Origin: Alphaproteobacteria bacterium
GTDB taxonomy: Bacteria; Pseudomonadota; Alphaproteobacteria; Caulobacterales; Aquidulcibacteraceae
Reading direction: 5' to 3'
DNA: 64,000 nucleotides
Assembly (NCBI GenBank): GCA_031399165.1
Contig: JANNOO010000033.1
Span: forward strand, 5,830-69,829
The notes under the pieces are model-generated. The model worked only from the letters and a program-made list of their open reading frames with translations. It had not been told where the DNA came from and did no database searches. Positions 1 through 64,000 of this stretch are shown one piece after another (positions within the stretch are counted from its first letter, which is position 1; the number at the start of each line of letters is the position of its first letter). Made by a program: the position numbers and the translations under genes.

Positions 1-402
1 TACCGCGCGACAGCTATCGTCTCCATTCTTTTGGGGCCTTCTGTTGCTGGCCTGAACTTCGTCAATCCAAACAATTATTTCCCGTGGGCCAGCGACGGCG
101 CAGCAAAGGCGACCGCGCGTCGCGAGGAAAATATCGACGCGCTAAATGATTTCCAGGCGGTCCCGGAAGCTCGCAACGCGCGCAAGAGGTCAGCTCAGGC
201 GAACTATTTTGCTTCAGCGACGAATGCGAGCGGTTTTTTGCTCGCGCTTGCCAAGGACCAAGGCGTCGCGCCGGTGCCGATCTTTCCATGCGAGGGAAGT
301 CCGAAGACAGAGGCTTTGAAAACCATCGCGATGATGCAGGGCATTGGCTTCACCACGGACAGCTGCATGATACGACGCTCGCGCTTTAGCGGCGGGCAAT
401 AA
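1..402 (+). CDS. hypothetical protein, C-terminal part (ORF runs off the left window edge)
   Basis: The frame of ORF 31..402 has no stop codon back to nt 1. I recognise no family motif. It is visibly less G+C-rich than neighbouring genes. Confidence 0.35.
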   Translation, partial: YRATAIVSILLGPSVAGLNFVNPNNYFPWASDGAAKATARREENIDALNDFQAVPEARNARKRSAQANYFASATNASGFLLALAKDQGVAPVPIFPCEGSPKTEALKTIAMMQGIGFTTDSCMIRRSRFSGGQ

Positions 403-586
403 TCGACGACGATGCGTTGCGCATGAAAGCGTTGATTTAAGTCAGCGCATAACACGACAACAACTCTTGTCTCGACGTCATGCGGTGCGTGATACAACGC
501 CCCCTATCCCTGCCCCTTGGCCAAGCTGCGAACGGAAAACGCCAAACATATCCGACCCACCTCGCGGCGCCGTTACACTCAGCGCC

Positions 587-1195
587 ATGACTCGTGAACC
601 CTTCTCCCTCCAGGATGCATGGCAAGGCGTCGGCGATCTTTACGCCGCGATCGTGGCGCTGTTCGGCGCGCCCTTCGCGCTGGCTGAGCGGCTCATGCTG
701 GTGCGCAAAAGCCGCCGCGAGATTCTCGAATGGCTGGGCCCGGTCGAAGCGCTGGCGCGGCGGCTGTTGCTGCTGAAAGCGCTGACCATGCCGAAGCCGA
801 ACGAGCCGCCGGCAAAAGTCTTGCCGGGCAAGCTCATCATCGCGTTCTCGGATCGGCCGATTGGCGACATCCATCCCGATTCCGCGCAATGGCGCGTGCG
901 CTTCAACGTCATGCCGTTCGGCGTGCTGCGCGGCAAACGGCGCGAAGACTCATGCGCAGACAGGCGCGGCGGCGACATCAATTTCAACGCCCTGCCGCTG
1001 GCGCGCCGCCTCGAAGCCCTGCGTCGCACGCTGGAAAATCCCGCGCCCGCCGTGGCGCGCCTCTGCCGCCTGCCCGCTGCCAAGCGCGAAGAGGTCGAAT
1101 CCGCCTTCCGCCCCTACCGCCCGCGCGCCACCTGCGCACGATCCGCGCTCGACGACGCCCAACGCGAGATCGGCCTCGCGCTCAATACATCATAA
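587..1195 (+). CDS. hypothetical protein (no recognisable domain)
   Basis: Lies in ORF 467..1195; the first ATG is at 587 (MTREPFSL...). Codon usage is GC3-rich like the rest of the window. No family motif recognised. Confidence 0.4.
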   Translation: MTREPFSLQDAWQGVGDLYAAIVALFGAPFALAERLMLVRKSRREILEWLGPVEALARRLLLLKALTMPKPNEPPAKVLPGKLIIAFSDRPIGDIHPDSAQWRVRFNVMPFGVLRGKRREDSCADRRGGDINFNALPLARRLEALRRTLENPAPAVARLCRLPAAKREEVESAFRPYRPRATCARSALDDAQREIGLALNTS

Positions 1196-1275
1196 CGCGC
1201 GCGAAAAGCTGATCGTCCGCACACGGAGCGAAAGCCCGTGAACGTGGAGCTGCGTGTGCAGAACAAAGCGCCCAG

Positions 1276-1425
1276 CTTCCCCTCGATGGGGAAGCTGTCG
1301 AGCGCAGCGAGACTGAAGGGGTGGAAACGCAACGATGCCGACGAGCCACTTGAGGCTAAACGCGAAACGCACGGCAACACCCCATCCCCCTCGCTTCGCT
1401 CGGGATTTTCCCCGTGGAGGGGAAG
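1276..1425. repeat. inverted pair of ~49-nt repeat units (1276-1324 and 1377-1425), each with a TTCCCC-N5-GGGGAA hairpin; REP/MITE-like intergenic element
   Basis: Hand alignment of 1276-1324 against the reverse complement of 1377-1425 gives 37 of 49 identical positions. CTTCCCCTCGATGGGGAAG and TTCCCCGTGGAGGGGAA are each self-complementary. Confidence 0.6.
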
Positions 1426-1441
1426 GAGGGTCCGCGAACGT

Positions 1442-2512
1442 TCAGGCTTGTCGTTTTACCTGCGCCGCCTCGATCATGTCCCAGGCCAGCGGCTCGCCAA
1501 AGGCAATCGCGCGCGCGGCGCAGGCGCCGAGCACAGCGTCGATGTGCTTGGGAGCGAGACCAAAACCTGGCCGGATGGAGCGAACGTTTTCGCTCGTAAA
1601 CATCTCCCCCGCCGCGATCGGCTTTACGGCGAAGAGCGAGCGGCGAAATTGCTTGTTTCCCAGCTCTTCCGGCGAGCGCGAGTAATCCACGCGCCCCAGC
1701 GCGGCATGCGCGTTGCGGCAATCGCTGACCAGCGCGCGCAATTCGGCAGGCTCCAGCGAGAACGCGGAATCCACACCGCCCTGCGCCCGGCTCATGCAGA
1801 AGTGCTTTTCGATGAACGCGGCGCCAAGCGCGGTAGCTGCAACAGAGGCGGCCGTGCCGGGTGTGTGATCGGAGAGCCCGGCAACGCAGCCGAACCGCGC
1901 CGCCAGATCAGCAATCGTCGCGAGGTTCGCCGTTTCATAACGCGCCGGATAGGTGGAAACGCAATGCAGCAGGATCACCCCGCCCGCACCCTGCGCCCGG
2001 GCGCAGGCGACGGCCTCGGCGATCTCCGCCTCGCTGGCCATGCCCGTGGACATGATCAGCGGCTTGCCCGTGCGCGCAGCGCGGGCGATCAGCGGCAGAT
2101 CAATCATTTCGAATGAGGCGATCTTGTAGGCGGGCGTATCAAGGCCTTCGAGCAGGTCGATCGCCGTCTCATCGAACGGACTGGAAAACACCGTGACGCC
2201 AAGTTCGCGGCCCCGCGCGAACAGCGGGCCATGCCATTCGTAGGGCGTGTGCGCCTCTTCATAAAGATCGTGCAGCGTGCGTCCGTCCCACAGCCCGCCC
2301 TGCACAACGAAGCCCGGCCCATCATGCGCGATGGTGATCGTATCGGCGGTGTAGGTCTGCAGCTTCACCGCATCGGCGCCGCAGGCGGCAGCCTCCTCCA
2401 GCAGCAGGAGCGCGCGATCGAGCGAGCCCTGATGATTGCCGGAGAGCTCGGCCACGATGTACGGCGGCTGGCCCGCCCCGATCTCGCGCCCGGCTATGAA
2501 AACGCTCTGCAT
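1442..2512 (-). CDS. pseI: pseudaminic acid synthase (NeuB/PseI family)
   Basis: 356 aa. The N-terminus IAGREIGAGQPPYIVAELSGNHQGSLDRAL...GADAVKLQTY is typical of NeuB/PseI synthases. It is clustered with pseB/pseG/pseH homologues. Confidence 0.85.
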   Translation of the reverse strand: MQSVFIAGREIGAGQPPYIVAELSGNHQGSLDRALLLLEEAAACGADAVKLQTYTADTITIAHDGPGFVVQGGLWDGRTLHDLYEEAHTPYEWHGPLFARGRELGVTVFSSPFDETAIDLLEGLDTPAYKIASFEMIDLPLIARAARTGKPLIMSTGMASEAEIAEAVACARAQGAGGVILLHCVSTYPARYETANLATIADLAARFGCVAGLSDHTPGTAASVAATALGAAFIEKHFCMSRAQGGVDSAFSLEPAELRALVSDCRNAHAALGRVDYSRSPEELGNKQFRRSLFAVKPIAAGEMFTSENVRSIRPGFGLAPKHIDAVLGACAARAIAFGEPLAWDMIEAAQVKRQA

Positions 2513-2614
2513 CGAATCACCTCGACGCAGTCTGCGCCCGAAATCCTGAACGCGTTGTTGAGCGCCATCGGCGTTAACGAGACATTGACGAGGCGCAGCG
2601 AATGCTCACGCCCC

Positions 2615-3397
2615 ATGAAAACCGCCGTCATCGTGCAAGCGCGCTATGGGTCGAGCCGCCTGCCCGGCAAGGCGCTGCTGCCGCTGGGCGCGGGCACGGT
2701 GCTGGCGCAAGTGCTGGCGCGCTGCGCGGCGATACCGGGCGTGGATGTTGTCGTCTGCGCTTCGCCTGACACCGCCGATTCAGACGCCGTGGCCGAGGAA
2801 GGCGCGCGCTGCGGCGCGCTGGTGGTGCGCGGCTCGGAAACGGACGTACTGGCCCGCTATGCCAAGGCGGCGCGCGCGGCGGGCGCAGATATCGTGATGC
2901 GCGTCACGTCAGACTGCCCGTTCATTGATCCGATCGTGTGCGGTAAGGTTTTGAGTCTGCTGCACGAACGCGGCGCCGGCTATGCGAGCTTGGATATGCC
3001 GGCGAGTTGGCCCCATGGGCTCGATTGCGAAGCGTTTCCGGCGCGCGCGCTATATGAAGCCGAACAGAACGCGCGCGAACCGCTTGAGCGGGAGCATGTG
3101 ACGCCCTGGATCCGCGCGCGCACAAAGCCAAAAGCCACGCTGACCGGCCCCGGTGCGCCGTTCACGGCCATGCGCTGGACGCTGGATTGGCCAGAAGATT
3201 ACCAATTCCTTTCCGCCGCCGCCGCAGCGCTCGGTGAACGCGCGCGCACGGCATCGGCCGCTGAAATCGCCTCGCTCTGCCTGCGGCGGCCCGACATTTT
3301 CGCGATCAACGCAGCCCGCTGCGATCAGAACCGGCTGGCTTCCCCGCTGCGCGCGGAAATCGCCACGGCGCCGATTGGCTTTCCGCTCGCCGCATGA
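2615..3397 (+). CDS. cytidylyltransferase (SpsF/COG1861-like), probable CMP-pseudaminic acid synthetase
   Basis: ATG at 2615 (MKTAVIVQARYGSSRLPGKALLPLG) inside ORF 2231..3397. It has the nucleotidyltransferase N-terminal signature and a 4-nt ATGA overlap with the next gene. Confidence 0.7.
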   Translation: MKTAVIVQARYGSSRLPGKALLPLGAGTVLAQVLARCAAIPGVDVVVCASPDTADSDAVAEEGARCGALVVRGSETDVLARYAKAARAAGADIVMRVTSDCPFIDPIVCGKVLSLLHERGAGYASLDMPASWPHGLDCEAFPARALYEAEQNAREPLEREHVTPWIRARTKPKATLTGPGAPFTAMRWTLDWPEDYQFLSAAAAALGERARTASAAEIASLCLRRPDIFAINAARCDQNRLASPLRAEIATAPIGFPLAA

Positions 3398-3975
3398 CCG
3401 TCCGCCTCCGCCCCCTCGCCGCTGCCGATTACGACGCCGTTCGCGAATGGCGCAACCGGCCGCATGTCGCGGCGATGATGTACACGGATCATGAGATCAG
3501 CGCCGGCGAGCACGCCCAATGGTTCGCCGGCGCGCTGATCGACCCGACGAAACGCTACTTCATTATCGAAACGCTGGAAGAGCACGGCAGGGCCGGCGCG
3601 GGTTTGGCGGGCTTCACGCAGATCGACGGCGAAAGCGGCGCGTCGTGGGCGTTCTATCTCGCTGATGCCGAAACGCGCGGCCGCGGGCTGGGGGCCAGAA
3701 CCGAGTTCCTGATGCTCTGCAAGGCGTTTGACGAGTTGGGGCTGGCCGTTCTGCGCTGCGAGGTGTTGGCTTTCAATACACGCGTTGTGGCGCTGCACGA
3801 ATCCTTCGGCTTCCGCCAAACTGGCGTGCTGGCCGCTCACATCATGAAAAACGGCGCGCCGCAGGATGTGGTCACAATGGAAATGCGGCGTGAGGACTGG
3901 GCGTTCGCGCGGGGCATGGCCGCCCATCGCCTCGGGATGCGCCCCGGCGCAGCGCAGGCGGCAAAGTCTGCCTAG
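3394..3975 (+). CDS. pseH: GNAT N-acetyltransferase, PseH-like
   Basis: 193 aa. MTVRLRPLAAADYDAVREWRNRPHVAAMMYTDHEIS..EHAQWF resembles the PseH/FlmH-type N-terminus. It is translationally coupled to the cytidylyltransferase. Confidence 0.7.
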   Translation: MTVRLRPLAAADYDAVREWRNRPHVAAMMYTDHEISAGEHAQWFAGALIDPTKRYFIIETLEEHGRAGAGLAGFTQIDGESGASWAFYLADAETRGRGLGARTEFLMLCKAFDELGLAVLRCEVLAFNTRVVALHESFGFRQTGVLAAHIMKNGAPQDVVTMEMRREDWAFARGMAAHRLGMRPGAAQAAKSA

Positions 3976-4055
3976 CGCCCGGCAAGATCGTTAGCGCGCT
4001 GCCGCCGTCGAAAAAAACTACGCAACAAAAACAAAGCCATATATCGTAAACGCGT

Positions 4056-4070
4056 TGGCGCGAAGTTTGC
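4056..4070 (+). promoter_or_regulatory. sigma54 (-24/-12) promoter candidate for flagellin 1
   Basis: TGGCGC-GAAGT-TTGC matches TGGCAC-N5-TTGC with correct GG/GC spacing. It lies 70 nt upstream of the ATG at 4141. Confidence 0.6.
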
Positions 4071-4140
4071 GATGCACCCATTCGACAAAATGTCCCCGGC
4101 TCTCGGGGCCGGGATCCGTATCTCAGAATGGGAGTCTCAG

Positions 4141-4974
4141 ATGTCGCAAGTTAGCGTGAACACAAACTACGGGGCGCTCTTGGCCCTGCAGAATCTCAAC
4201 AAGACAAATTCGGAACTGTCCGACGTTCAGAACCGCATCAATTCCGGCCTCAAGGTCGCAACGGCAAAGGACAATGGCGCAACGTTCGCCATCGCCCAGG
4301 CCATGCGCGGCAAGGTGGCCGGCTACGGTGTGGCCAAGGACACGCTCGACAAGGCGATCAGCACTGTCGACGTGACCCTGGCGGCGGGCAATACGCTCTC
4401 CGATTTGCTCAATGAGATGAAACAAAAAGCTACAGCGGCGCGTGACCCCTCCCTTACGACAGCTCAACGTGCGGCGTACAACGCGGACTTTGTCCAGTTG
4501 CGCGCGGCGATTACGCGGACCGTTGACAACGCAGAGTTCAACGGCGCCAACATGATCAAGGCGGGTGGCGCGAACGTCGTAGCGTTCGCTAACGATACAG
4601 GGTCTTCGCTCATCACGATCACGGCCGTTTCGTTCGCTTTGAGCGGCGCGACTGTCAGCGTGAGAACGACAGATGCGATCGATACGTTCACCAACGCAGG
4701 TCTTGCGTTGTCGCGCGTTAACGCCTCGATCACGGCCCTGAACAAGCAACTCGCCACTTTGGGCTCAGGCTCGCGCGCGCTCGAAAAGCACCGGAACTTC
4801 CTGGCGCAACTTTCGGATTCGCTCGAAGCCGGGATCGGAAACCTGGTGGATGCGGACATGGCAAAAGAAAGCGCCAAGCTCCAATCGCTGCAGGTCAAGC
4901 AGGAATTGGGCGCCCAAGCGCTCTCGATAGCCAACCAAAGCCCGCAAATCCTGTTGAAGTTCTTCCAGAGCTAG
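4141..4974 (+). CDS. flagellin (alphaproteobacterial short flagellin)
   Basis: MSQVSVNTNYGALLALQNLNKTNSEL..QNRINSGLKV..AKDNGATFAIAQ at the N-terminus and LQVKQELGAQALSIANQ at the C-terminus. GGGAG lies 7 nt upstream of the ATG at 4141. The longer ORF from 4072 adds non-flagellin residues. Confidence 0.95.
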   Translation: MSQVSVNTNYGALLALQNLNKTNSELSDVQNRINSGLKVATAKDNGATFAIAQAMRGKVAGYGVAKDTLDKAISTVDVTLAAGNTLSDLLNEMKQKATAARDPSLTTAQRAAYNADFVQLRAAITRTVDNAEFNGANMIKAGGANVVAFANDTGSSLITITAVSFALSGATVSVRTTDAIDTFTNAGLALSRVNASITALNKQLATLGSGSRALEKHRNFLAQLSDSLEAGIGNLVDADMAKESAKLQSLQVKQELGAQALSIANQSPQILLKFFQS

Positions 4975-4979
4975 GCGCA

Positions 4980-5013
4980 GCGGGGCCGGTTCGCCGGCCC
5001 CGCTTGTTCTTTT
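4980..5013 (+). terminator. intrinsic terminator after flagellin 1
   Basis: GCGGGGCCGG-TTCG-CCGGCCCCGC forms a 10-bp stem and is followed by TTGTTCTTTT. Confidence 0.75.
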
Positions 5014-5239
5014 CCACCCAGCTTTCCATTCGGCATAGGTTTGCTCGCCGGTCGCGGTGAAAGCAGACCGCACATGAGCGATGTTTCGTTCATACGCGCC
5101 ACACCGCCGCACCGCGCCACCGCACAGCGACGGCCTGCGATCGCGCAGGTGATCGGGCGCTATCCGGCCGAGCCGTTCGTAACCTCCGGCGGCGGTGGCG
5201 GCGGCGCAATCATTTGATCATTGATCGCCGCGAATCACG

Positions 5240-5296
5240 CGGCAGATTTTGCCGGGCGCCCGGCACAATTTGCCCGCTACCCGGCAAATAATTCCT
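5240..5296 (+). promoter_or_regulatory. three phased CGGCA-N5-TGCC-type sites (candidate enhancer-binding-protein/FlbD-like sites)
   Basis: CGGCAGATTTTGCCG (5240), CGGCACAATTTGCCC (5261) and CGGCAAATAATTCCT (5282). The site starts are exactly 21 bp apart, 66-122 nt upstream of the -24 element at 5362. Confidence 0.45.
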
Positions 5297-5361
5297 GGCG
5301 CGCGCGCGCCTTGCCGCGAAAATACACAACGAAAACAGCAAAGCCTCCCGCGTTAAGCACT

Positions 5362-5376
5362 TGGCGCGGCGATTGC
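5362..5376 (+). promoter_or_regulatory. sigma54 (-24/-12) promoter candidate for flagellin 2
   Basis: TGGCGC-GGCGA-TTGC(A) with correct spacing, 73 nt upstream of the ATG at 5450. The flanking sequence resembles the flagellin-1 promoter region (..AAAGCC....TTGGCGCG...TTGC..GCACCC). Confidence 0.6.
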
Positions 5377-5449
5377 ACCCCGCCCGTCAGGCTCGAAGGG
5401 CCCGCTGCGCATAACGCGCCGCTGCGAAACCAGAAGGGACACTACGCTC

Positions 5450-6277
5450 ATGGCTATTAGCGTGAACACGAACTATGGCGCGATGGTCGCGCTGCAAAAC
5501 CTCAACCGCACCAACACCGAACTCGAAGGCGTTCAGAACCGGATCAATTCCGGCTTGAAGGTCGCTTCGGCGAAAGACAACGGCGCCACCTTCGCCATCG
5601 CCCAGTCGATGCGCGGCAAGGTCGCTGGCTACGGCGTGGCGATGAACACGGTCGATAAAGCGATGTCGACGGTGGACGCGGCGATCGCCGGCGGCAACGC
5701 GATCTCTGACCTCCTCACCTCGCTGAAGGAAAAAGCCACATCAGCCAAAGACAGCTCGCTGACGACTGCACAGCGCGCCGCCTACAACGCGGACTTCACC
5801 CGTCTGCGTGACGAAATCGGCTACATCGTGAGCAATTCCGAATTCAACGGCGCCAACCTGATCAAGGCAAGCGGCAACAACGCCATTGCATTCGCTAACG
5901 ACACGGGCTCTTCGCTGATCACCGTGACGGCCGTTTCGTTCGCGCTCTCGGGCACGACGAACACGATCACGACGACTTCGTCGATCGATACGGTCACGAA
6001 CGCGACCGCTGCGCTGACGCGCATCAACGCGTCGATCACCAACATCAACAAGCAGCTGGCCGTGTACGGTTCGGCCTCCAAGGCGCTGCAGAAGCACAAG
6101 GACTTCCTTGGCTCGCTGTCTGACACGCTGGAAGCCGGTATCGGCAACCTGGTTGACGCCGACCTCGCGAAAGACAGCGCCAAGCTGAGCAGCCTGCAAG
6201 TCAAGCAGGAGCTCGGCGCGCAGGCGCTTTCGATCGCCAACAACTCGGCGAGCGTACTGCTCAAATTCTTCCAATAA
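5450..6277 (+). CDS. flagellin (paralogue of 4141..4974)
   Basis: MAISVNTNYGAMVALQNLNRTNTEL..QNRINSGLKV..AKDNGATFAIAQ and a C-terminal LQVKQELGAQALSIANN. The termini are collinear with flagellin 1. Confidence 0.95.
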   Translation: MAISVNTNYGAMVALQNLNRTNTELEGVQNRINSGLKVASAKDNGATFAIAQSMRGKVAGYGVAMNTVDKAMSTVDAAIAGGNAISDLLTSLKEKATSAKDSSLTTAQRAAYNADFTRLRDEIGYIVSNSEFNGANLIKASGNNAIAFANDTGSSLITVTAVSFALSGTTNTITTTSSIDTVTNATAALTRINASITNINKQLAVYGSASKALQKHKDFLGSLSDTLEAGIGNLVDADLAKDSAKLSSLQVKQELGAQALSIANNSASVLLKFFQ

Positions 6278-6319
6278 GAAACCAAACCCCCTTCATTCAC
6301 AGATCGGGGACTAACGCAG

Positions 6320-6350
6320 CGGGCGGCCGAAAGGCCGCCCGTTTTGTTTT
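6320..6350 (+). terminator. intrinsic terminator after flagellin 2 (also faces the convergent helicase gene)
   Basis: CGGGCGGCC-GAAA-GGCCGCCCG stem-loop followed by TTTTGTTTT. Confidence 0.75.
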
Positions 6351-6362
6351 GCTAGCATTTAT

Positions 6363-8231
6363 CTAGCGCTTACCGGCCGGATGCCGTTTGTTTTTCTTGG
6401 GCTTGCCCGGGCCTGCGTGGTTTGCATCCTTGTGTTTGCGATCGCTTCTAGCGGCGGGCTTCGCGGATGGCGCACGGTGCGGCGGCTTATTCTCGCGTGG
6501 CTTGGGGCGACCGGCGTAGTCGGCGCTGTTTGTGTGCTTTGGCCGCCGCTCCTGCTGGGCGCCCGGCGCTCCATTAATGCGCGTGACGTGGATTGATTTC
6601 TCGATGTGGCCGCCCTTGCCGATCCGCGCGAGGAATTCGTCCACGATGGCGGCGTCGATTTCGACGTAGGTTTCGTTCTGATCGATGCGGATTGAGCCGA
6701 GCTGGCGCTTGGTTATGCCGCCGGCTTTGCACAGCATAGGGATCAGCCATTTCGGCTCGGCGTTGCGGCCGCGCCCCACTGATAGCGAAACCCATGCGCC
6801 GGGCGTGAAGTTATCCGGCGCGTCGATCGGCGGGCCGCGCTCTGTGCGTTCGGTGCGTTCGGCGCGGGGCGCACGCTCTTGCCCCCGCTCGGGCCGGTCC
6901 TGCGATGGCGACCATGTTTGCGTGGGCGCGAGATCTTCGGGCGCGGCTTGCCCCTTGCGATAAAGCCGCACGAAGGCGGCGGCGATGTTCGCCGCATCAT
7001 GCTGCGCGAGCAGCGCGCGAACGACACTTTGCTCAGCGGCTGCCGGTTGGGTTTCCAACAGCGGATCGGCGAGCAGGCGCTCATCATCGCGGCGGCGGAT
7101 ATCGTCGGCTGAAGGCGGTTCGCCCCAACTGGCTTCGATGCCGGAATCGCGCAGCAGCCGCTCGGTGCGGCGGCGCGCGGAAAACGGCACGATCAACACA
7201 CTCGCGCCCTTGCGCCCCGCGCGGCCGGTGCGGCCGCTGCGGTGCAAAAGCGCTTCGCGGTTCTTGGGCAGATCGGCGTGAATGACCAGTTCGAGATCGG
7301 GCAGATCAATGCCGCGCGCGGCTACGTCCGTGGCGACGCACACTTGCGCCCGGTGATCGCGCAGCGCCTGCAGCGCATGCGTGCGCGCATTTTGGCTGAG
7401 TTCGCCCGAAAGCGCGACGACGGACATACCGCGATTGGAAAACCGGCTTTCCAGCCGCGTCACGGCCGCGCGTGTGCCGCAGAACACAAGCGCATTCGTA
7501 GGATTGTAGAAGCGCAGCACGTTGAAGATCGCGTTCTCGGATTCGTGCCCCGCCGCGACGAGCGCGCGATATTCGATATCGGCGTGCTGCTTCTGAGCGC
7601 TCACCGTGTTAACGCGGATAGCGCCGCGTTGATAGGTATTGGCCAGCGCTTCGATGGCGCGCGGCATGGTCGCGGAGAACATCAGGGTGCGGCGTTCGGC
7701 GGGCGATGCTTCGAGGATGAATTCAAGTTCCTCGCGGAAGCCGAGATTGAGCATCTCGTCCGCCTCGTCCAGCACGACGGCTTTCAGGCTCTTCATGTCG
7801 AGCGAGGCGCGCCGGATGTGATCGACCAGACGCCCCGGCGTGCCGACGACGATGTGCGCGCCCTGCCCCAAGGCGCGCCGCTCATCACGCATGTCCATGC
7901 CGCCGACACAGGACGCAATGCGCCCGCCAATAGGCGCAAAAAGCCATTCAAGCTCGCCGCGCACCTGCATGGCGAGTTCGCGCGTCGGCGCGATAATCAG
8001 CGCCAGGGGCGCGCCGGCGGGACCAAGCCTGCTTTTGCCGTCAAGCAAGGTGTTCGCCACGGTCAGCCCGAAAGCGACGGTTTTGCCAGAGCCGGTTTGC
8101 GCCGAAACGACCAGGTCCGCGTTCTGGACGTCCGGCGCCAGAACCGCGCCCTGCACGGCGGTCAGCCCATCAAACCCACGCGCGGAGAGCGCGCCCGCAA
8201 GCGCACGACCTACATTTTCAAAAACGGACAT
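6363..8231 (-). CDS. DEAD-box ATP-dependent RNA helicase with DbpA-type C-terminal RNA-binding domain and basic tail
   Basis: Motifs AQTGSGKT, PTRELA, VLDEAD, SAT and HRSGRTGRAG. Start set at MSVFENV (8231) rather than the upstream ATG at 8291. Confidence 0.9.
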   Translation of the reverse strand: MSVFENVGRALAGALSARGFDGLTAVQGAVLAPDVQNADLVVSAQTGSGKTVAFGLTVANTLLDGKSRLGPAGAPLALIIAPTRELAMQVRGELEWLFAPIGGRIASCVGGMDMRDERRALGQGAHIVVGTPGRLVDHIRRASLDMKSLKAVVLDEADEMLNLGFREELEFILEASPAERRTLMFSATMPRAIEALANTYQRGAIRVNTVSAQKQHADIEYRALVAAGHESENAIFNVLRFYNPTNALVFCGTRAAVTRLESRFSNRGMSVVALSGELSQNARTHALQALRDHRAQVCVATDVAARGIDLPDLELVIHADLPKNREALLHRSGRTGRAGRKGASVLIVPFSARRRTERLLRDSGIEASWGEPPSADDIRRRDDERLLADPLLETQPAAAEQSVVRALLAQHDAANIAAAFVRLYRKGQAAPEDLAPTQTWSPSQDRPERGQERAPRAERTERTERGPPIDAPDNFTPGAWVSLSVGRGRNAEPKWLIPMLCKAGGITKRQLGSIRIDQNETYVEIDAAIVDEFLARIGKGGHIEKSIHVTRINGAPGAQQERRPKHTNSADYAGRPKPRENKPPHRAPSAKPAARSDRKHKDANHAGPGKPKKNKRHPAGKR

Positions 8232-8386
8232 TGCGTGGTCTTTCGGGCCAGATGCGCTTTCACCAGGCCGGATCGGTCGCGGCAAATGCATAGGCCATCG
8301 CGCCGCAAAATACGAGACGCGTCACCTTCATTTCGCCTGAGGCGATTTTGTTCCCTCACGCGCCGTCCCAATAACGTGATCGCTCC

Positions 8387-8402
8387 CAAACAGATCTGTT
8401 TG
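8387..8402. promoter_or_regulatory. 16-bp perfect palindrome CAAACAGATCTGTTTG (candidate operator)
   Basis: The sequence is exactly self-complementary. It lies 56 nt upstream of the OMP start (8458), in the helicase/OMP divergent intergenic region. Confidence 0.35.
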
Positions 8403-8457
8403 CAACCTTACGCGTATGCGGTCAGTCCCAGTAAGGGATAGGATTGAGGGACTCGTC

Positions 8458-9291
8458 ATGCAGAAATCGACATTGTCAGCTGCCCTTTTGGCAGTGGGCG
8501 CTTTGGCCTGCGCGCTGCCTGCGCAAGCACAATCGTGGACCGGCCCCTATGTTGGCGGTCACATCGGCTACAGTTTTCTGTCTGAGGACGACAGCGAAAG
8601 CCTGTCGTTCGATACCAATCTGGACGGCACCTACAGCGAGAACGTCAACACAACCGGCGGGGCAAATGCGTTCTCGCCCGGTTTCTGCGGCGGAACGGCA
8701 AACGGGAATAATGCCGCCGCCGGCTGTGGCGAGGATGACAATGGCGCGTTCGAAGGCGGTGTACGCGCCGGTTACGACTGGAACTTCGGCGGGACCCTAG
8801 TTGGCGTAGTCGGCGAGTATTCGTTCTCGAACGTCGAAGATAGCGTAACTGGCTTTTCAACCACACCGGCCGCCTACACGTTCACGCGCGAACTGAAATC
8901 GATCGCTGCGCTGCGCGGACGGGTTGGGTACGAGTTCAACAATACGCTGCTTTACGCAACGGCGGGCTACGCCTGGGCCGATGTCGATCATAGCTTCAGC
9001 ACAACCAACACAGCCAACAGCTTCACGCCGCGTGGCGGCGACGACACCAACGGCTATCAGATCGGCGCCGGCGCCGAGCGCATGTTCGGCGAACGTTGGT
9101 CATTCGGCGCGGAATATCTGTTCACGTCGCTGGACGACGACGATTACACGGTTCGTGTCGGACCGGGCACGGCGCCGGTCACCAATCCGTTCCGCGTCGT
9201 GAACACCAATGGCACGGATATGCAGCGTTCGAATGACAAGTTCGAGCTTCACGCTATTCGCGCGACGGTAGCCTACCGCTTTGGACAGTGA
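8458..9291 (+). CDS. outer-membrane beta-barrel protein (Omp25/OmpA-like porin family)
   Basis: Signal peptide MQKSTLSAALLAVGALACALPAQA, alternating aromatic/Gly beta-strand pattern, and a C-terminal ...RATVAYRF-type motif. ATG at 8458 lies within ORF 8416..9291. Confidence 0.8.
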   Translation: MQKSTLSAALLAVGALACALPAQAQSWTGPYVGGHIGYSFLSEDDSESLSFDTNLDGTYSENVNTTGGANAFSPGFCGGTANGNNAAAGCGEDDNGAFEGGVRAGYDWNFGGTLVGVVGEYSFSNVEDSVTGFSTTPAAYTFTRELKSIAALRGRVGYEFNNTLLYATAGYAWADVDHSFSTTNTANSFTPRGGDDTNGYQIGAGAERMFGERWSFGAEYLFTSLDDDDYTVRVGPGTAPVTNPFRVVNTNGTDMQRSNDKFELHAIRATVAYRFGQ

Positions 9292-9311
9292 TATTTGCAG
9301 CAATACTTAGC

Positions 9312-9345
9312 AACGGGCGGCCTTCGGGCCGCCCGTTTTGTTTTT
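9312..9345 (+). terminator. intrinsic terminator after the OMP gene
   Basis: AACGGGCGGCC-TTCG-GGCCGCCCGTT followed by TTGTTTTT. The stem and tail are almost identical to the terminator at 6320. Confidence 0.8.
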
Positions 9346-9413
9346 GGGTAGTCCAAAGACGGATTTAGCGCGAAGCAGACGCAAAACGTCCGCTCCCGGC
9401 GAATGCGGACGCT

Positions 9414-10493
9414 TTAGGCGGCGAACGCGCGCTCGATCAGGTCTTGCAGCGTGCGCGCGTCCAGCGCTTCGGGATTCTTCTCGCTTGAATACGAGAAGCC
9501 TTCCGGCGCTGGAACGCCGCCGCCGATGATGTAGCGCTCGCGCAGGCTGGTGGCATCAAGCGGCAGGATCACGAAACGATCGCTCAATTCCAGCGTGGCG
9601 TGCGCATCATCGCTCGGCACCATGGTTTCGTGCAGCTTTTCGCCGGGCCGGATGCCGATGATCTTGTGCGGAAGGTGCGGCGCAACGAGGCGCGCGAGGT
9701 CAATCGTGCGGATCGAGGCGATCTTGGGCACAAACACTTCCGCGCCTTCCATCATCGCCAGGCTGGACAGGACAAAATCGACGCCCTGATCGAGTGTGAT
9801 CCAAAACCGCGTCATCCGGTCGTCGGTGATCGGCAGATGGCTGGCGCCATCGGCCGCCAATTTGCGGAAGTAAGGCACGACGGAGCCGCGTGAACCGACG
9901 ACATTGCCGTAGCGCACGACCGAGAACTTTGCGCCGCCCTCGCCTGAGAGGTTATTCGCCGCGACGAATATCTTGTCCGACGCCAGTTTCGAGGCGCCGT
10001 AGAGATTAATCGGGTTGGCGGCCTTATCGGTCGACAGCGCCACGACCTTCTGCACGCCGCGCTTGATTGCCGCCGTGGCCACGTTCTGGGCGCCGACCAC
10101 ATTGGTCTGGATACACTCGAACGGGTTATACTCGGCGATCGGCACGTGCTTCAGCGCCGCGGCGTGGATGACGTAATCGACATCGCGCATCGCCATTTCA
10201 AGGCGGGCGGCGTCTCGCACATCGCCGATAAAATAGCGCATGAACGGATATTTGGCCGTCGGGAAGGTCTGGGCCATTTCGTATTGCTTCAGCTCATCGC
10301 GCGAAAACACGATCAGGCGCCTGGGCGCGAACTGCTCGGCTGCACGCCGCACGAAATGCTGGCCGAATGAGCCGGTGCCGCCGGTGATCATCACGGTCTT
10401 GCCGTTCAAATCGGCGTAAGGGGCGCGAAAGGAACGTGAACGCAGACGCCGCTCAAGCTCATCAATAGGTGTGGCGGCCGGACGTTCTGGCAT
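9414..10493 (-). CDS. pseB: UDP-N-acetylglucosamine 4,6-dehydratase (inverting), PseB/FlmA-like
   Basis: 359 aa. KTVMITGGTGSFGQHFV Rossmann motif, the extended SDR pattern (STDKAANPINLYGASK) and the conserved FSRDELKQ segment of PseB/CapD-type enzymes. Confidence 0.9.
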   Translation of the reverse strand: MPERPAATPIDELERRLRSRSFRAPYADLNGKTVMITGGTGSFGQHFVRRAAEQFAPRRLIVFSRDELKQYEMAQTFPTAKYPFMRYFIGDVRDAARLEMAMRDVDYVIHAAALKHVPIAEYNPFECIQTNVVGAQNVATAAIKRGVQKVVALSTDKAANPINLYGASKLASDKIFVAANNLSGEGGAKFSVVRYGNVVGSRGSVVPYFRKLAADGASHLPITDDRMTRFWITLDQGVDFVLSSLAMMEGAEVFVPKIASIRTIDLARLVAPHLPHKIIGIRPGEKLHETMVPSDDAHATLELSDRFVILPLDATSLRERYIIGGGVPAPEGFSYSSEKNPEALDARTLQDLIERAFAA

Positions 10494-10547
10494 GCACTCT
10501 CTCCGGCGCGGTATCGTTGGCCGATTTGGTTAATTGGAGGTCAAGAC

Positions 10548-11636
10548 TTGAGCCAAGCGCTTGACCAGCCCGGCGCGCTGCGCCAAGCGCCAGGCGTGAA
10601 CACGCTCCCGCCCCTCCTGCTGCGCGCCGACGCTGGCGGCGACCTGGGGTCTGGGCATGTGATGCGCCTCGTGGCCCTCGGCGAAGCGTGGGTCGATGCG
10701 GGTGGCGCATGTGTGCTTGCCACGGCCTCGCTCCCACAGGCGCTTATCGCACGGCTGGGCGACAATCGTGGTTTCGTCCTCCACACGATCGAGGCGCCCG
10801 CATGGAGCGGCGCGGACGCTGCGGCGCTGACCGCCGTGGCGCGCAAGTTTTCGACCCGGTTGGCGGTGGTCGATTCCTACTTGTTCGACGCGCCTTATCT
10901 GGCGGCGCTAAAGGCGGCGGGTTTGCATGTCGTGGCGGTCGATGATTTGGCCCGCCTGCCGGCCTATCCGTGCGATGTGCTGGTTAATCCAAACCTCTCG
11001 GGAGAGGCCGCGCGATACGAAGGCAAGGCCGGGGACGCGCGCCTGTTGCTCGGCCCGCGCCACGTGATGCTGCGGCGGGAATTCGCCATACATCGCTCAA
11101 GCGTACGCTCCATCGCGCCGATCGCCAGACGATTGCTAGTGACGTTCGGCGGCGTCGATCCCAAGAATGGCGGCGCGCTTGCTTTGGAGGCGCTCTCGGC
11201 CCTGCCTGAACTCTCCGTTGAGTTTGTCATCGGCGCCGCCAACGCGCGCGGCGACGAACTGGCGGCGAAAGCGCGCGCGTTAACCAATGTGCAAATCTTC
11301 CGCGACACGCGGGACATGGCCACGCGCATGATGGCCTGCGAGATGATGCTTTCGGCGGGCGGCACGACGGTATGGGAAGGCGCGGCGCTTGGCGCCCCGA
11401 TGATGCTGGCCGCCGCAGCGCCGGAAGAAGCCGAAGCCGCCGCGCGCCTCGCCAAGGGCGGCCTGTGCCAATTTCTCGGCGGCATCGAAACGCTTACGCC
11501 AACCTCTATCGCGCGGGCGATCAACGATTTCGCTCACGACATGGCCGCCCGGGCGCGATCGAGCGTGCTGGGCCGCGAACTGGTTGATGGTTACGGCGCC
11601 GAGCGCGTGATCGAGGCGATCCGCGCCGCGCTTTGA
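10548..11636 (+). CDS. pseG: UDP-2,4-diacetamido-2,4,6-trideoxy-beta-L-altropyranose hydrolase, PseG-like (GT-B fold)
   Basis: LLLRADAGGDLGSGHVMRLVALGEAW is the PseG N-terminal signature, with a GT28-like C-terminal half. The start is uncertain: TTG at 10548 or in-frame GTG at 10596. Confidence 0.75.
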   Translation: MSQALDQPGALRQAPGVNTLPPLLLRADAGGDLGSGHVMRLVALGEAWVDAGGACVLATASLPQALIARLGDNRGFVLHTIEAPAWSGADAAALTAVARKFSTRLAVVDSYLFDAPYLAALKAAGLHVVAVDDLARLPAYPCDVLVNPNLSGEAARYEGKAGDARLLLGPRHVMLRREFAIHRSSVRSIAPIARRLLVTFGGVDPKNGGALALEALSALPELSVEFVIGAANARGDELAAKARALTNVQIFRDTRDMATRMMACEMMLSAGGTTVWEGAALGAPMMLAAAAPEEAEAAARLAKGGLCQFLGGIETLTPTSIARAINDFAHDMAARARSSVLGRELVDGYGAERVIEAIRAAL

Positions 11637-11677
11637 GTTTTTCGCTTTGAACAAAGGTTAATGAGCACGGCGATTGC

Positions 11678-12775
11678 TTGGCAGTACCTGTCATGGTCCA
11701 AACCGCGCCCGCTCTGATACACAATGTGCAAGCATTGCGCGCAATCGCGGCGATGTTCGCCGTGCTCGCACATCTGCAAGGATATCTGGCGGAGATCTTC
11801 GGATTGACCGTGCCATTTGGGGGCGTCGATCTGTTCTTCGTCATCAGCGGCTACATCATGGCCTACACGACAACGGACCGGGTCACGCCGCGTGTATTCA
11901 TGATCCGGCGCATCTCCCGCATCGTGCCGCTTTACTGGGTGGCCACGCTCGGCGTGTTTTCGCTCGCGCTGATCGCGCCGAGCGTCGTCAAATCGACGAA
12001 CGCCGATTTCGGCGAACTCATCCAATCGCTGCTGTTCATTCCGTTCGCCAAGACCAATGGCATCGTCCAGCCCACGCTATTCGTTGGCTGGACGCTGAAC
12101 TATGAGATGATGTTCTACATCATCTTCGCCGGCGCGTTGCTGCTGCGCTCGGAGAACACGCGCTTTATCGTGGTTTCCCTAGTGCTTATCGGCCTGGTGG
12201 CGATCGGGCAGATATTCGAGCCAAAGAGCGTGTTGGCCGACTTTTACACGTCGAGCATTGTGCTGAACTTCCTGCTCGGCATGGTGGTCGCGCGCGTGAT
12301 GCCAATGATGCCGCGCACGGCCCCTCGCGGTCTGCTGCCGGTCGTGCTTGTGCTGGGTGCGCTGGCGCTGGCTGGAGCCACGCTGATACCGCTATTTCGT
12401 CCCGATATGCCGTCCGTCATCACCTGCGGCGCGCCGTCGGCTTTGCTGGTTGGCCTTGCCGTCCTGGCCGAACGCTGGGGCTGGCGCATCACCTCGCCGA
12501 CATTCGTGCTGCTGGGCGACGCGACCTATTCGATCTACCTCACACATCCGTTCATCGCGGAGGCAGTTCAGAAAATCACCGAGCCCTTGCACGCCGGGCC
12601 TATTGGCGCGTTCGGCTTCCTGATCGTGGCGATGGTGATTTCCGCGCTGGTGGGCATCGTGGTTTACAAGATGGTCGAAGTTCCACTCTGCGGCTGGGCC
12701 AAGCGCCTGCTGTCCGCGCAGCGCTCCAAAAAGGCGGCCGCCGCGCCGGAAGAGCGGTCACGCCGCGCCGCCTAA
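11678..12775 (+). CDS. acyltransferase family 3 integral membrane protein (O-acyl/acetyltransferase)
   Basis: 365 aa and polytopic. N-terminal LRAIAAMFAVLAHL and FFVISGYIM motifs are typical of Acyl_transf_3. Alternative ATG at 11693. Confidence 0.8.
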   Translation: MAVPVMVQTAPALIHNVQALRAIAAMFAVLAHLQGYLAEIFGLTVPFGGVDLFFVISGYIMAYTTTDRVTPRVFMIRRISRIVPLYWVATLGVFSLALIAPSVVKSTNADFGELIQSLLFIPFAKTNGIVQPTLFVGWTLNYEMMFYIIFAGALLLRSENTRFIVVSLVLIGLVAIGQIFEPKSVLADFYTSSIVLNFLLGMVVARVMPMMPRTAPRGLLPVVLVLGALALAGATLIPLFRPDMPSVITCGAPSALLVGLAVLAERWGWRITSPTFVLLGDATYSIYLTHPFIAEAVQKITEPLHAGPIGAFGFLIVAMVISALVGIVVYKMVEVPLCGWAKRLLSAQRSKKAAAAPEERSRRAA

Positions 12776-13233
12776 CGCGAAGCCCTGTCCAGCGTCGCGC
12801 ATTCAACATCACGCTCGCGGCTGCCGCCGGTGACGTTCACGCGGATATCCGTGCCTGACATATCGGTAGAGAACGCCGCCGAGAAATTCTGGCTATCCTT
12901 GCGGATGCCGCCAACCCATTTGTACTGCCCGCGCGCATTGATCCGGCGCGACACCAGATCGACATCGCATGCGCTGACTTCGGCGGCGCGATCCTTCGTG
13001 AAGCGGTAGCATTCATCGATCGCCCGGCGGCCGTAATTGTTCAGCGCAGCCCGCACCACTTCCTTCTCGCCATCAGTGCAGGCGCGGAAGGTTTCTTCCT
13101 TCGGCGCGGGCGCCACGGAAGCCGGCTGCTCCTTTTGCGGCAGGAACGGCAGCGAGGCGCCTACGACACCCAGCCCGGCGGCGACTACGCCAGATACGGC
13201 CATGAAGGCGTTGAGTTTCGGTCCGCCGCTCAT
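12772..13233 (-). CDS. hypothetical membrane-anchored/exported protein with four Cys
   Basis: 153 aa. It has an N-terminal hydrophobic anchor (AFMAVSGVVAAGLGVVGA) and no recognised domain. It lies 80 nt downstream of flaF on the same strand. Confidence 0.5.
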   Translation of the reverse strand: MSGGPKLNAFMAVSGVVAAGLGVVGASLPFLPQKEQPASVAPAPKEETFRACTDGEKEVVRAALNNYGRRAIDECYRFTKDRAAEVSACDVDLVSRRINARGQYKWVGGIRKDSQNFSAAFSTDMSGTDIRVNVTGGSRERDVECATLDRASR

Positions 13234-13313
13234 ATACGATTCTCGTTCCGGGCACGCCTTTAGGCGCTCGATGTGGCGGTATTACGCCAGCCGGCGGCGC
13301 CGACCAAGCGGGG

Positions 13314-13697
13314 TCAACCGGCCGCGGCGTCCGGGGCGGCTATTTGCGGCGCCAAGCCCTGCATGATCGAACGATTCACGTCGATCAGCGAGTCGAGGTC
13401 CTCCCCCGCCTGCATTACCGAACTGGAATGGCGCGAGACCCACATGGCGAGCGAGATGATCTGTGCGCGCACTTTTTCGGGCAGCGCGTTCTGAGGATCG
13501 GCGCAGTCCTGCGCCAGGGCGGTCCACAGCCGCCGGTTTTTGTCCAGCGCCTCGGCCAAACCTGGAAGCGAGGCGCGCCCGTGCTGCTTGGCCCTGAGCA
13601 GGCCGGCTGTCACCTGGGCAAACACACGGTATTCGGCCTCGCGCGGGCTTTCAGCCTGCGCGCTCGCGCGTTGATAGGCCTGGATCGACATCCCCAA
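13314..13697 (-). CDS. flaF: flagellar biosynthesis regulator FlaF
   Basis: MSIQAYQRASAQAESPREAEYRVFAQVT is the FlaF family N-terminus. It is adjacent to and overlaps flbT. Confidence 0.85.
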   Translation of the reverse strand: MGMSIQAYQRASAQAESPREAEYRVFAQVTAGLLRAKQHGRASLPGLAEALDKNRRLWTALAQDCADPQNALPEKVRAQIISLAMWVSRHSSSVMQAGEDLDSLIDVNRSIMQGLAPQIAAPDAAAG

Positions 13698-14085
13698 CGT
13701 TTCCTAACCGCTCATCTTCGTAAGCGATTATTCGCCGACAACGCATCAACGCCCGGTAAAAATCTCCGGCCATTACGTCTCTAGATACAGAAACACATTC
13801 GGCGAGGATTTCTGGGTTGCGAACGGCGCCCATGAATTCAGCCAAACGGCGGGCGAATTCGCCGAAAACGTCTTCGTTATCAGTCTGGTCCAGATACATC
13901 AGCATGACGGGGAAATAGATGCGCCGGGCCGGGCTGCTAGCGTCTTCCGGCTGCATGATATCCTTTTCGCGCAGCACCGACGCCTTATTTTGCAGGATCA
14001 GCGCGCTGCGGCGGTCCCCGTTCTGGACTACCGCACCGTTCACGACGAACCGTTCACCGGGACGCAAAGACAATTTTAACGGCAT
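13651..14085 (-). CDS. flbT: flagellin translational repressor FlbT
   Basis: MPLKLSLRPGERFVVNGAVVQNGDRRSALILQNKASVLREKDIM is the FlbT family N-terminus. Confidence 0.9.
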   Translation of the reverse strand: MPLKLSLRPGERFVVNGAVVQNGDRRSALILQNKASVLREKDIMQPEDASSPARRIYFPVMLMYLDQTDNEDVFGEFARRLAEFMGAVRNPEILAECVSVSRDVMAGDFYRALMRCRRIIAYEDERLGNVGDVDPGLSTRERAG

Positions 14086-14218
14086 TGGCCGCTCCCGCCC
14101 ATTCTGGACCGCTTGCGGTAAGGGCTAAGGATTCGAAGGGTCCGTAAAGCAAAGCCAAGGGGCGCCGGCCGCGCTTCTGTGGGCGATTCGCCTATTGCGC
14201 CGATTTATATGGCCGGCG

Positions 14219-15361
14219 TCAGGCCTTTGGCGCCTCCGCCTTGCGCATATCTTCCAGGACGTTCTTTAGCTGACCGAGCGCCTGCTCATCACCAGCTTCC
14301 AGCGGATGGCGCTTTTTAAGCCGCTCGAACGCGTCTACCGACAACATGAGCTGTTCCTTGGCGTCAGGCCCCTGCAGCGTGGCCAGCTTGTAATGGCCTA
14401 CGGCCACATCGCGCAGGCGCTCCAGATCATTCGGAGCGGCGGCGGCCAGCTTCTTTACCAAGGCCAACGACTCGCTGAGCGCCTTTCGGGCGCCAACGCC
14501 ATCCTCGAGCTGTAAGCAGACAATGCCGAGTTCGTCGAGCGCGACCGCCTGCTCCCGCTCGCCCTGAGCCGCCGCGACCGCGGACTTGGCCGCGTCATAC
14601 GCCTGCTGCGGCTGGCCAGTGCCGGAATAAAGGCGGCGCAACATCACGAGCGTGACGAAGTCGCGGGGATCAGCGACGCGCGCCTTTTCCAGCGCCTCCA
14701 TCGCCGAAGGCAGATCGCGCAGGCATTCCAGCACCGCCAGATTGCGCCATGCGCCTTCACGCCCACCATTTTCCTGCGCCTGCCGGCGCAGATCTGCGCG
14801 AGCGCCGTCGAAATCTCCGGACGCGATCTTGCGCCGCGCTGCGCTCAGCGCCGGGGCTTCCGAGGCAATCAGGGTTTCAGCCAGCAGCACAAACGAACGC
14901 ATGGGCGGCTCTGTGGCAAACTTCACGCCCGCCGCGACGGCCTTGTCGCGCTCGCCCGTAAGCAGCGCGGCCAGACGCTCCGAATCCTGCTTGGCGCGTG
15001 CGACGCCGGTTTCAGTGTCGCGCTGGATTTTCTGTACGGGATCTGGCGTGCGTTGCGGCGCGGGACGCGATGGCGGCTCCTTGGCGACGGCGCGCGCAGG
15101 CGGCGCCTTGGCTTCCTTAGGCGCACGCTCCTTCTTTGGCTTGAACAAAGCGCCAATCATGCCGAACAGCATAAACACTAGGACAAGCGCTATGGCGCCC
15201 GCACCGCCGACAAGCGCGATGTCCGGCGCTGTGCTGACAGCCGCCGCAGCCTGCGGACTGGCCTGTTCGATATAGCCGCGCAACAGCGCGGCGATTGGTG
15301 CAATTTGTTCCATGCCGATCTCCCGTGCCGTTCCTAGCACGGGTCGCGGGGCTGTGAACAT
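14219..15361 (-). CDS. membrane-anchored TPR-like repeat protein, function unknown
   Basis: One TM helix (IALVLVFMLFGMIGALF), a Pro/Lys/Ala-rich linker, then Ala/Leu-rich helical repeats. An alternative start at 15313 (MEQIAPIA) is possible. It lies 4 nt downstream of 15365..16618. Confidence 0.6.
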   Translation of the reverse strand: MFTAPRPVLGTAREIGMEQIAPIAALLRGYIEQASPQAAAAVSTAPDIALVGGAGAIALVLVFMLFGMIGALFKPKKERAPKEAKAPPARAVAKEPPSRPAPQRTPDPVQKIQRDTETGVARAKQDSERLAALLTGERDKAVAAGVKFATEPPMRSFVLLAETLIASEAPALSAARRKIASGDFDGARADLRRQAQENGGREGAWRNLAVLECLRDLPSAMEALEKARVADPRDFVTLVMLRRLYSGTGQPQQAYDAAKSAVAAAQGEREQAVALDELGIVCLQLEDGVGARKALSESLALVKKLAAAAPNDLERLRDVAVGHYKLATLQGPDAKEQLMLSVDAFERLKKRHPLEAGDEQALGQLKNVLEDMRKAEAPKA

Positions 15362-15364
15362 CAG

Positions 15365-16618
15365 CTAGCTGGGTTCCGGCTGATCGGAAAACCGCGGCGC
15401 CGTCCGGTCGTCTGAAAGGCCGACATCTGACGCAGCAATGCCGGTGCGGGCCTTCCAGAGCTTGCGCCAATTCTGCGGCCAGGAGTGTGAGGCGGCCATG
15501 GCGCCGGCGAGTTCATCCTTGGCGTCGATCAGAAACATGGTATCGCGCGCCATGCGGTCTTCGGGCCGCGCCTTTGCCCGCACCGCGTCAGCCACCACGA
15601 ACCGCGCACGGGCGTTGGAAAACGCTTCCGGCGTCAGGCAAAAGCGGGCTTTGCGCAGCGCTGCGTCCACCGCGTCAAAACGCGGGGCGCCCCAGCCCAT
15701 ATGAATCGAACGATCGAGGAAGAACGCGAAATCGATTTCCGTGGGCTCCAGTCCAGCTTCACGCCAGGAGCGCTCCAGGCGCTCGACCACGTAGCGGAAC
15801 CAGGCGCTATCGCCCCAAGCGGCCTCGTCGTACGCCGCCTGTGTCTCTGGCAGCGCGCCCAATTGCGCGAACGCCGCGCTCCACGCCGCCCTCTGCCCCG
15901 GCTTGGCGCACACACTTTCGACAAGCGCACGCGCCGCGGGATATTTGTGCTTGCTGGCGATTCCGAGCTCTTTCGCGGTCTTCAACGTGAAGAGTTTTTC
16001 CGCGTCTTCAGCGCCGTTTGCCGCGAACACAGAGAGCACGGTATCGCGGTCAAGCCGATAGAGTACGCCGAGTAATTCTCCGCCCCAACCGAGCGTTTTG
16101 CCGTACGGCCCCCACGTCAGCACCGAACCCTGATCGCCGGTGAACTTTACGCAGACGTTCCACTCGACGCGGTCGTAATCGCCGCCCTCCATTGTGCGCG
16201 CCAGCGTCTGGGCGCGTTCGAGCGCACCGGGCGGCTTTTCGCCCGTAACCGCCTGCCAAGCCTCGACCGTCATATGGCCGTCGATTTCTATCGCAGCGCC
16301 GCGGCACGCGGCCACCGCGCGCATCGCCTCGGCGGTGGCGCGCGTGTAGCGGCCATCGAGCGTGACAGGCGTGACGCCGCATTTTTCCGCGCGCTGATCG
16401 ATCGCCGCCTGGAGACGACCGATTGGCCCCCATTTCGAGTCTTGGATCGTCACGCGTGCGCCGGGCTCGGCATAACGGATTAGGATCGCATCGGCCGAGG
16501 GGTCGCCCCCGCCCGCGCGCGCGGAAGGGCCGGCCAGCGCGAACGCCAGCGCCGCAGCGCCGGAGACCGACGCCGCAGATATCCCGAACCGGGTGAGAAC
16601 CCTTATAAATCCACGCAT
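15365..16618 (-). CDS. secreted protein with a possible PG-binding-like segment and a lysozyme/chitosanase(GH46)-like core (weak)
   Basis: Signal peptide ...ALAFALAGPSARA. The segment TMEGGDYD...FTGDQGSVLTWGPYGKT and the later ..AAYDEAAW...FFLDRSIHMGWG resemble the E...D-x-G...T-x-G layout of GH46/lysozyme-fold enzymes. This is pattern recognition only. Confidence 0.5.
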   Translation of the reverse strand: MRGFIRVLTRFGISAASVSGAAALAFALAGPSARAGGGDPSADAILIRYAEPGARVTIQDSKWGPIGRLQAAIDQRAEKCGVTPVTLDGRYTRATAEAMRAVAACRGAAIEIDGHMTVEAWQAVTGEKPPGALERAQTLARTMEGGDYDRVEWNVCVKFTGDQGSVLTWGPYGKTLGWGGELLGVLYRLDRDTVLSVFAANGAEDAEKLFTLKTAKELGIASKHKYPAARALVESVCAKPGQRAAWSAAFAQLGALPETQAAYDEAAWGDSAWFRYVVERLERSWREAGLEPTEIDFAFFLDRSIHMGWGAPRFDAVDAALRKARFCLTPEAFSNARARFVVADAVRAKARPEDRMARDTMFLIDAKDELAGAMAASHSWPQNWRKLWKARTGIAASDVGLSDDRTAPRFSDQPEPS

Positions 16619-16706
16619 AAGATCTGACTACCGGCGCGGCTGCGCCGCGCCTTGCCATAAGATGCCTGCAAGAAGCTCGCCGGCAAGCGCGAGGCTCAGC
16701 TTTCCG

Positions 16707-17234
16707 TTAACCGTCCTGCGCGGTCCAACGCAGGGCTTGGGTATTGTAGCCTCGGCTCTGCAAGCGCCCGATCAGGTCATCCTTCACCGCGGCGTCCAGC
16801 TTCGGCGCCCGCGCGAGTATCCATAGGAACCGTCCCGAGGGCTCGCCCACGAGCGACCACGAATAATCATCGGCGCGGTCCAGCACCCAGTAATCGCCCT
16901 CAAACGGGCCAAAGAAAGAAACCTTCAGCTTCGCGTTGTTCGGCGGATCGACGACCCGCGCGACACCCTTGGCGATCTTCTCCTTCCCTGCCGGATCGCC
17001 CTCGCGACAGGTGTTGAGCACCGTAATCTTGCCGTCGGGCCGCTTGGCGTATTCCGCCGTCACGCCCTCGCACCCTTTTTCGAACCAGTTTTCGTACCGG
17101 GCTATCTCGTACCAGCGTCCGATATAGCGATCGACCTCCACCGCCTTCACGGACAGCGGCGGTTCGGCGCTACGGTTGACGGGCGGCGACGCGCAGGCAG
17201 TAAGAGCCAGCGCGGCAAAGATGGCTTTCCTCAT
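16707..17234 (-). CDS. blc: bacterial lipocalin (outer-membrane lipoprotein Blc)
   Basis: Lipobox-like ALALTAC, then VDRYIGRWYEIARYENWFEKGC and the DYWVLD..DYSW motifs of Blc. Confidence 0.85.
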   Translation of the reverse strand: MRKAIFAALALTACASPPVNRSAEPPLSVKAVEVDRYIGRWYEIARYENWFEKGCEGVTAEYAKRPDGKITVLNTCREGDPAGKEKIAKGVARVVDPPNNAKLKVSFFGPFEGDYWVLDRADDYSWSLVGEPSGRFLWILARAPKLDAAVKDDLIGRLQSRGYNTQALRWTAQDG

Positions 17235-17240
17235 GGCTGC

Positions 17241-18056
17241 CTATACGCGCAAAGCCTGATCTGGATCGTTCATCAGCGCATGGACGTGCCGCTCCAGCGG
17301 CCCCCATTTCTTGTAAGTTCGCACATGATCCTGCGCGCCAGCCCAAGCGGCCGCGAACGCGGCGCGCGCGCCGTCAACTGCGAAGGCCGCCGCCAGCGGA
17401 TCGATCGATATCCTGATCGTGAAGACTATAGCGCCGGTTTTGGGAAGTTTGCGGATCGTCTGGCGCTCCACCCGCAGATGCAGAAGGCCGGCCGCCTCAA
17501 GGACCGGCGTGGCGTTGGCGCGGGCGATCAGAGGCGCCTGGCTGGGCGTGAACCGCTCGGGCCCCGCCTGCACCGTCCAGTTAAACCGCTCCATGACGAC
17601 GCCGGGCACAACCGCTTCGAACATCCGCACTATGCGGGCCGCCATCCCCTGCGCCCCCGCCGGCCCGAGCCGGTCGGGCACAGGACCGTGCAGATGGCTG
17701 ACGGGGCGGCCGATATTGTCCGCCAGCGACCAGAATGTCGGCGCACAAAGCACCGCGGCGCTCAGCAGCCAATCCTCACCGCGCTTCTCCATGATGCAAA
17801 AGTCGTCCGACACGAGCGACGCACCTGTGGGTAAATCTTGCGCGCCGACGAGCGCCGCGAGTTCGGCTTGGGCTAGCGCCGACCCTTCGGTCTCCGCGAA
17901 CACTTTTTCGCGATGGCGCGCCAGCAGCGCGCGCTTTTCCGGCAGCGCGGCTGTTTCCGTGTCAGGCGCGAGCCAAGCCTCGGGCGAGATTGGCTTCAAT
18001 CCCACGGTGAAATCCGGAGGCCCAGCCATAAACGGTAGATAAGGCGGACGGCGCAT
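17241..18056 (-). CDS. DUF3445 family protein (heme-dependent oxidative N-demethylase family)
   Basis: 271 aa. The overall pattern (...FTVGLKPISPEAWL..., ..LLSAAVLCAPTFWSLADNIGRP..LHGPVP) matches my memory of DUF3445. Confidence 0.65.
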   Translation of the reverse strand: MRRPPYLPFMAGPPDFTVGLKPISPEAWLAPDTETAALPEKRALLARHREKVFAETEGSALAQAELAALVGAQDLPTGASLVSDDFCIMEKRGEDWLLSAAVLCAPTFWSLADNIGRPVSHLHGPVPDRLGPAGAQGMAARIVRMFEAVVPGVVMERFNWTVQAGPERFTPSQAPLIARANATPVLEAAGLLHLRVERQTIRKLPKTGAIVFTIRISIDPLAAAFAVDGARAAFAAAWAGAQDHVRTYKKWGPLERHVHALMNDPDQALRV

Positions 18057-18218
18057 GCTGTTTTCTAGCCGCTCGCAGCCCGGTGGGGCAGAGGCGCTGC
18101 GGAAAAGTCACACAGCGACAGTCACAGCAGCGTCGCATTGCCTGATCGTCATGCTTCGGCTTAAAGTTTCTCCAGAATGTAGGCCTGCGGTCGCGTTGGG
18201 CGTCCGCAATCAGATCGT

Positions 18219-18986
18219 GTGAGGGTCTTTCCGCTAATGCGTCAGATTGTGGTGATCCACTCCCTACGCGCAAAGGAAGACGCGGCCGTTTTCGTAAGAC
18301 GGCTGCAGGCCGAGGGATTCACCGTCCCTTGGAACCCTGAATCCGGCGGGCGGTACGTGAGCGGCGCTGAGAAGCCGGAAGCGGCCCCCTGCACGCTCGT
18401 GCTTTGGACCAAGGATGCGCCGACGTCGCGCTGGGTGCGGGAATACGCGATCGCTGCGCATAAGCGTAACGCACTGGTCGAGGTGCTTATTGAACGGACA
18501 GTGTCGCCGATTGACGCCGCGGTTGAGCCGATCGATTTCTCCGATGTCGCCGACGAGAAAACCGAAGCGCGTCTCATGAAAGAATTGATCGTCCGCGTTG
18601 AAGCCAAAACGGGCGAACCCAACGGACGTCTGCCGATGCGCAAGGAAGTTCGTCCGTTCGCGGCGCTCGGCGGGTTTGGTTTTATCATTACCTGCACGAT
18701 CGCAACGATGCCCGGCCTGCAGCCCAGCTCCGAAGGGCTGATCACGCCGCAGAACACGGCGCAGGCGCCAATCGGCGAGATGGCCCTTGCTCAGGGCGGG
18801 CCGGTTGTCAGCCCCTCCGAACTGGCGCCCGCGGAAATGGCGCCTGTGACGGTAAAATACCGGCCAACGCGCCTGGGTGTTGAAGCGGTGATCCGCGTTC
18901 GCGTCGTAGCCGACCCCTCAATCGTCAGCGAAGATGACGCCGTGGTCTACCGGCTGGTCGATGTTCCTGAACTGACCGTCAGCTAA
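18219..18986 (+). CDS. TIR-like domain membrane protein
   Basis: IVVIHSLRAKEDAAVFVRRLQAEGFTV ... CTLVLWTKDAPTSRWVREYAIAA...ALVEVLIERT follows the bacterial TIR_2 pattern (vlWS..s..S.WV..E). A TM helix (FAALGGFGFIITCTIATM) and a ~90-aa tail follow. The likely start is ATG 18237. Confidence 0.55.
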   Translation: MRVFPLMRQIVVIHSLRAKEDAAVFVRRLQAEGFTVPWNPESGGRYVSGAEKPEAAPCTLVLWTKDAPTSRWVREYAIAAHKRNALVEVLIERTVSPIDAAVEPIDFSDVADEKTEARLMKELIVRVEAKTGEPNGRLPMRKEVRPFAALGGFGFIITCTIATMPGLQPSSEGLITPQNTAQAPIGEMALAQGGPVVSPSELAPAEMAPVTVKYRPTRLGVEAVIRVRVVADPSIVSEDDAVVYRLVDVPELTVS

Positions 18987-19447
18987 TCGCGCGGCTCGCC
19001 GCGGCGTGATCGTAACCAATGCAAGATCGCCCAGGCGTGCGCTTCGTGGCGCATCTTGAGCGCGGCCTCGTGCGGCGCCGCCCAGACCAGGCAATGGTTA
19101 GGCTCGGTAGGCTCGCTATCGGCGGCTGACAGCTCAACCTGATAGAACGCTGCAAGGTTGTTCCGCGGCTCGCCTTTCGGCGTCCAGTACTGACCCGCGC
19201 GGCCGATCATGCGGTCGGGCCAAACCGTCAGGCCAGTCTCCTCGGTGAATTCGCGCATCAGCGCGCCGGCTTCATCTTCGTCGCGCTCTACCCCGCCGCC
19301 TGGAAGATCGTACTCAAACGGAGCCGCCGCGCCGATCCTCACGATCGCGATCTGGTCGGCGCGGGCGCATATGCCATGCACCACCTGCCGCTCAATATAG
19401 GTAAGGCCGGACTGGGTCTGCCCGAACTGCAAAGCATAGCGTGTCAA
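18983..19447 (-). CDS. NUDIX hydrolase
   Basis: Nudix box GGGVERDEDEAGALMREFTEETG; 154 aa. Confidence 0.8.
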   Translation of the reverse strand: MTRYALQFGQTQSGLTYIERQVVHGICARADQIAIVRIGAAAPFEYDLPGGGVERDEDEAGALMREFTEETGLTVWPDRMIGRAGQYWTPKGEPRNNLAAFYQVELSAADSEPTEPNHCLVWAAPHEAALKMRHEAHAWAILHWLRSRRGEPRD

Positions 19448-19498
19448 AAATCACCCGATGATCGGCGAGCGGCTTATCCGGCGAGGGTGGCCACCCGG

Positions 19499-19831
19499 TC
19501 AATACACCGCCAGCGCCGCCAGCGCTTTTTCCAGCGCCGCCGCCACGCTTTGCGACGCCGCCGCGCCGCCGGTTCGCTCGGCAGACTCGCACACATCCGC
19601 CAGCGCAACCAAGCCAATGCCGCGCGCCGAGCCTTTCAGTTTATGCACCGCATCTGCCCAACCAGGCGCGCCAGGCGCGGCGAGCGCGGCGCGCCATTCA
19701 TCGGCCTGGCCGCGAAACAAGCCTGCCACTTCGCTTTGCAGCGCTGTATCGCCTGCGGTCATCATGTCGAAATGAGCGCGATCAAGCGCAGGAAGGATGG
19801 CGGCTTCAAGCATGCCGCTCAAACTGGACAA
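19499..19831 (-). CDS. Hpt (histidine phosphotransfer) domain protein
   Basis: 110 aa with the HKLKGSARGIG phospho-His motif. Confidence 0.75.
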   Translation of the reverse strand: MSSLSGMLEAAILPALDRAHFDMMTAGDTALQSEVAGLFRGQADEWRAALAAPGAPGWADAVHKLKGSARGIGLVALADVCESAERTGGAAASQSVAAALEKALAALAVY

Positions 19832-19880
19832 TATGCTTTAAGAGCGGCTTAAGACGGCTTCTCTGACCCTCAGCGCTTCG

Positions 19881-21995
19881 CTATTTCCGAACAAACAGCC
19901 GGGGAAACATGCGCGCCGCCACCGCTGGCGCGGCGAACCACGGATCGCGATCCTTGCGCCGTGCACTTTCGAGATCAGCGCCCTCAAACGCCGCGAGGTC
20001 GCGAAGGTCTGGATGCAGCATCGCCCGATCATCCCGCGCGCCGCGCCGCCAGCCGGACATCAGCATATCTGCGCACCAGCGGCGATGTTCGAGGTCCGCG
20101 GCCGCATCAGGAATCTCATCGGGACCAAGCGTGGGCAAAGCGCCCCTCTCTTTCGCGCCGGCCGGGCGCCAGCCCAAGGACCAGAGCTTGATCACTGCAT
20201 GATCGGCGCTGGTGCGATTGGCGCTGATGTAAACCTCGCTCAATTCGTCCCAGGGGCGCTGGGCTGGCCCATCCGGCGATGGGATAAACGCGCCGCGCTC
20301 CAGCACGCCCTGCGCAACACCAGCGCGCAGCGCGCTCAGCGCGTCGTCGCCGAACGTCTCGGCGAATTCGCTTTCGAGCGCGGCGATGTCATCACCCGCT
20401 ACGCTCGAAGGCCGCGTCATGCGCGAGAGCTTTTGCCCAAGGGTGCGCCCCTTCCGCAACGCGGCGGCGTATGCGTCCGCGTGCTGAAACAAGACGCACG
20501 TATGGATATAGCCTTCATGCAGCCGCCTTGCCGCTTCGTCCGGCCCGCGGTCCACCAGCGCGCCAGCCGATAGCACCTGGCGCGGCTGGGCAAACGGAAT
20601 CACCCGTACGCCACGCGCGCTCTCCAGCGTAATAGCGATCGTTTCTTCCTTGCTTTCGCGCACGATCAGCGGCGGCGCATCGCCTGCCCCGCGCCCGCAC
20701 AGCACCGCCGCGCAGCGGAGCGTCTCCTCGTCCGATGGCCATGACACGAGCGCCGCCGTGAACGGCCCACGCGCGCCAGCGACGTCATTGAGCGGCGCCC
20801 ACGGATTTCTTTGGGCCCGCCAGTCATAGGCGTTGAACGTGATGTCCGCTTTCCAGAACTCGTCCTCGTTCGCTGCTGGATAGGCCGCTTGAAACTCTTG
20901 CCCGGCCGCTTGCGGGTCGCGCGCGAACACCGAAACGCGCGGCGCCTCCAGGCCCAGCGCCCAGCCGAGCCGGAAAAAACGCGCCGTCACCGCCAACGCC
21001 GCCTCGTCCCATCCCACGACCGCCAGATGCAGGCGATTGTGTCCGCGCCGGGCGGCCTCCTCGAACAACAACACGCCGGCAAGCACCTGCCGCGCCGCCA
21101 CCTCGGGCAACGAGAACATGTCAGCGGCGTGCAGCCTTCCCCCTGCCGGCAGATCGCGGCGCAGCGCCTCGCTTTCCAGCCGGACCAGCACATCGCCCGG
21201 CGCGGAGCGCTTGCGCAGATTGAGCGCGGTGGCGGCGACGCCAAGATTTTCCGAATCGCCGGCGCTGATCGCAACGATGCGGTCAGCGGCGCGGACGCCG
21301 GCGCCGGTAAGCACGGCGCGGTCGGTCGGCGATCCGGCGCTGAGCGCGACGCCGTCGGCGGCCAGAGCATCAACTTCCGCAGAGGATACGTTGCGGCGCA
21401 AGAGCACGACGGCCTTACGCCGTGGCCGGTTGGGCCGGGCGATGTCGCGCGCCAGCGCTTCTGCCTCAACGCCCTCGCCGGTTACGATAACGTGGCCTGC
21501 GCCAATGGCGCGCAAGGCGTGCGCTACAGCGCCGAGCAATTGCGTCCAGAAACCAAAAGCCAGCGTCATAATCGCCAACAACGCAAAGGCAGTCTGCGCG
21601 ACCACAAAACGAATATCGGGATCGTTGAAGTCGCAAAGTTTGCCGCTGCGAATCCGGCAGATGCTGTCGGACACCACAGTGACCAGATATTCGGGCGAGC
21701 CTGGCGCCATCTGCGCGGCGGCGCGCTCGGCGCCCGGCTGGTCGAGCCGCTGGCGCATTTCGTCATAGGCCGCACTGGCGCCCAGCCCGAGCCAGAGCAA
21801 CCCTACCGCCGCGCCCATCAGCAGACGGACAGGCGCCGCGCGCTGGTGCGCAAGCCGCAGGGTGCGCACCGAGACCGCATTGGAAAGAAACCGTCTGATG
21901 GCGTTGATCGGGCCAGGCCGGGCGCGCGTGCGCCGCCAGCGCCGCCCCTCCTCGGCAGGACTTTTCGGGCCGTCCGGGCCGTTCTGGCGCGCCAT
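19881..21995 (-). CDS. membrane protein: 2 TM + tandem TrkA-N/RCK-like Rossmann domains + C-terminal RyR-type domain
   Basis: TM helices near LLMGAAVGLLWLGLGA and FALLAIMTLAFGFW. Rossmann-like stretches are HVIVTGEGVEAEALA and LHLAVVGWDEAAL. The C-terminus has WDELSEVYISANRTSADHAVIKL and EHRRWCADMLMSGWRRG..D...LHPDL....F......RKDRD, as in bacterial RyR-domain proteins. Confidence 0.65.
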   Translation of the reverse strand: MARQNGPDGPKSPAEEGRRWRRTRARPGPINAIRRFLSNAVSVRTLRLAHQRAAPVRLLMGAAVGLLWLGLGASAAYDEMRQRLDQPGAERAAAQMAPGSPEYLVTVVSDSICRIRSGKLCDFNDPDIRFVVAQTAFALLAIMTLAFGFWTQLLGAVAHALRAIGAGHVIVTGEGVEAEALARDIARPNRPRRKAVVLLRRNVSSAEVDALAADGVALSAGSPTDRAVLTGAGVRAADRIVAISAGDSENLGVAATALNLRKRSAPGDVLVRLESEALRRDLPAGGRLHAADMFSLPEVAARQVLAGVLLFEEAARRGHNRLHLAVVGWDEAALAVTARFFRLGWALGLEAPRVSVFARDPQAAGQEFQAAYPAANEDEFWKADITFNAYDWRAQRNPWAPLNDVAGARGPFTAALVSWPSDEETLRCAAVLCGRGAGDAPPLIVRESKEETIAITLESARGVRVIPFAQPRQVLSAGALVDRGPDEAARRLHEGYIHTCVLFQHADAYAAALRKGRTLGQKLSRMTRPSSVAGDDIAALESEFAETFGDDALSALRAGVAQGVLERGAFIPSPDGPAQRPWDELSEVYISANRTSADHAVIKLWSLGWRPAGAKERGALPTLGPDEIPDAAADLEHRRWCADMLMSGWRRGARDDRAMLHPDLRDLAAFEGADLESARRKDRDPWFAAPAVAARMFPRLFVRK

Positions 21996-22153
21996 TTCTC
22001 ACCCCCTTCCACAGCAAACGGCCCCCTTGAGGCGCGGTCAAGGCCGCCCCGCCGTTGGCGCGAGCGCCGGCTCGGACAACCGGGCCGATTGGGTTGCTTT
22101 CAGCGGCGGGTCGTTTAAACGTCCGCGGCTTCGCGCCGAGGCGATTCGGCGGC

Positions 22154-22229
<76 letters not shown>

Positions 22230-22294
22230 CACCCCTTTATCCGCTCGATATTGGTTCGTGGGTGTTGGAATGGCGCTCGTGCTGCTGCGCCGGT

Positions 22295-24211
22295 TCAGCC
22301 CGCGGCGGCGAATTGCAGGCGCGCCAGGCGCGCGTAGAGCCCACCGCGCGCGGAGAGTTCTTCGTGACGGCCCTGCTCCACCACGCGGCCGCCATCCATC
22401 ACAACGATACGGTCGGCGCGCAAAACCGTCGCCAGGCGATGAGCGATCACCAACGTCGTGCGCCCGGTGCGGGCGGTTTCGATCGCGCGCTGCACGAGAC
22501 GCTCGTTCTCAGCGTCCAGCGCGCTGGTGGCTTCATCGAGCAACAGCACTGGCGCGCCGCGGACCAGCGCGCGGGCCAATGCCAGGCGCTGGCGCTCGCC
22601 GCCTGAAAGCAGCTTGGCCCGGGGGCCCAGCGCCGCGCCGTAGCCTTCGCTCCGCGCCAGAATGAAAGGTTCGGCCTCCGTGGCGCGGGCGGCGGCGGCG
22701 ATTTCCTCCTGATCGGCTTCACTCCTGCCATAGCGGATATTTTCCGCTGCGGAGCCGGAGAACAGCGCCGCGTCCTGCGCCACATAGGCAAAACGTGAGC
22801 GCCACGCGCCGGGATCGGCCAGACGCGCATCGACACCGTCAAGTTTCACGGCGCCGGAATCGGGATCGTAAAACCGCAGCAGCAGGCGAAAGATCGTGCT
22901 TTTACCGGCGCCCGACGGGCCGACCAGCGCCACCGTTTCGCCCGGCGCCACGCGCAGCGAAAATTCGTTCAGCGAAGAGCGCCCTTCGGCGCCCGGATAA
23001 GCAAAGCTGACGCGATCAATTTCGACCAGCCCGCGCGCAGGTTGCGGCAGCGTCACCGGCGAAGCGGGCGCAGCGATCGCCGGCTCTTGCCGCAGCAGAT
23101 CCATCAGCCGCTCCGTCGCGCCGGCGGCCTTCTGCACGTCGCCCCAGGTTTCGGCCAGCGAGGCCAACGCCGAAGCCGTCAGCACCGCGAGCAACACGAA
23201 TTGCGTCAGCGCGCCGGCCGTCATCTGCCCGTCGAGCACGTTGCGCGCGCCAAGCCACAAAACGCCGGCGACGCCGCAAAACACCAGGGTCATCACGGCC
23301 GCCGTCATCAGCGCACGCGCGCCGATACGCTGCACGGACGCGGAAAACGCCCCTTCCAGCGCGCCGCGATAACGCGACCGTTCGCGCTGCTCCTGGCCGA
23401 AGGCCTGAACCGTTTCCAGCGCATCAAGCGCCTCGGCGGCGGCGGACGAAGCGTCCGCCAACCGATCCTGGCTGAGCACCGACAGTTCACGCACCCGCCG
23501 GCCAAGCGCGAACAGCGGCACAAGCAGCGCCGGGATCAGCAGCAAAAGCAGGGCGGCCAGCTTCCAACTCGTCACGAACATCAAAGCAAGGCCGGCAGAC
23601 CCGGTAATCAGATTACGCAAAGCGAACGAAGCGGACGAACCAACCAGCGTTTCGACGACCTGCGCATCCGTGGTGAGGCGCGACAACGCCTCCCCCGTGC
23701 CCATGCGCGTAAAAAAGGAGGGCGAAAGGCCGACGAGGCGGTCATACACATCGCTGCGCAGATCGGCGACAACGCGCTCGCCGATACGGGTGACGAAGTA
23801 AAACCGCGCCGCCGAAAACGCCGCCAGCAGCACGGCCGCGCCCATCAGCATCGCGAAATAGCGGCCCAGCGCGCCGTCCGGTCCGCCATGCAGGCCGAAA
23901 TCGACCAGGTTTCGCGCCGCCAACGGCAGGGCGAGCGTTGCGGCGGAGGCGAGCAGCAGAAAGAGCAGCGCCAGCGCAAGCCACGTCTTGCGGCGGATCA
24001 AGTACGGCCACAGGGCCGCCAGCGCGCTGACATCGCGCGAACGCTTGCGCCGTTCAGCTTCGTGGCCGACGGCCGCGGCATGGACGGCGCCCCGGCTCGG
24101 CCGGCCTTCGGTTTCTGTTGTGTGCTGCGAGCCCGGCATGGGGGGTGCTACCACGGCCAGACACTGCCGCGCCATTGGCGGTTTCGCCCCACATGCGGCG
24201 GAGGCTCGCAC
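22295..24211 (-). CDS. ABC exporter, fused permease/ATPase (MsbA/ABCB-like)
   Basis: Six-TM N-terminal half, Walker A GPSGAGKST, signature LSGGERQR, Walker B LLLDEATSALD. The true start may be an internal ATG (24175 or 24139). Confidence 0.9.
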   Translation of the reverse strand: MRASAACGAKPPMARQCLAVVAPPMPGSQHTTETEGRPSRGAVHAAAVGHEAERRKRSRDVSALAALWPYLIRRKTWLALALLFLLLASAATLALPLAARNLVDFGLHGGPDGALGRYFAMLMGAAVLLAAFSAARFYFVTRIGERVVADLRSDVYDRLVGLSPSFFTRMGTGEALSRLTTDAQVVETLVGSSASFALRNLITGSAGLALMFVTSWKLAALLLLLIPALLVPLFALGRRVRELSVLSQDRLADASSAAAEALDALETVQAFGQEQRERSRYRGALEGAFSASVQRIGARALMTAAVMTLVFCGVAGVLWLGARNVLDGQMTAGALTQFVLLAVLTASALASLAETWGDVQKAAGATERLMDLLRQEPAIAAPASPVTLPQPARGLVEIDRVSFAYPGAEGRSSLNEFSLRVAPGETVALVGPSGAGKSTIFRLLLRFYDPDSGAVKLDGVDARLADPGAWRSRFAYVAQDAALFSGSAAENIRYGRSEADQEEIAAAARATEAEPFILARSEGYGAALGPRAKLLSGGERQRLALARALVRGAPVLLLDEATSALDAENERLVQRAIETARTGRTTLVIAHRLATVLRADRIVVMDGGRVVEQGRHEELSARGGLYARLARLQFAAAG

Positions 24212-24258
24212 CGCCCCGCCGCCCGGCTATGTTGAGACGAGGGAGGGATGGCAAGGCG

Positions 24259-24948
24259 ATGTTTCTGAGCGCAGCGGAACTCCAGGCGCTGACGACCAGC
24301 CTGATCGTATCGCTGCGCGCTATCCTATTTGCGCTGCCGCTGGCGATCGGCGTGGCCTGGCTGCTGGCACGCACGCAATGGCGCGGCAAAGTCGTGCTCG
24401 ACGCGCTGGTTCTGGCGCCGCTCGTGCTGCCGCCGGTGGTGGTAGGCTATCTGCTGCTGCTGCTGTTCGGGGTTCGCGGCCCGATCGGTTCACTGCTCAA
24501 CGAATGGTTCGGCATGCGCCTGGCTTTCACCTCAGCGGGCGCCTCGCTCGCGGTAGGCGTGATGGCCTTTCCGCTGATGGTGCGGGCCGTACGCTTGTCT
24601 CTGGAGGCGATGGATTCCGGGCTGGACGAGGCGGCGGCGAGCCTGGGCGCCACGCGGCTCGACCGCCTGTTCAATATCCAGCTGCCACTGGCCGCCCCCG
24701 GAATCATAGCGGCAGCGATTATCGGCTTTGCCGCCGGGTTGGGCGAGTTCGGCGCCGTGATCACGTTCGTGTCCAACGTGCCGGGCGAAACTCAGACCCT
24801 GCCGCTTGCGATCTACAGCGCGCTGCAGGAACCGGGCGGCGACGTCAAGGCCGCGCGCCTGGCCGTGCTCTCGCTCACGCTGGCGCTGATCGGGCTGGTG
24901 CTGGCTGAATCAATCGCCCAGGCCGGGCCATCGACGCGGCGGCGATGA
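24259..24948 (+). CDS. modB: molybdate ABC transporter permease
   Basis: ATG at 24259 (MFLSAAELQALTTSL...) within ORF 24118..24948. It has the CysT/ModB-type EAA loop (LDEAAASLGATRLDRLFNIQLPLAAPG) and a 4-nt overlap with modC. Confidence 0.85.
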   Translation: MFLSAAELQALTTSLIVSLRAILFALPLAIGVAWLLARTQWRGKVVLDALVLAPLVLPPVVVGYLLLLLFGVRGPIGSLLNEWFGMRLAFTSAGASLAVGVMAFPLMVRAVRLSLEAMDSGLDEAAASLGATRLDRLFNIQLPLAAPGIIAAAIIGFAAGLGEFGAVITFVSNVPGETQTLPLAIYSALQEPGGDVKAARLAVLSLTLALIGLVLAESIAQAGPSTRRR

Positions 24949-26003
24949 TCGAATTTTCTTTCATCGCCCGGGCGGGCGCGTTCGAGCTGGCGGCGGCGGG
25001 AGGGGCGCGCACGCCGGGCGTCATCGGCGTATTCGGCCCATCCGGCGCGGGGAAGACAACCTTCCTGCGCGCCATAGCGGGGCTCGCGCCCCTGACCAGC
25101 GGTGCGATCAAAATCAACGGCGCCGCGCTGACGGGCAGGCCCGAGCAACGCCGGATCGCCTATGTGTTTCAGGACAACCGGCTGTTTCCGCACCTCAGCG
25201 TGCGGGAAAATCTCCTGTTCGGGCTCAAGCGCGCGCCCCTTCCGCATCGCTTGCGCCTCGACGACGCCGTCGCCGCGCTGGGCCTTGCGCCGCTGATGGC
25301 GCGCTCGACGCGCTTTCTTTCCGGCGGCGAACAGAAACGAGTAGCACTTGGCCGGGCGCTGCTTTCACAGCCGCGCCTCGTGCTGATGGACGAGCCGCTC
25401 GCCGGTATCGACGCCGCGCGCAAGACTGAAACGATCGAACTCATCCGCAATGTCCGCGCACGATTCGATGCGACGATCGTGTTCGTTACGCATGACATTG
25501 ACGACATCGCCGCGCTGGCAGACGACCTCATCCTGATGGACCAGGGCGAGGTCACCGCGTGCGGCGACGCACGACAAGTGTTTGCCGATCCGGCGAACGC
25601 GCTCAGCGAACGAGAAGATGCGCGCGCCTTGGTAGACGCCGTGGTGGAGCGCGTTGACGCCGCGCAGGGCATAACCGTCCTCGCCGTCGGCGTCGCCAAG
25701 CTGACGATGCCATGGTCGTCGCACCCGCCCGGCGCGCGCGTGCGCACGCAGATTTTCGCGCGCGACGTGACATTGGCGGCGAAACTGCCCGAAGCCATAT
25801 CGGCGCAGAATGTTTTGCCGGCAAAGGTTTTCTCTTTGCGTCAGCGGGCCGACCGCCTGGCGCTGGTGGCGCTCGACACGCCGGCGGGCGCCATCCTTTC
25901 GACGATTACGCAGCAATCGGCGATGCGGCTGGCGCTGGCGCCGGGCGTGGATGTGTTTGCGCTGGTGAAAGCGACCTCGTTTTCACCGCGCGGCCATTCA
26001 TAG
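24945..26003 (+). CDS. modC: molybdate ABC transporter ATP-binding protein with C-terminal TOBE/Mop domain
   Basis: GPSGAGKTT, LSGGEQKRVALGRAL, LVLMDEPL and a C-terminal TOBE-like segment (..VRTQIFARDVTLA...VFALVKATS). Confidence 0.85.
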   Translation: MIEFSFIARAGAFELAAAGGARTPGVIGVFGPSGAGKTTFLRAIAGLAPLTSGAIKINGAALTGRPEQRRIAYVFQDNRLFPHLSVRENLLFGLKRAPLPHRLRLDDAVAALGLAPLMARSTRFLSGGEQKRVALGRALLSQPRLVLMDEPLAGIDAARKTETIELIRNVRARFDATIVFVTHDIDDIAALADDLILMDQGEVTACGDARQVFADPANALSEREDARALVDAVVERVDAAQGITVLAVGVAKLTMPWSSHPPGARVRTQIFARDVTLAAKLPEAISAQNVLPAKVFSLRQRADRLALVALDTPAGAILSTITQQSAMRLALAPGVDVFALVKATSFSPRGHS

Positions 26004-27047
26004 CCGCAATTCCTGATCGGGCTGCAAAGGCGCGAACACCGCTTCGACCATTTCGTCAGTAACGGCCTCGATCGACGGCGGCGACCAGCGCGGTGCGTTA
26101 TCGCGATCAATCAGCTCGGCGCGAACGCCCTCTTTGAAATCAGGCAAACCTACGACCCGCAGGGCGATGCGGTATTCCATCTTCATATGCTCGGCGAAAG
26201 AACCGGCGCGCGCGCCGTGTTGCATTTGCCGTAGCGCGATCTTGATGGTCTGAGGCGATTTCGATTTCAGCAGCGCCAGCTGTTCGCGCGCCCATTCACC
26301 GTCTTCTCCCGCAAGCGCCGAGAAGATATCTTCCGCGCGATCGGCCGCGAACGAGCGGTCAATCGCCGCCCGATGAGGCGCGAGCGACGCAGCGCCTGGA
26401 TCGCTGTGAAATGCGGCAAGGACATCCGGCAACGCGCCGCCCTCAGGCGCAATCAAGCGCGCCTTCAGCGCCTCGATGCTCTCAGACGCCACAACATGCG
26501 TGGCGATACGGGCTGCAAAACAATCAGCAGCGCCCAGCCGGGCGCCGGTCAACCCCAGAAACACGCCGAGCCGCCCGGGAAGGCGTGGCAGAAACCAGCC
26601 GCCGCCGACATCAGGGAACAGGCCAATGCCCGTTTCAGGCATCGCCCACAGCGTGCGCTCCGTCGCGACGCGATAAGGCCCGTGGATCGAGACGCCGACG
26701 CCGCCGCCCATGGTTACGCCGTCCATCATCGCGACGTAGGGCTTGGGATAAGCGTGGATCAGCGCGTTGAGCGTATATTCAGCGGAGAAGAAGGCCGCCG
26801 CCAAGGCGCCATCGCCAGCGCCGCTTTCGGCGACCATGCGAATATCGCCGCCGGCGCAAAAGCCGCGTGGTCCGGCGTGATCGATCATCACCGCTTCGAC
26901 GCGCCGATCTTCACGCCAGGCGCGCAACGCGGCGTCCATCGCGCGGCACATGGGCGTGTTCAACGCGTTCAGCGCGCGTGGCCGGTTCAGCGTCAACCGT
27001 CCCAGCCGGCCTTCGATCCGCGCAATGACGTCTTCGGCTTCGCTCAA
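25998..27047 (-). CDS. enoyl-CoA hydratase/isomerase family, 3-hydroxyisobutyryl-CoA hydrolase-like
   Basis: 349 aa. Crotonase-fold motifs (FCAGGDI, MDGVTMGGGVG) and the ~350-aa length typical of HIBCH. Confidence 0.8.
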   Translation of the reverse strand: MSEAEDVIARIEGRLGRLTLNRPRALNALNTPMCRAMDAALRAWREDRRVEAVMIDHAGPRGFCAGGDIRMVAESGAGDGALAAAFFSAEYTLNALIHAYPKPYVAMMDGVTMGGGVGVSIHGPYRVATERTLWAMPETGIGLFPDVGGGWFLPRLPGRLGVFLGLTGARLGAADCFAARIATHVVASESIEALKARLIAPEGGALPDVLAAFHSDPGAASLAPHRAAIDRSFAADRAEDIFSALAGEDGEWAREQLALLKSKSPQTIKIALRQMQHGARAGSFAEHMKMEYRIALRVVGLPDFKEGVRAELIDRDNAPRWSPPSIEAVTDEMVEAVFAPLQPDQELRL

Positions 27048-27430
27048 AGCTTCTCGTCCGAGGCCGCGATGCGCGTGGTGAAGAGGCCGACGAGCAGCAT
27101 CGCCGTGTAGCCGAGCAGCTTGATCGCCCCGAATGCGCCATCTAGCGCGGCGTCAAGATTTGGAAACACGTTGGCGAACGTGTTGAGCGCGTAGACGTCG
27201 AGCGCCATGCCCGGCATCGCCAGCGCCACCGCCGCTTCGGCGCGATCGATCTTCGCTTCACGAAGCACGCGCAGCGCCAGAAGCGTGAACCCGCCCATCA
27301 CGATCGGGGAAGCAATCAGCAGCGCATAAACTCCTTCACCGGGAAAGAAGAAATCCTGTCCGAAGAAACGCAGAGCAAGCGTGACGACGAGCCACAATAC
27401 AAAGCCGAGCAGAGTTGCGCGCAAAATCAT
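27044..27430 (-). CDS. small 4-TM membrane protein, function unknown
   Basis: 128 aa and strongly hydrophobic, with a 4-nt overlap with the downstream crotonase-family gene. Confidence 0.55.
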   Translation of the reverse strand: MILRATLLGFVLWLVVTLALRFFGQDFFFPGEGVYALLIASPIVMGGFTLLALRVLREAKIDRAEAAVALAMPGMALDVYALNTFANVFPNLDAALDGAFGAIKLLGYTAMLLVGLFTTRIAASDEKL

Positions 27431-27445
27431 GGACGTTGTCCTTTT

Positions 27446-28690
27446 CTAATTCGTACCTTGCGCCACGGCTTTCAGCCGTTCGGCGATGGAGAGGCGATCG
27501 TCGGTAAAATCGGAATCGATCCACCAAGCTTCGACTTCGCGCATAACAGCGCCGACGCGCGGCCCAGCCGGCACGCCGGCGGCGACAATATCGTCTCCTG
27601 AAAGCGGCAGGCGCGGCCGCGTCCAGGCTTCTCCGATCGCCAGCAGGGCGCGCCATTGCGCGGCGGCCTTGCCTTCGGGATCCTCCGCCCAGACCAGCCT
27701 TACGCGATCGGCAAAGGTTTCGGCGCCCATCTGATACAGCAGCCGGCGTACTTCGCGGGGCGACAGATACGAAACCAGCCGCGCCCGCGCATCCAGCGCC
27801 GCGACGAGACGGCCGCGCTCCTCGTTCGACAATTTGAGCCGTCGCGCGAGCGCGCGCGCGATCTCCGGATCGTCGGGCAAAAAAGCCGCGAGGCGCAAAA
27901 GCGGATCGGCTGTATTGAAAATACCGGTTTCGATTTCGATCAGGCCGTCAAGGCGCGCGCGCCCGGCTGCTTCAGGCAAAACCAGCGGCAGCACGCCGCT
28001 GGTTTCCATCGCGATCAGCGCCGCGCGCGGATCTGGCGCGGCGAGCAGTTTCTTTATTTCCTTCCAAACCCGCTCAACGGAAAGCTGCGCAAGCCCATCC
28101 TTTAGGCGCGCGCAGGCGGCGAGCCCGTCCGGATTGGGGCCGGCTTTCCCATACCAGGCGAAGAAGCGGAAAAACCGCAAAATCCGAAGGTAGTCCTCGC
28201 GGATGCGCGTATCGGCGTCGCCGATAAACTGCACGCGGCCCTCGCGCGCGTCTTCGACGCCGCCGCCTGTGGGATCGTGCAACGCGCCGTCAGGCTCAGC
28301 ATAAAGCGCGTTGAACCGGAAATCGCGGCGCTGCGCGTCTTCAGCCCAATCGCGCGTGAACGCCACCGTCGCGCGGCGCCCATCGGTAGAAACGTCGCGC
28401 CGCAGCGTCGTGACTTCGTACGGCCGGTGATTGGCGATAACTGTGATCGTACCATGCTCGATGCCCGTGGGCGCCGCGCCCAGCCCCGCCGCGTGCGCGG
28501 CGGCGATCACCTGATCCGGCGTCAACACCGTGGCGATGTCGATGTCATCGACCTTCTGGCCGAGCAGCGTGTTGCGTACGCAGCCGCCGACAAAGCGCGC
28601 CCCGCCCGGCTCGGCGCTTTCCAGCGCAGCCATGACGGCTTGGGTTTCAGGCGCGGTCAGCCACGCGGCCGTTGGCAGACGCGGGCTCAC
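27446..28690 (-). CDS. tRNA nucleotidyltransferase (CCA-adding)/poly(A) polymerase family
   Basis: FVGGCVRNTLLG..DDIDIAT head-domain motif and RDF.FNALY. I place the start at GTG 28690 because it forms a GTGA overlap with the stop of the upstream small ORF. Confidence 0.8.
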   Translation of the reverse strand: MSPRLPTAAWLTAPETQAVMAALESAEPGGARFVGGCVRNTLLGQKVDDIDIATVLTPDQVIAAAHAAGLGAAPTGIEHGTITVIANHRPYEVTTLRRDVSTDGRRATVAFTRDWAEDAQRRDFRFNALYAEPDGALHDPTGGGVEDAREGRVQFIGDADTRIREDYLRILRFFRFFAWYGKAGPNPDGLAACARLKDGLAQLSVERVWKEIKKLLAAPDPRAALIAMETSGVLPLVLPEAAGRARLDGLIEIETGIFNTADPLLRLAAFLPDDPEIARALARRLKLSNEERGRLVAALDARARLVSYLSPREVRRLLYQMGAETFADRVRLVWAEDPEGKAAAQWRALLAIGEAWTRPRLPLSGDDIVAAGVPAGPRVGAVMREVEAWWIDSDFTDDRLSIAERLKAVAQGTN

Positions 28691-28932
28691 GGCTTCACCC
28701 GGTCTGGCACCAGCACGCCGTTTTCCAGATGCGCCGGTTCGAACGCGCCGGTGTTTGGAGGTTCCAGGAAAGCTGGCGCGAGAAAGCTGGCGACAGCGAA
28801 GATCACCGCCAGCGCCCAAACCTTGTTAGGGGGCGGCGCGCGGCTGTCCTCACCCACGACCCGGCGATAGATAAACAGCACGACAAGCGGCAGCGCGAAC
28901 GCCAGCGCAGCAAATATGAGGCGGACGATCAT
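28687..28932 (-). CDS. small 2-TM membrane protein, function unknown
   Basis: 81 aa with two hydrophobic helices. It has 4-nt overlaps with both flanking genes (ATGA at 28929-28932, GTGA at 28687-28690). Confidence 0.55.
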   Translation of the reverse strand: MIVRLIFAALAFALPLVVLFIYRRVVGEDSRAPPPNKVWALAVIFAVASFLAPAFLEPPNTGAFEPAHLENGVLVPDRVKP

Positions 28933-29612
28933 CGCGCCGCCTCGCCGAACAGCCGCTCATATAGCGCCCGGATCAAGCCCCCCGTTGCGCCCCAGATGTA
29001 GCGGTCGCCGTGGGTGATCGCATAATAAGATCGCATCTTGCCGCCGAATTCGCGCTGGTGACGCTGGTGATTGAGCGGATTGAGCAAGAAATCGAGCGGC
29101 GTTTCAAACACCTCATCGACCTCGCGCGGGTCCGGTGCGAGCGCAAAGCCCGGTTCAATATAGGCCACGACCGGCGAGATTATGTAGCCGGTGCCGGTGC
29201 GGTAGGCTCCATAGCCGCCGATCGGGCGAATGAAGCTGGCGGGCATGCCGGTCTCTTCAACAGTCTCGCGCACGGCCGCGGCGGCGGCGTCAGCGTCATT
29301 CGGCTGGATGCGCCCGCCGGGGAAGGATATTTGTCCGGCATGGGTCGGCATCGTGTCCGCGCGCTTGGTCAGCAGCAGTGTCCACCCCTCCGGCCGGCGC
29401 ACCAGCGGCACCAGAACGGCCGCCGGCGTCAGCGATTGAACGCCAGTATCGAAATCGTGATCACCGCCGGCTGCCAGCGCCGGCGGCGTCTCCAAAGGGT
29501 CAAGCCGCTGAGCCAAACGCGTTTCAAGATCGCCCAATGTGCTCACGCCGCGCCCCTCGTGCGACGGCGTGCGTACCTGGTGGCGGTGGCGTCCGGCCTG
29601 ATCGAAATCCAT
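28929..29612 (-). CDS. CoA pyrophosphatase-type NUDIX hydrolase
   Basis: AAVLVPLV...LLLTKRADTMPTHAGQISFPGGRI...AAVRETVEETG is the NudL-type Nudix pattern. Start chosen at ATG 29612, just after the DUF1285 stop; upstream ATGs at 29684 and 29744 are possible. Confidence 0.75.
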   Translation of the reverse strand: MDFDQAGRHRHQVRTPSHEGRGVSTLGDLETRLAQRLDPLETPPALAAGGDHDFDTGVQSLTPAAVLVPLVRRPEGWTLLLTKRADTMPTHAGQISFPGGRIQPNDADAAAAAVRETVEETGMPASFIRPIGGYGAYRTGTGYIISPVVAYIEPGFALAPDPREVDEVFETPLDFLLNPLNHQRHQREFGGKMRSYYAITHGDRYIWGATGGLIRALYERLFGEAAR

Positions 29613-29625
29613 CTTGCCGCGCAAC

Positions 29626-30189
29626 TCATTCCGCCGCGCCGAGATCAAACGCGGCGCCGCCGCTGAATATACGAAGCCGTCCATGGTGCGGCTCTGCCCA
29701 ACCGGCCAATTCGTAAAACGGCGCCCGCAGAATGCGCGCTTCAAGACCTTCGCGCACCGTCACGTAAGGCCGCGGCGCGCCGCCAGATTCCATGACACGT
29801 ATGGGGTTTTCCGGCCCAGCCGGAATCACATCACCGACATTTGTGGTGAAGGCGATCGCCTGATCATGGCCCTCGCCGAGGCGGTCCGCGCGGATCGCCA
29901 CGAACGGCGCGTCGTGAACGCGCACGCGCATTTTCTCGACCGGCGTGACGATATAGACGGCGCCGTCCGCCTCACGCCGCAGAATCGATGCGAACAGACG
30001 CACGAGCGCCGGCCGGCCGATACGGGCGCCTTCGTGCCACCAAGAGCCGTCGGCGCGGATTTCGATGCTCGACTCGCCGCAATCGGGAGGGTTCCACAAA
30101 TGGACCGGCGGCCGGGCGCCTGCCGCGCCAGCCTCTTTCGCCAACGCCGCCAAACCAGCATCAATATTTGCGCCCGATACGCCGATCAT
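29626..30189 (-). CDS. DUF1285 family protein
   Basis: Start at ATG 30189 (MIGVSG...). The segment ...IRADGSWWHEGARIGRPALVRLFASIL..DG.YIVTPVEK is the DUF1285 pattern. The remaining 5' part of ORF 29626..30678 is Ser/Ala/Arg-rich shadow sequence. Confidence 0.7.
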   Translation of the reverse strand: MIGVSGANIDAGLAALAKEAGAAGARPPVHLWNPPDCGESSIEIRADGSWWHEGARIGRPALVRLFASILRREADGAVYIVTPVEKMRVRVHDAPFVAIRADRLGEGHDQAIAFTTNVGDVIPAGPENPIRVMESGGAPRPYVTVREGLEARILRAPFYELAGWAEPHHGRLRIFSGGAAFDLGAAE

Positions 30190-30253
30190 GCGACCTGATC
30201 TTGCAACCTGCCCAAAAATCCGCCTGCTTGCGGGACTAGGAACATCTTCGCCC

Positions 30254-31258
<1,005 letters not shown>

Positions 31259-31290
31259 CCCCCCGCCCTTTGCGCGGGATTTTAGAGCGG

Positions 31291-32142
31291 ATGACAGAAC
31301 TACAAACCGCCCGCACCGAAGCCGCCAATCTCGCCGGCGATCTACCGGGCGTCCTGCTTGAGGCGCGCCGGCTGGCCGCGTTTGCGCCGGGCGTTCACGG
31401 CCGGCGCCGGTCAGGCCAGGGCGAAGCGTTCTGGCAGTTTCGCGATCACCGGCCTGAGGACGGCGCCCGCCTCGTCGATTGGCGCCGTTCTGCGCGCGGC
31501 GAGCGGCTGTACGTGCGGGAACGCGAAAGGGAGACCGCGCAGACCGGGCTATTCTGGGTCGATCGTTCACCCGGCATGGGCTGGGCGTCTTCGCCGGCGA
31601 CGCCGTCAAAACATCAGCGTGCGTTAGTGCTGTGCCTGGCCTTCGCCGTGCTGCTTTCCAAGGGCGGTGAACGGATCGGCGCGTTAGGCGGGCCGCACCC
31701 GCGCGCCGGCATGCGCGCCGCCGACCGGCTGGCGCCCGATCTGATCGCGCCGCAAAAAGGCGAACCGGCCGATCCGAGACCAAAATCCATCACCATCTAC
31801 GCCAGCGATTTTTACGCGCCAGTGCAAACATGGGCCGAGCGCCTCAAGCGCGCTGCGGCCATCGGCGCGAGCGGCGCGCTGATCCAGGTTTCCGATCCGG
31901 CGGAAGAGGATTTCCCTTTCCGCGGCCGCACGCTATTCGAACAGCCCGGCGGCGTTCAGCCGATCATTTTCGGCCGCGCAGAAGAAGCGCGCGAAGCCTA
32001 CGCGCAACGGCTGATCCAGCATCGTCAGGCCATGCGTGAAATGGCGCGAACCTACGGCTTCATGCTGATCGCACACCGCACTGATCATAGCGCCGCGCCG
32101 GCCCTGAGCCTGCTGGCCGCTTCCCTATCGGAGCGCGGATGA
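31291..32142 (+). CDS. DUF58 domain protein (MoxR partner)
   Basis: GVHGRRRSGQGEAFWQFRDHRPEDGARLVDWRRSAR is the DUF58 core motif. ATG at 31291. Confidence 0.8.
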   Translation: MTELQTARTEAANLAGDLPGVLLEARRLAAFAPGVHGRRRSGQGEAFWQFRDHRPEDGARLVDWRRSARGERLYVRERERETAQTGLFWVDRSPGMGWASSPATPSKHQRALVLCLAFAVLLSKGGERIGALGGPHPRAGMRAADRLAPDLIAPQKGEPADPRPKSITIYASDFYAPVQTWAERLKRAAAIGASGALIQVSDPAEEDFPFRGRTLFEQPGGVQPIIFGRAEEAREAYAQRLIQHRQAMREMARTYGFMLIAHRTDHSAAPALSLLAASLSERG

Positions 32143-34838
32143 ATTTTGGCCCGTTCTTCTTCGCGGCGCCATTGGCGCTGGCCGCGCTGGCGGCGCTGCC
32201 GATCCTGTTCCTGATCTTGCGCGCCACGCCGCCCGCCCCGCGCCGCGAATTTTTCCCCCCGCTGCGCCTCCTGCTCGGTCTGCGCACAGAGGAAGAATCC
32301 CGCAAGCGCGCGCCGCTCTGGCTGGTGCTGCTGCGCGCGCTCGCCGCCGCGCTGATGATTATCGGCTTTGCGCGGCCAAGCCTGGCGCCGCGCGAAGTCG
32401 CCGGCGCCGCTTCGGGCCCGCTTCTGCTGGTGATTGACGATGGCTGGACCGCTGCGCCCGGCTGGGCGCAAGCGCGCGCGGCAGCGGAAGATATTCTAGC
32501 CGAGTCCGAGCGTTCCAAAGAGCAGGTGTTCGTATTGACGACCGCGCCAGCGCGCACGCCGCGCGAAGCGGGCGAAGCGCTTAACGGCGCTGACGCGCGC
32601 GGGATGGTCAGCCGTCTTGAGCCCCGGCCCTGGCGCCCCGACCGCGCCGACGCGTTGAAGCGACTACCGCAAAAACCGGAGCGGTTCTCCCGCATCGTCT
32701 GGATCAGCGATGGGATCGAAGATCCGGGCGCTAGGGACTTCGCCGCAGCCTTGCAACGGCGCGGCCCGGTCACGGCGCGGATTCCGCCGCGCCTGCCGCG
32801 CGCGGTGTTTTCAGCCGCCGCCACCGCCGAGGGCGTTGAAGCTGAGATTCGCCGCACGCCCGGCGGGCTGGGGCAAGGCGCCATCGCCGCAGAGACGCTG
32901 GAAGGCCGATCGCTTGGCGCCGGTGAGTTCCGGTTCAATCCGGGCGCCGATTCCGTGATCGCGCGTGTGACCTTGCCGCCGGAAATCGCCGCGCGCGCCG
33001 CGCGGGTGCGCATCGTGGGTGAAACCAGCGCAGGCGCTACCCGGCTTTTATCGGCCGGCAGCGGCCGTCCGCTGGTCGGCATTGTGGCGCCGAGCAGCGA
33101 GCCGCAGCCGCTGCTCTCCGATCCGTTTTATATCGAGCGGGCGATCTCGCCGTTCGCCGCGGTGCGGCGCGGCGAAATCCGTCCGCTGGTGGACGCCGGC
33201 ATGCAGGCGATCGTCCTGCCAGACACGAGCCGCCTTGCCCCGCCCGAGCGCAATGCGCTCGACGAGTGGATCAAGAAGGGCGGACTTCTGGTCCGCTTCG
33301 CCGGGCCGCGCATGGCGAACGCCGTGGATGATCTGACGCCAGTAAAGTTGCGTCCCGGCTCACGCGCGCTCGGCGGCGCGATGGGCTGGGAAAAGCCGCA
33401 AGGCATCGCACCGTTCACCACGGAGAGCCCGTTTTCCGGCCTCACGCCGCCAGCCGACGTTACGGTCTCGCGACAGGTGCTTGCCGATCCCAGCGCCGAG
33501 CGCGAAGGCCGGATCTGGGCGCGGCTGGCCGATGGCGCGCCAATCGTGACCGCCGCAGCGCGCGACAAGGGCCTCGTGGTGCTGTTCCACATTTCCGCTG
33601 GCCCGGCCTGGTCCGATCTGCCGCTTTCGGGTCTCTACGTCGATATGCTCCGCCGCACGCTGCAATTTGCCGGGCGCGCGCAGGGCGCGATCTCCGATCA
33701 GCCCAGCAGCGGCCCATGGCTGCCAGCGCGCCTGATGGATGGTTATGGCGCGCTGGCGCCGCCAGGATCTGACGCCAAATCCGTTCCCGCCGACATTTTC
33801 CCAGACGCGAAGGCCGGACCCGACACGCCGCCGGGCTTCTACGAACGGCCGGGCTCGCCGGGCTCGACGATTGACGCAGCCTCGGTGAAAGACACCTTCG
33901 CCGCGCTGACATTGCCGAACGGAATCACGCGCATGCAGCTCGACGGCGAAAGCAATCGCTTCCTCAGCGGCTGGTTCCTTGGCTTGGCTTCGTTGCTGAT
34001 CGCGCTCGACCTGATCCTGGCGCTGGCGCTGGCCGGACGCTTGCCGCGCCTGCCGACGCGCGCGCAGGCGACCTACGGGGCAGTCCTGCTGGCGCTGGTT
34101 CTGCTGGGCGCGCCGCAGCCCGCATACGCGCAGGCGGGCGCGGCCGAATATGAGACGCGTTTGGCTTACATCCGCACCGGCGACGGCAGCCGCGACCGCA
34201 TTACGGCGCAAGGTCTCGAAGGCCTTTCGCAGATTTTGCGCGAGCGCACGTCCGTTGAACCCGGCCCGGTGGTGGGCGTCGATCCCGCGCGGGACGACCT
34301 TTCGCCCTATCCTATCCTGTATTGGGCGGCGCCCGATTCACCGGCGCGCGTTTCCGACGCCGCTTTGGCCAACCTTGATCGTTACATGCGCCTTGGCGGA
34401 CTGATCTTCCTCGACACGCGCGATTCAGGCCGCACCGTTTCGCCTGGCCAAGGCCCCGCCGCGCGATTGCTGGCGGGCCTCGACACGCCGCCGCTTGAGC
34501 AGATCAGCAATGATCACGTGCTGACCAAAACTTTCTATCTGTTGAAAAACGGCTTCGCGGGCCGCAGCGCGGCCACCCGCATTTGGGGTGAAACCGCCGC
34601 CTCCGCCGCCGCGCGTGACGGCGTTGCTTCGCTGATGATTGGCGATGGCGATTGGGCGTCGACCTGGTCGCAGGATTTTGAAGAGCCAAGTTTTGACGGC
34701 CCGGCCAGCCAGTACGAGATGGCAATGCGGTTTGGCGTCAATCTTGTCATGATGGCGCTGACCGGCAATTACAAAGCCGACCAGGTTCATGTGCCGGCGC
34801 TGCTCGAACGGCTTGGCCGCAGCGGGGCGCGCCCATGA
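32139..34838 (+). CDS. BatA-type N-terminal double-TM domain / DUF4159 large membrane protein
   Basis: The N-terminus FAAPLALAALAALPILFLILRATPP..R..FPPLRLL is the aerotolerance-regulator-type double-TM motif. There is a DUF4159-like C-terminus and an ATGA overlap with DUF58. Confidence 0.7.
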   Translation: MNFGPFFFAAPLALAALAALPILFLILRATPPAPRREFFPPLRLLLGLRTEEESRKRAPLWLVLLRALAAALMIIGFARPSLAPREVAGAASGPLLLVIDDGWTAAPGWAQARAAAEDILAESERSKEQVFVLTTAPARTPREAGEALNGADARGMVSRLEPRPWRPDRADALKRLPQKPERFSRIVWISDGIEDPGARDFAAALQRRGPVTARIPPRLPRAVFSAAATAEGVEAEIRRTPGGLGQGAIAAETLEGRSLGAGEFRFNPGADSVIARVTLPPEIAARAARVRIVGETSAGATRLLSAGSGRPLVGIVAPSSEPQPLLSDPFYIERAISPFAAVRRGEIRPLVDAGMQAIVLPDTSRLAPPERNALDEWIKKGGLLVRFAGPRMANAVDDLTPVKLRPGSRALGGAMGWEKPQGIAPFTTESPFSGLTPPADVTVSRQVLADPSAEREGRIWARLADGAPIVTAAARDKGLVVLFHISAGPAWSDLPLSGLYVDMLRRTLQFAGRAQGAISDQPSSGPWLPARLMDGYGALAPPGSDAKSVPADIFPDAKAGPDTPPGFYERPGSPGSTIDAASVKDTFAALTLPNGITRMQLDGESNRFLSGWFLGLASLLIALDLILALALAGRLPRLPTRAQATYGAVLLALVLLGAPQPAYAQAGAAEYETRLAYIRTGDGSRDRITAQGLEGLSQILRERTSVEPGPVVGVDPARDDLSPYPILYWAAPDSPARVSDAALANLDRYMRLGGLIFLDTRDSGRTVSPGQGPAARLLAGLDTPPLEQISNDHVLTKTFYLLKNGFAGRSAATRIWGETAASAAARDGVASLMIGDGDWASTWSQDFEEPSFDGPASQYEMAMRFGVNLVMMALTGNYKADQVHVPALLERLGRSGARP

Positions 34839-36877
34839 CCGGCGAACGGCTTGGCTTTGATCCGAGCATGCCCTGGCCGCTCCTGATCGCGCTGGCGATC
34901 TTTGCGGCAGTGATGTGGGTCGCGTACGTGTTCAGGCGCGGGCGCGCGCCGATCCTGCGCGCCATCGGCCTTACGCTGCTGATGATCGCCATCGCCCAGC
35001 CGATGCTCGTGCGCGAAACGCGCGAACCGGCAAACGACGTGGCGGCGCTGATCATTGACCAGAGCGAGAGCCTCAAACTCGCCGGCCGGCTGGACGCGGC
35101 GCGCGCAGCGGGCGCGGCATTGGCGCAGAAGCTATCTAAGGAAACCGGCCTCGAGCTGCGCGTGCGCGAAGCGCGTGGCGGGCCAGACGGCACCGCGCTG
35201 GTGGCGGCGGCGGAGGAAGCGCTGGCCGACGCGCCGCGAGACCGCATTGCCGGCGCCATACTGGTGACGGACGGCCAGGTCTCCGATGTTCCTGCTGATC
35301 TGAAGAACGCGCGCAATAACGGACCAATTCATGCGCTGATCGTGGGCGATCCCAATCGCGGCGACCGGCGCCTTGAACTGATCTCGGCGCCCGGCTTTGG
35401 CATTGTCGGCGAACCCGTGACGGTCGAAGCGCGCGTGATTGATCCGAGACCGGGCGGCCAGGTGCGGGTGACGGTGGCGGTCGATGGCAAACCTCTGCGC
35501 GAAACCATTGTGGAAGCCGGCAAGCCGTTCAAGCTGACCATGTCGCCGCCCAAGCGCGGCCCCAACATGGTAATCATTGAAGCCGAAGCCGGGCCGCAGG
35601 AGATCAGCCGCGCCAACAATCGCGCCGCGTTTGAGTTGCAGGGCGTGCGTGACCGCCTGCGCGTGCTGCTCGTCACTGGCTCGCCCTATCCGGGCGCGCG
35701 GGTGTGGCGTAATCTGCTGAAATCCGATCCCAGCGTCGATCTGGTTCACTTCACCATCCTGCGCGCCGCCGACAAGCTCGACATGACGCCGCAAAGCGAG
35801 CTTGCGCTGATCGCGTTTCCGACGCGCGAATTGTTCGAGCAGAAGATCGACCAGTTCGATCTGATCATTTTCGACCGTTATCGCCGGCAGGGCATGCTGC
35901 CGTTGGCCTATTTTGAAAACATCGCCCAGCGCGTGGAAGCTGGGGGGGCGATGCTGATCGCGGCGGGGCCGGAAGAAGCCGGCGAAGACAGCCTATCGCG
36001 CACGCCGATCGCGGCGATCCTGCCTTCTCAGCCCAACGGCTCGCTTATCGAACAGCCATTTCGACCCACGCTTACCGGCGTCGGACAGCGCCATCCGGTA
36101 ACCCGCGGTCTGCCATCGCCCGAGCGCTGGGGCCGCTGGAACCGGGAAGTCGATGCGACCGCCAGCGGCGGGCGTACTCTGCTCGCGGGCGCGGGCGGCG
36201 CGCCGCTGCTGGTGCTTGACCGCGCCGGCCAGGGGCGCGTGGCGCAGCTCTGGTCGGATCAGGCGTGGCTCTGGGCGCGCGGCTATGACGGCGGCGGCCC
36301 GCACGGCGAATTGCTGCGCCGGCTAGGCCACTGGCTGATGCAGGAGCCGGAACTGGAAGAAGAACGCCTTACCGCCAAATCCATGCCTGAAGGGCTGATC
36401 GTGGAACGCTCCACGCTGGGCGATGCGCCGGGAGAGGCGGAACTCACGTCGCCGTCCGGCGCCAAGGTGCGCCAGACCTTGCAAGCGTTCGCGCCTGGCG
36501 TTTTCCGCACCACGGTGCAGACCGACGAAACCGGGCTCTATGAAATCCGTTCGGGTTCGCTGCAGGCGTTCGCTGCCGTCGGCCCGCTCAATCCAAAGGA
36601 GGCGGCGGCAGTCGCCGCTACGCCGGCCATCCTGGAGCCGCTGGCGCGCGCCCGCGGCGGCGGCGTCACCATTCTCGGCGAAACCGGCATGCCCGTTCCC
36701 GATATTCGCCGCGTCGATCGCAACGCGGGAACACAAGGGGCTGGATGGATCGGCCTGCGGCGCAACAATGCCTACGTTGTGCGCGCTTCGGCCGCCGAAC
36801 CGTTTGGACCCGGTTGGGTCTGGGCGGTCGCGGGGCTGGCCGTGCTGATGCTGGGCTGGCGCCGCGAAGCGGGTTAG
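34835..36877 (+). CDS. large membrane protein, fourth gene of the MoxR/DUF58 operon
   Basis: 680 aa with N- and C-terminal TM helices and a 4-nt overlap with the upstream gene. No catalytic motif recognised. Confidence 0.6.
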   Translation: MTGERLGFDPSMPWPLLIALAIFAAVMWVAYVFRRGRAPILRAIGLTLLMIAIAQPMLVRETREPANDVAALIIDQSESLKLAGRLDAARAAGAALAQKLSKETGLELRVREARGGPDGTALVAAAEEALADAPRDRIAGAILVTDGQVSDVPADLKNARNNGPIHALIVGDPNRGDRRLELISAPGFGIVGEPVTVEARVIDPRPGGQVRVTVAVDGKPLRETIVEAGKPFKLTMSPPKRGPNMVIIEAEAGPQEISRANNRAAFELQGVRDRLRVLLVTGSPYPGARVWRNLLKSDPSVDLVHFTILRAADKLDMTPQSELALIAFPTRELFEQKIDQFDLIIFDRYRRQGMLPLAYFENIAQRVEAGGAMLIAAGPEEAGEDSLSRTPIAAILPSQPNGSLIEQPFRPTLTGVGQRHPVTRGLPSPERWGRWNREVDATASGGRTLLAGAGGAPLLVLDRAGQGRVAQLWSDQAWLWARGYDGGGPHGELLRRLGHWLMQEPELEEERLTAKSMPEGLIVERSTLGDAPGEAELTSPSGAKVRQTLQAFAPGVFRTTVQTDETGLYEIRSGSLQAFAAVGPLNPKEAAAVAATPAILEPLARARGGGVTILGETGMPVPDIRRVDRNAGTQGAGWIGLRRNNAYVVRASAAEPFGPGWVWAVAGLAVLMLGWRREAG

Positions 36878-37380
36878 CGATCCGCCGGCGGAGCGATTGC
36901 GCCTACCAGGCCTTCAAGTGCGCCTTCCCGCAGCGCGGTCCATTGCAAGCGCCGCGCTTCGGCTGGGCCGGGCATCAATACGCGCCCGGCCGGAATCTGG
37001 CAGAAGCCGAGCGCGCTGAAAAAGGAAGGTTCGCCCATCAGTACGATCGCCTCGCAGCCAGCCGCGCGGCAGCCCTCGATCGTGCTTTGCACCAGCGCAT
37101 GGCCAAGGCCGCCATGCTGCGCTTGCGGATCAACGGCGAGCGGGCCGAGAAACAAAGCCGCGCGCGCACCAATGTGAATTTCATAGATGCGGCAGACGCC
37201 GACGGCCTCGCCTGCCACCACCGCTACGCGGGAAAGGCCGGGCGCATGGCGCGCGAACTCGCGTACGCGCTCGGATGGTTTGGCAAATCGGCCCGGGCCG
37301 AATGCGCGGTCCAGCACGCGCTCGATCGGCGCCTGATGCGCCGGCGTTTCGGCGACAAGGACGGGCGCTGCGATCGTCAT
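36874..37380 (-). CDS. GNAT family N-acetyltransferase
   Basis: Start at ATG 37380 (MTIAAPVLVAE...). Contains the acetyl-CoA-binding-like segment LAVDPQAQHGGLGHALV. Confidence 0.7.
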   Translation of the reverse strand: MTIAAPVLVAETPAHQAPIERVLDRAFGPGRFAKPSERVREFARHAPGLSRVAVVAGEAVGVCRIYEIHIGARAALFLGPLAVDPQAQHGGLGHALVQSTIEGCRAAGCEAIVLMGEPSFFSALGFCQIPAGRVLMPGPAEARRLQWTALREGALEGLVGAIAPPADR

Positions 37381-37508
37381 GGGCGATGATGCGGACAAAA
37401 TGCTGCGCCCCCATAAAGGCGCGGGCGTATAGGCCGCGCCGCCAGCGCCTGTCAAAGCGTTTCGCGCGTGGACGGCGCAGCCCCCGGCGTGCCAGAACCC
37501 CGCCACCC

Positions 37509-38756
37509 GTGACCGCAAACTCCTCCGACAGTACGGCGCGCGCCCTCTTCGGCCAGCGCGACTACCTCCGCTACCTAGCTATGCGATGGACGATCGTGCT
37601 CGGCACGCAGATCCAGTCCGTCGCGATGGGCTGGCACATCTACACGCTGGCGCGCCATGAAGGCACGGTAGAAGAATCGGCGCTGCAACTGGGCTGGCTT
37701 GGGCTTGCCTCGTTCATACCGCTGCTTTTGTTGGCGCTGCCGGCCGGTTGGGCAGCCGACCGTTTTGCCCGCAAGCGAACCATCCTAATTTGCATCATCG
37801 GCGAGGCGGCGACTGTAGCCTTCCTGGTGTTCGCCACTGCCGCAGGTATTGCCAGCGTGGCGCTGCTGATCGGCGTAGCGGTGATGTTCGGCGTCTCGCG
37901 CGCCTTCTTCCAGCCCGCCTCTACCGCCATGGCCGCGATGCTTGTGCCCCGGTCGCTGATGCCGCGCGCAATCGGCTGGAACTCATTGGCCTGGCAGAGC
38001 GCGTCAGTAATCGGCCCTGCGATTGGCGGCATCCTTGTAGCGCTCTCGCCGCTGGCGGCGTACGGCGCTGGCCTGGGCCTTTACGCGATAGGCTTTCTGA
38101 CGCTTTTGACGATCCGGCATCATACACAGCCGGAGGCGCAGCCGGGCTCTCCGCTAGCGCTGGTGAAAGAAGGGCTTGGCTACGTCTGGCGCCAGAAGAT
38201 CGTGTTCGGCGCCATCTCGCTCGATCTGTTTGCCGTCTTGCTGGGAGGCGCGACGGCGCTTTTGCCGGTGTTCGCGAAAGACGTGTTGCATGTCGGGCCC
38301 GAGGGGTTTGGCGTCTTGCGCGCCGCGCCGGCAGTGGGCGCCACGATCGTAGCGCTGATCCTCGCCAACGCGCCGATCCGCAACCATGCCGGCGCCTTTA
38401 TCCTCGGCGGCGTATTCGTGTTCGGCGCAGCGACGGTTGTATTCGGCCTCTCGAAACTGTTTCCGCTTTCGGTCGCTGCGCTGGCGATCCTCGGCGGCGC
38501 AGACATGCTGTCCGTGTACGTGCGCCAGACGCTGGTGCAATTGGTGACCCCCGATCCGATGCGTGGGCGGGTGGCCGCCGTCTCGACCCTGTTTATCAGC
38601 GCGTCGAACGAGCTTGGCGAGTTCGAGAGCGGCGTGGCGGCGCGATTCCTTGGCCCCGTCGGCGCGGCCGTATTCGGCGGCGTTTCAGCGATGCTGATCG
38701 TACTGGCCTGGGCGCGGTTGTTCCCAGACCTGCGCAAGGCAGACCGGCTGGAGTGA
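37509..38756 (+). CDS. MFS transporter (EntS/MFS_3-like)
   Basis: About 12 predicted TM helices. Conserved N-terminal ..FGQRDYLRYLAMRW.. places the start near GTG 37509; the exact start is uncertain. Confidence 0.75.
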   Translation: MTANSSDSTARALFGQRDYLRYLAMRWTIVLGTQIQSVAMGWHIYTLARHEGTVEESALQLGWLGLASFIPLLLLALPAGWAADRFARKRTILICIIGEAATVAFLVFATAAGIASVALLIGVAVMFGVSRAFFQPASTAMAAMLVPRSLMPRAIGWNSLAWQSASVIGPAIGGILVALSPLAAYGAGLGLYAIGFLTLLTIRHHTQPEAQPGSPLALVKEGLGYVWRQKIVFGAISLDLFAVLLGGATALLPVFAKDVLHVGPEGFGVLRAAPAVGATIVALILANAPIRNHAGAFILGGVFVFGAATVVFGLSKLFPLSVAALAILGGADMLSVYVRQTLVQLVTPDPMRGRVAAVSTLFISASNELGEFESGVAARFLGPVGAAVFGGVSAMLIVLAWARLFPDLRKADRLE

Positions 38757-38802
38757 CTGGAAAGCACGCGGCGGCCGCCTATATGCAACGCGCGAGGTAT
38801 AC

Positions 38803-39516
38803 ATGATCGAGAAACGGCCTTTTGCGTCACTCGGCGCGTTCAGCAACGATTGGCTGGCGGCGCACCATCATTTTTCGTTCTCCGGCTATCACGACCCAGA
38901 GCGCGTTCATTGGGGCGCATTGCGGGTATGGAACGACGATACGATCCAGCCGAAGACCGGCTTTCCGCCACACTCGCACGCTGACATGGAAATCATCACC
39001 TACGTCCGCGAAGGCGCGATCACGCATGAGGATGGCATGGGCAATCGGGGGCGCACCGAAGCCGGCGACGTGCAGGTGATGAGCGCGGGCGCCGGCATTA
39101 CCCATTCCGAATACAATCTTGAGGACACGCCCACCCGGCTTTTTCAACTCTGGATCCTGCCGAAAACGCGCGGCGGCAAACCGTTCTGGAAGGCGGCGAA
39201 GTTTCCGAAATCGGACCGCGCCGGCGTATTGACGCCGCTGGCTTCAGGCTTCGAAGACGATCAGGCGGCAGGCGCACTGCCCATCCGGCAGGAGGCCCGC
39301 GTGCTCGGCGCCACCCTGCTCGCGGGCAATACGGCCAAATACGAGTTGAAGCCGGGGCGGACCGCCTATCTAGTCGTGGCCAAGGGTGCGGCGCGCGTTA
39401 ACGGCGTCGATCTCGCCGAACGCGACGGCGCGGCCATTAAAGACGATCCGGCACTAGAAATAACCGCCCAATCCGACGCTGAACTGGTGCTCGTCGATGC
39501 GCCGGAGCTCGGATAA
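38803..39516 (+). CDS. pirin family protein
   Basis: GFPPHSHADMEIITYVREGAITHEDGMGN cupin metal-site motif; 237 aa. Confidence 0.9.
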   Translation: MIEKRPFASLGAFSNDWLAAHHHFSFSGYHDPERVHWGALRVWNDDTIQPKTGFPPHSHADMEIITYVREGAITHEDGMGNRGRTEAGDVQVMSAGAGITHSEYNLEDTPTRLFQLWILPKTRGGKPFWKAAKFPKSDRAGVLTPLASGFEDDQAAGALPIRQEARVLGATLLAGNTAKYELKPGRTAYLVVAKGAARVNGVDLAERDGAAIKDDPALEITAQSDAELVLVDAPELG

Positions 39517-39626
39517 TTTGCGCTCACCCAACTCAACCCAGAGTAGTTATACCACTCGGATTTTAAATTTGTTTCCGGCGTAAATTTTTAACCAAATGTT
39601 CGGGTTTCGGGACTGAAATACAGTCA

Positions 39627-40184
39627 ATGAAGCCGCTCCGCCTCGTCCGCGTGCTGGTTGTCGATGACAACAAGCAAATGCGGGTTCTCGTACGCGAATT
39701 GCTACGGGCGCTGGACATCCGCCTGTTGGCGGAAGCAGGCGACGCCGAAGAGGGCTTCAGGGCGCTACGATCCTTCCGCGCCGACCTGGTGATCACTGAC
39801 CTGGCGATGGGCAAGAAGGAAGACGGCATTACGCTGGCTCGCCAGATCAGGCTGGCCAGTAACAGCGCTACGACCACCGTGCCGATCATCATGATGACGG
39901 GCCACGCCGAAATGTCCCGCGTTTCGGCCGCGATCGACGCTGGCGTGAACACCTTCCTGGCCAAGCCGATCTCCGCGCGCTCGCTGGCCGACCACGTCAG
40001 CGCCGGGTTGAACGACCGCCGGCCTTTCATCCGCACGGCCAGTTTTTTCGGTCCCGACCGGCGCCGGCGTCTCCATCCCGATTACGCCGGCCCCTTTCGC
40101 AGGGCGGACGATCATGACATCGACATCGAAGAAGACAGCTCGCTGGTAGGCGGCGCGCCAATGCAACGCGTGCGCGGCCGCTAG
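39627..40184 (+). CDS. response regulator: receiver domain plus ~60-aa C-terminal extension, no recognisable output domain
   Basis: VLVVDDN..., phospho-acceptor context DLVITDLAM, and FLAKP. The tail contains FFGPDRRRR. Confidence 0.85.
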   Translation: MKPLRLVRVLVVDDNKQMRVLVRELLRALDIRLLAEAGDAEEGFRALRSFRADLVITDLAMGKKEDGITLARQIRLASNSATTTVPIIMMTGHAEMSRVSAAIDAGVNTFLAKPISARSLADHVSAGLNDRRPFIRTASFFGPDRRRRLHPDYAGPFRRADDHDIDIEEDSSLVGGAPMQRVRGR

Positions 40185-40810
40185 CGAATCCCGAGAAACT
40201 TGTGCGTTTGCAAGCTCAACCGCCATCGCGGATGTTTGAGACAATAATCGATCGCCGAGCGCGTGGCGCCGGCCAAAATCGGCCCCGCCATCGGCTGCAG
40301 AAAGAAATAATCGAATTGAAGGTCCTCGAACCGCTCGGGCATTGCCTTTGGCTGAGGAAAGACGAGCTTTAACTCATCGCCCGCTCGTTGGTGCAAGGGC
40401 GCATCGGCCTTCGGGCTCACACAGATCCAGTCAATCCCCGACGGCGCAAGCAGGGTGCCGTTGGTTTCGATGGCGATCTCGAATTCGCGCTTATGCAGGG
40501 CGTCGATCAATACATGGTCAAGCTGCAGCAACGGCTCTCCGCCCGTGCAAACGACATAGGGCTGGGCGCCGCCGGGCCATAGCGCCGCGACCGCATCGGC
40601 CAATGAGGCGGCAGTCTCGAACCGGCCTCCGCCCTTGCCATCGACCCCGACAAAATCAGTATCGCAAAAGCTGCACGCCGCCAGTTCGCGGTCAGCTTCG
40701 CGGCCAGACCACAAATTGCAGCCGCTGAACCGCAGAAAAACGGCGGGGCGCCCCGCGCGCGCGCCTTCGCCCTGCAGCGTGTAGAAGAGTTCCTTGACTG
40801 AATAGGTCAT
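40181..40810 (-). CDS. queE: 7-carboxy-7-deazaguanine synthase (radical SAM)
   Basis: ATG at 40810 (MTYSVKELFYTLQGEGARAGRPAVFLRFSGCNL...CSFCDTDF). Confidence 0.9.
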   Translation of the reverse strand: MTYSVKELFYTLQGEGARAGRPAVFLRFSGCNLWSGREADRELAACSFCDTDFVGVDGKGGGRFETAASLADAVAALWPGGAQPYVVCTGGEPLLQLDHVLIDALHKREFEIAIETNGTLLAPSGIDWICVSPKADAPLHQRAGDELKLVFPQPKAMPERFEDLQFDYFFLQPMAGPILAGATRSAIDYCLKHPRWRLSLQTHKFLGIR

Positions 40811-41535
40811 TGGCCGGTGGTGAATTCTTCCCAGCCCCGCGCGCGCAAAGCGCATGCAGGGCAGTCGCCGCAACCATAGCCCCAATCCCAAAGGCGGTCG
40901 CGGTCGCCGCGATAGCAGGTATGCGTCTCCCGCTGGATGAGACGGATCAGCGCTTCGCCGCCCAGATCGCGCGCCAGGCCCCAGGTCTCAGCCTTAGTCA
41001 AGAACATCAGCGGCGTTTCAACCGTCACCGGCGCATCCAGCCCCAGCCGCAGCGCCTGGGCCATCGCCGAAATAGTTTCGGCGCGGCAATCGGGATAGCC
41101 GGCGAAGTCCGTTTCGCACATGCCGCCCACCAGGGTTGAAAAACCCCGCGTGTAGCCAAGCGCGGCGGCGTAAGCGAGAAACACAAGATTGCGTCCCGGC
41201 ACGAACGTGGTGGGCAAGGCGCCCGGCGGGGCTTCGATCGGCTTCTCCGCCGTCAGGGCGCTGTCGGCTAGCGCGCCGAACGCTTTAATGTCGACCGCAT
41301 GGTCGGGACCCAGCTTCGCACCCCAATCGGGAAACGCCCGCACCAGCGCCGCGCGCACAAGCGGGCGCTGGTCAAGCTCGATGCGGTGACGCTGGCCATA
41401 ATCAAAGCCGATGGTCTCCACCCGCTTGAACCGGCTAAGCGCCCAGGCAAGGCAGGTCGTGGAATCCTGCCCAGCAGAAAACAGCACCAGGGCCGAGTCT
41501 TTCCCTTCGTCTATCATCTCCGGAGCATCAGCCAT
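40807..41535 (-). CDS. queC: 7-cyano-7-deazaguanine synthase
   Basis: ALVLFSAGQDSTTCL PP-loop, GFDYGQRH, and a C-terminal Cys cluster CYRG..C..CDCPAC. An alternative start at 41517 is possible. Confidence 0.9.
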   Translation of the reverse strand: MADAPEMIDEGKDSALVLFSAGQDSTTCLAWALSRFKRVETIGFDYGQRHRIELDQRPLVRAALVRAFPDWGAKLGPDHAVDIKAFGALADSALTAEKPIEAPPGALPTTFVPGRNLVFLAYAAALGYTRGFSTLVGGMCETDFAGYPDCRAETISAMAQALRLGLDAPVTVETPLMFLTKAETWGLARDLGGEALIRLIQRETHTCYRGDRDRLWDWGYGCGDCPACALRARGWEEFTTGQ

Positions 41536-41863
41536 GACCGCGCATCTGATCTACTCGACTTGGCCCGGCGCCGCTGAAGCCGAGTTGTGCGCCGCACAAT
41601 TGATTGAACAGAGGTTGGCGGCGTGTGTCACCGTTTTGCCCTCTGCACAATCCACGTTTCGATGGGACGGAAAAGTGCAGCGCAGCACGGAAGCGATCAT
41701 GTTGGTAAAGACTGCCGCGTCGCATAGCAGCGCCGTTCTTGAAGCCGTACGCGCTGCGCATCCCTACGATTTGCCCTGCGTGCTTGCGTTCGCCATAAGC
41801 GCTGAGGGGTCCAATCCTGAATTTCTCCAATGGGTCGCTACGGAAACCACATCCGGGGCATAA
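41534..41863 (+). CDS. cutA: divalent-cation tolerance protein CutA
   Basis: ATG at 41534. ..AAQLIEQRLAACVTVLP...STFRWDGKV....E..MLVKT is the CutA1 pattern. Confidence 0.8.
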   Translation: MTAHLIYSTWPGAAEAELCAAQLIEQRLAACVTVLPSAQSTFRWDGKVQRSTEAIMLVKTAASHSSAVLEAVRAAHPYDLPCVLAFAISAEGSNPEFLQWVATETTSGA

Positions 41864-42011
41864 GCAGGCATCGGCGCGCTTGCAACGACCATGCTGAATT
41901 GCGCGTGCAAGTAGTTGACACAAAACGAGGGTGAGCCTCCACTGCGCGCAAATAAGCGCGGCGCCCGCTGCGCAAGGGGACGGCCGTAACACGCGGCCAC
42001 GGGAGGAAAGC

Positions 42012-44570
42012 ATGAAACCCAAATATTGGGCGCAGGCTTCGTTAACCTGCCTGTCGCTCGCCACGCTGCCGGTCGCCGCCAATGCGCAGGAAAGCGCCAC
42101 CAGCGATGATATCGTGATTACGGCCAGTGGCCGTTCGGCGGCGCTCCAGGATGTGCCAATCGCGGTCACGGCGCTCACCGGCGAAGCCCTTGTGAACGCC
42201 GGCATTACCGATCTGCGCCAGATCGAACAATTGGCGCCCAGCTACCATTTCCAAACCGGCCAATCGAACAGCGCGGGCACGACCGCTTATGTCCGCGGCC
42301 TCGGTACGGCGGGCGATAATCCCGGCTTTGAATCGGCTGTGGGCTTCTTCATTGACGGCGTTTACCGCAACCGCTCGGGCGTTGCGCTCACTGATCTTCC
42401 CGAAGTGCAGCGAATCGAAGTTCTCCGCGGGCCGCAGGGCACCCTGTTCGGCCGCAACACGTCAGCCGGCGCCATCAGCGTCGTAACCGCCAAGCCGGAA
42501 TTTACGCGCCGCACGTTTGGCGAAATAACGTATGGCGATCGAGGCCTTCTCGCCGGCAAGATTGGCATTACCGGCCCGATATCCGGGGACACGATCGCAG
42601 GCCGCATCGACATTTCTGGCATGGGCCAGGACGGCTATATCACCGACAGCATTTCCGGCCGCGACATCAACAACCGCGACCGCGCCAGCGTCCGCGGCCA
42701 ATTGCTGTTCGACATCAATGACAACATGACGTTCCGCGTCATCGCAGATGCAGCCAGGACCGACGAAGAGTGCTGCGGCGTCGTCACCGTGCTGGCCGGA
42801 CCGACCGCGGCAGCGCTGAACGCCATCCGTCCCGGTTCGGTTTTCGTAAATCCCGAAGCGCGCAGTCAATCGATCTCGCCCGGCCGCGATTATGGCGAAA
42901 AGGTCAATGAGAAAGGCATTTCCGGTGAGTTGAACTGGAACATTGGCGGGATGAACCTCACCTCCATCACCGCCTATCGGCTATGGGACGCCAAGCGTAA
43001 CCAAGACATCGATTTCAGCGGCGTCGATCGCGCCTATCGCGAGGGCTATAAGCTCGGCTTTGACACATTCACGCAAGAACTGCGTCTGCAAGGGCAGGCT
43101 GGCAGGCTGGATTGGCTGGTCGGCGGGTTTTACGCCAACGAAAAGCTTGAGCTGAACGACCGCGTCCGCTTCGGCGCGCAGTCCGCGCAATATGTGGACG
43201 TTGTATCGCTCGGCAATACGGCTGGCCTGCTTGGCGCCAACGGCGCGCAATTGTTCGGTACGGCGGGACCGCAGCTGTCAAGCCAGGCAGCTAGCCCCGC
43301 CTTCCGCCCGAATGTCCTTGGCGTGGTCTATCTGCAAAGCCAGGGTGTAAGTTTCGCTACGGCGAACGCAACGCAGCGCGGCACATATGACGCGATCGCC
43401 ACCGCGCTCGCAAATTCGGCGCCGGCTTCCGGCTCAGGCCAGCAAAACGATGCGTGGGCGACGGATACGGAGAGTTGGGCCGCGTTCACGCATAACCAGA
43501 TCGCGCTCACAGACGTCCTCAATCTCACGCTCGGCGCGCGGGTTAACTTTGAGAAGAAAGACCTCAGCGCCAATCTGAACGCGGTAATGCCAGCGTGCGA
43601 CACGCTGCGCTCCGCGACGATCCTGCCCCTACTTCAAGGGGCGATCGCCAATCCGGCGCTAGGGCCGCGGGCGCTGCAGCTCGCCACGCTGGCCTGCAAC
43701 CCGGTCGTCAACACGCTGCAAAACGGCGCGTATGCAGAAAGCACGGACGAGACCGAGTGGAACGGCGTTGCTTCGCTGTCCTACAAAGTGACGCCAGATT
43801 TGATGACCTTCGGGACTGTCTCGCGCGGCTACAAGGCGGGCGGGTTCAACCTCGACCGTTCGAGCTTCACCATCGTGCCCACGACTACGGTCAGACGCCC
43901 GATCAGCGACGTGCAGTTCAAGCCCGAGTTCGTCAACAATTACGAACTCGGATTCAAATGGTCTCCGTTCGCCCGCACGACGCTGAACGGCACGGCGTTC
44001 TATACAGACATTGAGGATTATCAGATCAACGCCTTCACTGGCCTCAACTTTCAGACCTTCAACGCCCCGGCCGCTGTCACCCGCGGGTTCGAACTTGAAA
44101 GCTCCTGGCGCCCGGTCGATGGCCTGACGCTGGCCGCTGGCGCCGTGTTCAACGAGGCGTTCCTAGATAGCGCCGTTACCGTGGGAAGCGGAGCGTTTAG
44201 CGAAACTTTGCCAGAAGGCACGACGCTCGCGCACGCGCCAAGATGGGTGGCCACCGGATCGGCCACTTATGAGCACGCGCTCACGCCGCAGCTGACGGGC
44301 GTCGCCTATGTCGATGGCCGCTGGAACAGCGACTACAAAACCCAGATCATCTTCCGCAACCCGATCACCGACAACGACGCGTATGCGGTGTTCAATGCGC
44401 GTCTCGGCGTGCGCCATGAGGCGGGCTGGTCGGTCGAAGCGTTCGTCAACAATTTTACGGACGAGTTCTACTACCTGCACGGCCTTCCGGTGCCAGAGCA
44501 AACTGGCACCTATGGGATCTATCCATCGCCGCCGCGCACATGGGGCTTAACGCTGAAGGCCGATTTCTAA
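42012..44570 (+). CDS. TonB-dependent outer-membrane receptor
   Basis: Signal peptide ..LATLPVAANAQE, plug motifs (DDIVITASGR, IEVLRGPQGTLFGRNTSAGAI) and a terminal ..WGLTLKADF beta-barrel signature. Confidence 0.9.
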   Translation: MKPKYWAQASLTCLSLATLPVAANAQESATSDDIVITASGRSAALQDVPIAVTALTGEALVNAGITDLRQIEQLAPSYHFQTGQSNSAGTTAYVRGLGTAGDNPGFESAVGFFIDGVYRNRSGVALTDLPEVQRIEVLRGPQGTLFGRNTSAGAISVVTAKPEFTRRTFGEITYGDRGLLAGKIGITGPISGDTIAGRIDISGMGQDGYITDSISGRDINNRDRASVRGQLLFDINDNMTFRVIADAARTDEECCGVVTVLAGPTAAALNAIRPGSVFVNPEARSQSISPGRDYGEKVNEKGISGELNWNIGGMNLTSITAYRLWDAKRNQDIDFSGVDRAYREGYKLGFDTFTQELRLQGQAGRLDWLVGGFYANEKLELNDRVRFGAQSAQYVDVVSLGNTAGLLGANGAQLFGTAGPQLSSQAASPAFRPNVLGVVYLQSQGVSFATANATQRGTYDAIATALANSAPASGSGQQNDAWATDTESWAAFTHNQIALTDVLNLTLGARVNFEKKDLSANLNAVMPACDTLRSATILPLLQGAIANPALGPRALQLATLACNPVVNTLQNGAYAESTDETEWNGVASLSYKVTPDLMTFGTVSRGYKAGGFNLDRSSFTIVPTTTVRRPISDVQFKPEFVNNYELGFKWSPFARTTLNGTAFYTDIEDYQINAFTGLNFQTFNAPAAVTRGFELESSWRPVDGLTLAAGAVFNEAFLDSAVTVGSGAFSETLPEGTTLAHAPRWVATGSATYEHALTPQLTGVAYVDGRWNSDYKTQIIFRNPITDNDAYAVFNARLGVRHEAGWSVEAFVNNFTDEFYYLHGLPVPEQTGTYGIYPSPPRTWGLTLKADF

Positions 44571-44591
44571 CAATCGCGCCACACGCACGAC

Positions 44592-44626
44592 AAAGGGCAG
44601 GCTCCGCGGCCTGCCCTTTATTTTAT
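44592..44626. terminator. hairpin between convergent TonB-receptor and aminotransferase genes
   Basis: AAAGGGCAGGC-TCCGCG-GCCTGCCCTTT forms an 11-bp stem and is followed by ATTTTAT. The aminotransferase stop codon lies within the 3' arm. Confidence 0.6.
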
Positions 44627-45775
44627 CCGCTCACGGAACGCCGCCAGGCGGCGCACGCCTTCATCGATCGTCGCGTCAGTTTTCGAGAAGCACAGCCGCA
44701 CCGTGGAGCGCACGGGATCGCCGGTGTAAAACGCCGACGCCGGGATGGCCGCCACGCCCGCCTCATCTACTGCGCGCATGCAGAATGTCTCGTCATCGAG
44801 CGTGATCCCGGACGCTTCAAGGTCGAGGCACAAAAAATACGTGCCTTCGCTATCCAGCACGGCGTAGCCAGCCTCCCGCAACCCTCTGGCCAGCCGATCG
44901 CGGGAAACGCCGAGCGCGTCACGCATCCCGGTAAAATAGGCATCGTCCTTGCAGAGCCCGTACGCCGCGGCGCGCTGGAGGTTGGGCGGCGTCGTGAACG
45001 TGATGAACTGGTGCGCCTTGGCGACCACGCTCGTCAGCGCTGGCGCGGCGCAGACAAAGCCCACCTTCCACCCCGTTAGCGAGAAAATCTTCCCGGCCGA
45101 GCCGATCTTGACGGTGCGTTCGCGCATGCCTGGCAAACCGATCAGCGGCGTGTGCGTGCGCCCATCGAACACGACATGCTCCCACACCTCATCACACAGC
45201 GCGATCGCGCCGCTGCGCTGGCAGAACGAAGCCAGAAGCGCCAGATCGTCAGCGCCAAAAACAGTGCCCGTCGGATTTAGCGGATTGTTGAAGATCACCA
45301 GCTTGGTGCGCGGCGTGAACGCCTCGGCCAGCATCCCCTCGGTGAAGCGCCAGCGCGGCGGCGCCAGGCGCACCGTGCGCATCACGCCGCCGGCGCGGCG
45401 CACCAGCGGCTCGTAGGCGTCATACAACGGCTGAAACATCACCACCTCATCGCCCGGCGAAACCAGCGCGAAGATCGAGGCGGCCAACGCCTCCGTCGCG
45501 CCGGACGTGATTGTCACCTCGGTTTGCCAGTTGAGATCGAGCGCCTGAAACCGCGCATAATGCGCCGCCACCGCCGCGCGCAGTTCCGGCAGGCCAGCCA
45601 TTGGAGGATACTGGTTCGGCCCATCAAGCAGCGCGCGCGCAGCCGCCTCGCGCACGTCCAAAGGTCCATCAACCTCGGGAAACCCCTGCCCCAGATTGAT
45701 CGCCTGCTTATCGCGCGCCAGACCCGACATGCGCTCAAAAATCGTGGTGGGCAGCGAGGCAAAAATCGGGTTCAT
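44618..45775 (-). CDS. class I/II pyridoxal-phosphate aminotransferase (YbdL/kynurenine-aminotransferase-like)
   Basis: INLGQGFPE.., NNPLNPTG and SAGKIFSLTGWKVG (PLP-Lys) motifs. Confidence 0.9.
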   Translation of the reverse strand: MNPIFASLPTTIFERMSGLARDKQAINLGQGFPEVDGPLDVREAAARALLDGPNQYPPMAGLPELRAAVAAHYARFQALDLNWQTEVTITSGATEALAASIFALVSPGDEVVMFQPLYDAYEPLVRRAGGVMRTVRLAPPRWRFTEGMLAEAFTPRTKLVIFNNPLNPTGTVFGADDLALLASFCQRSGAIALCDEVWEHVVFDGRTHTPLIGLPGMRERTVKIGSAGKIFSLTGWKVGFVCAAPALTSVVAKAHQFITFTTPPNLQRAAAYGLCKDDAYFTGMRDALGVSRDRLARGLREAGYAVLDSEGTYFLCLDLEASGITLDDETFCMRAVDEAGVAAIPASAFYTGDPVRSTVRLCFSKTDATIDEGVRRLAAFRERIK

Positions 45776-45800
45776 GACGGCTCGTACGGCGGGAATAGAA

Positions 45801-47363
45801 ATGACCGAATGGTGGCGCGGCGCGGTTGTTTATCAGATTTATCCACGCAGCTTTGCTGATTCCAACGGAGACGGCTGCGGCGATCTGAACGGGATCGCCA
45901 GCAAGCTCGATTATGTCGCGCGTCTGGGCGCAGATGCGATCTGGCTGTCGCCGTTCTTCCGCTCGCCGATGAAGGATTTCGGCTACGACGTTTCGAATTA
46001 TCGCGCGGTCGATCCGCTGTTCGGCACACTGGCCGATTTCGACGCGCTGATCGCGCGCGCCCATGGGCTCGGCCTGAAGGTTGTTATCGATCAGGTGTTT
46101 TCCCATACGTCGGACCAGCACGCCTGGTTCGCCGAGAGCCGGGCAAGCCGCGCCAATCCGAAAGCCGATTGGTACGTGTGGGCGGACGCGAAGCCGGACG
46201 GCTCGCCGCCGAACAATTGGCAGGCGCTGTTCGGCGGCTCTTCCTGGGAATGGGACTCAAGGCGGCGGCAGTATTACCTGCACAATTTCCTGATCGAGCA
46301 ACCCGATTTGAATGTGCGCCACCCGGCGGTGCAGGAGGCGCTGCTGGCCGAAGCGAAATTCTGGCTCGACCGCGGCGTTGACGGCTTGCGGCTGGACGTG
46401 GCGAACTTCTTTGTTCACGACGCGCTTCTGCGCGACAATCCGCCGATCGCATTCACTGAAACACCTGCGCGGCCGCATCAATTCCAGCGCCACCTCTACG
46501 ATCGTTCGCAACCAGAAACGCTCGCGTTTCTTGCGCGCCTGCGCGCTTTGCTGGATTCCTATCCGGGCCGCTTCGCGGTCGGCGAGATCGAGGACGAAGA
46601 CCCCCTAACGCGCCAGCGCGAATACACGGACGGCCCCGACCGTCTGCACACAGCCTATTCGTTTTTCCTGCTGCGCGCGCAAACCGCAACGCCCGCAATG
46701 TTCGAAGAGGCGATGCGCGGCTGGGCGGGCGCCGATGGCTGGCCCGCGTGGAGCCTTTCAAACCATGACGTGCCGCGCATGGCCTCCCGCCTCGCCGGGG
46801 ACGATCCCCGGCGGGTCAACGTATTGCTGGCGATCCTCCTTTGCTTGCGCGGGACAGCGTTTCTCTATCAGGGCGACGAACTTGGTCTGCCCCAGGCGCA
46901 GGTACCGTTTGAACAGCTGCGCGATCCGGAAGCGATCCGGTTCTGGCCCGAAGGCATCGGCCGCGACGGCGCGCGCACGCCCATGGCCTGGAGCGCGCAA
47001 GGCGGGTTTAGCGCGGGCGAACCATGGCTGCCTTACGACGTGCGCCATCTCGCGCGCGCCGTGGAAGTGCAGGAGCTTGATCCCGAATCCGTACTCGCCT
47101 GTACGCGGGCGCTCATCGCCCTGCGAAAGGCGCATCCCGCCCTGCAAGCGGGAACGTGGGAGAGCCGGCCGGCGCCGCCAGACGTTCTGTTGTTCGATCG
47201 CGCCACGGCCGGGGAGCGGCTGACCTGCGCATTCAATCTTGGCACAGCCGAGCGCCGGGTTCCCATCGAGCCGGGCGCTAACGTGCTCCATTCGCTCGGC
47301 GGCAAAATGGAGCATGACGTGCTCGTTTTGCCGCCGTGGAGCGGCCTTATCGTCGGCCGTTAA
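45801..47363 (+). CDS. GH13 alpha-glucosidase (oligo-1,6-glucosidase/trehalose-6-P-hydrolase-like)
   Basis: WWRGAVVYQIYPRSFADSNGDGCGDLNG, DQVFSHTS, GVDGLRLDVANF, GEIEDE and the NHD motif. ATG at 45801. Confidence 0.9.
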   Translation: MTEWWRGAVVYQIYPRSFADSNGDGCGDLNGIASKLDYVARLGADAIWLSPFFRSPMKDFGYDVSNYRAVDPLFGTLADFDALIARAHGLGLKVVIDQVFSHTSDQHAWFAESRASRANPKADWYVWADAKPDGSPPNNWQALFGGSSWEWDSRRRQYYLHNFLIEQPDLNVRHPAVQEALLAEAKFWLDRGVDGLRLDVANFFVHDALLRDNPPIAFTETPARPHQFQRHLYDRSQPETLAFLARLRALLDSYPGRFAVGEIEDEDPLTRQREYTDGPDRLHTAYSFFLLRAQTATPAMFEEAMRGWAGADGWPAWSLSNHDVPRMASRLAGDDPRRVNVLLAILLCLRGTAFLYQGDELGLPQAQVPFEQLRDPEAIRFWPEGIGRDGARTPMAWSAQGGFSAGEPWLPYDVRHLARAVEVQELDPESVLACTRALIALRKAHPALQAGTWESRPAPPDVLLFDRATAGERLTCAFNLGTAERRVPIEPGANVLHSLGGKMEHDVLVLPPWSGLIVGR

Positions 47364-47425
47364 CCATATGGAAACCTTCAAGTGGAGAATGCGCTCGGGG
47401 CGTCATGCGCCCCGGAGGAAGCAGA

Positions 47426-47605
47426 ATGCTGGTATTCCTGACCTGGGCGTTTGAACTTGCGGCCGCCACGGCCATTGGCGGCGTGGTGACGGGCGTGACG
47501 CTGATCGCTTGCCTCGCCGTTTGGGCCAACACGCCGCGCACGGCGGCGATGGATGCGCCGCCCGTCTACGCGACGGACAACCCCTCCGGCCCCAACGCCG
47601 GCTAA
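47426..47605 (+). CDS. possible small membrane protein (59 aa)
   Basis: GGAGG lies ~8 nt upstream of ATG 47426. There is one hydrophobic helix (AIGGVVTGVTLIACLAVWA). No homology recognised. Confidence 0.35.
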   Translation: MLVFLTWAFELAAATAIGGVVTGVTLIACLAVWANTPRTAAMDAPPVYATDNPSGPNAG

Positions 47606-47665
47606 ACAGCAAAAACTGTATCTCGGCGAAGGCGCTTTCGGCTAAGCCAGAGCCAGGGGGCTCGC

Positions 47666-48967
47666 TTGACCGACGCGATCATACCTAATGCCGCGCCCAT
47701 GACCGCGCGCGCGCGCCTGCGCGCCATCTTTGGCGGCGCGGCGGGCAATCTCGTCGAATGGTACGATTGGTATGCCTATTCGGCGTTCACGCTCTACTTC
47801 GCCAAGAGTTTTTTTCCGCAAGGCGATCAGACAAGTCAGTTGGTCCAGGCCGCTTTGGTGTTCGCGGTCGGCTTTCTCGCCCGGCCGCTTGGCGCCTGGA
47901 TCATGGGACTTTACGCCGATCGCGCCGGCCGCAGAGCCGCGCTGGCGCTTTCAGTTGGCATGATGTGTTTTGGCTCGCTGGTGATCGCCGTCTGTCCCAC
48001 TTACGCGCAGATCGGCGCGGCGGCGCCTGCGGTTTTGGTCGCCGCGCGCATCCTGCAGGGCCTCAGCGTCGGCGGGGAATACGGCGCAAGCGCAACCTAT
48101 ATGAGCGAAATGGCTGGGGCGCGGCGGCGCGGCTTCTGGTCGAGCTTCCAATATGTCACGCTGGTCGGCGGACAATTGCTCGCGGTCGGCACGCTGATCG
48201 TGTTGCAGAACACGCTTACCCCGGAAGCGCTCGACGAATGGGGATGGCGCATTCCGTTTGCAATCGGCGCGGGCCTTGCCATTGTCGTATTCCTGATCCG
48301 TCTGGGCATTGCCGAATCCGCAAGTTTTGAAAACGCCCGCGGTCAAGAACGCGCCCGCACGATGATGCTGTTCCTGCGCTATCCGAAGGAATCGCTGATG
48401 GTCGCGGGGATTACCGCCGGCGGCTCGCTCGCGTTCTATGCCTACACGACGTACATGCAGAAATTCCTGGTCAACACCGCCGGATTCAGCCGCGATGACG
48501 CCAGCGCGATCAACGCCGCCACGCTGGTCGTGTTCATGCTGGTGCAGCCGCTTTATGGCTGGCTGTCCGATATCGTGGGCCGCAGGCCGATGCTGGTTAC
48601 GGCGTTTGCGCTGAACGCGCTGATCGCCATCCCACTGTTCACGGCGCTGGGCGCGACAACATCGCAACCTGCCGCTTTCGCGCTGTGCATGACCGGGCTG
48701 CTGGTCACGGCCTTCTACACCTCTGTCGGCACGGTGGTGAAAGCCGAGCTGTTTCCCGCCAATGTGCGCGCCCTCGGCGTGGCGCTGCCTTACGCGATCG
48801 CCACGGCCACGTTCGGCGGCACCGCCGAATACGTCGCGCTCAGCCTCAAGGATATCGGGTTCGAGCAGGGCTTTTACTTCTACGTGGCCGGCATGTCCGC
48901 CCTCGCCCTGCTGGTGGCCTTCCGCATGCGCGATACAAGGGACAAGAGCCTGATCGTCGAGGATTGA
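47666..48967 (+). CDS. MFS metabolite:H+ symporter (KgtP/ProP/ShiA-type MHS family)
   Basis: GNLVEWYDWYAYS, GLYADRAGRR and a 12-TM layout. An alternative ATG start at 47699 is possible. Confidence 0.85.
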   Translation: MTDAIIPNAAPMTARARLRAIFGGAAGNLVEWYDWYAYSAFTLYFAKSFFPQGDQTSQLVQAALVFAVGFLARPLGAWIMGLYADRAGRRAALALSVGMMCFGSLVIAVCPTYAQIGAAAPAVLVAARILQGLSVGGEYGASATYMSEMAGARRRGFWSSFQYVTLVGGQLLAVGTLIVLQNTLTPEALDEWGWRIPFAIGAGLAIVVFLIRLGIAESASFENARGQERARTMMLFLRYPKESLMVAGITAGGSLAFYAYTTYMQKFLVNTAGFSRDDASAINAATLVVFMLVQPLYGWLSDIVGRRPMLVTAFALNALIAIPLFTALGATTSQPAAFALCMTGLLVTAFYTSVGTVVKAELFPANVRALGVALPYAIATATFGGTAEYVALSLKDIGFEQGFYFYVAGMSALALLVAFRMRDTRDKSLIVED

Positions 48968-49028
48968 TCCGCGCGCTTGCACCGCCCGGCGGGCCCCTTT
49001 ATGTCTCCGGCCCCACCGGCTCGCCGGA

Positions 49029-49105
49029 GGTGGGGTAGCTCAGTTGGTTAGAGCGTGGGATTCATAACCCCAAGGTCGGGAGTTCAATTCTCCCCCCCAC
49101 CACCA
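49029..49105 (+). tRNA. tRNA with CAT anticodon (elongator Met, or Ile2 if lysidine-modified)
   Basis: Acceptor GGTGGGG/CCCCACC, D arm GCTC-AGTTGGTTA-GAGC, anticodon loop TTCATAA, T arm GGGAG-TTCAATT-CTCCC, encoded CCA. The 1:72 pair is intact, so this is not an initiator. There is an A31:C39 mismatch in the anticodon stem. Confidence 0.85.
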
Positions 49106-49222
49106 TGATTTCAGCAGGTTACCCGCTGGCCGCAGGGGCGCGCGTTAAATGATTGGCGCCGGGGGCGGAATTTAGTAGGCCAGCGCGCTAACCCTCCCGG
49201 GTTTTCTGACCGGGAGCCGGAA

Positions 49223-49298
49223 GCCGCCTTAGCTCAGCCGGTAGAGCACCGCATTCGTAATGCGGGGGTCAGGTGTTCGAGTCACCTAGGCGGCACCA
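49223..49298 (+). tRNA. tRNA-Thr (anticodon CGT)
   Basis: Acceptor GCCGCCT/AGGCGGC, D arm GCTC-AGCCGGTA-GAGC, anticodon arm CCGCA-TTCGTAA-TGCGG, T arm AGGTG-TTCGAGT-CACCT, encoded CCA. Confidence 0.95.
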
Positions 49299-49370
49299 TC
49301 CTCCAGTGCGGCCCGCTAGCGTGCGGCAAGTATCGCCCTGCCGCACGAGGCCCTATATTGCGCGGGTGAT

Positions 49371-50762
49371 TTGCATCCTACATCCCGGACGCCGCCGCCC
49401 TTGAGCACGCCGCCCGCTTCATTCTCCATCCTTGGCTGGACCGCCGCGCCTACGCGCGGCGAGATCGCCTTTGCCTATCACTGCAGCCGCTACGGCGATT
49501 TCGTCGAGACCTACCGATTTCCGCAGGCAGCGCTGGCCGCATTGACGAGCACACAGCACGCGCTGCTGAATCTGGCCGCAATCACGATCGGCGTTTCGTA
49601 TTACAAGGCCAATGCCTGCGGGCGAATTGTGCTTACCACGCCATTCGCCAACCCCGCCGCCCGCGATCTCGCGCATGCGCTTTACAGCGAGGGTCTCGGC
49701 GAATTCTATGTGCGCAACAGCCTGCCTTACCCGCCGCATTTTGTCTTCGAGCCCGCCGAACCCGCGTCATCACCACCGGCCAACGCTCAGCGCAACGCCC
49801 AAAAGCCCGAACGCGCCGTCGTGGCGTTCGGCGGCGGTATGGACAGCCACGTCGCGCTTGGCCTGGTCGAACGCGCAGGCGTCAGCGCAGCGCTGACCAG
49901 CGTCACCATGTCGGACAACATCAAGCGCGTGATCGCCGATTGCAGCGATGCGCCGGTGACGTTTATCGAGCGCGCGCTCGATCAGCGCCTGCTTGCCGCC
50001 AACAGGGCCGGCGCGCTCAATGGCCATATCCCCGTCACCGCGATCAATTCGCTGATCCTGATCCTGCACGCCAGTTTCACCGGCGCCGGCTGGGTCGTGT
50101 TCGCGAACGAAAAATCCGCCGACGAAGTCACCATGACGATCGGCGGCTACGGCGTGAACCACCAATTCAGCAAAACCCTTCGCGCTGAAGCGCTGTTGCG
50201 CGAAGCTGTGCGCGCCGCCGGACCTGACACGCCGGACTATTTCTCAGCTCTGCGGCCGGTAAGCGAACTCTGGATCGCGCGCGAACTGGCGCAGCTTCCC
50301 CGCTCCCTCGCCCGTTTCCGCTCCTGCAACCGCAATTTCGTCCTCTCTGACAAAGCGCGCATGCTCGATGGTCAGCGCTGGTGCGGGCAATGCGCCAAAT
50401 GCGTGTTTACTGCGCTGATCATGGCGCCGTTCCTGCGCCGCGCGCAAAGCGTCGACCTGTTCGGCGCCGACGTGCTAGAAGATCCCGCCAATCTGCCGCT
50501 GGCCGAGGAGCTTGCGGGCTTTACCGGCGCCAAGCCGTGGGAATGCGTCGGCACAGTCGAAGAAGTTTCCGCCGCGCTATCGCATCTGGCTGACGATCCC
50601 GACTGGCAGGGCGCACAGATCGTAGCCGCGCTCGCCCAGCGCGTGCGCGATCGCTCTGGCGCTGCTGCGTTGGCGGCGCATTTTAGTGAGGCCATGATTG
50701 CAAGCGGCGCGCATTTTCTGCCGCCGGCGATGGACTTCGCCGTCTCGCCGGAGCGCGTGTAA
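49371..50762 (+). CDS. murL: candidate UDP-MurNAc-L-Ala-L-Glu epimerase (MurL-like); PP-loop-like ATP-utilising protein
   Basis: 463 aa. PP-loop-like VVAFGGGMDSHVAL and a Cys pair WCGQCAKC. Its TAATG junction overlaps the MurD-family ligase gene by 1 nt. The assignment rests on the described MurD2/MurL pairing. TTG start. Confidence 0.55.
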   Translation: MHPTSRTPPPLSTPPASFSILGWTAAPTRGEIAFAYHCSRYGDFVETYRFPQAALAALTSTQHALLNLAAITIGVSYYKANACGRIVLTTPFANPAARDLAHALYSEGLGEFYVRNSLPYPPHFVFEPAEPASSPPANAQRNAQKPERAVVAFGGGMDSHVALGLVERAGVSAALTSVTMSDNIKRVIADCSDAPVTFIERALDQRLLAANRAGALNGHIPVTAINSLILILHASFTGAGWVVFANEKSADEVTMTIGGYGVNHQFSKTLRAEALLREAVRAAGPDTPDYFSALRPVSELWIARELAQLPRSLARFRSCNRNFVLSDKARMLDGQRWCGQCAKCVFTALIMAPFLRRAQSVDLFGADVLEDPANLPLAEELAGFTGAKPWECVGTVEEVSAALSHLADDPDWQGAQIVAALAQRVRDRSGAAALAAHFSEAMIASGAHFLPPAMDFAVSPERV

Positions 50763-52078
50763 TGCCGCGCGACATCGTTTTGATTGGCGCCGGACGCGAA
50801 GCGCAAGCGGCCGCAACCTATTTCCGCAGCGCCGCGCCGCCTTTCGTGTTTGATGACAATGCCGATAAAGCCCGCGCCTTTGCCGCCGCGAACGGCGCCA
50901 TTGCGCTTGCCTCGTCAGAAGTAATGACGCGCGCTGACGCCTTGTTTCTGCGCGCGCCCGGCATGGCTCCGCGCCACGATCTGCTTGTGGCGCTCAGCGG
51001 CGCCAAGCGCGAGGTCACGACCTATCTCGGCCACTGGCTCACAACGCATCGCCCCGCCGTCCTGGCGACGATCACCGGCAGCAAAGGCAAGAGCACCACG
51101 ACCGCGCTCTGCGCCGCAATCTTAGACAAGGCCGGCCTCAACGTGCGCGCCGGCGGCAATATCGGAATTGTGCCTGAAGGACCGCCGGGCGCGGCGCGCT
51201 GGGTGTTTGAAACCTCATCCTATCAATTGCACGACATCCCCGCTGCCGCCCCCGTGCATGCGATGACCACGCTCTATCCCGAACACCTGGATTGGCACGG
51301 CGGCTTCGACAATTATCTCGCCGCCAAGCTGCGCCCGTTCGCGATCGACGCAACGTGCAAAGGCGTCATTCCGCGCGTTCTTGCCGAACGGCTCAGACAT
51401 TTGCCGAACGAATTGCATCTGGCCGAAGATATTGTCGCGATTAGCGGCGGCGTGCTGACGCTCTCGCATGACGGCGCGCAAGCGAGCGCGCCGATTTCCG
51501 CGCTTGCCGCGGAGCGGCTTGCCAGTCCATTGTTGGCGTACAATTTTACCGTGGCGCTGGCTACAGCGACCATCGCCAGCGGCGCGCCGCTCGATGCACT
51601 CTGCCGCGCCGGCGATTGCGCACTCGCGACATGGACCGGCCTGCCTTCACGGCAAAACATGATCGGCGAATTCGCCCAGCGTGTCTGGGTGGACGATGCG
51701 CTCGCTACCATTCCGCAGGCCACGATGGCCGCGCTTCAGCGCTGGCCTGATCGCGCGGTGCGCCTCATCATGGGCGGACGAAACCGGGAGCAGGATTTCA
51801 CCGCCATGATCGAATACGTAAATGGCCGCGCCGACGTGTACGTCTATGCCTACGGCGATTCCACCGCCCGGTTCGCCGCCAGCCTCAAACGCGCGACCGT
51901 CTGCCAATCGCTCGACGAAGCGCTCGCCGCCGCTTTTGCCGACAGCAAGCCGGGCGAAGTGATGTTGTTCTCGCCAGCCGGCGCCACGAGCGAGCCCGGT
52001 TTCACCTATCAGGATCGCGCGCGCCGCTTTGCCGATTTCGCGAGGGCACAATCCGGAAAAGTGCAGGCCGATGGCTGA
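50762..52078 (+). CDS. murD2: MurD-family Mur ligase outside a dcw cluster (candidate UDP-MurNAc-L-Ala:L-Glu ligase MurD2)
   Basis: P-loop ITGSKGKSTTTALCAAIL, central and C-terminal Mur ligase domains, ~440 aa like MurD. It is coupled to the MurL-like gene. Confidence 0.65.
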   Translation: MPRDIVLIGAGREAQAAATYFRSAAPPFVFDDNADKARAFAAANGAIALASSEVMTRADALFLRAPGMAPRHDLLVALSGAKREVTTYLGHWLTTHRPAVLATITGSKGKSTTTALCAAILDKAGLNVRAGGNIGIVPEGPPGAARWVFETSSYQLHDIPAAAPVHAMTTLYPEHLDWHGGFDNYLAAKLRPFAIDATCKGVIPRVLAERLRHLPNELHLAEDIVAISGGVLTLSHDGAQASAPISALAAERLASPLLAYNFTVALATATIASGAPLDALCRAGDCALATWTGLPSRQNMIGEFAQRVWVDDALATIPQATMAALQRWPDRAVRLIMGGRNREQDFTAMIEYVNGRADVYVYAYGDSTARFAASLKRATVCQSLDEALAAAFADSKPGEVMLFSPAGATSEPGFTYQDRARRFADFARAQSGKVQADG

Positions 52079-52955
52079 TCTGTCAGGCCGAACCATTCGC
52101 GTCGTCGCGCCCGCCCGCTGGGTTGAAGACGTTATCCTGCAACGCTTCGCTGTGCTTGCAAACGCCGCCGGCGCGAAGGTTGAGATCGCGCCGCAATGCG
52201 CCATGCGCGACGGTCAGCTTGCCGGCGACGATTCCGCGCGCGCCAGCGCGCTGAATGACGCGATCACCGATCCTCACGTTGATATCATCTGGTGCGCGCG
52301 TGGCGGCTATGGCTCACCCCGCCTGCTCGACAAGGTCGATTTCAAAGCAGCACGGCGTGACAAATTCCTCGTCGGCTATAGCGACATGACGGCGCTACAC
52401 CAGCGCGCGCTGACAACGCGCGTGCGCCCAGTTCACGCCGCCATGCCTTTCGATCTGCGCCACGAAGACCGCGCCGGCAATTTGGAGCGCGCGCTGCATT
52501 TCTGCGGCGAACTGCTTGATGGCGATCCGGCGCCCCGCGTGTTCGATCTTGCCAGCGTCTCCCCCGGCGCAGCGCACGGCGCGCTGATCGCCGGCAATCT
52601 GCATGTGCTGACAGCGCTGCTGGGCACGGAATTCGAGCCGGACTGGCCTGACGCAATCCTGTGCGTTGAGGATGTCGGCGAATATTACTACGCCATAGAC
52701 CGGCTGTTCTGGCGGCTTTCCCATTCGCGTCTCGCGCCGCGCGTCAAAGGCCTCGCACTCGGCAGCTTCACCGAAAATGAGGACAACGAAATCCCGTGGG
52801 GAAAAACCGTAGAGCAGATCGCCGCTCTGCATTTTCCCAATATTCCCATCGCCACCGGCATGCCGATCGGACATGGCGCGCAGAACAAGCCGCTGGCGCT
52901 TGGCGCGCGCTGCACGCTTGACGTCAGCGGCAAAGCCGCGAGTCTGACCGTCTAG
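52071..52955 (+). CDS. ldcA: LD-carboxypeptidase (peptidase S66, muramoyltetrapeptide carboxypeptidase)
   Basis: ATG at 52071, overlapping the murD2 stop by 8 nt. It has GYSDMTALH (Ser nucleophile), CARGGYGS and the C-terminal ..PIGHG motif. Confidence 0.85.
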
Positions 52956-54352
52956 GCGGAGGGAACGCCTACCAGCAGATCAGCGGCGAACGCCGAGAGC
53001 GTATCGTCGCGCGCGCCCATCACCACGATGCGATCGCCAGCCTGAACGAGCGAGAGCAGATACCGGCCGCATGCCGCCCGATCGTTCAAAGCCACAGCGT
53101 TGCGCCCCGCGGCGCCGACCCCCGCAACGATTTCCGCGCTGCCGACGCTGCGATCCACGGTGCCGCCGAAATAAACCGGCTCCGGCATCACCAGTACGTC
53201 TTGCGCGTTCAGATTGCGCGCGAAGCATTCGATCAGCGCCTCGCGCATGTGTTTCAGCGGGCCAAAACCGTGCGGCTGGAACATCACCAGCAGCCGGCCC
53301 GGAAAATCATGCAGTGTCTTCAGTGTTGCTTCGATCTTGTCGGGATTATGCGCGAAATCGTCGAATACCGTCACGCCCGCGCGCGATCCGACCAGTTCGA
53401 GCCGCCGGCGAATGCCGTCAAACCGTTGCAGCGCCTCAACCGCGCTGGAAAACGGAACGTCCATCGCCCGCGCCGCCGCAAGCGCCGCCAGTGCGTTGGA
53501 TACGTTATGACGCCCCGGCGCTCGCAAATGCACGTCCAGCACGTCGCCGCCGCGCTCACGCACCTCGAAGAAAATCCCATCAGGTTTCGGCATGACATGC
53601 GCGGCGAGAAAATTGGCGGCTGGATTATCGAGGCTGTAGGTGAGCGTCTTTCCCTGCGCGGCTGTGGCCAGATTGGCCACTTCCGCATTATCCAGATTGA
53701 GGATCGCCGTTTCGGACTTGCCCATGAAATCGCTGAACAGAGCGCGCAATTCATCAAGGCTCTTGTGATCGAGCGCGAGATTGTTGAGCACGGCGATGCG
53801 CGGCGTGTAGAGCGCGATCGAGCCATCACTCTCATCCACTTCCGAAACAAACGCTTCGCCCTTGCCAACCCGCGCCGAAGCAAACAGCGCATCGGCGCTG
53901 ACGAAATTCTTCATCACGGCGCCGTTCATGATCGTTGGATCGAGCCCGGCCTCGGTCAATATCCAGCCGATCATGCCCGTCGTAGTCGATTTGCCGCTCG
54001 TGCCGGCGACACCGATCGAGGCGGGCGCGGCGTTGAACAGCGAAGCGAGCAATTCCGCGCGCTTGACGAGGCTGGCGCCAGCCCGCCGCGCCGCCTGAAC
54101 GTCGGGCACGGTTTCCTCAACGGCGGCGGAAATCACCACGCGCTGAGCGGCGCGCGTCACGCCGCTGCCGTCCTGCGGATAGAGCCGCATGCCTTGCGCG
54201 CGCAGATAGGCGAATTTCTCCGGCGTGCGGCCCTGATCCAGCGAACGATCTGACCCTTCGACGGCATGGCCCTGCCCGCGCAGGATCAGCGCCAGCGGCA
54301 GCATGCCGCTGCCGCCAATACCGCAGAAAAAATAGGGCGCGTCGTCCGTCAT
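52952..54352 (-). CDS. MurC-family Mur ligase paralogue (Mpl/MurC-like)
   Basis: [28 protein letters not shown] (MurC/Mpl N-domain), [16 protein letters not shown]-loop, NVSNALAA and DDFAHNP motifs. Confidence 0.8.
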
Positions 54353-54375
54353 GCGCCGGGTTTAAGCATCCCGGC

Positions 54376-55833
54376 TCAGGCTTGTCGCGCGGCTGGCGTA
54401 GGGCCGGGCACAGGACCGATCTGCGCGGCGCGCAGGGTTGGACCAGTAGACGGCTCAACGACCGTGGGCGCATCGACGCGCGCGCCAGCCGGCGGCAAAG
54501 CCAGTACGGAGCCCGCGCCCGCATCCCTGCCGCCGCGCTCCATCCGCGGATGAATCAGCTGGCCCGCGTCGCCATAGACGTAAACCAGCCGCGCCCAATC
54601 AGCGTCTTCATAGAAGAACGCCGGCCCATCTGGATCGAGATCGGACCAATCGGGTTCGCGCGGCGCAACCGCGGCCTGCGCAAGCCAATTGCGCGCGCCA
54701 ACCTCATCGCCCTTGCCACGGCAGACCACCGCAAACAGACCCGATATGCGCGAGGAGGGATTTTCGCGGAACGCTTCTTCCAGCGGGCCCCACGCGGCAT
54801 TCCAATCCTTGCGGTCGAGCGCCAGTTCGGCCGCCAGAATTTTGCTCTCGCGGTGATCGGGTTTCAGCCCCACCAGCGTCGCCATGCGCTTGGCGCGCTC
54901 AGCCGCGGTCTCGTCGTGCTTAAGATCGCGATAGGCGTGCGCGATCGCCGGGTGCGGCGCGTTTTCCCACGCCTCTTCCAGAATGCTCGCCGCCTTCCAG
55001 GCTTTCCCATCTTCGAGCATCAGCCGCGAAGCAAGCGCCGCGGCCGGCGCAAAGCCCGCAGACAAGCGCACGGCCTTTTCCACGCGATCAATCGCCCGGT
55101 CGAGCCGGCCTTCGCGATCTTCGCGCGCCGCCGATGCGGTCATCAGCACGGCCTTACGGCGCGTGACCACACGCAGCTCAACCAGTTTGCGCTTTTCGCC
55201 TTCTTCGAGGGCCTCGATCGCGCCGTCCCAATCGCCGGCCTGCACCTTGAGTTCAAACAGGGTAGTGAACGGCCAGGTCGATGATTTGGCGAGCTTCAGC
55301 GCCGCCTCCGCGTGGCTCATCGCCGCCTGGCGATCGCCGCGCTTTAGCGCCGAAGCCAGCAGCCCCTTGCGGCCGAGCAATTCGGTGTCTTCGTTGGCCA
55401 GCATGCCGGAATAGGCGCGCTCGGCGCCAGCAACATCGCCCGCCACTTCCGCCGCGCGCGCTTCCAGAAGATTGGCCAGGCGCGGTTCTTCAATCAGATT
55501 TTCCGCGCGTTCAGCGTGCTTGCGGGCATCCTCGAACTCGCCTGCCTCAGCGGCGATCAGACCGAGCGCCAGCGATTCCTGGCCTTTCTTGCGCCTCATC
55601 CGCTCATTGGCCTTGCCCAGACGGCCAGGCGAATCGAGCAGCAGCATCAGGAATCGGAGCAGCGGCAGCAGGAACGCCATGAGCAGCATCACCGCCAGAA
55701 CGCCAAACAACGCCGTGGTCTCGATCCGCGTGCCAAACCATTCGATCATCACCAGACCGGGTTGATTGGCGACGGAGATCGCCGCAAGCGCGGCGAACAC
55801 GGCAACAACGAGAAGGATCGCGATGCGAAGCAT
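54376..55833 (-). CDS. HemY-like membrane TPR protein
   Basis: Two N-terminal TM helices (MLRIAILLVVAVFAALAAI.., LFGVLAVMLLMAFLLPLL), then TPR-like repeats. It lies next to hemC/hemD. Confidence 0.8.
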   Translation of the reverse strand: MLRIAILLVVAVFAALAAISVANQPGLVMIEWFGTRIETTALFGVLAVMLLMAFLLPLLRFLMLLLDSPGRLGKANERMRRKKGQESLALGLIAAEAGEFEDARKHAERAENLIEEPRLANLLEARAAEVAGDVAGAERAYSGMLANEDTELLGRKGLLASALKRGDRQAAMSHAEAALKLAKSSTWPFTTLFELKVQAGDWDGAIEALEEGEKRKLVELRVVTRRKAVLMTASAAREDREGRLDRAIDRVEKAVRLSAGFAPAAALASRLMLEDGKAWKAASILEEAWENAPHPAIAHAYRDLKHDETAAERAKRMATLVGLKPDHRESKILAAELALDRKDWNAAWGPLEEAFRENPSSRISGLFAVVCRGKGDEVGARNWLAQAAVAPREPDWSDLDPDGPAFFYEDADWARLVYVYGDAGQLIHPRMERGGRDAGAGSVLALPPAGARVDAPTVVEPSTGPTLRAAQIGPVPGPTPAARQA

Positions 55834-55839
55834 GCCGGC

Positions 55840-57088
55840 CTAACCCTTCTTCGACAATTGCGAGCGGATCGCCGCCAGCCTCTGATCGATTTCCACGCGC
55901 GTCTTGGCCTTTTCGAGCCAGGGCGCGACGACTTTCGCCCCCTCGCCCTTCAGCTTGGAAAGCTGCGCCACCGCGCCGTCCAGATCGTTCGCCTTCATCT
56001 TCGCCGAAGCGCTTTCGACGAGGTCATTGCTATCGTCGCGCTCATCCACGCGGCGCACGACAACGAATTGTGCGAGGCTGGCCTGCACCTGCCCCCACAT
56101 GCCCGCGTCCGGATCGCCCACGCGCGCTGCACGCACCAGCTCCAGTTCAATCTTCGTGAACTGATCGCGCAATTGCTCGCGCGTTGGCGCGCCCTTCTTT
56201 GAAAGCGCGGCGAGCGCCACGACATTCGGGTCTTCCGGCAGCACGCCAACCAGCGCCGCGTAGGCTGGCTCGAACGGGCCAGACGAACGCGCCGCGTCCG
56301 TCGCGGCGGCGACCGCATAGGAAGCGCGCGCCGCATCCGTCGCATCCTTTGCGCCCTTGGCCACATCGGTGAACTGGCCCTGCAAATTATCTACGCGCGT
56401 GGCGACCGCGCCGACATTGGCGTCGAACTTGGCTTCCAGCGCTTTGTTTTGCGCCTGTAGCGCCTGGATCTGCGCCATCATGTCAGCGGGATTGACGCCA
56501 GCGGCCGCTTCGAACGAGAGCACTTTGCCAGCGCGCTTTTCGAGTTCGCCCATACGCGCCTGCAAACTCGCCGTGGCGCGCGCAACTCGCCGTGGCGCGC
56601 GCAACTTGCCCGTCAGTTGCAGCGGACGGGTCTTGCGGCAGCGCTTCCAGCGCCGCGAAACGCTGGCGCAAGGCCGCCGTTTCTTCCGGCCCGCCGGGAA
56701 ACAGCTTCAAGCCGACGTCAATGTTCGCCAGCTTTTTTTGCGCCGCGGCGACGTCCGCCTTCAGCTGTAGATAGTCGGCCTTGAATTGCGGCGACACGCC
56801 GCCGGCCGCATCGATCGCCTGCAATTTCAACTTGGCTTCCGCCAACGTGACGGCGGCCTGGGCCTGTGCAAGGCGCGTCTGCGTGAGTTCATCGGGCGCG
56901 GCTGCGTCCAGCAACGGCGCCAATGCCGGCGTACGCGGCGCAAGCGCGCCCAAAACACCGCCGCCCAGCGCAGACACACAAGCCAGCGCCACCGCTGCGC
57001 CCATGCCTACGCCGCGGCCCTGCGCCGGCTCGAAATCGGCGTCGATCGGTTCGGCGCGTCCGCGCTCGCCGGTATCGTTGGCGGCCAT
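55840..57088 (-). pseudogene. alphaproteobacterial Mic60/mitofilin-like (COG4223) gene interrupted by a frameshift
   Basis: ORFs 56483..57088 (N-terminal TM plus coiled coil) and 55840..56604 (C-terminal mitofilin-like part) overlap at a 19-bp tandem duplication. Deleting one copy joins ...ATDGQVARATA to SLQARMGELEK... in frame, giving 1230 nt. Confidence 0.7.
56565..56602. repeat. perfect 19-bp tandem duplication AACTCGCCGTGGCGCGCGC x2 (plus 4 nt of a third unit)
   Basis: Positions 56565-56583 are identical to 56584-56602, and 56603-56606 (AACT) repeat the unit start. Confidence 0.95.
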
Positions 57089-57160
57089 GAGAATCCCCTC
57101 GCGCCTACGCCTCTATTCAGGCGACTGATTCGCGAATCGTACGGCGAGCCTTGAATCGGC

Positions 57161-57871
57161 TCAAGCGCGTTCGGCGGCAACCTCCTCAAGCAGCGCAAGC
57201 AGCGCTGTTTCACGCGGCGCGGAAGCAACGAGGATTCTCTTGAAATCAAAGGCGGAAGCGCGCTCGGCAGATCGCCCGCCAATACACAACGCATTGAGCC
57301 GCGCAGCCTGTGAACGAAAAAGGGCAGCCTCGGCAATTCGGCAAAATGATTCGGCGCCGCGCGCACTATGAAAAATTACTGAATCCCCGGACGCGTGATT
57401 TGTGAGTAAACTTACCGCCGCTGGCGTAAGCGCATGTGCCATCCGCGCGCGATAAACGATCAGGCGCCGCGCCTCGTACCCGGCGTCGGCGATCGCTTCG
57501 GCAACATTGGCGGCAATATCCTCGCCGCTGACGTGCACCATCGCGCCAGCGCCCGGATCGAGCCCCCGCGCCAGGGCGACGAGATCGACCGCCGCACCAT
57601 CAGCCGAACGCACATCTGTGTAACCGATTGCGCGCGCGGCCTCCGCCGTCCCATCGCCCACGGTCAGCGCCGGCAAATCTTGCATGCCAAGGGCGCGCAC
57701 GCCGGCCGCACTGGTAAATAGCAGGGCCTGCACGCCGGCGGCATCGAAGGTGAACGGCAACGTCTCGGTGATCAGCGCCGGCGACACGACAGGGCGATGG
57801 CCCATGCGCGCAATACGCGCCGCGCTGGCCTCCGCTTCCGGCGCCGCACGCGTGATCAGTACGCGGATCAT
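57161..57871 (-). CDS. hemD: uroporphyrinogen-III synthase
   Basis: 236 aa. HemD-like pattern ([13 protein letters not shown]..., ..LLFTSAAGV..) and a 4-nt overlap with hemC. Confidence 0.8.
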   Translation of the reverse strand: MIRVLITRAAPEAEASAARIARMGHRPVVSPALITETLPFTFDAAGVQALLFTSAAGVRALGMQDLPALTVGDGTAEAARAIGYTDVRSADGAAVDLVALARGLDPGAGAMVHVSGEDIAANVAEAIADAGYEARRLIVYRARMAHALTPAAVSLLTNHASGDSVIFHSARGAESFCRIAEAALFRSQAARLNALCIGGRSAERASAFDFKRILVASAPRETALLALLEEVAAERA

Positions 57872-58815
57872 ATCATCGCGGCGAGCGCCGTTCCGGCTTT
57901 GGCCCTGATCGCGCGCCCAAGCTCAAAGCCGAAAGCCGCCGCCTCCGTCGCATTTGGCAGCGCGGCGGCGTGGCGCGTTTCGTAAAACCGCTGCGCGCCG
58001 TCCTCCGAGAACACTTCGCCGTGCATGCGCCAGCCGGCGCCGTCACGCGCCGCGTGCGCAGCGATCGGCGTGCGGCACGAACCGTCGAGCTCGATCAAAA
58101 ACGCGCGCTCCGCCGCCACCGCAATCCAGGCAGCCTCATTGTTTAACGCCAGCAAGGCGTCAGAAGCCCGCGTGTCGTCAGCACGCGCGGTAATCGCCAG
58201 CGCGCCCTGCGCCGGCGCGGGCAGCATATCGTCGATGTCGATGACGCTGGTGGCGTGTTTCTCAAGGCCGAGACGCTTGAGACCGGCTAGCGCGAGAAAT
58301 GTCGCGTCCGCCTCACCAGCCTCGATCTTGCGTAAGCGCGTTTCAACATTGCCGCGCAGCATCGCCATCTGCAAATCCGGACGCCGGAACAGAAGCTGCG
58401 ATTGGCGGCGCAGACTGGCGCTGCCGACGACAGCGCCATGCGCCAGCTCCGCCGGCGTCTTTGCTTTCAGCGAAATGAAGGCGTCACGCGGGTCTTCCCG
58501 CTCCGGCGTGGCGATTAATTCGATGCCGGGCGGCAGGCGCGTCGGCAGATCCTTCGCCGAATGTATGGCCAGATCAATGCGGCGATCGAACAGCGCCTCA
58601 TCCAGTTCCTTGGTGAAAAGCCCCTTGCCGCCGGCCTCGGAAAGCGGACGGTCCTGGATGCGGTCGCCGGTCGTGGTGATCGCCAAGATGGGCAGACGTT
58701 CGTCGAGACCGCCTGCCGCCACGCCCAGGAGGGCGCCAAGACGCGCCTGCGTGCGGCGCGTCTGCGCCATCGAAAGCGGGGAGCCCCGCGCGCCTATGCG
58801 AAAAATCACCGTCAT
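57868..58815 (-). CDS. hemC: hydroxymethylbilane synthase (porphobilinogen deaminase)
   Basis: [47 protein letters not shown] and GSCRTPIA motifs. Confidence 0.95.
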
Positions 58816-58847
58816 GCGCTAACAAGCGCGACCTATCAGGCGCGCGC

Positions 58848-59942
58848 GTGAACGACAAATCAGATTTCGGCCCCGTCCTTGGCATCGAGACCAGCTGCGA
58901 TGAAACGGCGGCGGCGGTCGTGCGCCTTGTCGGCGGCAAGCCCGAAATCCTGTCCGATGTGATCTGGAGTCAGGACGAGGAGCATGCCCCCTATGCTGGC
59001 GTGGTGCCGGAAATCGCGGCCCGGGCGCATGTCGAGAAAGTTGATTTGGCCATCGCCGAGGCGATGAGGAGCGCCGGGCTGGGGTTTGACCGCCTCGCCG
59101 GAATAGCTGCGACCGCGGGGCCGGGGCTGATCGGCGGCGTGATGGTGGGGCTGACAGCCGGCAAAGCGGTCGCGATGGCGCGCAACCTGCCCTTCTCGGC
59201 GGTGAACCACCTCGAAGGCCACGCTTTATCGCCGCGTCTGACTGGCGCGGCGCCGTTTCCTTATCTGCTGCTGCTGGCCTCGGGCGGACATTGCCAATTC
59301 ATCGCTGTGCGCGGCGTTGGCAACTATACCCGGCTGGGAACCACAATAGACGACGCGGCAGGCGAGGCGTTCGACAAAGCCGCCAAACTGCTCGGCTTCG
59401 GCTTTCCAGGCGGCCCGGCGATCGAGGCGGCGGCAAAAACGGGCGATCCGGGCCGCTACGCGCTGCCGCGGCCACTGCGCGGCCGGGCCGGGTGCGACCT
59501 TTCCTTTGCGGGATTAAAGAGCGCGCTGGCGCGGCTGGCCGAGAACGCGACCAGCGACCAGGACCGCGCCGATCTGGCCGCCTCATTCCAGGCAGCCGTA
59601 CTCGACGTCATTGATGACCGCACCGCCAACGCGATTGAGATTTACGAACGTCTAGGACTTGGCGGAGGGCTGTTCGTCACCGCCGGGGGCGTCGCCGCCA
59701 ATGCCGCGCTGCGGGCCCGGCTGGAGCGCCTAACCGAGGCGCGGGGCTATCGATTCATTGCTCCGCCACCGCGCTATTGCACGGATAACGCCGCCATGAT
59801 CGCGCTGGCAGGAATTGAACGATTAAACATTGGATTCAGCGATCAGATGAGCACGCCGCCGCGGGCGCGCTGGCCGCTGGATGAGCATGCGGCTGTAGCG
59901 CGGCCCACTCACGCGGCTGGCCGAAAGGGCGCCAAGGCGTGA
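58848..59942 (+). CDS. tsaD: tRNA N6-adenosine threonylcarbamoyltransferase
   Basis: [23 protein letters not shown] and LLASGGH motifs. GTG start. Confidence 0.95.
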
Positions 59943-59954
59943 GTGAGCCGAGCC

Positions 59955-60068
59955 TTACAGAATTACCTGTGCCGCCAAGTAGAAGATTGGCGCTGCCATC
60001 GCCGCCGTGATCGCCACGGCTGCGACTACGCTGGCGACGCGAAAGCGCATGTCCAATACGTTAGCCAT
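59955..60068 (-). CDS. small hydrophobic peptide (37 aa), paralogue of 60294..60401
   Basis: MANVLDMRFRVASVVAAVAITAAMAAPIFYLAAQVIL. GGAGG lies 6 nt upstream of ATG 60068. I shortened this from ORF 59955..60158. Confidence 0.5.
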   Translation of the reverse strand: MANVLDMRFRVASVVAAVAITAAMAAPIFYLAAQVIL

Positions 60069-60293
60069 CGAAGCCTCCATTTGTTTTGATGTTGCACCTG
60101 CGAACATCACAACACCAACATGGTCTTGCCCCATTTCAGGTGAAACCCCTTGTTCCACCTAGCTCCCCTGCAATTCTGCATGGAAGTTGACGACACGTCA
60201 CCGCTATGCGCTTCGCGATCGCACATCAATTTGTTGCGATGCAATGAGCGCCGAACGAATTGTCCACAGCGGTTCCATAGGCGCGCATCGGGT

Positions 60294-60401
60294 TTAGCCG
60301 ATGATCTGAGCCGCCAGCAGCGCGATCGGGCTGCCGAAGAAAGCGAACACGCCGGTCGCCGCGATCAGAGCGGCGATACGAAAGAAAACTGAGCTTGCCA
60401 T
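60294..60401 (-). CDS. small hydrophobic peptide (35 aa), paralogue of 59955..60068
   Basis: Hand translation gives MASSVFFRIAALIAATGVFAFFGSPIALLAAQIIG*. GGAG lies 8 nt upstream of ATG 60401. It falls below the ORF-track length cut-off. Confidence 0.5.
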   Translation of the reverse strand: MASSVFFRIAALIAATGVFAFFGSPIALLAAQIIG

Positions 60402-60638
60402 GTGACGATCTCCATCAATCAATGATGAGAAGAATATACACTCAACCTGAACCGCGAGTGAATATTTTACATTTCATTTAGTAGTCACACCGCAAAGTCC
60501 GGACCGCTGCTTCTGACGCCATAAATTCTATTACATTCAATAGCATAGCTCCGCATTTCAGCGTGTTACTCCGTGTAGCTGACGACCAAGCGCTCCGATT
60601 TTTGCAAAATGTAGCTTTGTGGCGGCTTTGACGCGCCG
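60402..60638. other. AT-rich non-coding spacer between the TetR gene and the small-peptide ORFs
   Basis: This stretch is conspicuously A+T-rich relative to the window (e.g. AATGATGAGAAGAATATACA, GAATATTTTACATTTCATTTAGTAG, CATAAATTCTATTACATTCAATAGCATAG). No ORF with a ribosome-binding site is present. Confidence 0.6.
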
Positions 60639-61259
60639 CTATTGCTCGTTAGCAGCGGCGCGAGCGTCGTAATCCGGGCGGTAAAGCCCGTTCAGAATCA
60701 GAGTCAGCACGCCATCCAGCTCGCGCTCGAGCTTTGGCAGAGCAAGCATCGAAAACAGGTGGGGAAACGAGAATTTCTGAGTCGCCGCCTGAACCATTTC
60801 GGCGGTGTATTCCACGTCCATCGGCCGAAAGAGGCTGTCCTCCGCGCCATCCTTCAAAACCTCTGCCAGGAACACCCGTTGCAACGCCATTTGCTCGCTA
60901 TGTCCGAGCGGGCGTTCGGTTTTCAGAACTTCAGCCAGTTCGATGATCTTGGCGTCACGCTCGATCAGCGCGTAATTTTCGCGCATCTGGACCGTGAGGA
61001 TATCGCGCAAGCGCTTGTCCGCCGGCGCCCCCTTCCGGCGCGCAATCGCGGAAAGACGCCCGTTCTGTTCCATCGCATGCTGACGCGCGATGGCCTCGGC
61101 GATGTCGATTTTCGCTTCAAAAAACCGATAGATGTTCCCCGGAGACATCCGGCAATCGGCGGCGATTTCCGCCATGGTTGTCTTGTTGTACCCGTAATGC
61201 TTGATGCGCTCGGCCGCCGCATGGAGAATGCGGTCGCGCGTGTCGATCTTCTGATCCAT
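60639..61259 (-). CDS. TetR/AcrR family transcriptional regulator
   Basis: N-terminal HTH RDRILHAAAERIKHYGYNKTTMAEIAADCRMSPGNIYRFF; 206 aa. Confidence 0.9.
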   Translation of the reverse strand: MDQKIDTRDRILHAAAERIKHYGYNKTTMAEIAADCRMSPGNIYRFFEAKIDIAEAIARQHAMEQNGRLSAIARRKGAPADKRLRDILTVQMRENYALIERDAKIIELAEVLKTERPLGHSEQMALQRVFLAEVLKDGAEDSLFRPMDVEYTAEMVQAATQKFSFPHLFSMLALPKLERELDGVLTLILNGLYRPDYDARAAANEQ

Positions 61260-61282
61260 TTCATAGGGATAAGGCGGTGGAG

Positions 61283-61306
61283 CTGAATATTCAATGAATG
61301 ATTCAG
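61283..61306. promoter_or_regulatory. palindromic TGAATATTCA plus adjacent TGAATGATTCA (candidate TetR operator)
   Basis: CTGAATATTCAATGAATGATTCAG. The core TGAATATTCA is a perfect 10-bp palindrome and the outer CTGAAT/ATTCAG arms are complementary. It spans the gpsA ATG (61294), 24 nt from the tetR start. Confidence 0.35.
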
Positions 61307-62310
61307 TCCTCCCATCTCCGCTCCAGCGCGTGGGCGTTTACGGCGCGGGCGCTTGGGGCACCGCGCTAGCGCAAGTGGCCGCCGGCGCTGGCCGGGATGT
61401 CACGCTCTGGGCGCTCGAGCCGGAATTGGTCGAAGCCATTGGGCAAAGACATATCAACCCTCTTTTCCTGCCCAATCAGGCACTGAACCAGACAATTAGA
61501 GCTACGGGCGACTTGAAAACGCTTGCCGCGTGTGACGTGATCCTGGCCGTGCCGCCGGCCCAGCACATGCGCGCCAGCCTCGCCGCGCTCGCGCCGCTTC
61601 TCAGGGGCGCGCCGATCGTTCTGTGCGCAAAGGGCGTAGAACAGACCACGCTGGCCTTAATGAGCGACATCCTGGCAGAGACGGCCCCTGACGCACCCGC
61701 AGCCGTGCTTTCAGGGCCGGGCTTCGCGATAGACGTAGCCCGCCTCCTGCCAACCGCCACCACAATCGCGTGCGCCGATCCAGCGCTCGGCGCACGCCTG
61801 GTCGCCACGCTCGGCATGCCGTCATTCCGGCCCTATCTCAGCGATGACCTTGTGGGCGCGCAGATTGGCGGGGCGGTGAAGAACGTGATCGCCATCGCCT
61901 GCGGCGTCGCCGAGGGCCGCAAGCTCGGCGAAGGCGCGCGCGCGGCCTTGATCACGCGCGGCTTCGCAGAAATGACCCGGCTTGGCCTGGCGATGGGCGC
62001 GCGCGCCGAAACGCTGAACGGCCTCTGCGGCCTCGGCGATCTCGTGCTCACCTGCGTTTCGCGCACCTCGCGCAACACTTCGTTCGGCATCGGCCTAGGC
62101 GAAGGCAAAACGCCGGCTGAATTGATCGCGGGCAGCCGCTCAGTCGCCGAAGGCGCGGCAACCGCGCCGGCCGTGGCCGCGTTGGCAAAGAAACACAATA
62201 TCGAGATGCCAATCTGCGAAGCGATTGATGGGGTGCTCGCGGGCAGGCTGAGCGTCGAAGCGGCGATCGGCGCGCTGCTCTCGCGGCCGTTCCGCGCAGA
62301 AGGGCAATGA
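61294..62310 (+). CDS. gpsA: NAD(P)H-dependent glycerol-3-phosphate dehydrogenase
   Basis: [14 protein letters not shown] Rossmann motif, ..LSGPGFA.., [12 protein letters not shown]. Confidence 0.95.
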
Positions 62311-62684
62311 GCGAGCCCAACCGCGCACGGCCCGCAGACGGGACGGCGCTAATCGCCCTCAACACGCTCAAACCGGGCGGCGCGGCCGTGGTCGATTTCC
62401 GCACTGGCGACGCGCTTTATTCGCTGATTATCGCGCGCGACGATCAGCGAATCTACGCGTACGAAAATTCCTGTCCGCACGCGCGCGCGCCGCTTGAGCG
62501 CTTCGACGGCGTTATGATCGTGGAACAGAAGCGCTTCATCGTGTGCGCCATGCACGGCGCGTCTTTTGGCCTGACAGATGGAAAATGCGTTGGCGGACCC
62601 GCGCTCGGGACAGCGCTAACGCGTGAGGCAATCTATGTGGAAGCGGGCATTGTGCGCTTAGGCGTCGGGCCCGCGCCCGCGTGA
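62307..62684 (+). CDS. small Rieske [2Fe-2S] domain protein
   Basis: CPHARAPL ... CAMHGASF (C-x-H ... C-x-x-H); 125 aa; ATGA overlap with gpsA. Confidence 0.85.
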
Positions 62685-63575
62685 GCCGCCGCCCCTAAAC
62701 ATGCTCGCCACCGCGCCAATGCCGAGCAGCAGCGCGAGCCCACCGCCGATATATGATACCCAGCCCTGCTTACCGCCCGGCAGAATATCAGCCAGCGCAA
62801 AAGGCTCGGCCGCCGCTGCAGGCGGCAGCGCAGCGGGCGCGGCGGTGACACGCGCCTTGCCGTCAATCAGGCCCGGCAGATTGTATTGCGACACGCGATC
62901 GCTTGATGAAATGAAATCGGCGTAGCGCTGACCGGCGTTGAACGTGACCATGCTCCGCACAGTGCGCGCTTCGGTACGGACCTTCTCCAGCTGCGCTGGG
63001 CGCGCGATCGTTGTGATCCCGACCACACCGGCGCGTCCCAGTACGCGGGTTTCGTACCGCAGGGACGCAGCATTCCTGTTGCGCGCATCGTATTGCTCGC
63101 CCCAGGTCAGCGTCTTGCCGGAATAATCGTACGAAGGCGTGGCGGCGAACGACACCAGCGCCGGCTCGGGCGCGCGCGCCAGCTTTACGCTATCGATAAA
63201 ATTCAAGGAGCCCAGCTCGTCCGCGCCGGTCTCGGGTACGTTGCCGACGGCGTCGTATGTAATGACCGAGACCCAGTAATCCGCGGCGCCAGCTTTTTTG
63301 CCCACTGGCGCGACGGCGCCCATTTGCTGGCCCGCCGGGGCGCGCGCATCCAGCGTGCGCAGGAGCGGCGGCACGTCCTGCGGCGGGATGTAGACATAGC
63401 CCTTTATCAGATCGAGGCGCACGGCGCCGCCGCCGCCAATATTGTTGGTCTGCGTAACGCCGGCGGCCTTCTTCGTTTCGGTGCGCGAAAGCTGCGTGTC
63501 CGGTCCGTCAGCGAACGCTGCGCCGGACGCAAAAACCGCGGCGCAGGCCGCCACGAAAACCGAAAGAACGCGCAT
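62658..63575 (-). CDS. DUF2167 membrane-anchored protein
   Basis: Signal peptide, the ..GYVYIPPQDV.. and ..LRYETRVLGRAGV.. pattern, and a C-terminal TM (WVSYIGGGLALLLGIGAVA). Confidence 0.7.
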   Translation of the reverse strand: MRVLSVFVAACAAVFASGAAFADGPDTQLSRTETKKAAGVTQTNNIGGGGAVRLDLIKGYVYIPPQDVPPLLRTLDARAPAGQQMGAVAPVGKKAGAADYWVSVITYDAVGNVPETGADELGSLNFIDSVKLARAPEPALVSFAATPSYDYSGKTLTWGEQYDARNRNAASLRYETRVLGRAGVVGITTIARPAQLEKVRTEARTVRSMVTFNAGQRYADFISSSDRVSQYNLPGLIDGKARVTAAPAALPPAAAAEPFALADILPGGKQGWVSYIGGGLALLLGIGAVASMFRGGGSRGRGPDA

Positions 63576-63654
63576 GGAAACCCCTCCTTAGCGCCGCCGT
63601 ACGCCGCCCCGAAAACTTTAGCATAGCGCTATTGCGGTTTTGTCGCGAGCGCTG

Positions 63655-64000
63655 TCAGCCTTGGATCGCCGCACGCAGCGCCGCAGCTGCTTCGGCCATC
63701 GCTGTATCAACGGCTTCGCGCCACGCCGCCATCGTTTTCCCCACCGCAGCAGCTTGAGGATAAAGCGCGGCGCGCGACGAGGAGACGAAGCCGCCTTCAA
63801 GCCCGTGGGGTCCGGCGACAAAACCGGCGACCGCGTCAGCGGCGCCCGCCCCTTGCGCGCCAAAGCCTGGCACCAGGAAGAGCGTGTTGGGCAGCAAGGC
63901 GCGCAGCCGGCGTGCTTCATCGGGGTAAGTCGCGCCGCACACCGCCATCAGACCCGACCACTCGTTTTCGCCTTTCAGGCGACTTGCGTAGGGCGCAATC
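63655..64000 (-). CDS. pyrF: orotidine-5'-phosphate decarboxylase (type 2), C-terminal part; ORF runs off the right edge
   Basis: ..FLVPGFGAQGAGAADAV.. is the conserved type-2 PyrF loop. The frame stays open from 63948 to nt 64000 (hand-translated ..IAPYASRLKGENEWSGLMAV..). Confidence 0.8.
   Translation of the reverse strand, partial: IAPYASRLKGENEWSGLMAVCGATYPDEARRLRALLPNTLFLVPGFGAQGAGAADAVAGFVAGPHGLEGGFVSSSRAALYPQAAAVGKTMAAWREAVDTAMAEAAAALRAAIQG

Follow-up and report, generated by a model that had tools for sequence, protein, structure and literature searches.

The locus lies in a 64,000-nt window (the whole stretch of DNA analysed), whose ORF list contains four adjacent genes at 18219-21995, encoding a TIR-like membrane protein, a NUDIX hydrolase, a single-domain Hpt protein, and a 704-aa membrane protein, next to a tRNA-Lys gene:

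18219-18986, plus strand: longest ORF of the TIR-like protein, 255 aa from GTG 18219
18237-18986, plus strand: membrane-anchored TIR_2-like protein (Pfam TIR_2), from the orthologue start
18983-19447, minus strand: NUDIX hydrolase (ORF call; Pfam NUDIX, 40.9 bits) with an intact Nudix box, GGVERDEDEAGALMREFTEETGL
19499-19831, minus strand: longest ORF of Hpt, start TTG 19831
19499-19813, minus strand: single-domain Hpt with an HKLKGSA phospho-His motif (Pfam Hpt, 35.2 bits)
19838-19852, no strand: TTAAGAGCGGCTTAA, a TTAA-N7-TTAA direct repeat in CtrA-box consensus form (motif scan of the 64 kb)
19881-21995, minus strand: 704-aa membrane protein (ORF call; AF2, Foldseek, and Pfam)
19896-20558, minus strand: its helical linker and RyR/R12-type domain, residues ~480-700 (family profile, hhalign, and pairwise alignment)
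20586-21497, minus strand: its tandem RCK (TrkA_N-type Rossmann) region, residues ~167-470 (Pfam and Foldseek)
22154-22229, plus strand: tRNA-Lys(CTT) (ARAGORN and Rfam)

The TIR-like and NUDIX genes are convergent, and both stop codons share a CTAA, giving a 4-nt overlap at 18983-18986. Measured on the longest ORFs, gaps of 49 nt and 51 nt separate the 704-aa gene from Hpt and Hpt from NUDIX, respectively, with no terminator predicted in the former. The tRNA-Lys(CTT) gene and the 704-aa gene diverge, with 158 nt between them. An earlier sequence-only reading described these ORFs, gaps, overlapping stops, and the adjoining tRNA correctly, and the domains that it named are also present – TIR_2 (only just), NUDIX, Hpt, and TrkA_N by Pfam, and RyR by a family profile, below the Pfam cut-off. 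Orthologues and public gene calls indicate that translation probably starts at ATG 18237 for the TIR-like protein (MRQIVV, 249 aa) and at ATG 19813 for Hpt (MLEAAI, 104 aa), and with the latter start Hpt lies 67 nt from the 704-aa gene.

The TIR-like protein has an N-terminal cytoplasmic TIR-like domain (residues ~8-125), a single TM helix (about residues 146-166; hydrophobic segment at 146-164), and a C-terminal extracytoplasmic tail of ~90 aa. It scores barely over the Pfam TIR_2 cut-off (29.1 bits versus 28), weak TIR_2 matches occur in 10 of 10 orthologues, its AF2 model has a low pLDDT (36.5), and a PDB sequence-profile search with it returned no TIR match. With the family profile, 2248 proteins score E<=1e-3, and the best 69 of these align with the canonical TIR_2 motif layout. 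We take the Glu at W+4, required for NAD+ cleavage, to be the SARM1 E642 position; canonical relatives read S-R-W-V-x-x-E-A. Glu occupies this column (76) in 54 of the 69 best relatives, and the window protein has Tyr, which is invariant among the 10 orthologues. The closest outgroups of the clade have Y, S, A, or D, and relative to these and the orthologues only the deepest relative, P0027, retains Glu; P0027 also has an unflagged TIR_2 match in precomputed Pfam annotation (E <= 1e-5). The proposal that SRWVREYA keeps the catalytic Glu is therefore one residue off, with the cited Glu at W+3, where relatives have E, D, K, Q, or R. By alignment, Tyr76 stands in place of the canonical catalytic Glu, none of the polar residues is conserved throughout the family, and we infer that the protein is a non-enzymatic scaffold or sensor and not an NADase. 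It resembles inactive scaffold-type TIR domains in its clear TIR_2 homology and in keeping the S-x-W-V core and beta-strand motifs, whereas it differs from TIR NADases (SARM1, AbTir, and ThsB) both in the Tyr at W+4 and in its attached single TM helix and extracytoplasmic tail.

The NUDIX protein, with a Nudix-box regular-expression match at 19297, has as its top PDB match 2azw (E 1.6e-14), an uncharacterised MutT/nudix protein. NCBIfam models provide neither an equivalog nor an ADPR-specific signature, the ADPR-type model NudE reaching just E 0.22. It has 66-89% identity with orthologues adjoining TIR-like genes in related loci, and is a strongly constrained hydrolase. Hpt has its HKLKGSA motif at 19645, and its best solved match, almost full-length, is 2ooc_A (E 4.7e-17), which we take to be Caulobacter ShpA. 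TTAA-N7-TTAA is the consensus form of the alphaproteobacterial CtrA box, and the one such site in the 64 kb (chance expectation 0.07) is 25-39 nt upstream of the Hpt ATG, in the intergenic stretch that separates Hpt from the 704-aa gene. In L007, L010/L011, and L015 the motif precedes Hpt at the identical offset, and in L104-L106 it is doubled, ~75-100 nt upstream of the called Hpt start; it was not found upstream of Hpt in L102/L103 and L002. Hpt has its own conserved promoter-type element, a candidate CtrA box, and for this reason the 704-aa gene, Hpt, and NUDIX are not obviously one operon, as their spacing had suggested. If Hpt is driven from this element, Hpt-NUDIX transcription would probably be CtrA-dependent and cell-cycle-timed. 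From its single PDB match, Hpt is a putative ShpA-type single-domain phosphotransferase for a hybrid-kinase phosphorelay. In the ShkA-ShpA-TacA phosphorelay described in Caulobacter crescentus (PMC7010744) the phosphotransferase is likewise single-domain; the window Hpt (roughly 104 aa) keeps the H-x-x-K-G motif and its upstream element fits cell-cycle control, although its neighbourhood showed neither a ShkA nor a TacA gene.

In the 704-aa protein, two hydrophobic helices at residues ~53-78 and ~127-160 flank a loop with conserved C113, G118, C121, and D127. Its AF2 model (pLDDT 75.5, pTM 0.71) is confident in the cytoplasmic part and of low confidence in the TM part. Foldseek against the PDB matches TrkA (4g65, E 1e-7), GsuK (4gx0-2), Slo1, and MthK, with ~400 columns aligning to the two-RCK protein TrkA, and Pfam TrkA_N matches residues 169-275 (25.7 bits versus a cut-off of 23.8) as well as 7 of 7 homologues (best E 5e-10). 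The predicted layout is GsuK-like, with two TM helices and tandem RCK domains, similar to that of the Geobacter sulfurreducens K+ channel GsuK (PDB 4GX0/4GX1/4GX2/4GX5), which has two RCK domains per subunit, and to the TrkA gating ring (4G65, 4J9U), at Foldseek E values of 1e-7 to 2e-5 over about 390-465 columns. However, identity to these is just 12-17%, the T-x-G-Y/F-G selectivity filter of K+ channels is in no member of the family, which has the C113, G118, C121, and D127 loop instead, and the C-terminal RyR/R12 domain is additional. The end of beta-2 in RCK1, read from the sequence, is Arg-rich in place of the usual acidic residue.

The RyR/R12 assignment comes from profiles, the protein itself scoring 14.8 bits against a Pfam RyR cut-off of 27.4. 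All seven family members match Pfam RyR (best E 1.8e-4), and the family profile matches RyR repeats in the PDB (E 3e-8) and the bacterial RyR proteins 6uag/3nrt (E about 1e-3). The phage protein RyDEP (Pfam PF02026; PDB 35TM; phage DyoEdafos gp78) has an RyR domain that binds and cleaves 2'/3'cADPR (PMC13232231), and aligns with the 704-aa domain by hhalign (E 4e-4) and pairwise (score 111.6 versus 62.7 +/- 8.9 for shuffles). Invariant residues in the family are P581-W582, H637, W640, H661-P662, and K681-D682; RyDEP H75, W78, H100, and K116-D117 map to H637, W640, H661, and K681-D682, so that the mapped ligand and catalytic residues are invariant in 7 of 7 members, and the upstream P-W-D motif is matched too. 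The 704-aa protein differs from the small, soluble phage RyDEP in being cellular, membrane-tethered, and multidomain, in an insertion of roughly 70 residues in the first half, and in lying outside any NAD-salvage (NARP1) or anti-defence context. The suggestion that an RyR-type domain could sense ADPR-type nucleotides is backed independently by the experiments on phage RyR-domain proteins (PMC13232231), and the ligand residues are retained here; a link to TIR signalling is speculative.

The convergent TIR-like and NUDIX genes are kept in eight related lineages (loci L007/8, L010-13, L014-17, L097, L101-103, L104-106, and L107-110), all apparently of one alphaproteobacterial group, and six of these also have Hpt. 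Hpt is next in every locus with a long enough contig except L107-110, which has a 2Fe-2S ferredoxin instead. Identities to the window are 32-69% for the TIR-like protein, 66-89% for NUDIX, and 53-72% for Hpt; left neighbours vary (HODM-like, lipocalin, ImuB-like), and the genes on the far side of Hpt or NUDIX are of at least six kinds. TIR-like/NUDIX/Hpt is, from these comparisons, a lineage-conserved neighbourhood of a Caulobacterales/Hyphomonadaceae-like group, going by named relatives. The 704-aa gene is absent from all eight lineages, and among more distant TIR_2 relatives, 75 loci were scanned and none showed a Nudix box.

The 704-aa family is represented by 7 protein clusters among 5.8 billion plus two genome loci (~9 members), and is rare and accessory; no other genome has its member placed between Hpt and tRNA-Lys. 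Neighbours of its homologues include ParDE, a T4SS element with a TIR-ParA gene, MFS/acyl-CoA dehydrogenase, RTX haem peroxidase (twice), and serpin/acyltransferase. Neither Hpt nor NUDIX adjoins these homologues, and they have no conserved neighbouring partner. An HMM scan for TIR was positive in one of six other contexts, L003, where a TIR_2-ParA-like protein with the catalytic Glu follows 78 nt after the homologue in a conjugative element beside a DNA methylase. Counting the window and L003, 2 of 7 contexts have a TIR gene no more than three genes from the family member, and a rough, naive, post hoc estimate puts the chance of at least two at ~0.2%. The L002 homologue adjoins ParDE, lies 7 kb from a DUF4062 gene, and is within 7.5 kb of an orthologous Hpt and tRNA-Lys(CTT). 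No integrase was found in the region, and the window holds no second copy of the tRNA-Lys(CTT) 3' end, in agreement with the sequence-only reading; composition is native. PADLOC gave a weak match for NUDIX alone, PHROG gave no matches for the 704-aa family, and its homologues are absent from plasmid, phage, and viral-contig collections. By these sequence features the tRNA gene is not an island boundary, and the region bears no signs of a mobile or defence island.

We consider it reasonably likely (probability about 0.6) that the 3.8 kb holds two independent units side by side. Unit A would be the membrane-anchored TIR_2-derived protein without the catalytic Glu, convergent with a two-gene NUDIX-Hpt unit in which Hpt, driven from its own element, would feed a hybrid-kinase phosphorelay. 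The sequence-only reading had joined all four genes in one NAD-derived module, with the TIR-like protein as producer of an ADPR/cADPR-type signal, NUDIX as its degrader, and the RyR/RCK protein as sensor and effector; in such a module Hpt would provide the connection to a phosphorelay. Four domain types inside 3.8 kb, the TIR-like/NUDIX adjacency, the canonical TIR gene beside the L003 homologue, and the binding or cleavage of 2'/3'cADPR by RyR-domain proteins (PMC13232231), the relevant residues of which are kept here, speak for such a module. The comparative evidence is heavily against it, and we regard it as highly improbable: the Glu is lost with a variable neighbour, Hpt retains an ancestral promoter-type element, PADLOC offers little, and the genes are not co-conserved – the TIR-like/NUDIX pair and usually Hpt stay together, but never with the RyR/RCK gene. 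A narrower alternative, possible but doubtful, is that TIR-like and NUDIX (with Hpt a third member in this clade) form an envelope-linked nucleotide signalling or housekeeping unit, with NUDIX processing the product of the TIR, or in this clade of an ancestral one, and the RyR/RCK gene unrelated. ADPR and other TIR products are classic substrates of NUDIX enzymes, the pair is kept even where TIR identity drops to 32% and both flanks differ, and P0027, with its Glu, suggests that a producer-degrader pair may have existed ancestrally; these same points weigh against independent units, as the tight adjacency could mean a functional link. Conversely, their convergent orientation means that the genes are not co-transcribed, their rates of evolution differ widely, NUDIX lacks an ADPR-specific signature and stays highly conserved in a clade that lost the Glu, the scanned loci of more distant TIR_2 relatives have no Nudix box, and the sampled lineages appear to be one group. 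Neutral persistence is plausible, because a spacer ranging from a 4-nt overlap to 30 nt leaves almost no room for rearrangement breakpoints. Also against the two-unit reading, transcripts of the 704-aa gene may run on into Hpt-NUDIX, as no terminator is predicted in the gap, L002 may reflect an old regional association, the TIR linkage of the 704-aa family is above naive chance, and within Unit A the CtrA site comes from a motif and ShpA orthology from one match.

Unit B of the two-unit reading would be the 704-aa gene, a GsuK-like protein with two TM helices and a re-entrant-type loop, a tandem-RCK gating-ring module, and the C-terminal RyR/R12 domain, forming a multimeric membrane conductance of non-canonical selectivity; the low-confidence TM/pore part of the AF2 model weighs against a channel. 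NAD(P)/ADP-type and ADPR-type ligands bound to its RCK and RyR domains would set its opening, so that one protein would act as both sensor and effector and need no dedicated partner next to it, and the protein may be a nucleotide-gated channel working alone. It is improbable that it is instead a Thoeris-like effector with a TIR partner elsewhere or interchangeable, as in L003, in which a cADPR-type signal binds RyR and opens the pore, collapsing membrane potential in abortive infection. Such a role would suit the RyDEP-type ligand residues (PMC13232231), the patchy and rare family, the L003 and L002 settings, and a membrane-plus-sensor layout like the TM effectors of newer Thoeris types, but the systematic survey of TIR systems that describes these reports no RyR-type effector (10.64898/2025.12.03.692087). 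The single TIR among six other contexts, the lack of PADLOC and PHROG matches for the family, its absence from the plasmid, phage, and viral-contig collections, and the native composition also speak against this role. The window resembles Thoeris and other TIR-based defence in having a TIR-family gene near a membrane protein with a domain type able to bind cADPR isomers, and differs in the missing Glu, in the failure of the two genes to co-occur in other genomes, and in having no defence-model matches or island features; most other contexts of the family hold ordinary metabolic or transport genes. What is new is the combination in one 704-aa protein of a GsuK-like layout lacking the K+ filter with an RyR/R12 domain that keeps the RyDEP ligand and catalytic residues.

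Four protein-coding genes lie beside a tRNA-Lys(CTT) gene, and all four ORFs were found exactly where a sequence-only reading of the window had placed them:

18219-18986, plus strand: TIR-like protein (longest ORF; orthologues and public gene calls put the start at the ATG at 18237)
18983-19447, minus strand: NUDIX protein (ORF call)
19499-19831, minus strand: Hpt protein (longest ORF; orthologues and public gene calls put the start at the ATG at 19813)
19838-19852: TTAA-N7-TTAA element TTAAGAGCGGCTTAA, between the 704-aa gene and Hpt and 25-39 nt before the Hpt ATG
19881-21995, minus strand: 704-aa protein (ORF call)
22154-22229, plus strand: tRNA-Lys(CTT) (tRNA prediction)

The stop codons of the convergent TIR-like and NUDIX genes share the CTAA at 18983-18986, and the later Hpt start widens the gap from the 704-aa gene to 67 nt, versus 49 nt. 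Domain calls for TIR_2 (29.1 bits, marginal to a cut-off of 28), NUDIX (40.9, cut-off 21.1), Hpt (35.2, cut-off 24.6) and TrkA_N (25.7, cut-off 23.8) were upheld by Pfam, but that for RyR (PF02026) fell below threshold (14.8, cut-off 27.4).

The sequence-only reading had joined these genes into a single candidate NAD-derived signalling module in which the TIR-like protein is the producer, the NUDIX protein the degrader and the RyR-domain membrane protein the sensor. This proposal fails because neither of the two properties on which it hung – a conserved catalytic Glu and co-conservation of the genes – was found. Had comparative genomics supported it, a new signalling system would have been at hand; it did not, and the claim should be dropped. 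The region is best read, from comparison of sequences, as two units side by side. Unit A would consist of the lineage-conserved TIR-like (putative pseudoenzyme), NUDIX and ShpA-like Hpt genes, with a putative CtrA-box-type element upstream of Hpt. Unit B would be a rare accessory GsuK-like protein with two transmembrane helices, tandem RCK domains and an RyR domain of the type found in RyDEP (phage DyoEdafos gp78, a small soluble RyR/R12-domain protein), apparently inserted between Hpt and tRNA-Lys in the window genome only, among those compared. The mechanisms of both units are those that we infer.

Contigs carrying relatives of the TIR-like protein were compared at falling identity to the window, with the following gene orders.

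Gene order at related TIR-like loci (percentages, identity of the TIR-like protein to that of the window; signs, strands)
L007/8, 68%: FlbT/FlaF, 417-aa gene, HODM-like (-), TIR-like (+), NUDIX (-), Hpt (-), then another gene
L010-13, 69%: as L007/8
L014-17, 63%: as L007/8
L097, 46%: TIR-like (+), NUDIX (-), contig end
L101-103, 40%: two 4HBT genes, HODM-like (-), TIR-like (+), NUDIX (-), Hpt (-), NnrU (-)
L104-106, 45%: lipocalin (-), TIR-like (+), NUDIX (-), Hpt (-)
L107-110, 32%, Glu retained: ImuB-like cassette, TIR (+), NUDIX (-), 2Fe-2S ferredoxin in place of Hpt

No unit is more persistent than the convergent TIR-like/NUDIX pair, which is present in eight lineages including the window; Hpt accompanies it in six (five related lineages plus the window). 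Past Hpt or NUDIX, nearly every lineage has a different gene, and the 704-aa gene is in none of the related TIR-like/NUDIX loci compared. Co-conservation of the pair is real and its weight is limited: the NUDIX proteins are 66-89% identical across these loci, which therefore probably belong within one alphaproteobacterial group, and the two genes are convergent and range from overlapping by 4 nt to lying 30 nt apart, so that a rearrangement breakpoint would have hardly any neutral target. The TIR-like and NUDIX proteins also evolve at very unequal rates. That the pair is functional now, or was so ancestrally, survives as a possibility. A search with an eight-sequence TIR-like alignment yielded 75 metagenomic loci (321 kb in total) with generic TIR_2 domains, none of which has a Nudix box or a tblastn match to the NUDIX, Hpt, 704-aa or HODM proteins, a result that informs on distant TIR_2 relatives only.

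Homologues of the 704-aa protein have neighbours of many kinds.

Genes adjoining homologues of the 704-aa protein
L002: transglutaminase/proteasome-like genes upstream, ParDE directly downstream
L003 (52% identity; 8001-11783 with its TIR partner): inside a T4SS conjugative element
L004/5: MatE, MFS and acyl-CoA dehydrogenase
L006 and L020: CoA-transferase upstream, giant RTX/haem-peroxidase protein directly downstream
L019: serpin, acyltransferase and unknown genes

These neighbours are not conserved, and the supposition that the four genes are co-conserved and adjacent is thus contradicted from both sides, since the related TIR-like loci are without the 704-aa gene and the 704-aa homologues are without conserved neighbours. 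HMM scans of all ORFs found a TIR domain in one of the six other 704-family contexts (L003) and a single TIR-like ORF in the 64-kb window. The L003 partner begins 78 nt past the 704-aa homologue and is a 512-aa fusion of TIR_2 (76.7 bits) to a ParA/MinD-like ATPase, with the canonical Glu present (SYVEREL). This pairing is a genuine lead, represented by a single instance. The L003 pair adjoins DNA methylase, NOV_C and S1-P1 nuclease genes. At L002, the 704-aa homologue has an Hpt orthologue (54% identity), NnrU and tRNA-Lys(CTT) some 4-5 kb upstream. Features of this locus, in a Hyphomonadaceae MAG, are at 2521-3813, 10105-10673 and 17145-18076, and a DUF4062 gene is located about 7 kb downstream of the 704-aa homologue; DUF4062 has been called a family of TIR-like NADases (10.64898/2026.05.01.722283, 2026 preprint). 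The giant secreted-type proteins of L006 (8071-12375) and L020 (10408-17595, 2395 aa) contain animal haem peroxidase, RTX, cadherin-like and Big_9 domains.

The homology of the TIR-like protein to TIR domains is clear at the level of the family. All ten close orthologues (62-84% identity) match TIR_2 (PF13676), and the profile built from them retrieved 2248 proteins at E<=1e-3 from 1.84 billion representative proteins. The best 69 of these 2248 matches were aligned, and are mostly classic N-terminal TIR_2 domains with the consensus DIF-SYA, VWWD, VLWS and S-RWV-x-x-E-A. We take the canonical TIR Glu to be that at W+4 (SARM1 W638/E642, and W-C-x-x-E in plant and TLR TIRs). The corresponding column 76 is Glu in 54 of the 69 aligned relatives and Tyr in the window protein, and Tyr76 is invariant in all ten orthologues. 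The Glu of SRWVREYA, previously proposed to be catalytic, is instead E75 at W+3, a variable position where relatives have E, D, K, Q or R. At column 76 the closest full-length outgroups (P0020-P0026, 38-44% identity) carry Y, S, A or D, and of the outgroups only P0027, which is more distant, keeps Glu. The extended TIR-like alignment contains no family-wide conserved polar residue, and the conserved positions (G33, V36, W38, V61, W63, W72, V73 and A77) are hydrophobic or structural. We conclude that the TIR-like protein of this clade is, as predicted from these alignments, a TIR-derived pseudoenzyme. The loss of the Glu in most of the eight lineages offers a natural series for studying the decay of TIR enzymes into non-catalytic modules.

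Structure prediction added little to this, with AF2 reaching a pLDDT of 36.5 from the ten-sequence alignment, and the family sequence profile recovering no TIR fold from the PDB, only chance matches to Hjc and SDR proteins. A single hydrophobic segment at residues 146-164 is preceded by basic residues, from which the N-terminus is predicted to be cytoplasmic and the C-terminal tail, about 90 aa long, extracytoplasmic. The locus of the deepest TIR-like relative, P0027 (L107, 1-6159), has an ImuB-like (IMS/DUF6504) mutagenesis-type cassette on its left flank and the 2Fe-2S ferredoxin, not Hpt, to the right of NUDIX.

The region differs in several respects from Thoeris-like systems: the TIR-like protein is without the W+4 Glu, related TIR-like loci are without the 704-aa gene that would correspond to a co-occurring effector, and the locus is without a defence-island or mobile context and without a defence-model match beyond the NUDIX protein, which is the only PADLOC hit (a weak match to PDC-S07) and the sole PHROGs match. 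A genomic island linked to tRNA-Lys was also considered and, on repeats and composition, rejected. The sequence-only reading had seen no second copy of the tRNA-Lys 3′ end, and this was borne out across the 64-kb window, which also has no meaningful flanking repeats; composition is native, with the 704-aa gene (GC 0.680, GC3 0.769) resembling the adjacent ABC-transporter genes. The 704-aa gene is on the 5′ side of tRNA-Lys, and the flanks of the two are genes that we take, from their translations, to encode an ABC transporter and molybdate-transport-like proteins.

The Hpt protein is of single-domain size with the phospho-His motif HKLKGSA (H-x-x-K-G). It is probably ShpA-like, as its best solved relative is 2ooc_A (E 4.7e-17, nearly full length), which we take to be Caulobacter crescentus ShpA, the phosphotransferase in the ShkA-ShpA-TacA relay. 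That pathway has been described (PMC7010744), and a literature search on 2OOC/ShpA gave nothing useful. The TTAA-N7-TTAA element upstream of Hpt is the single such site in the 64-kb window (0.07 expected by chance) and recurs in L007, L010/11 and L015 with unchanged spacing to Hpt; L104-106 have two copies of it, some 75-100 nt before the called Hpt start, and it is absent upstream of Hpt in L102 and L002, where NnrU precedes Hpt. In Caulobacter and other Alphaproteobacteria, the CtrA box has TTAA-N7-TTAA as its consensus. Conservation of the element makes it most likely that Hpt-NUDIX keeps its own predicted cell-cycle-type promoter in the window, which argues against the obligatory three-gene minus-strand operon that the close gene spacing had suggested. 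No terminator is predicted between the 704-aa gene and Hpt, and read-through from the former into Hpt-NUDIX may therefore still occur. Together, the putative CtrA-box-type element and the ShpA-like Hpt would tie the locus to cell-cycle control, not immunity.

The NUDIX protein has an intact Nudix box and no NCBIfam equivalog. Its best NCBIfam matches are MutT or pyrimidine-dNTP types, far under their cut-offs, ADPR-type models are weak (NudE, E 0.22), and the best structure, 2azw, is uncharacterised.

The 704-aa protein belongs to a rare family. Single-sequence and profile searches agree on at least seven protein clusters among 5.8 billion proteins, a count that may be an underestimate because of Ala/Arg-rich words in the word-index search, and with two extra loci, one in a Terricaulis MAG and the other in an alphaproteobacterial MAG, the family has about nine members. 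A scan of genome contigs gave only three loci, and there were no homologues in the plasmid and phage (both tblastn), viral-contig or JGI metagenome collections. The AF2 model from a seven-sequence alignment (pLDDT 75.5, pTM 0.71) is of high confidence over residues 167-704 and of low confidence in the membrane part, and its Foldseek matches in the PDB are TrkA (E 1e-7), GsuK, Slo1 and MthK (E 1e-7 to 1e-3). These are tandem-RCK gating-ring proteins, and the 704-aa protein shares with K+ channels of the GsuK/MthK type a predicted tandem RCK following a two-helix membrane region. The two hydrophobic helices flank a loop with conserved C113, G118, C121 and D127; unlike those channels, the family is without a K+ selectivity filter, as none of the seven members has T-[VI]-G-[YF]-G at a conserved position between the helices, and identity as a canonical K+ channel is rejected. 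The strand after the RCK1 GxGxxA (residues 195-200; 21395-21412 in the window) ends Arg-rich, with L198 and R200 invariant. An acidic residue is usual at this strand end in NAD-binding TrkA_N domains, and its replacement hints that the RCK1 ligand may be phosphate-bearing (NADP, or a 2′-phospho or ADPR-type nucleotide).

Family-level comparison goes further than Pfam in identifying the C-terminal region of the 704-aa protein, which is, by profile and residue matches, a predicted RyR/R12 domain. Pfam RyR is matched by all seven homologues, with a best E of only 1.8e-4, and the family profile finds in the PDB the RyR repeat 6uhi (E 3e-8) and two bacterial structures described as 'putative ryanodine receptor', 6uag/3nrt (E about 1e-3); Foldseek against viral structures gave only weak phage RyR-domain matches (E about 0.5). 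Phage RyR-domain proteins (RyDEP, PDB 35TM) cleave or sequester 2′/3′cADPR, which are Thoeris signals, with H75, W78, H100 and D117 acting in recognition and catalysis and H75/D117 forming the catalytic dyad; the same study raises the role of cellular RyR domains as a question (PMC13232231, 2026 preprint). The 704-aa RyR region aligns to RyDEP with an hhalign E of 4e-4 and a pairwise score of 111.6 (shuffled sequences, 62.7 +/- 8.9). RyDEP H75/W78/H100/K116-D117 map to H637/W640/H661/K681-D682 and P43-W44 to P581-W582, and all of these positions are invariant in the seven homologues. The 704-aa RyR domain thus keeps the key residues of RyDEP, and it forms part of an RCK channel-like membrane protein. 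Literature searches for a bacterial RCK+RyR architecture and for an Aravind-group account of RyR domains in bacteria gave nothing useful beyond the RyDEP preprint.

What survives as an idea is that the 704-aa protein could be an uncharacterised nucleotide-gated channel-like protein. A more specific proposal, that it represents an undescribed class of ligand-gated conductance – GsuK-like, with a non-K+ pore loop, gated through its RyR/R12 domain by an ADPR-type nucleotide (2′/3′cADPR, cADPR or ADPR) and possibly serving as an effector arm of TIR signalling – we regard as a long shot. The effector role is hinted at by the pairing with a canonical TIR-ParA gene in L003. If true, a counterpart of the phage RyDEP domain would for the first time be known from a cellular protein and attached to a channel, and the modulation of eukaryotic ryanodine receptors by nucleotides would have a parallel in prokaryotes. 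The RyDEP work makes this lead timely, and the 704-aa protein provides a concrete bacterial test of whether an R12 domain gates ion flux on ADPR-type nucleotides.

Several smaller features of the Unit A neighbourhood were also observed. A conserved non-coding block between the HODM-like and TIR-like genes (~18099-18170; GCGGAAAAGTCACAC ... GTCACAGCAGCGTCGCATTGCC ... CGGCTTAAAG) is common to the window, L007, L010 and L015, and partly to L102. It has no Rfam match, a sigma-54 promoter was rejected because the GG-N10-GC spacing is not met, and it may serve the divergent genes as a binding site for a regulator. A weak terminator-like hairpin with a T-run (19452-19471, minus strand) falls within the 51 nt that separate Hpt from NUDIX and, if functional, could attenuate NUDIX expression relative to Hpt. 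A lipocalin gene (16707-17234; Blc-type, Lipocalin_2, 166 bits) between the HODM-like and 417-aa genes is missing from that position in L007 and L010, and is directly upstream of the TIR-like gene in L104-106. The 417-aa protein (15365-16618) has no Pfam match and is syntenic in all close relatives at 78% identity; beside it is the gene for a TPR-containing 380-aa protein (14219-15361), with the FlbT/FlaF flagellin-regulation genes further on.

Follow-up and report, generated by a model that had tools for sequence, protein, structure and literature searches.

The mic60-like gene of the window (the whole 64-kb stretch of DNA analysed here) stands in a string of hem genes and is divided between two overlapping open reading frames (ORFs). 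Is this gene naturally divided in its lineage, has it been inactivated by a recent mutation, can it be switched on and off, or was it broken only in the assembly? The gene, its parts and its neighbors are as follows.

54376–55833, minus strand: orf52-type HemY_N/TPR membrane protein (Pfam; TIGR00540-like HemY TPR)
55840–57088, minus strand: whole mic60 (Mitofilin/COG4223-type), frameshifted in this assembly (ORFs, Pfam, homologues, and profile)
55840–56604, minus strand: C-terminal ORF of mic60, 254 aa, TTG start, carrying the Mitofilin domain without a membrane anchor
56476–56485, minus strand: TGAcATGATG, a putative termination–reinitiation site suggested by its sequence
56483–57088, minus strand: N-terminal ORF of mic60, 201 aa, with a transmembrane helix at about residues 29–48, a predicted helical/coiled-coil region, 33 out-of-frame residues, and a stop
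57161–57871, minus strand: hemD, uroporphyrinogen-III synthase (Pfam HEM4)
57868–58815, minus strand: hemC, porphobilinogen deaminase (Pfam Porphobil_deam)

The four genes lie in the order hemC–hemD–mic60–orf52, all on the minus strand and separated by very small gaps, and orf52 starts 6 nt past the mic60 stop, so close that the two are probably co-translated. This gene order is common to most alphaproteobacteria, in which orf52 is "sometimes misannotated as hemY", and mic60 and orf52 are co-transcribed in Rhodobacter sphaeroides (Muñoz-Gómez and colleagues, 10.1101/2022.06.14.496148). An earlier reading of the window, made from the sequence only, had placed mic60 in a string running from hemC and hemD to hemY. 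Pfam confirmed hemC and hemD; the supposed hemY encodes a TPR membrane protein of the Orf52 type rather than a protoporphyrinogen oxidase.

The overlapping ORFs of 201 and 254 aa claimed by the sequence-only reading were found as described on the minus strand. The N-terminal ORF contains ...GQVARATASCARHGEF... and ends in a stop, and the C-terminal ORF contains MRAPRRVARATASLQARMGELEK...; VARATAS is present in both. About 226 nt (window 56483–56709) are shared by the two frames, and two ATG codons of the C-terminal frame start one base past the stop of the N-terminal ORF. No recognizable Shine–Dalgarno sequence was found before the internal starts of the C-terminal frame. In the public gene call, the C-terminal part is 227 aa long and starts at a GTG at 56523. 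When one unit of the duplication is read instead of two, a frame of 1230 nt is restored, as had been claimed, and the resulting 409-aa protein contains ...ATDGQVARATASLQARMGELEKRAGK....

The duplication itself and the sequence that follows it are arranged as follows.

56565–56583, no strand assigned: 19-bp unit, copy 1, AACTCGCCGTGGCGCGCGC (Tandem Repeats Finder and sequence comparison)
56584–56602, no strand assigned: 19-bp unit, copy 2, identical to copy 1 and missing in Logan contig L030 and in the relatives
56603–56610, no strand assigned: AACTTGCC, a partial third copy matching the unit start at 7 of 8 positions, also present in the single-copy allele

Within the whole window, the plus strand has AACTCGCCGTGGCGCGCGC at exactly two positions, 56565 and 56584, in head-to-tail order. 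The two copies are identical and adjacent, which bears out the perfect 19-bp tandem duplication that had been reported at 56565–56602. Tandem Repeats Finder delimited the repeat at 56565–56610 with a period of 19, 2.4 copies, and 96% matches. The junction of copies 1 and 2 reads ...GTGGCGCGCGCAACTCGCCGTGG..., and the left flank, one unit, and the right flank together read TGCAAACTCGCCGTGGCGCGCGCAACTTGCC. Given the base composition of the window, perfect duplications of period 19 are expected by chance at ~1e-6 per 64 kb. This is the sole perfect tandem duplication with a period of 12–40 within the 64-kb window, and none of that kind appeared in five shuffles of the window. Neither allele showed an unusual hairpin on DNA folding (z-scores from -0.03 to 1.0), which gives no support to a structure-driven duplication mechanism.

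Several lines of evidence identify the divided gene as mic60. The Pfam Mitofilin profile (PF09731) matched residues 60–244 of the 254-aa ORF with 42.3 bits against a cut-off of 27.4. In a six-frame Pfam search of the genome, mic60 scored 41.3 bits for Mitofilin, again above the cut-off, and no second Mitofilin gene was found in the 3.05 Mb, so that mic60 is the sole one. A profile built from 35 homologues matched 7pv1_A (a Mic60–Mic19 fusion) with an E-value of 1.2e-5 at profile positions 352–414; 7PV1 is a crystal structure of the Mic60 mitofilin domain. The strongest hydropathy was at residues 27–50, which form a single N-terminal transmembrane segment. The AlphaFold model was all-helical, with a helix at 29–48 (low pLDDT) and long helices at 67–94, 100–128, 159–189, and 194–261. 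Its mean pLDDT was 61.7, the values being below 60 before residue 200 and about 75–85 after it. Compared with the PDB by Foldseek, the full-length model had no match at E <0.001, and such an elongated, partly low-confidence model suits this search poorly. No NCBIfam model matches this Mic60, and homologues are named "mitofilin family membrane protein" or "COG4223 family protein" in public records. The Mic60 architecture proposed for the restored protein is thus supported by the Mitofilin score above the cut-off, the 7PV1 profile match, the N-terminal transmembrane segment, and the synteny with the hem genes. The window copy is a disrupted allele of a Mic60 family member.

We compared the locus with that of related bacteria. 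In a genome of the same genus (G003), the gene shows 86% amino acid identity and is one ORF of 418 aa that reads ...ATDAQLARATASLQARVGELEKRAGK... with a single copy of the unit, and in the alignment of the two genes, the 19-bp gap is the sole frame-breaking difference. The corresponding gene of G001 (59% amino acid identity; P0018, 417 aa) is also one frame with a single unit copy. At least 20 database proteins with 55–94% identity have lengths of 409–421 aa and align at full coverage, and a JGI contig with 94% amino acid identity is single-copy. No duplication at the mic60 site was found among the relatives examined. Because the relatives all have one ORF, mic60 is not naturally split in this lineage. 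The sequence-only reading had named a natural pair of genes in relatives as what would speak against it; the orthologues are single genes, and this objection does not apply. We therefore rejected a natural two-gene arrangement, every relative having one ORF of about 410 aa. We also searched contigs of JGI metagenomes and of GTDB genomes with a degenerate pattern for the junction and obtained 0 matches. The single-copy control likewise gave 0 matches in the metagenome contigs; it matches exactly the JGI contig Ga0370505_0007690, which lies outside the scanned metagenome contig collection, and the 0 matches for the junction therefore carry no weight.

The lengths of the homologues differ between the taxonomic levels. 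Genus-level Mic60 proteins are 409–421 aa long, and most family-level homologues are 327–340 aa long and align to the C-terminal 50–70% only; therefore, as far as these alignments indicate, the Mic60 of this genus has a longer N-terminal or coiled-coil part than the family-level homologues. Two other proteins carry a hemD-type domain. P0095 (643 aa) has both HEM4 (PF02602) and Mitofilin (PF09731) annotations, and P0093 (584 aa) has HEM4 only, yet aligns weakly with the Mic60 query. These proteins may be hemD–mic60 fusions or read-through gene calls in other lineages.

An intact allele was found in public reads. In the 90% cluster of the N-terminal ORF, a 409-aa Logan protein (P0099) is letter for letter the read-through protein. 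The Logan contig L030 (SRR20217204, 4835 bases) carries hemC–hemD–mic60–orf52, and its mic60 is the single uninterrupted ORF with both the anchor and the Mitofilin domain that is absent in the window copy. Two contigs of this run (one with hem/mic60 and one with murL/murD) were compared with the window. L030 aligned with window 54287–59140 with 0 mismatches and one 19-bp gap, and the second contig (L032, 4094 bases) was 100% identical to window 49271–53364. Over the 8,929 bases compared in total, there were zero substitutions, and the duplication was the sole indel. No exact copies of the flanking proteins were found in any other run, and no exact matches were found for three other window proteins. 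Since there were zero substitutions and the flanking proteins occurred in no other run, we infer that SRR20217204 samples the same population as the window genome. This run is quite possibly the source of the metagenome-assembled genome (MAG); a full-text literature search for SRR20217204 returned no paper.

How the genome was assembled bears on whether the duplication is real. The genome comprises 3.05 Mb in 62 contigs with 98.9% completeness and 1.1% contamination, and the window corresponds to 5830–69829 of contig C20. Contig sizes go down to slightly more than 1.5 kb, and at nine pairs of contig ends the overlap is exactly 141 bases, which is the final k of MEGAHIT. These overlaps indicate a short-read MAG consisting of unmodified de Bruijn-graph contigs. 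The duplication junction contains 17 22-mers that are absent from the single-copy genome and differ from their nearest counterparts by 1–5 mismatches (3–5 for the central ones), so with a de Bruijn assembler at a k of 21 or more, they must have come from reads. The single-copy allele has in turn seven 31-mers specific to it, so L030 is not a collapse of the duplication. Both alleles most probably exist as DNA.

Tandem duplications elsewhere in the genome were also inspected. Five other two-copy duplications of 18–23 bp, perfect or near-perfect and outside the window, are at C34:57159–57205, C14:20522–20560, C54:2051–2089, C53:4302–4338, and C20:106086–106128. When one copy was removed from each of these five in a simple open-frame test, none joined two long ORFs. 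Among the nine strongest tandem duplications of the genome, only that of mic60 joins long ORFs on removal (288 + 209 to 417 aa). A systematic assembler error was rejected, no other gene being split in this manner among the nine.

We next consider how the duplication could have arisen and what it would do. In the single-copy allele (L030), the unit begins with AACTCGCC and is directly followed by AACTTGCC. The two lie 19 bp apart and form a direct repeat that matches at 7 of 8 positions; the chance of a match of at least 7/8 at the boundaries is P of about 7e-4. Replication slippage between these imperfect direct repeats would have copied 19 bp inside mic60. The resulting +1 frameshift at about codon 168, within the helix predicted at 159–189, would stop translation after 201 residues. 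It would fall between the anchor on one side and the long helix plus Mitofilin domain on the other. What is made of the N-terminal part would then consist of the transmembrane segment, about 120 residues of predicted periplasmic helix, and 33 wrong residues, lacking the Mitofilin domain. This domain would be obtainable by internal initiation only, and some reinitiation at TGAcATGATG is conceivable. The C-terminal fragment, having no anchor or export signal, would be cytoplasmic, which is the wrong side of the membrane. From this architecture, the duplicated allele is inferred to be a loss-of-function allele. Orf52 might be lowered as well if translation of the distal 640 nt is reduced. Separately, reinitiation at TGAcATGATG could lessen polarity on the downstream orf52. 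Reversion would be possible by the same slippage, as for any short tandem duplication. Because public reads contain the intact allele with an otherwise identical background, the two alleles probably segregate within a single natural population or among populations that are very closely related.

The window copy most likely represents a natural variant, of very recent origin, in which the sole mic60 of this genome has lost its function. We assign a probability of about 0.7 to a real, very recent microhomology-mediated tandem duplication that yields a loss-of-function allele, the intact allele existing on an otherwise identical background. Of the explanations offered by the sequence-only reading, the recent inactivating mutation is the one favored by the junction words, the slippage signature, and the intact allele on the identical background.

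The strongest competitor to be weighed is an artefact, in which the duplication would derive from library preparation (template switching at microhomology), assembly, or post-assembly processing, and the true gene would be intact. This would fit the single-copy form obtained where a public run was assembled independently, its background being 100% identical, the fact that the ORFs of the duplicated allele are on record solely from the window's own assembly, and the fragmented, metagenome-type character of a genome in 62 contigs. However, the 141-base overlaps point to raw MEGAHIT output, which is unable to invent the 17 junction 22-mers, and a concatenation would not be expected to fall exactly on a 7/8 microhomology. 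Moreover, the other eight of the nine strongest tandem duplications of the genome split no gene in this manner, and the rest of the 8.9 kb compared is without errors. We therefore regard an artefact as unlikely. If the MAG was built from SRR20217204, two assemblers picked different alleles, and the duplicated one could then represent a minority variant or stem from a few PCR-duplicated chimeric molecules. The split gene might, alternatively, still be functional, either as two polypeptides or through programmed +1 frameshifting that would give a full-length protein with six extra residues. The overlap of the frames and the paired ATG codons next to the stop of the N-terminal ORF would allow a C-terminal fragment to be made, but no relative has two genes, such a fragment lacks a transmembrane or export signal, and the internal starts have no recognizable Shine–Dalgarno sequence, nor was a shift-prone motif noted. 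With zero substitutions separating it from the intact allele, the split gene has also had no time to adapt. This makes a functional split gene very improbable, and programmed frameshifting was rejected on the comparative evidence of single ORFs in the relatives.

A reversible ON/OFF switch, in which gain and loss of the 19 bp would toggle Mic60 and perhaps the coupled orf52 between two states of membrane architecture kept by selection, would fit the occurrence of both alleles on an identical background. Being a short, perfect tandem repeat with microhomology, the structure can by its nature revert, and tandem duplications act as reversible switches in other organisms (PMC13688802). The genome also carries pufL and pufM, and Mic60 matters for photoheterotrophic growth in the model species (10.1101/2022.06.14.496148). 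Against this, there is no recurrence, with 0 duplications at the site in the relatives examined, and no specialized repeat tract, only an 8-bp imperfect microhomology of a ubiquitous kind. Nor is there a sign of reversion or selection; one mutation, neutral or mildly deleterious, fits equally well. A switch kept by selection is accordingly quite unlikely. It is highly doubtful that the alleles coexist at appreciable frequency in one pufLM-carrying population, with the duplication acting as an ON/OFF toggle of mic60 and, by polarity, of orf52; if this were true, it would be a natural case of bet-hedging over envelope or photosynthetic-membrane architecture. The reading that we prefer remains the recent loss-of-function mutation.

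Outside the window, adjacent and intact genes for pufL and pufM (Photo_RC, PF00124; 364 and 326 bits) are located at C32:58013–59676. They are absent in three genomes of the same genus and present in eight other family- or order-level relatives. Either phototrophy is patchy in this family of Caulobacterales or contig C32 is mis-binned. In R. sphaeroides and Rhodopseudomonas palustris, ∆mic60 mutants grow normally under chemoheterotrophic conditions and more slowly under photoheterotrophic conditions, most clearly in low light (10.1101/2022.06.14.496148). Because Mic60 is dispensable for the chemoheterotrophic growth of these model alphaproteobacteria, loss of mic60 is probably tolerated, and a null allele is expected to be viable.

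Annotation pipelines will report this mic60 as two hypothetical proteins or as a pseudogene, although the intact allele is in public data. A natural mic60-null allele beside an intact one, in a lineage with reaction-centre genes, would be a small natural experiment, and it bears on the purpose of bacterial Mic60 beyond the two purple model species. The gene family and the kind of mutation are known, and the intact allele is public. The duplication itself opens no new question and involves no new mechanism, since frameshifts caused by short tandem duplications belong to a well-known class of mutations.

Phase variation through spontaneous tandem duplications in a coding gene, which are precisely lost again, occurs in cap3A of Streptococcus pneumoniae, where many independent duplications recur and reversion has been measured. 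As in cap3A, the duplication that would inactivate mic60 is short, in tandem, and open to precise loss; in mic60, in contrast, there is one event, seen once. The microhomology-mediated tandem duplications (MTDs) and slipped-strand duplications known, for example, from ssp1 and gaf1 of fission yeast (PMC13688802 and its reference 16) are likewise perfect and head to tail, are bounded by short direct repeats, shift the reading frame, and coexist with the pre-duplication allele in the same population. The case described here differs from them in its 8-bp microhomology with one mismatch and its uncultured bacterial host. The studied alphaproteobacterial Mic60 proteins, those of R. sphaeroides and R. 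palustris, are built like the restored protein of the window, with one N-terminal transmembrane helix, a Mitofilin domain at the C terminus, and a middle part that is predicted to be helical in the window protein. Their genes stand in the same hemC–hemD–mic60–orf52 order as in the window, where the mic60 frame is, unlike theirs, interrupted at about codon 168.
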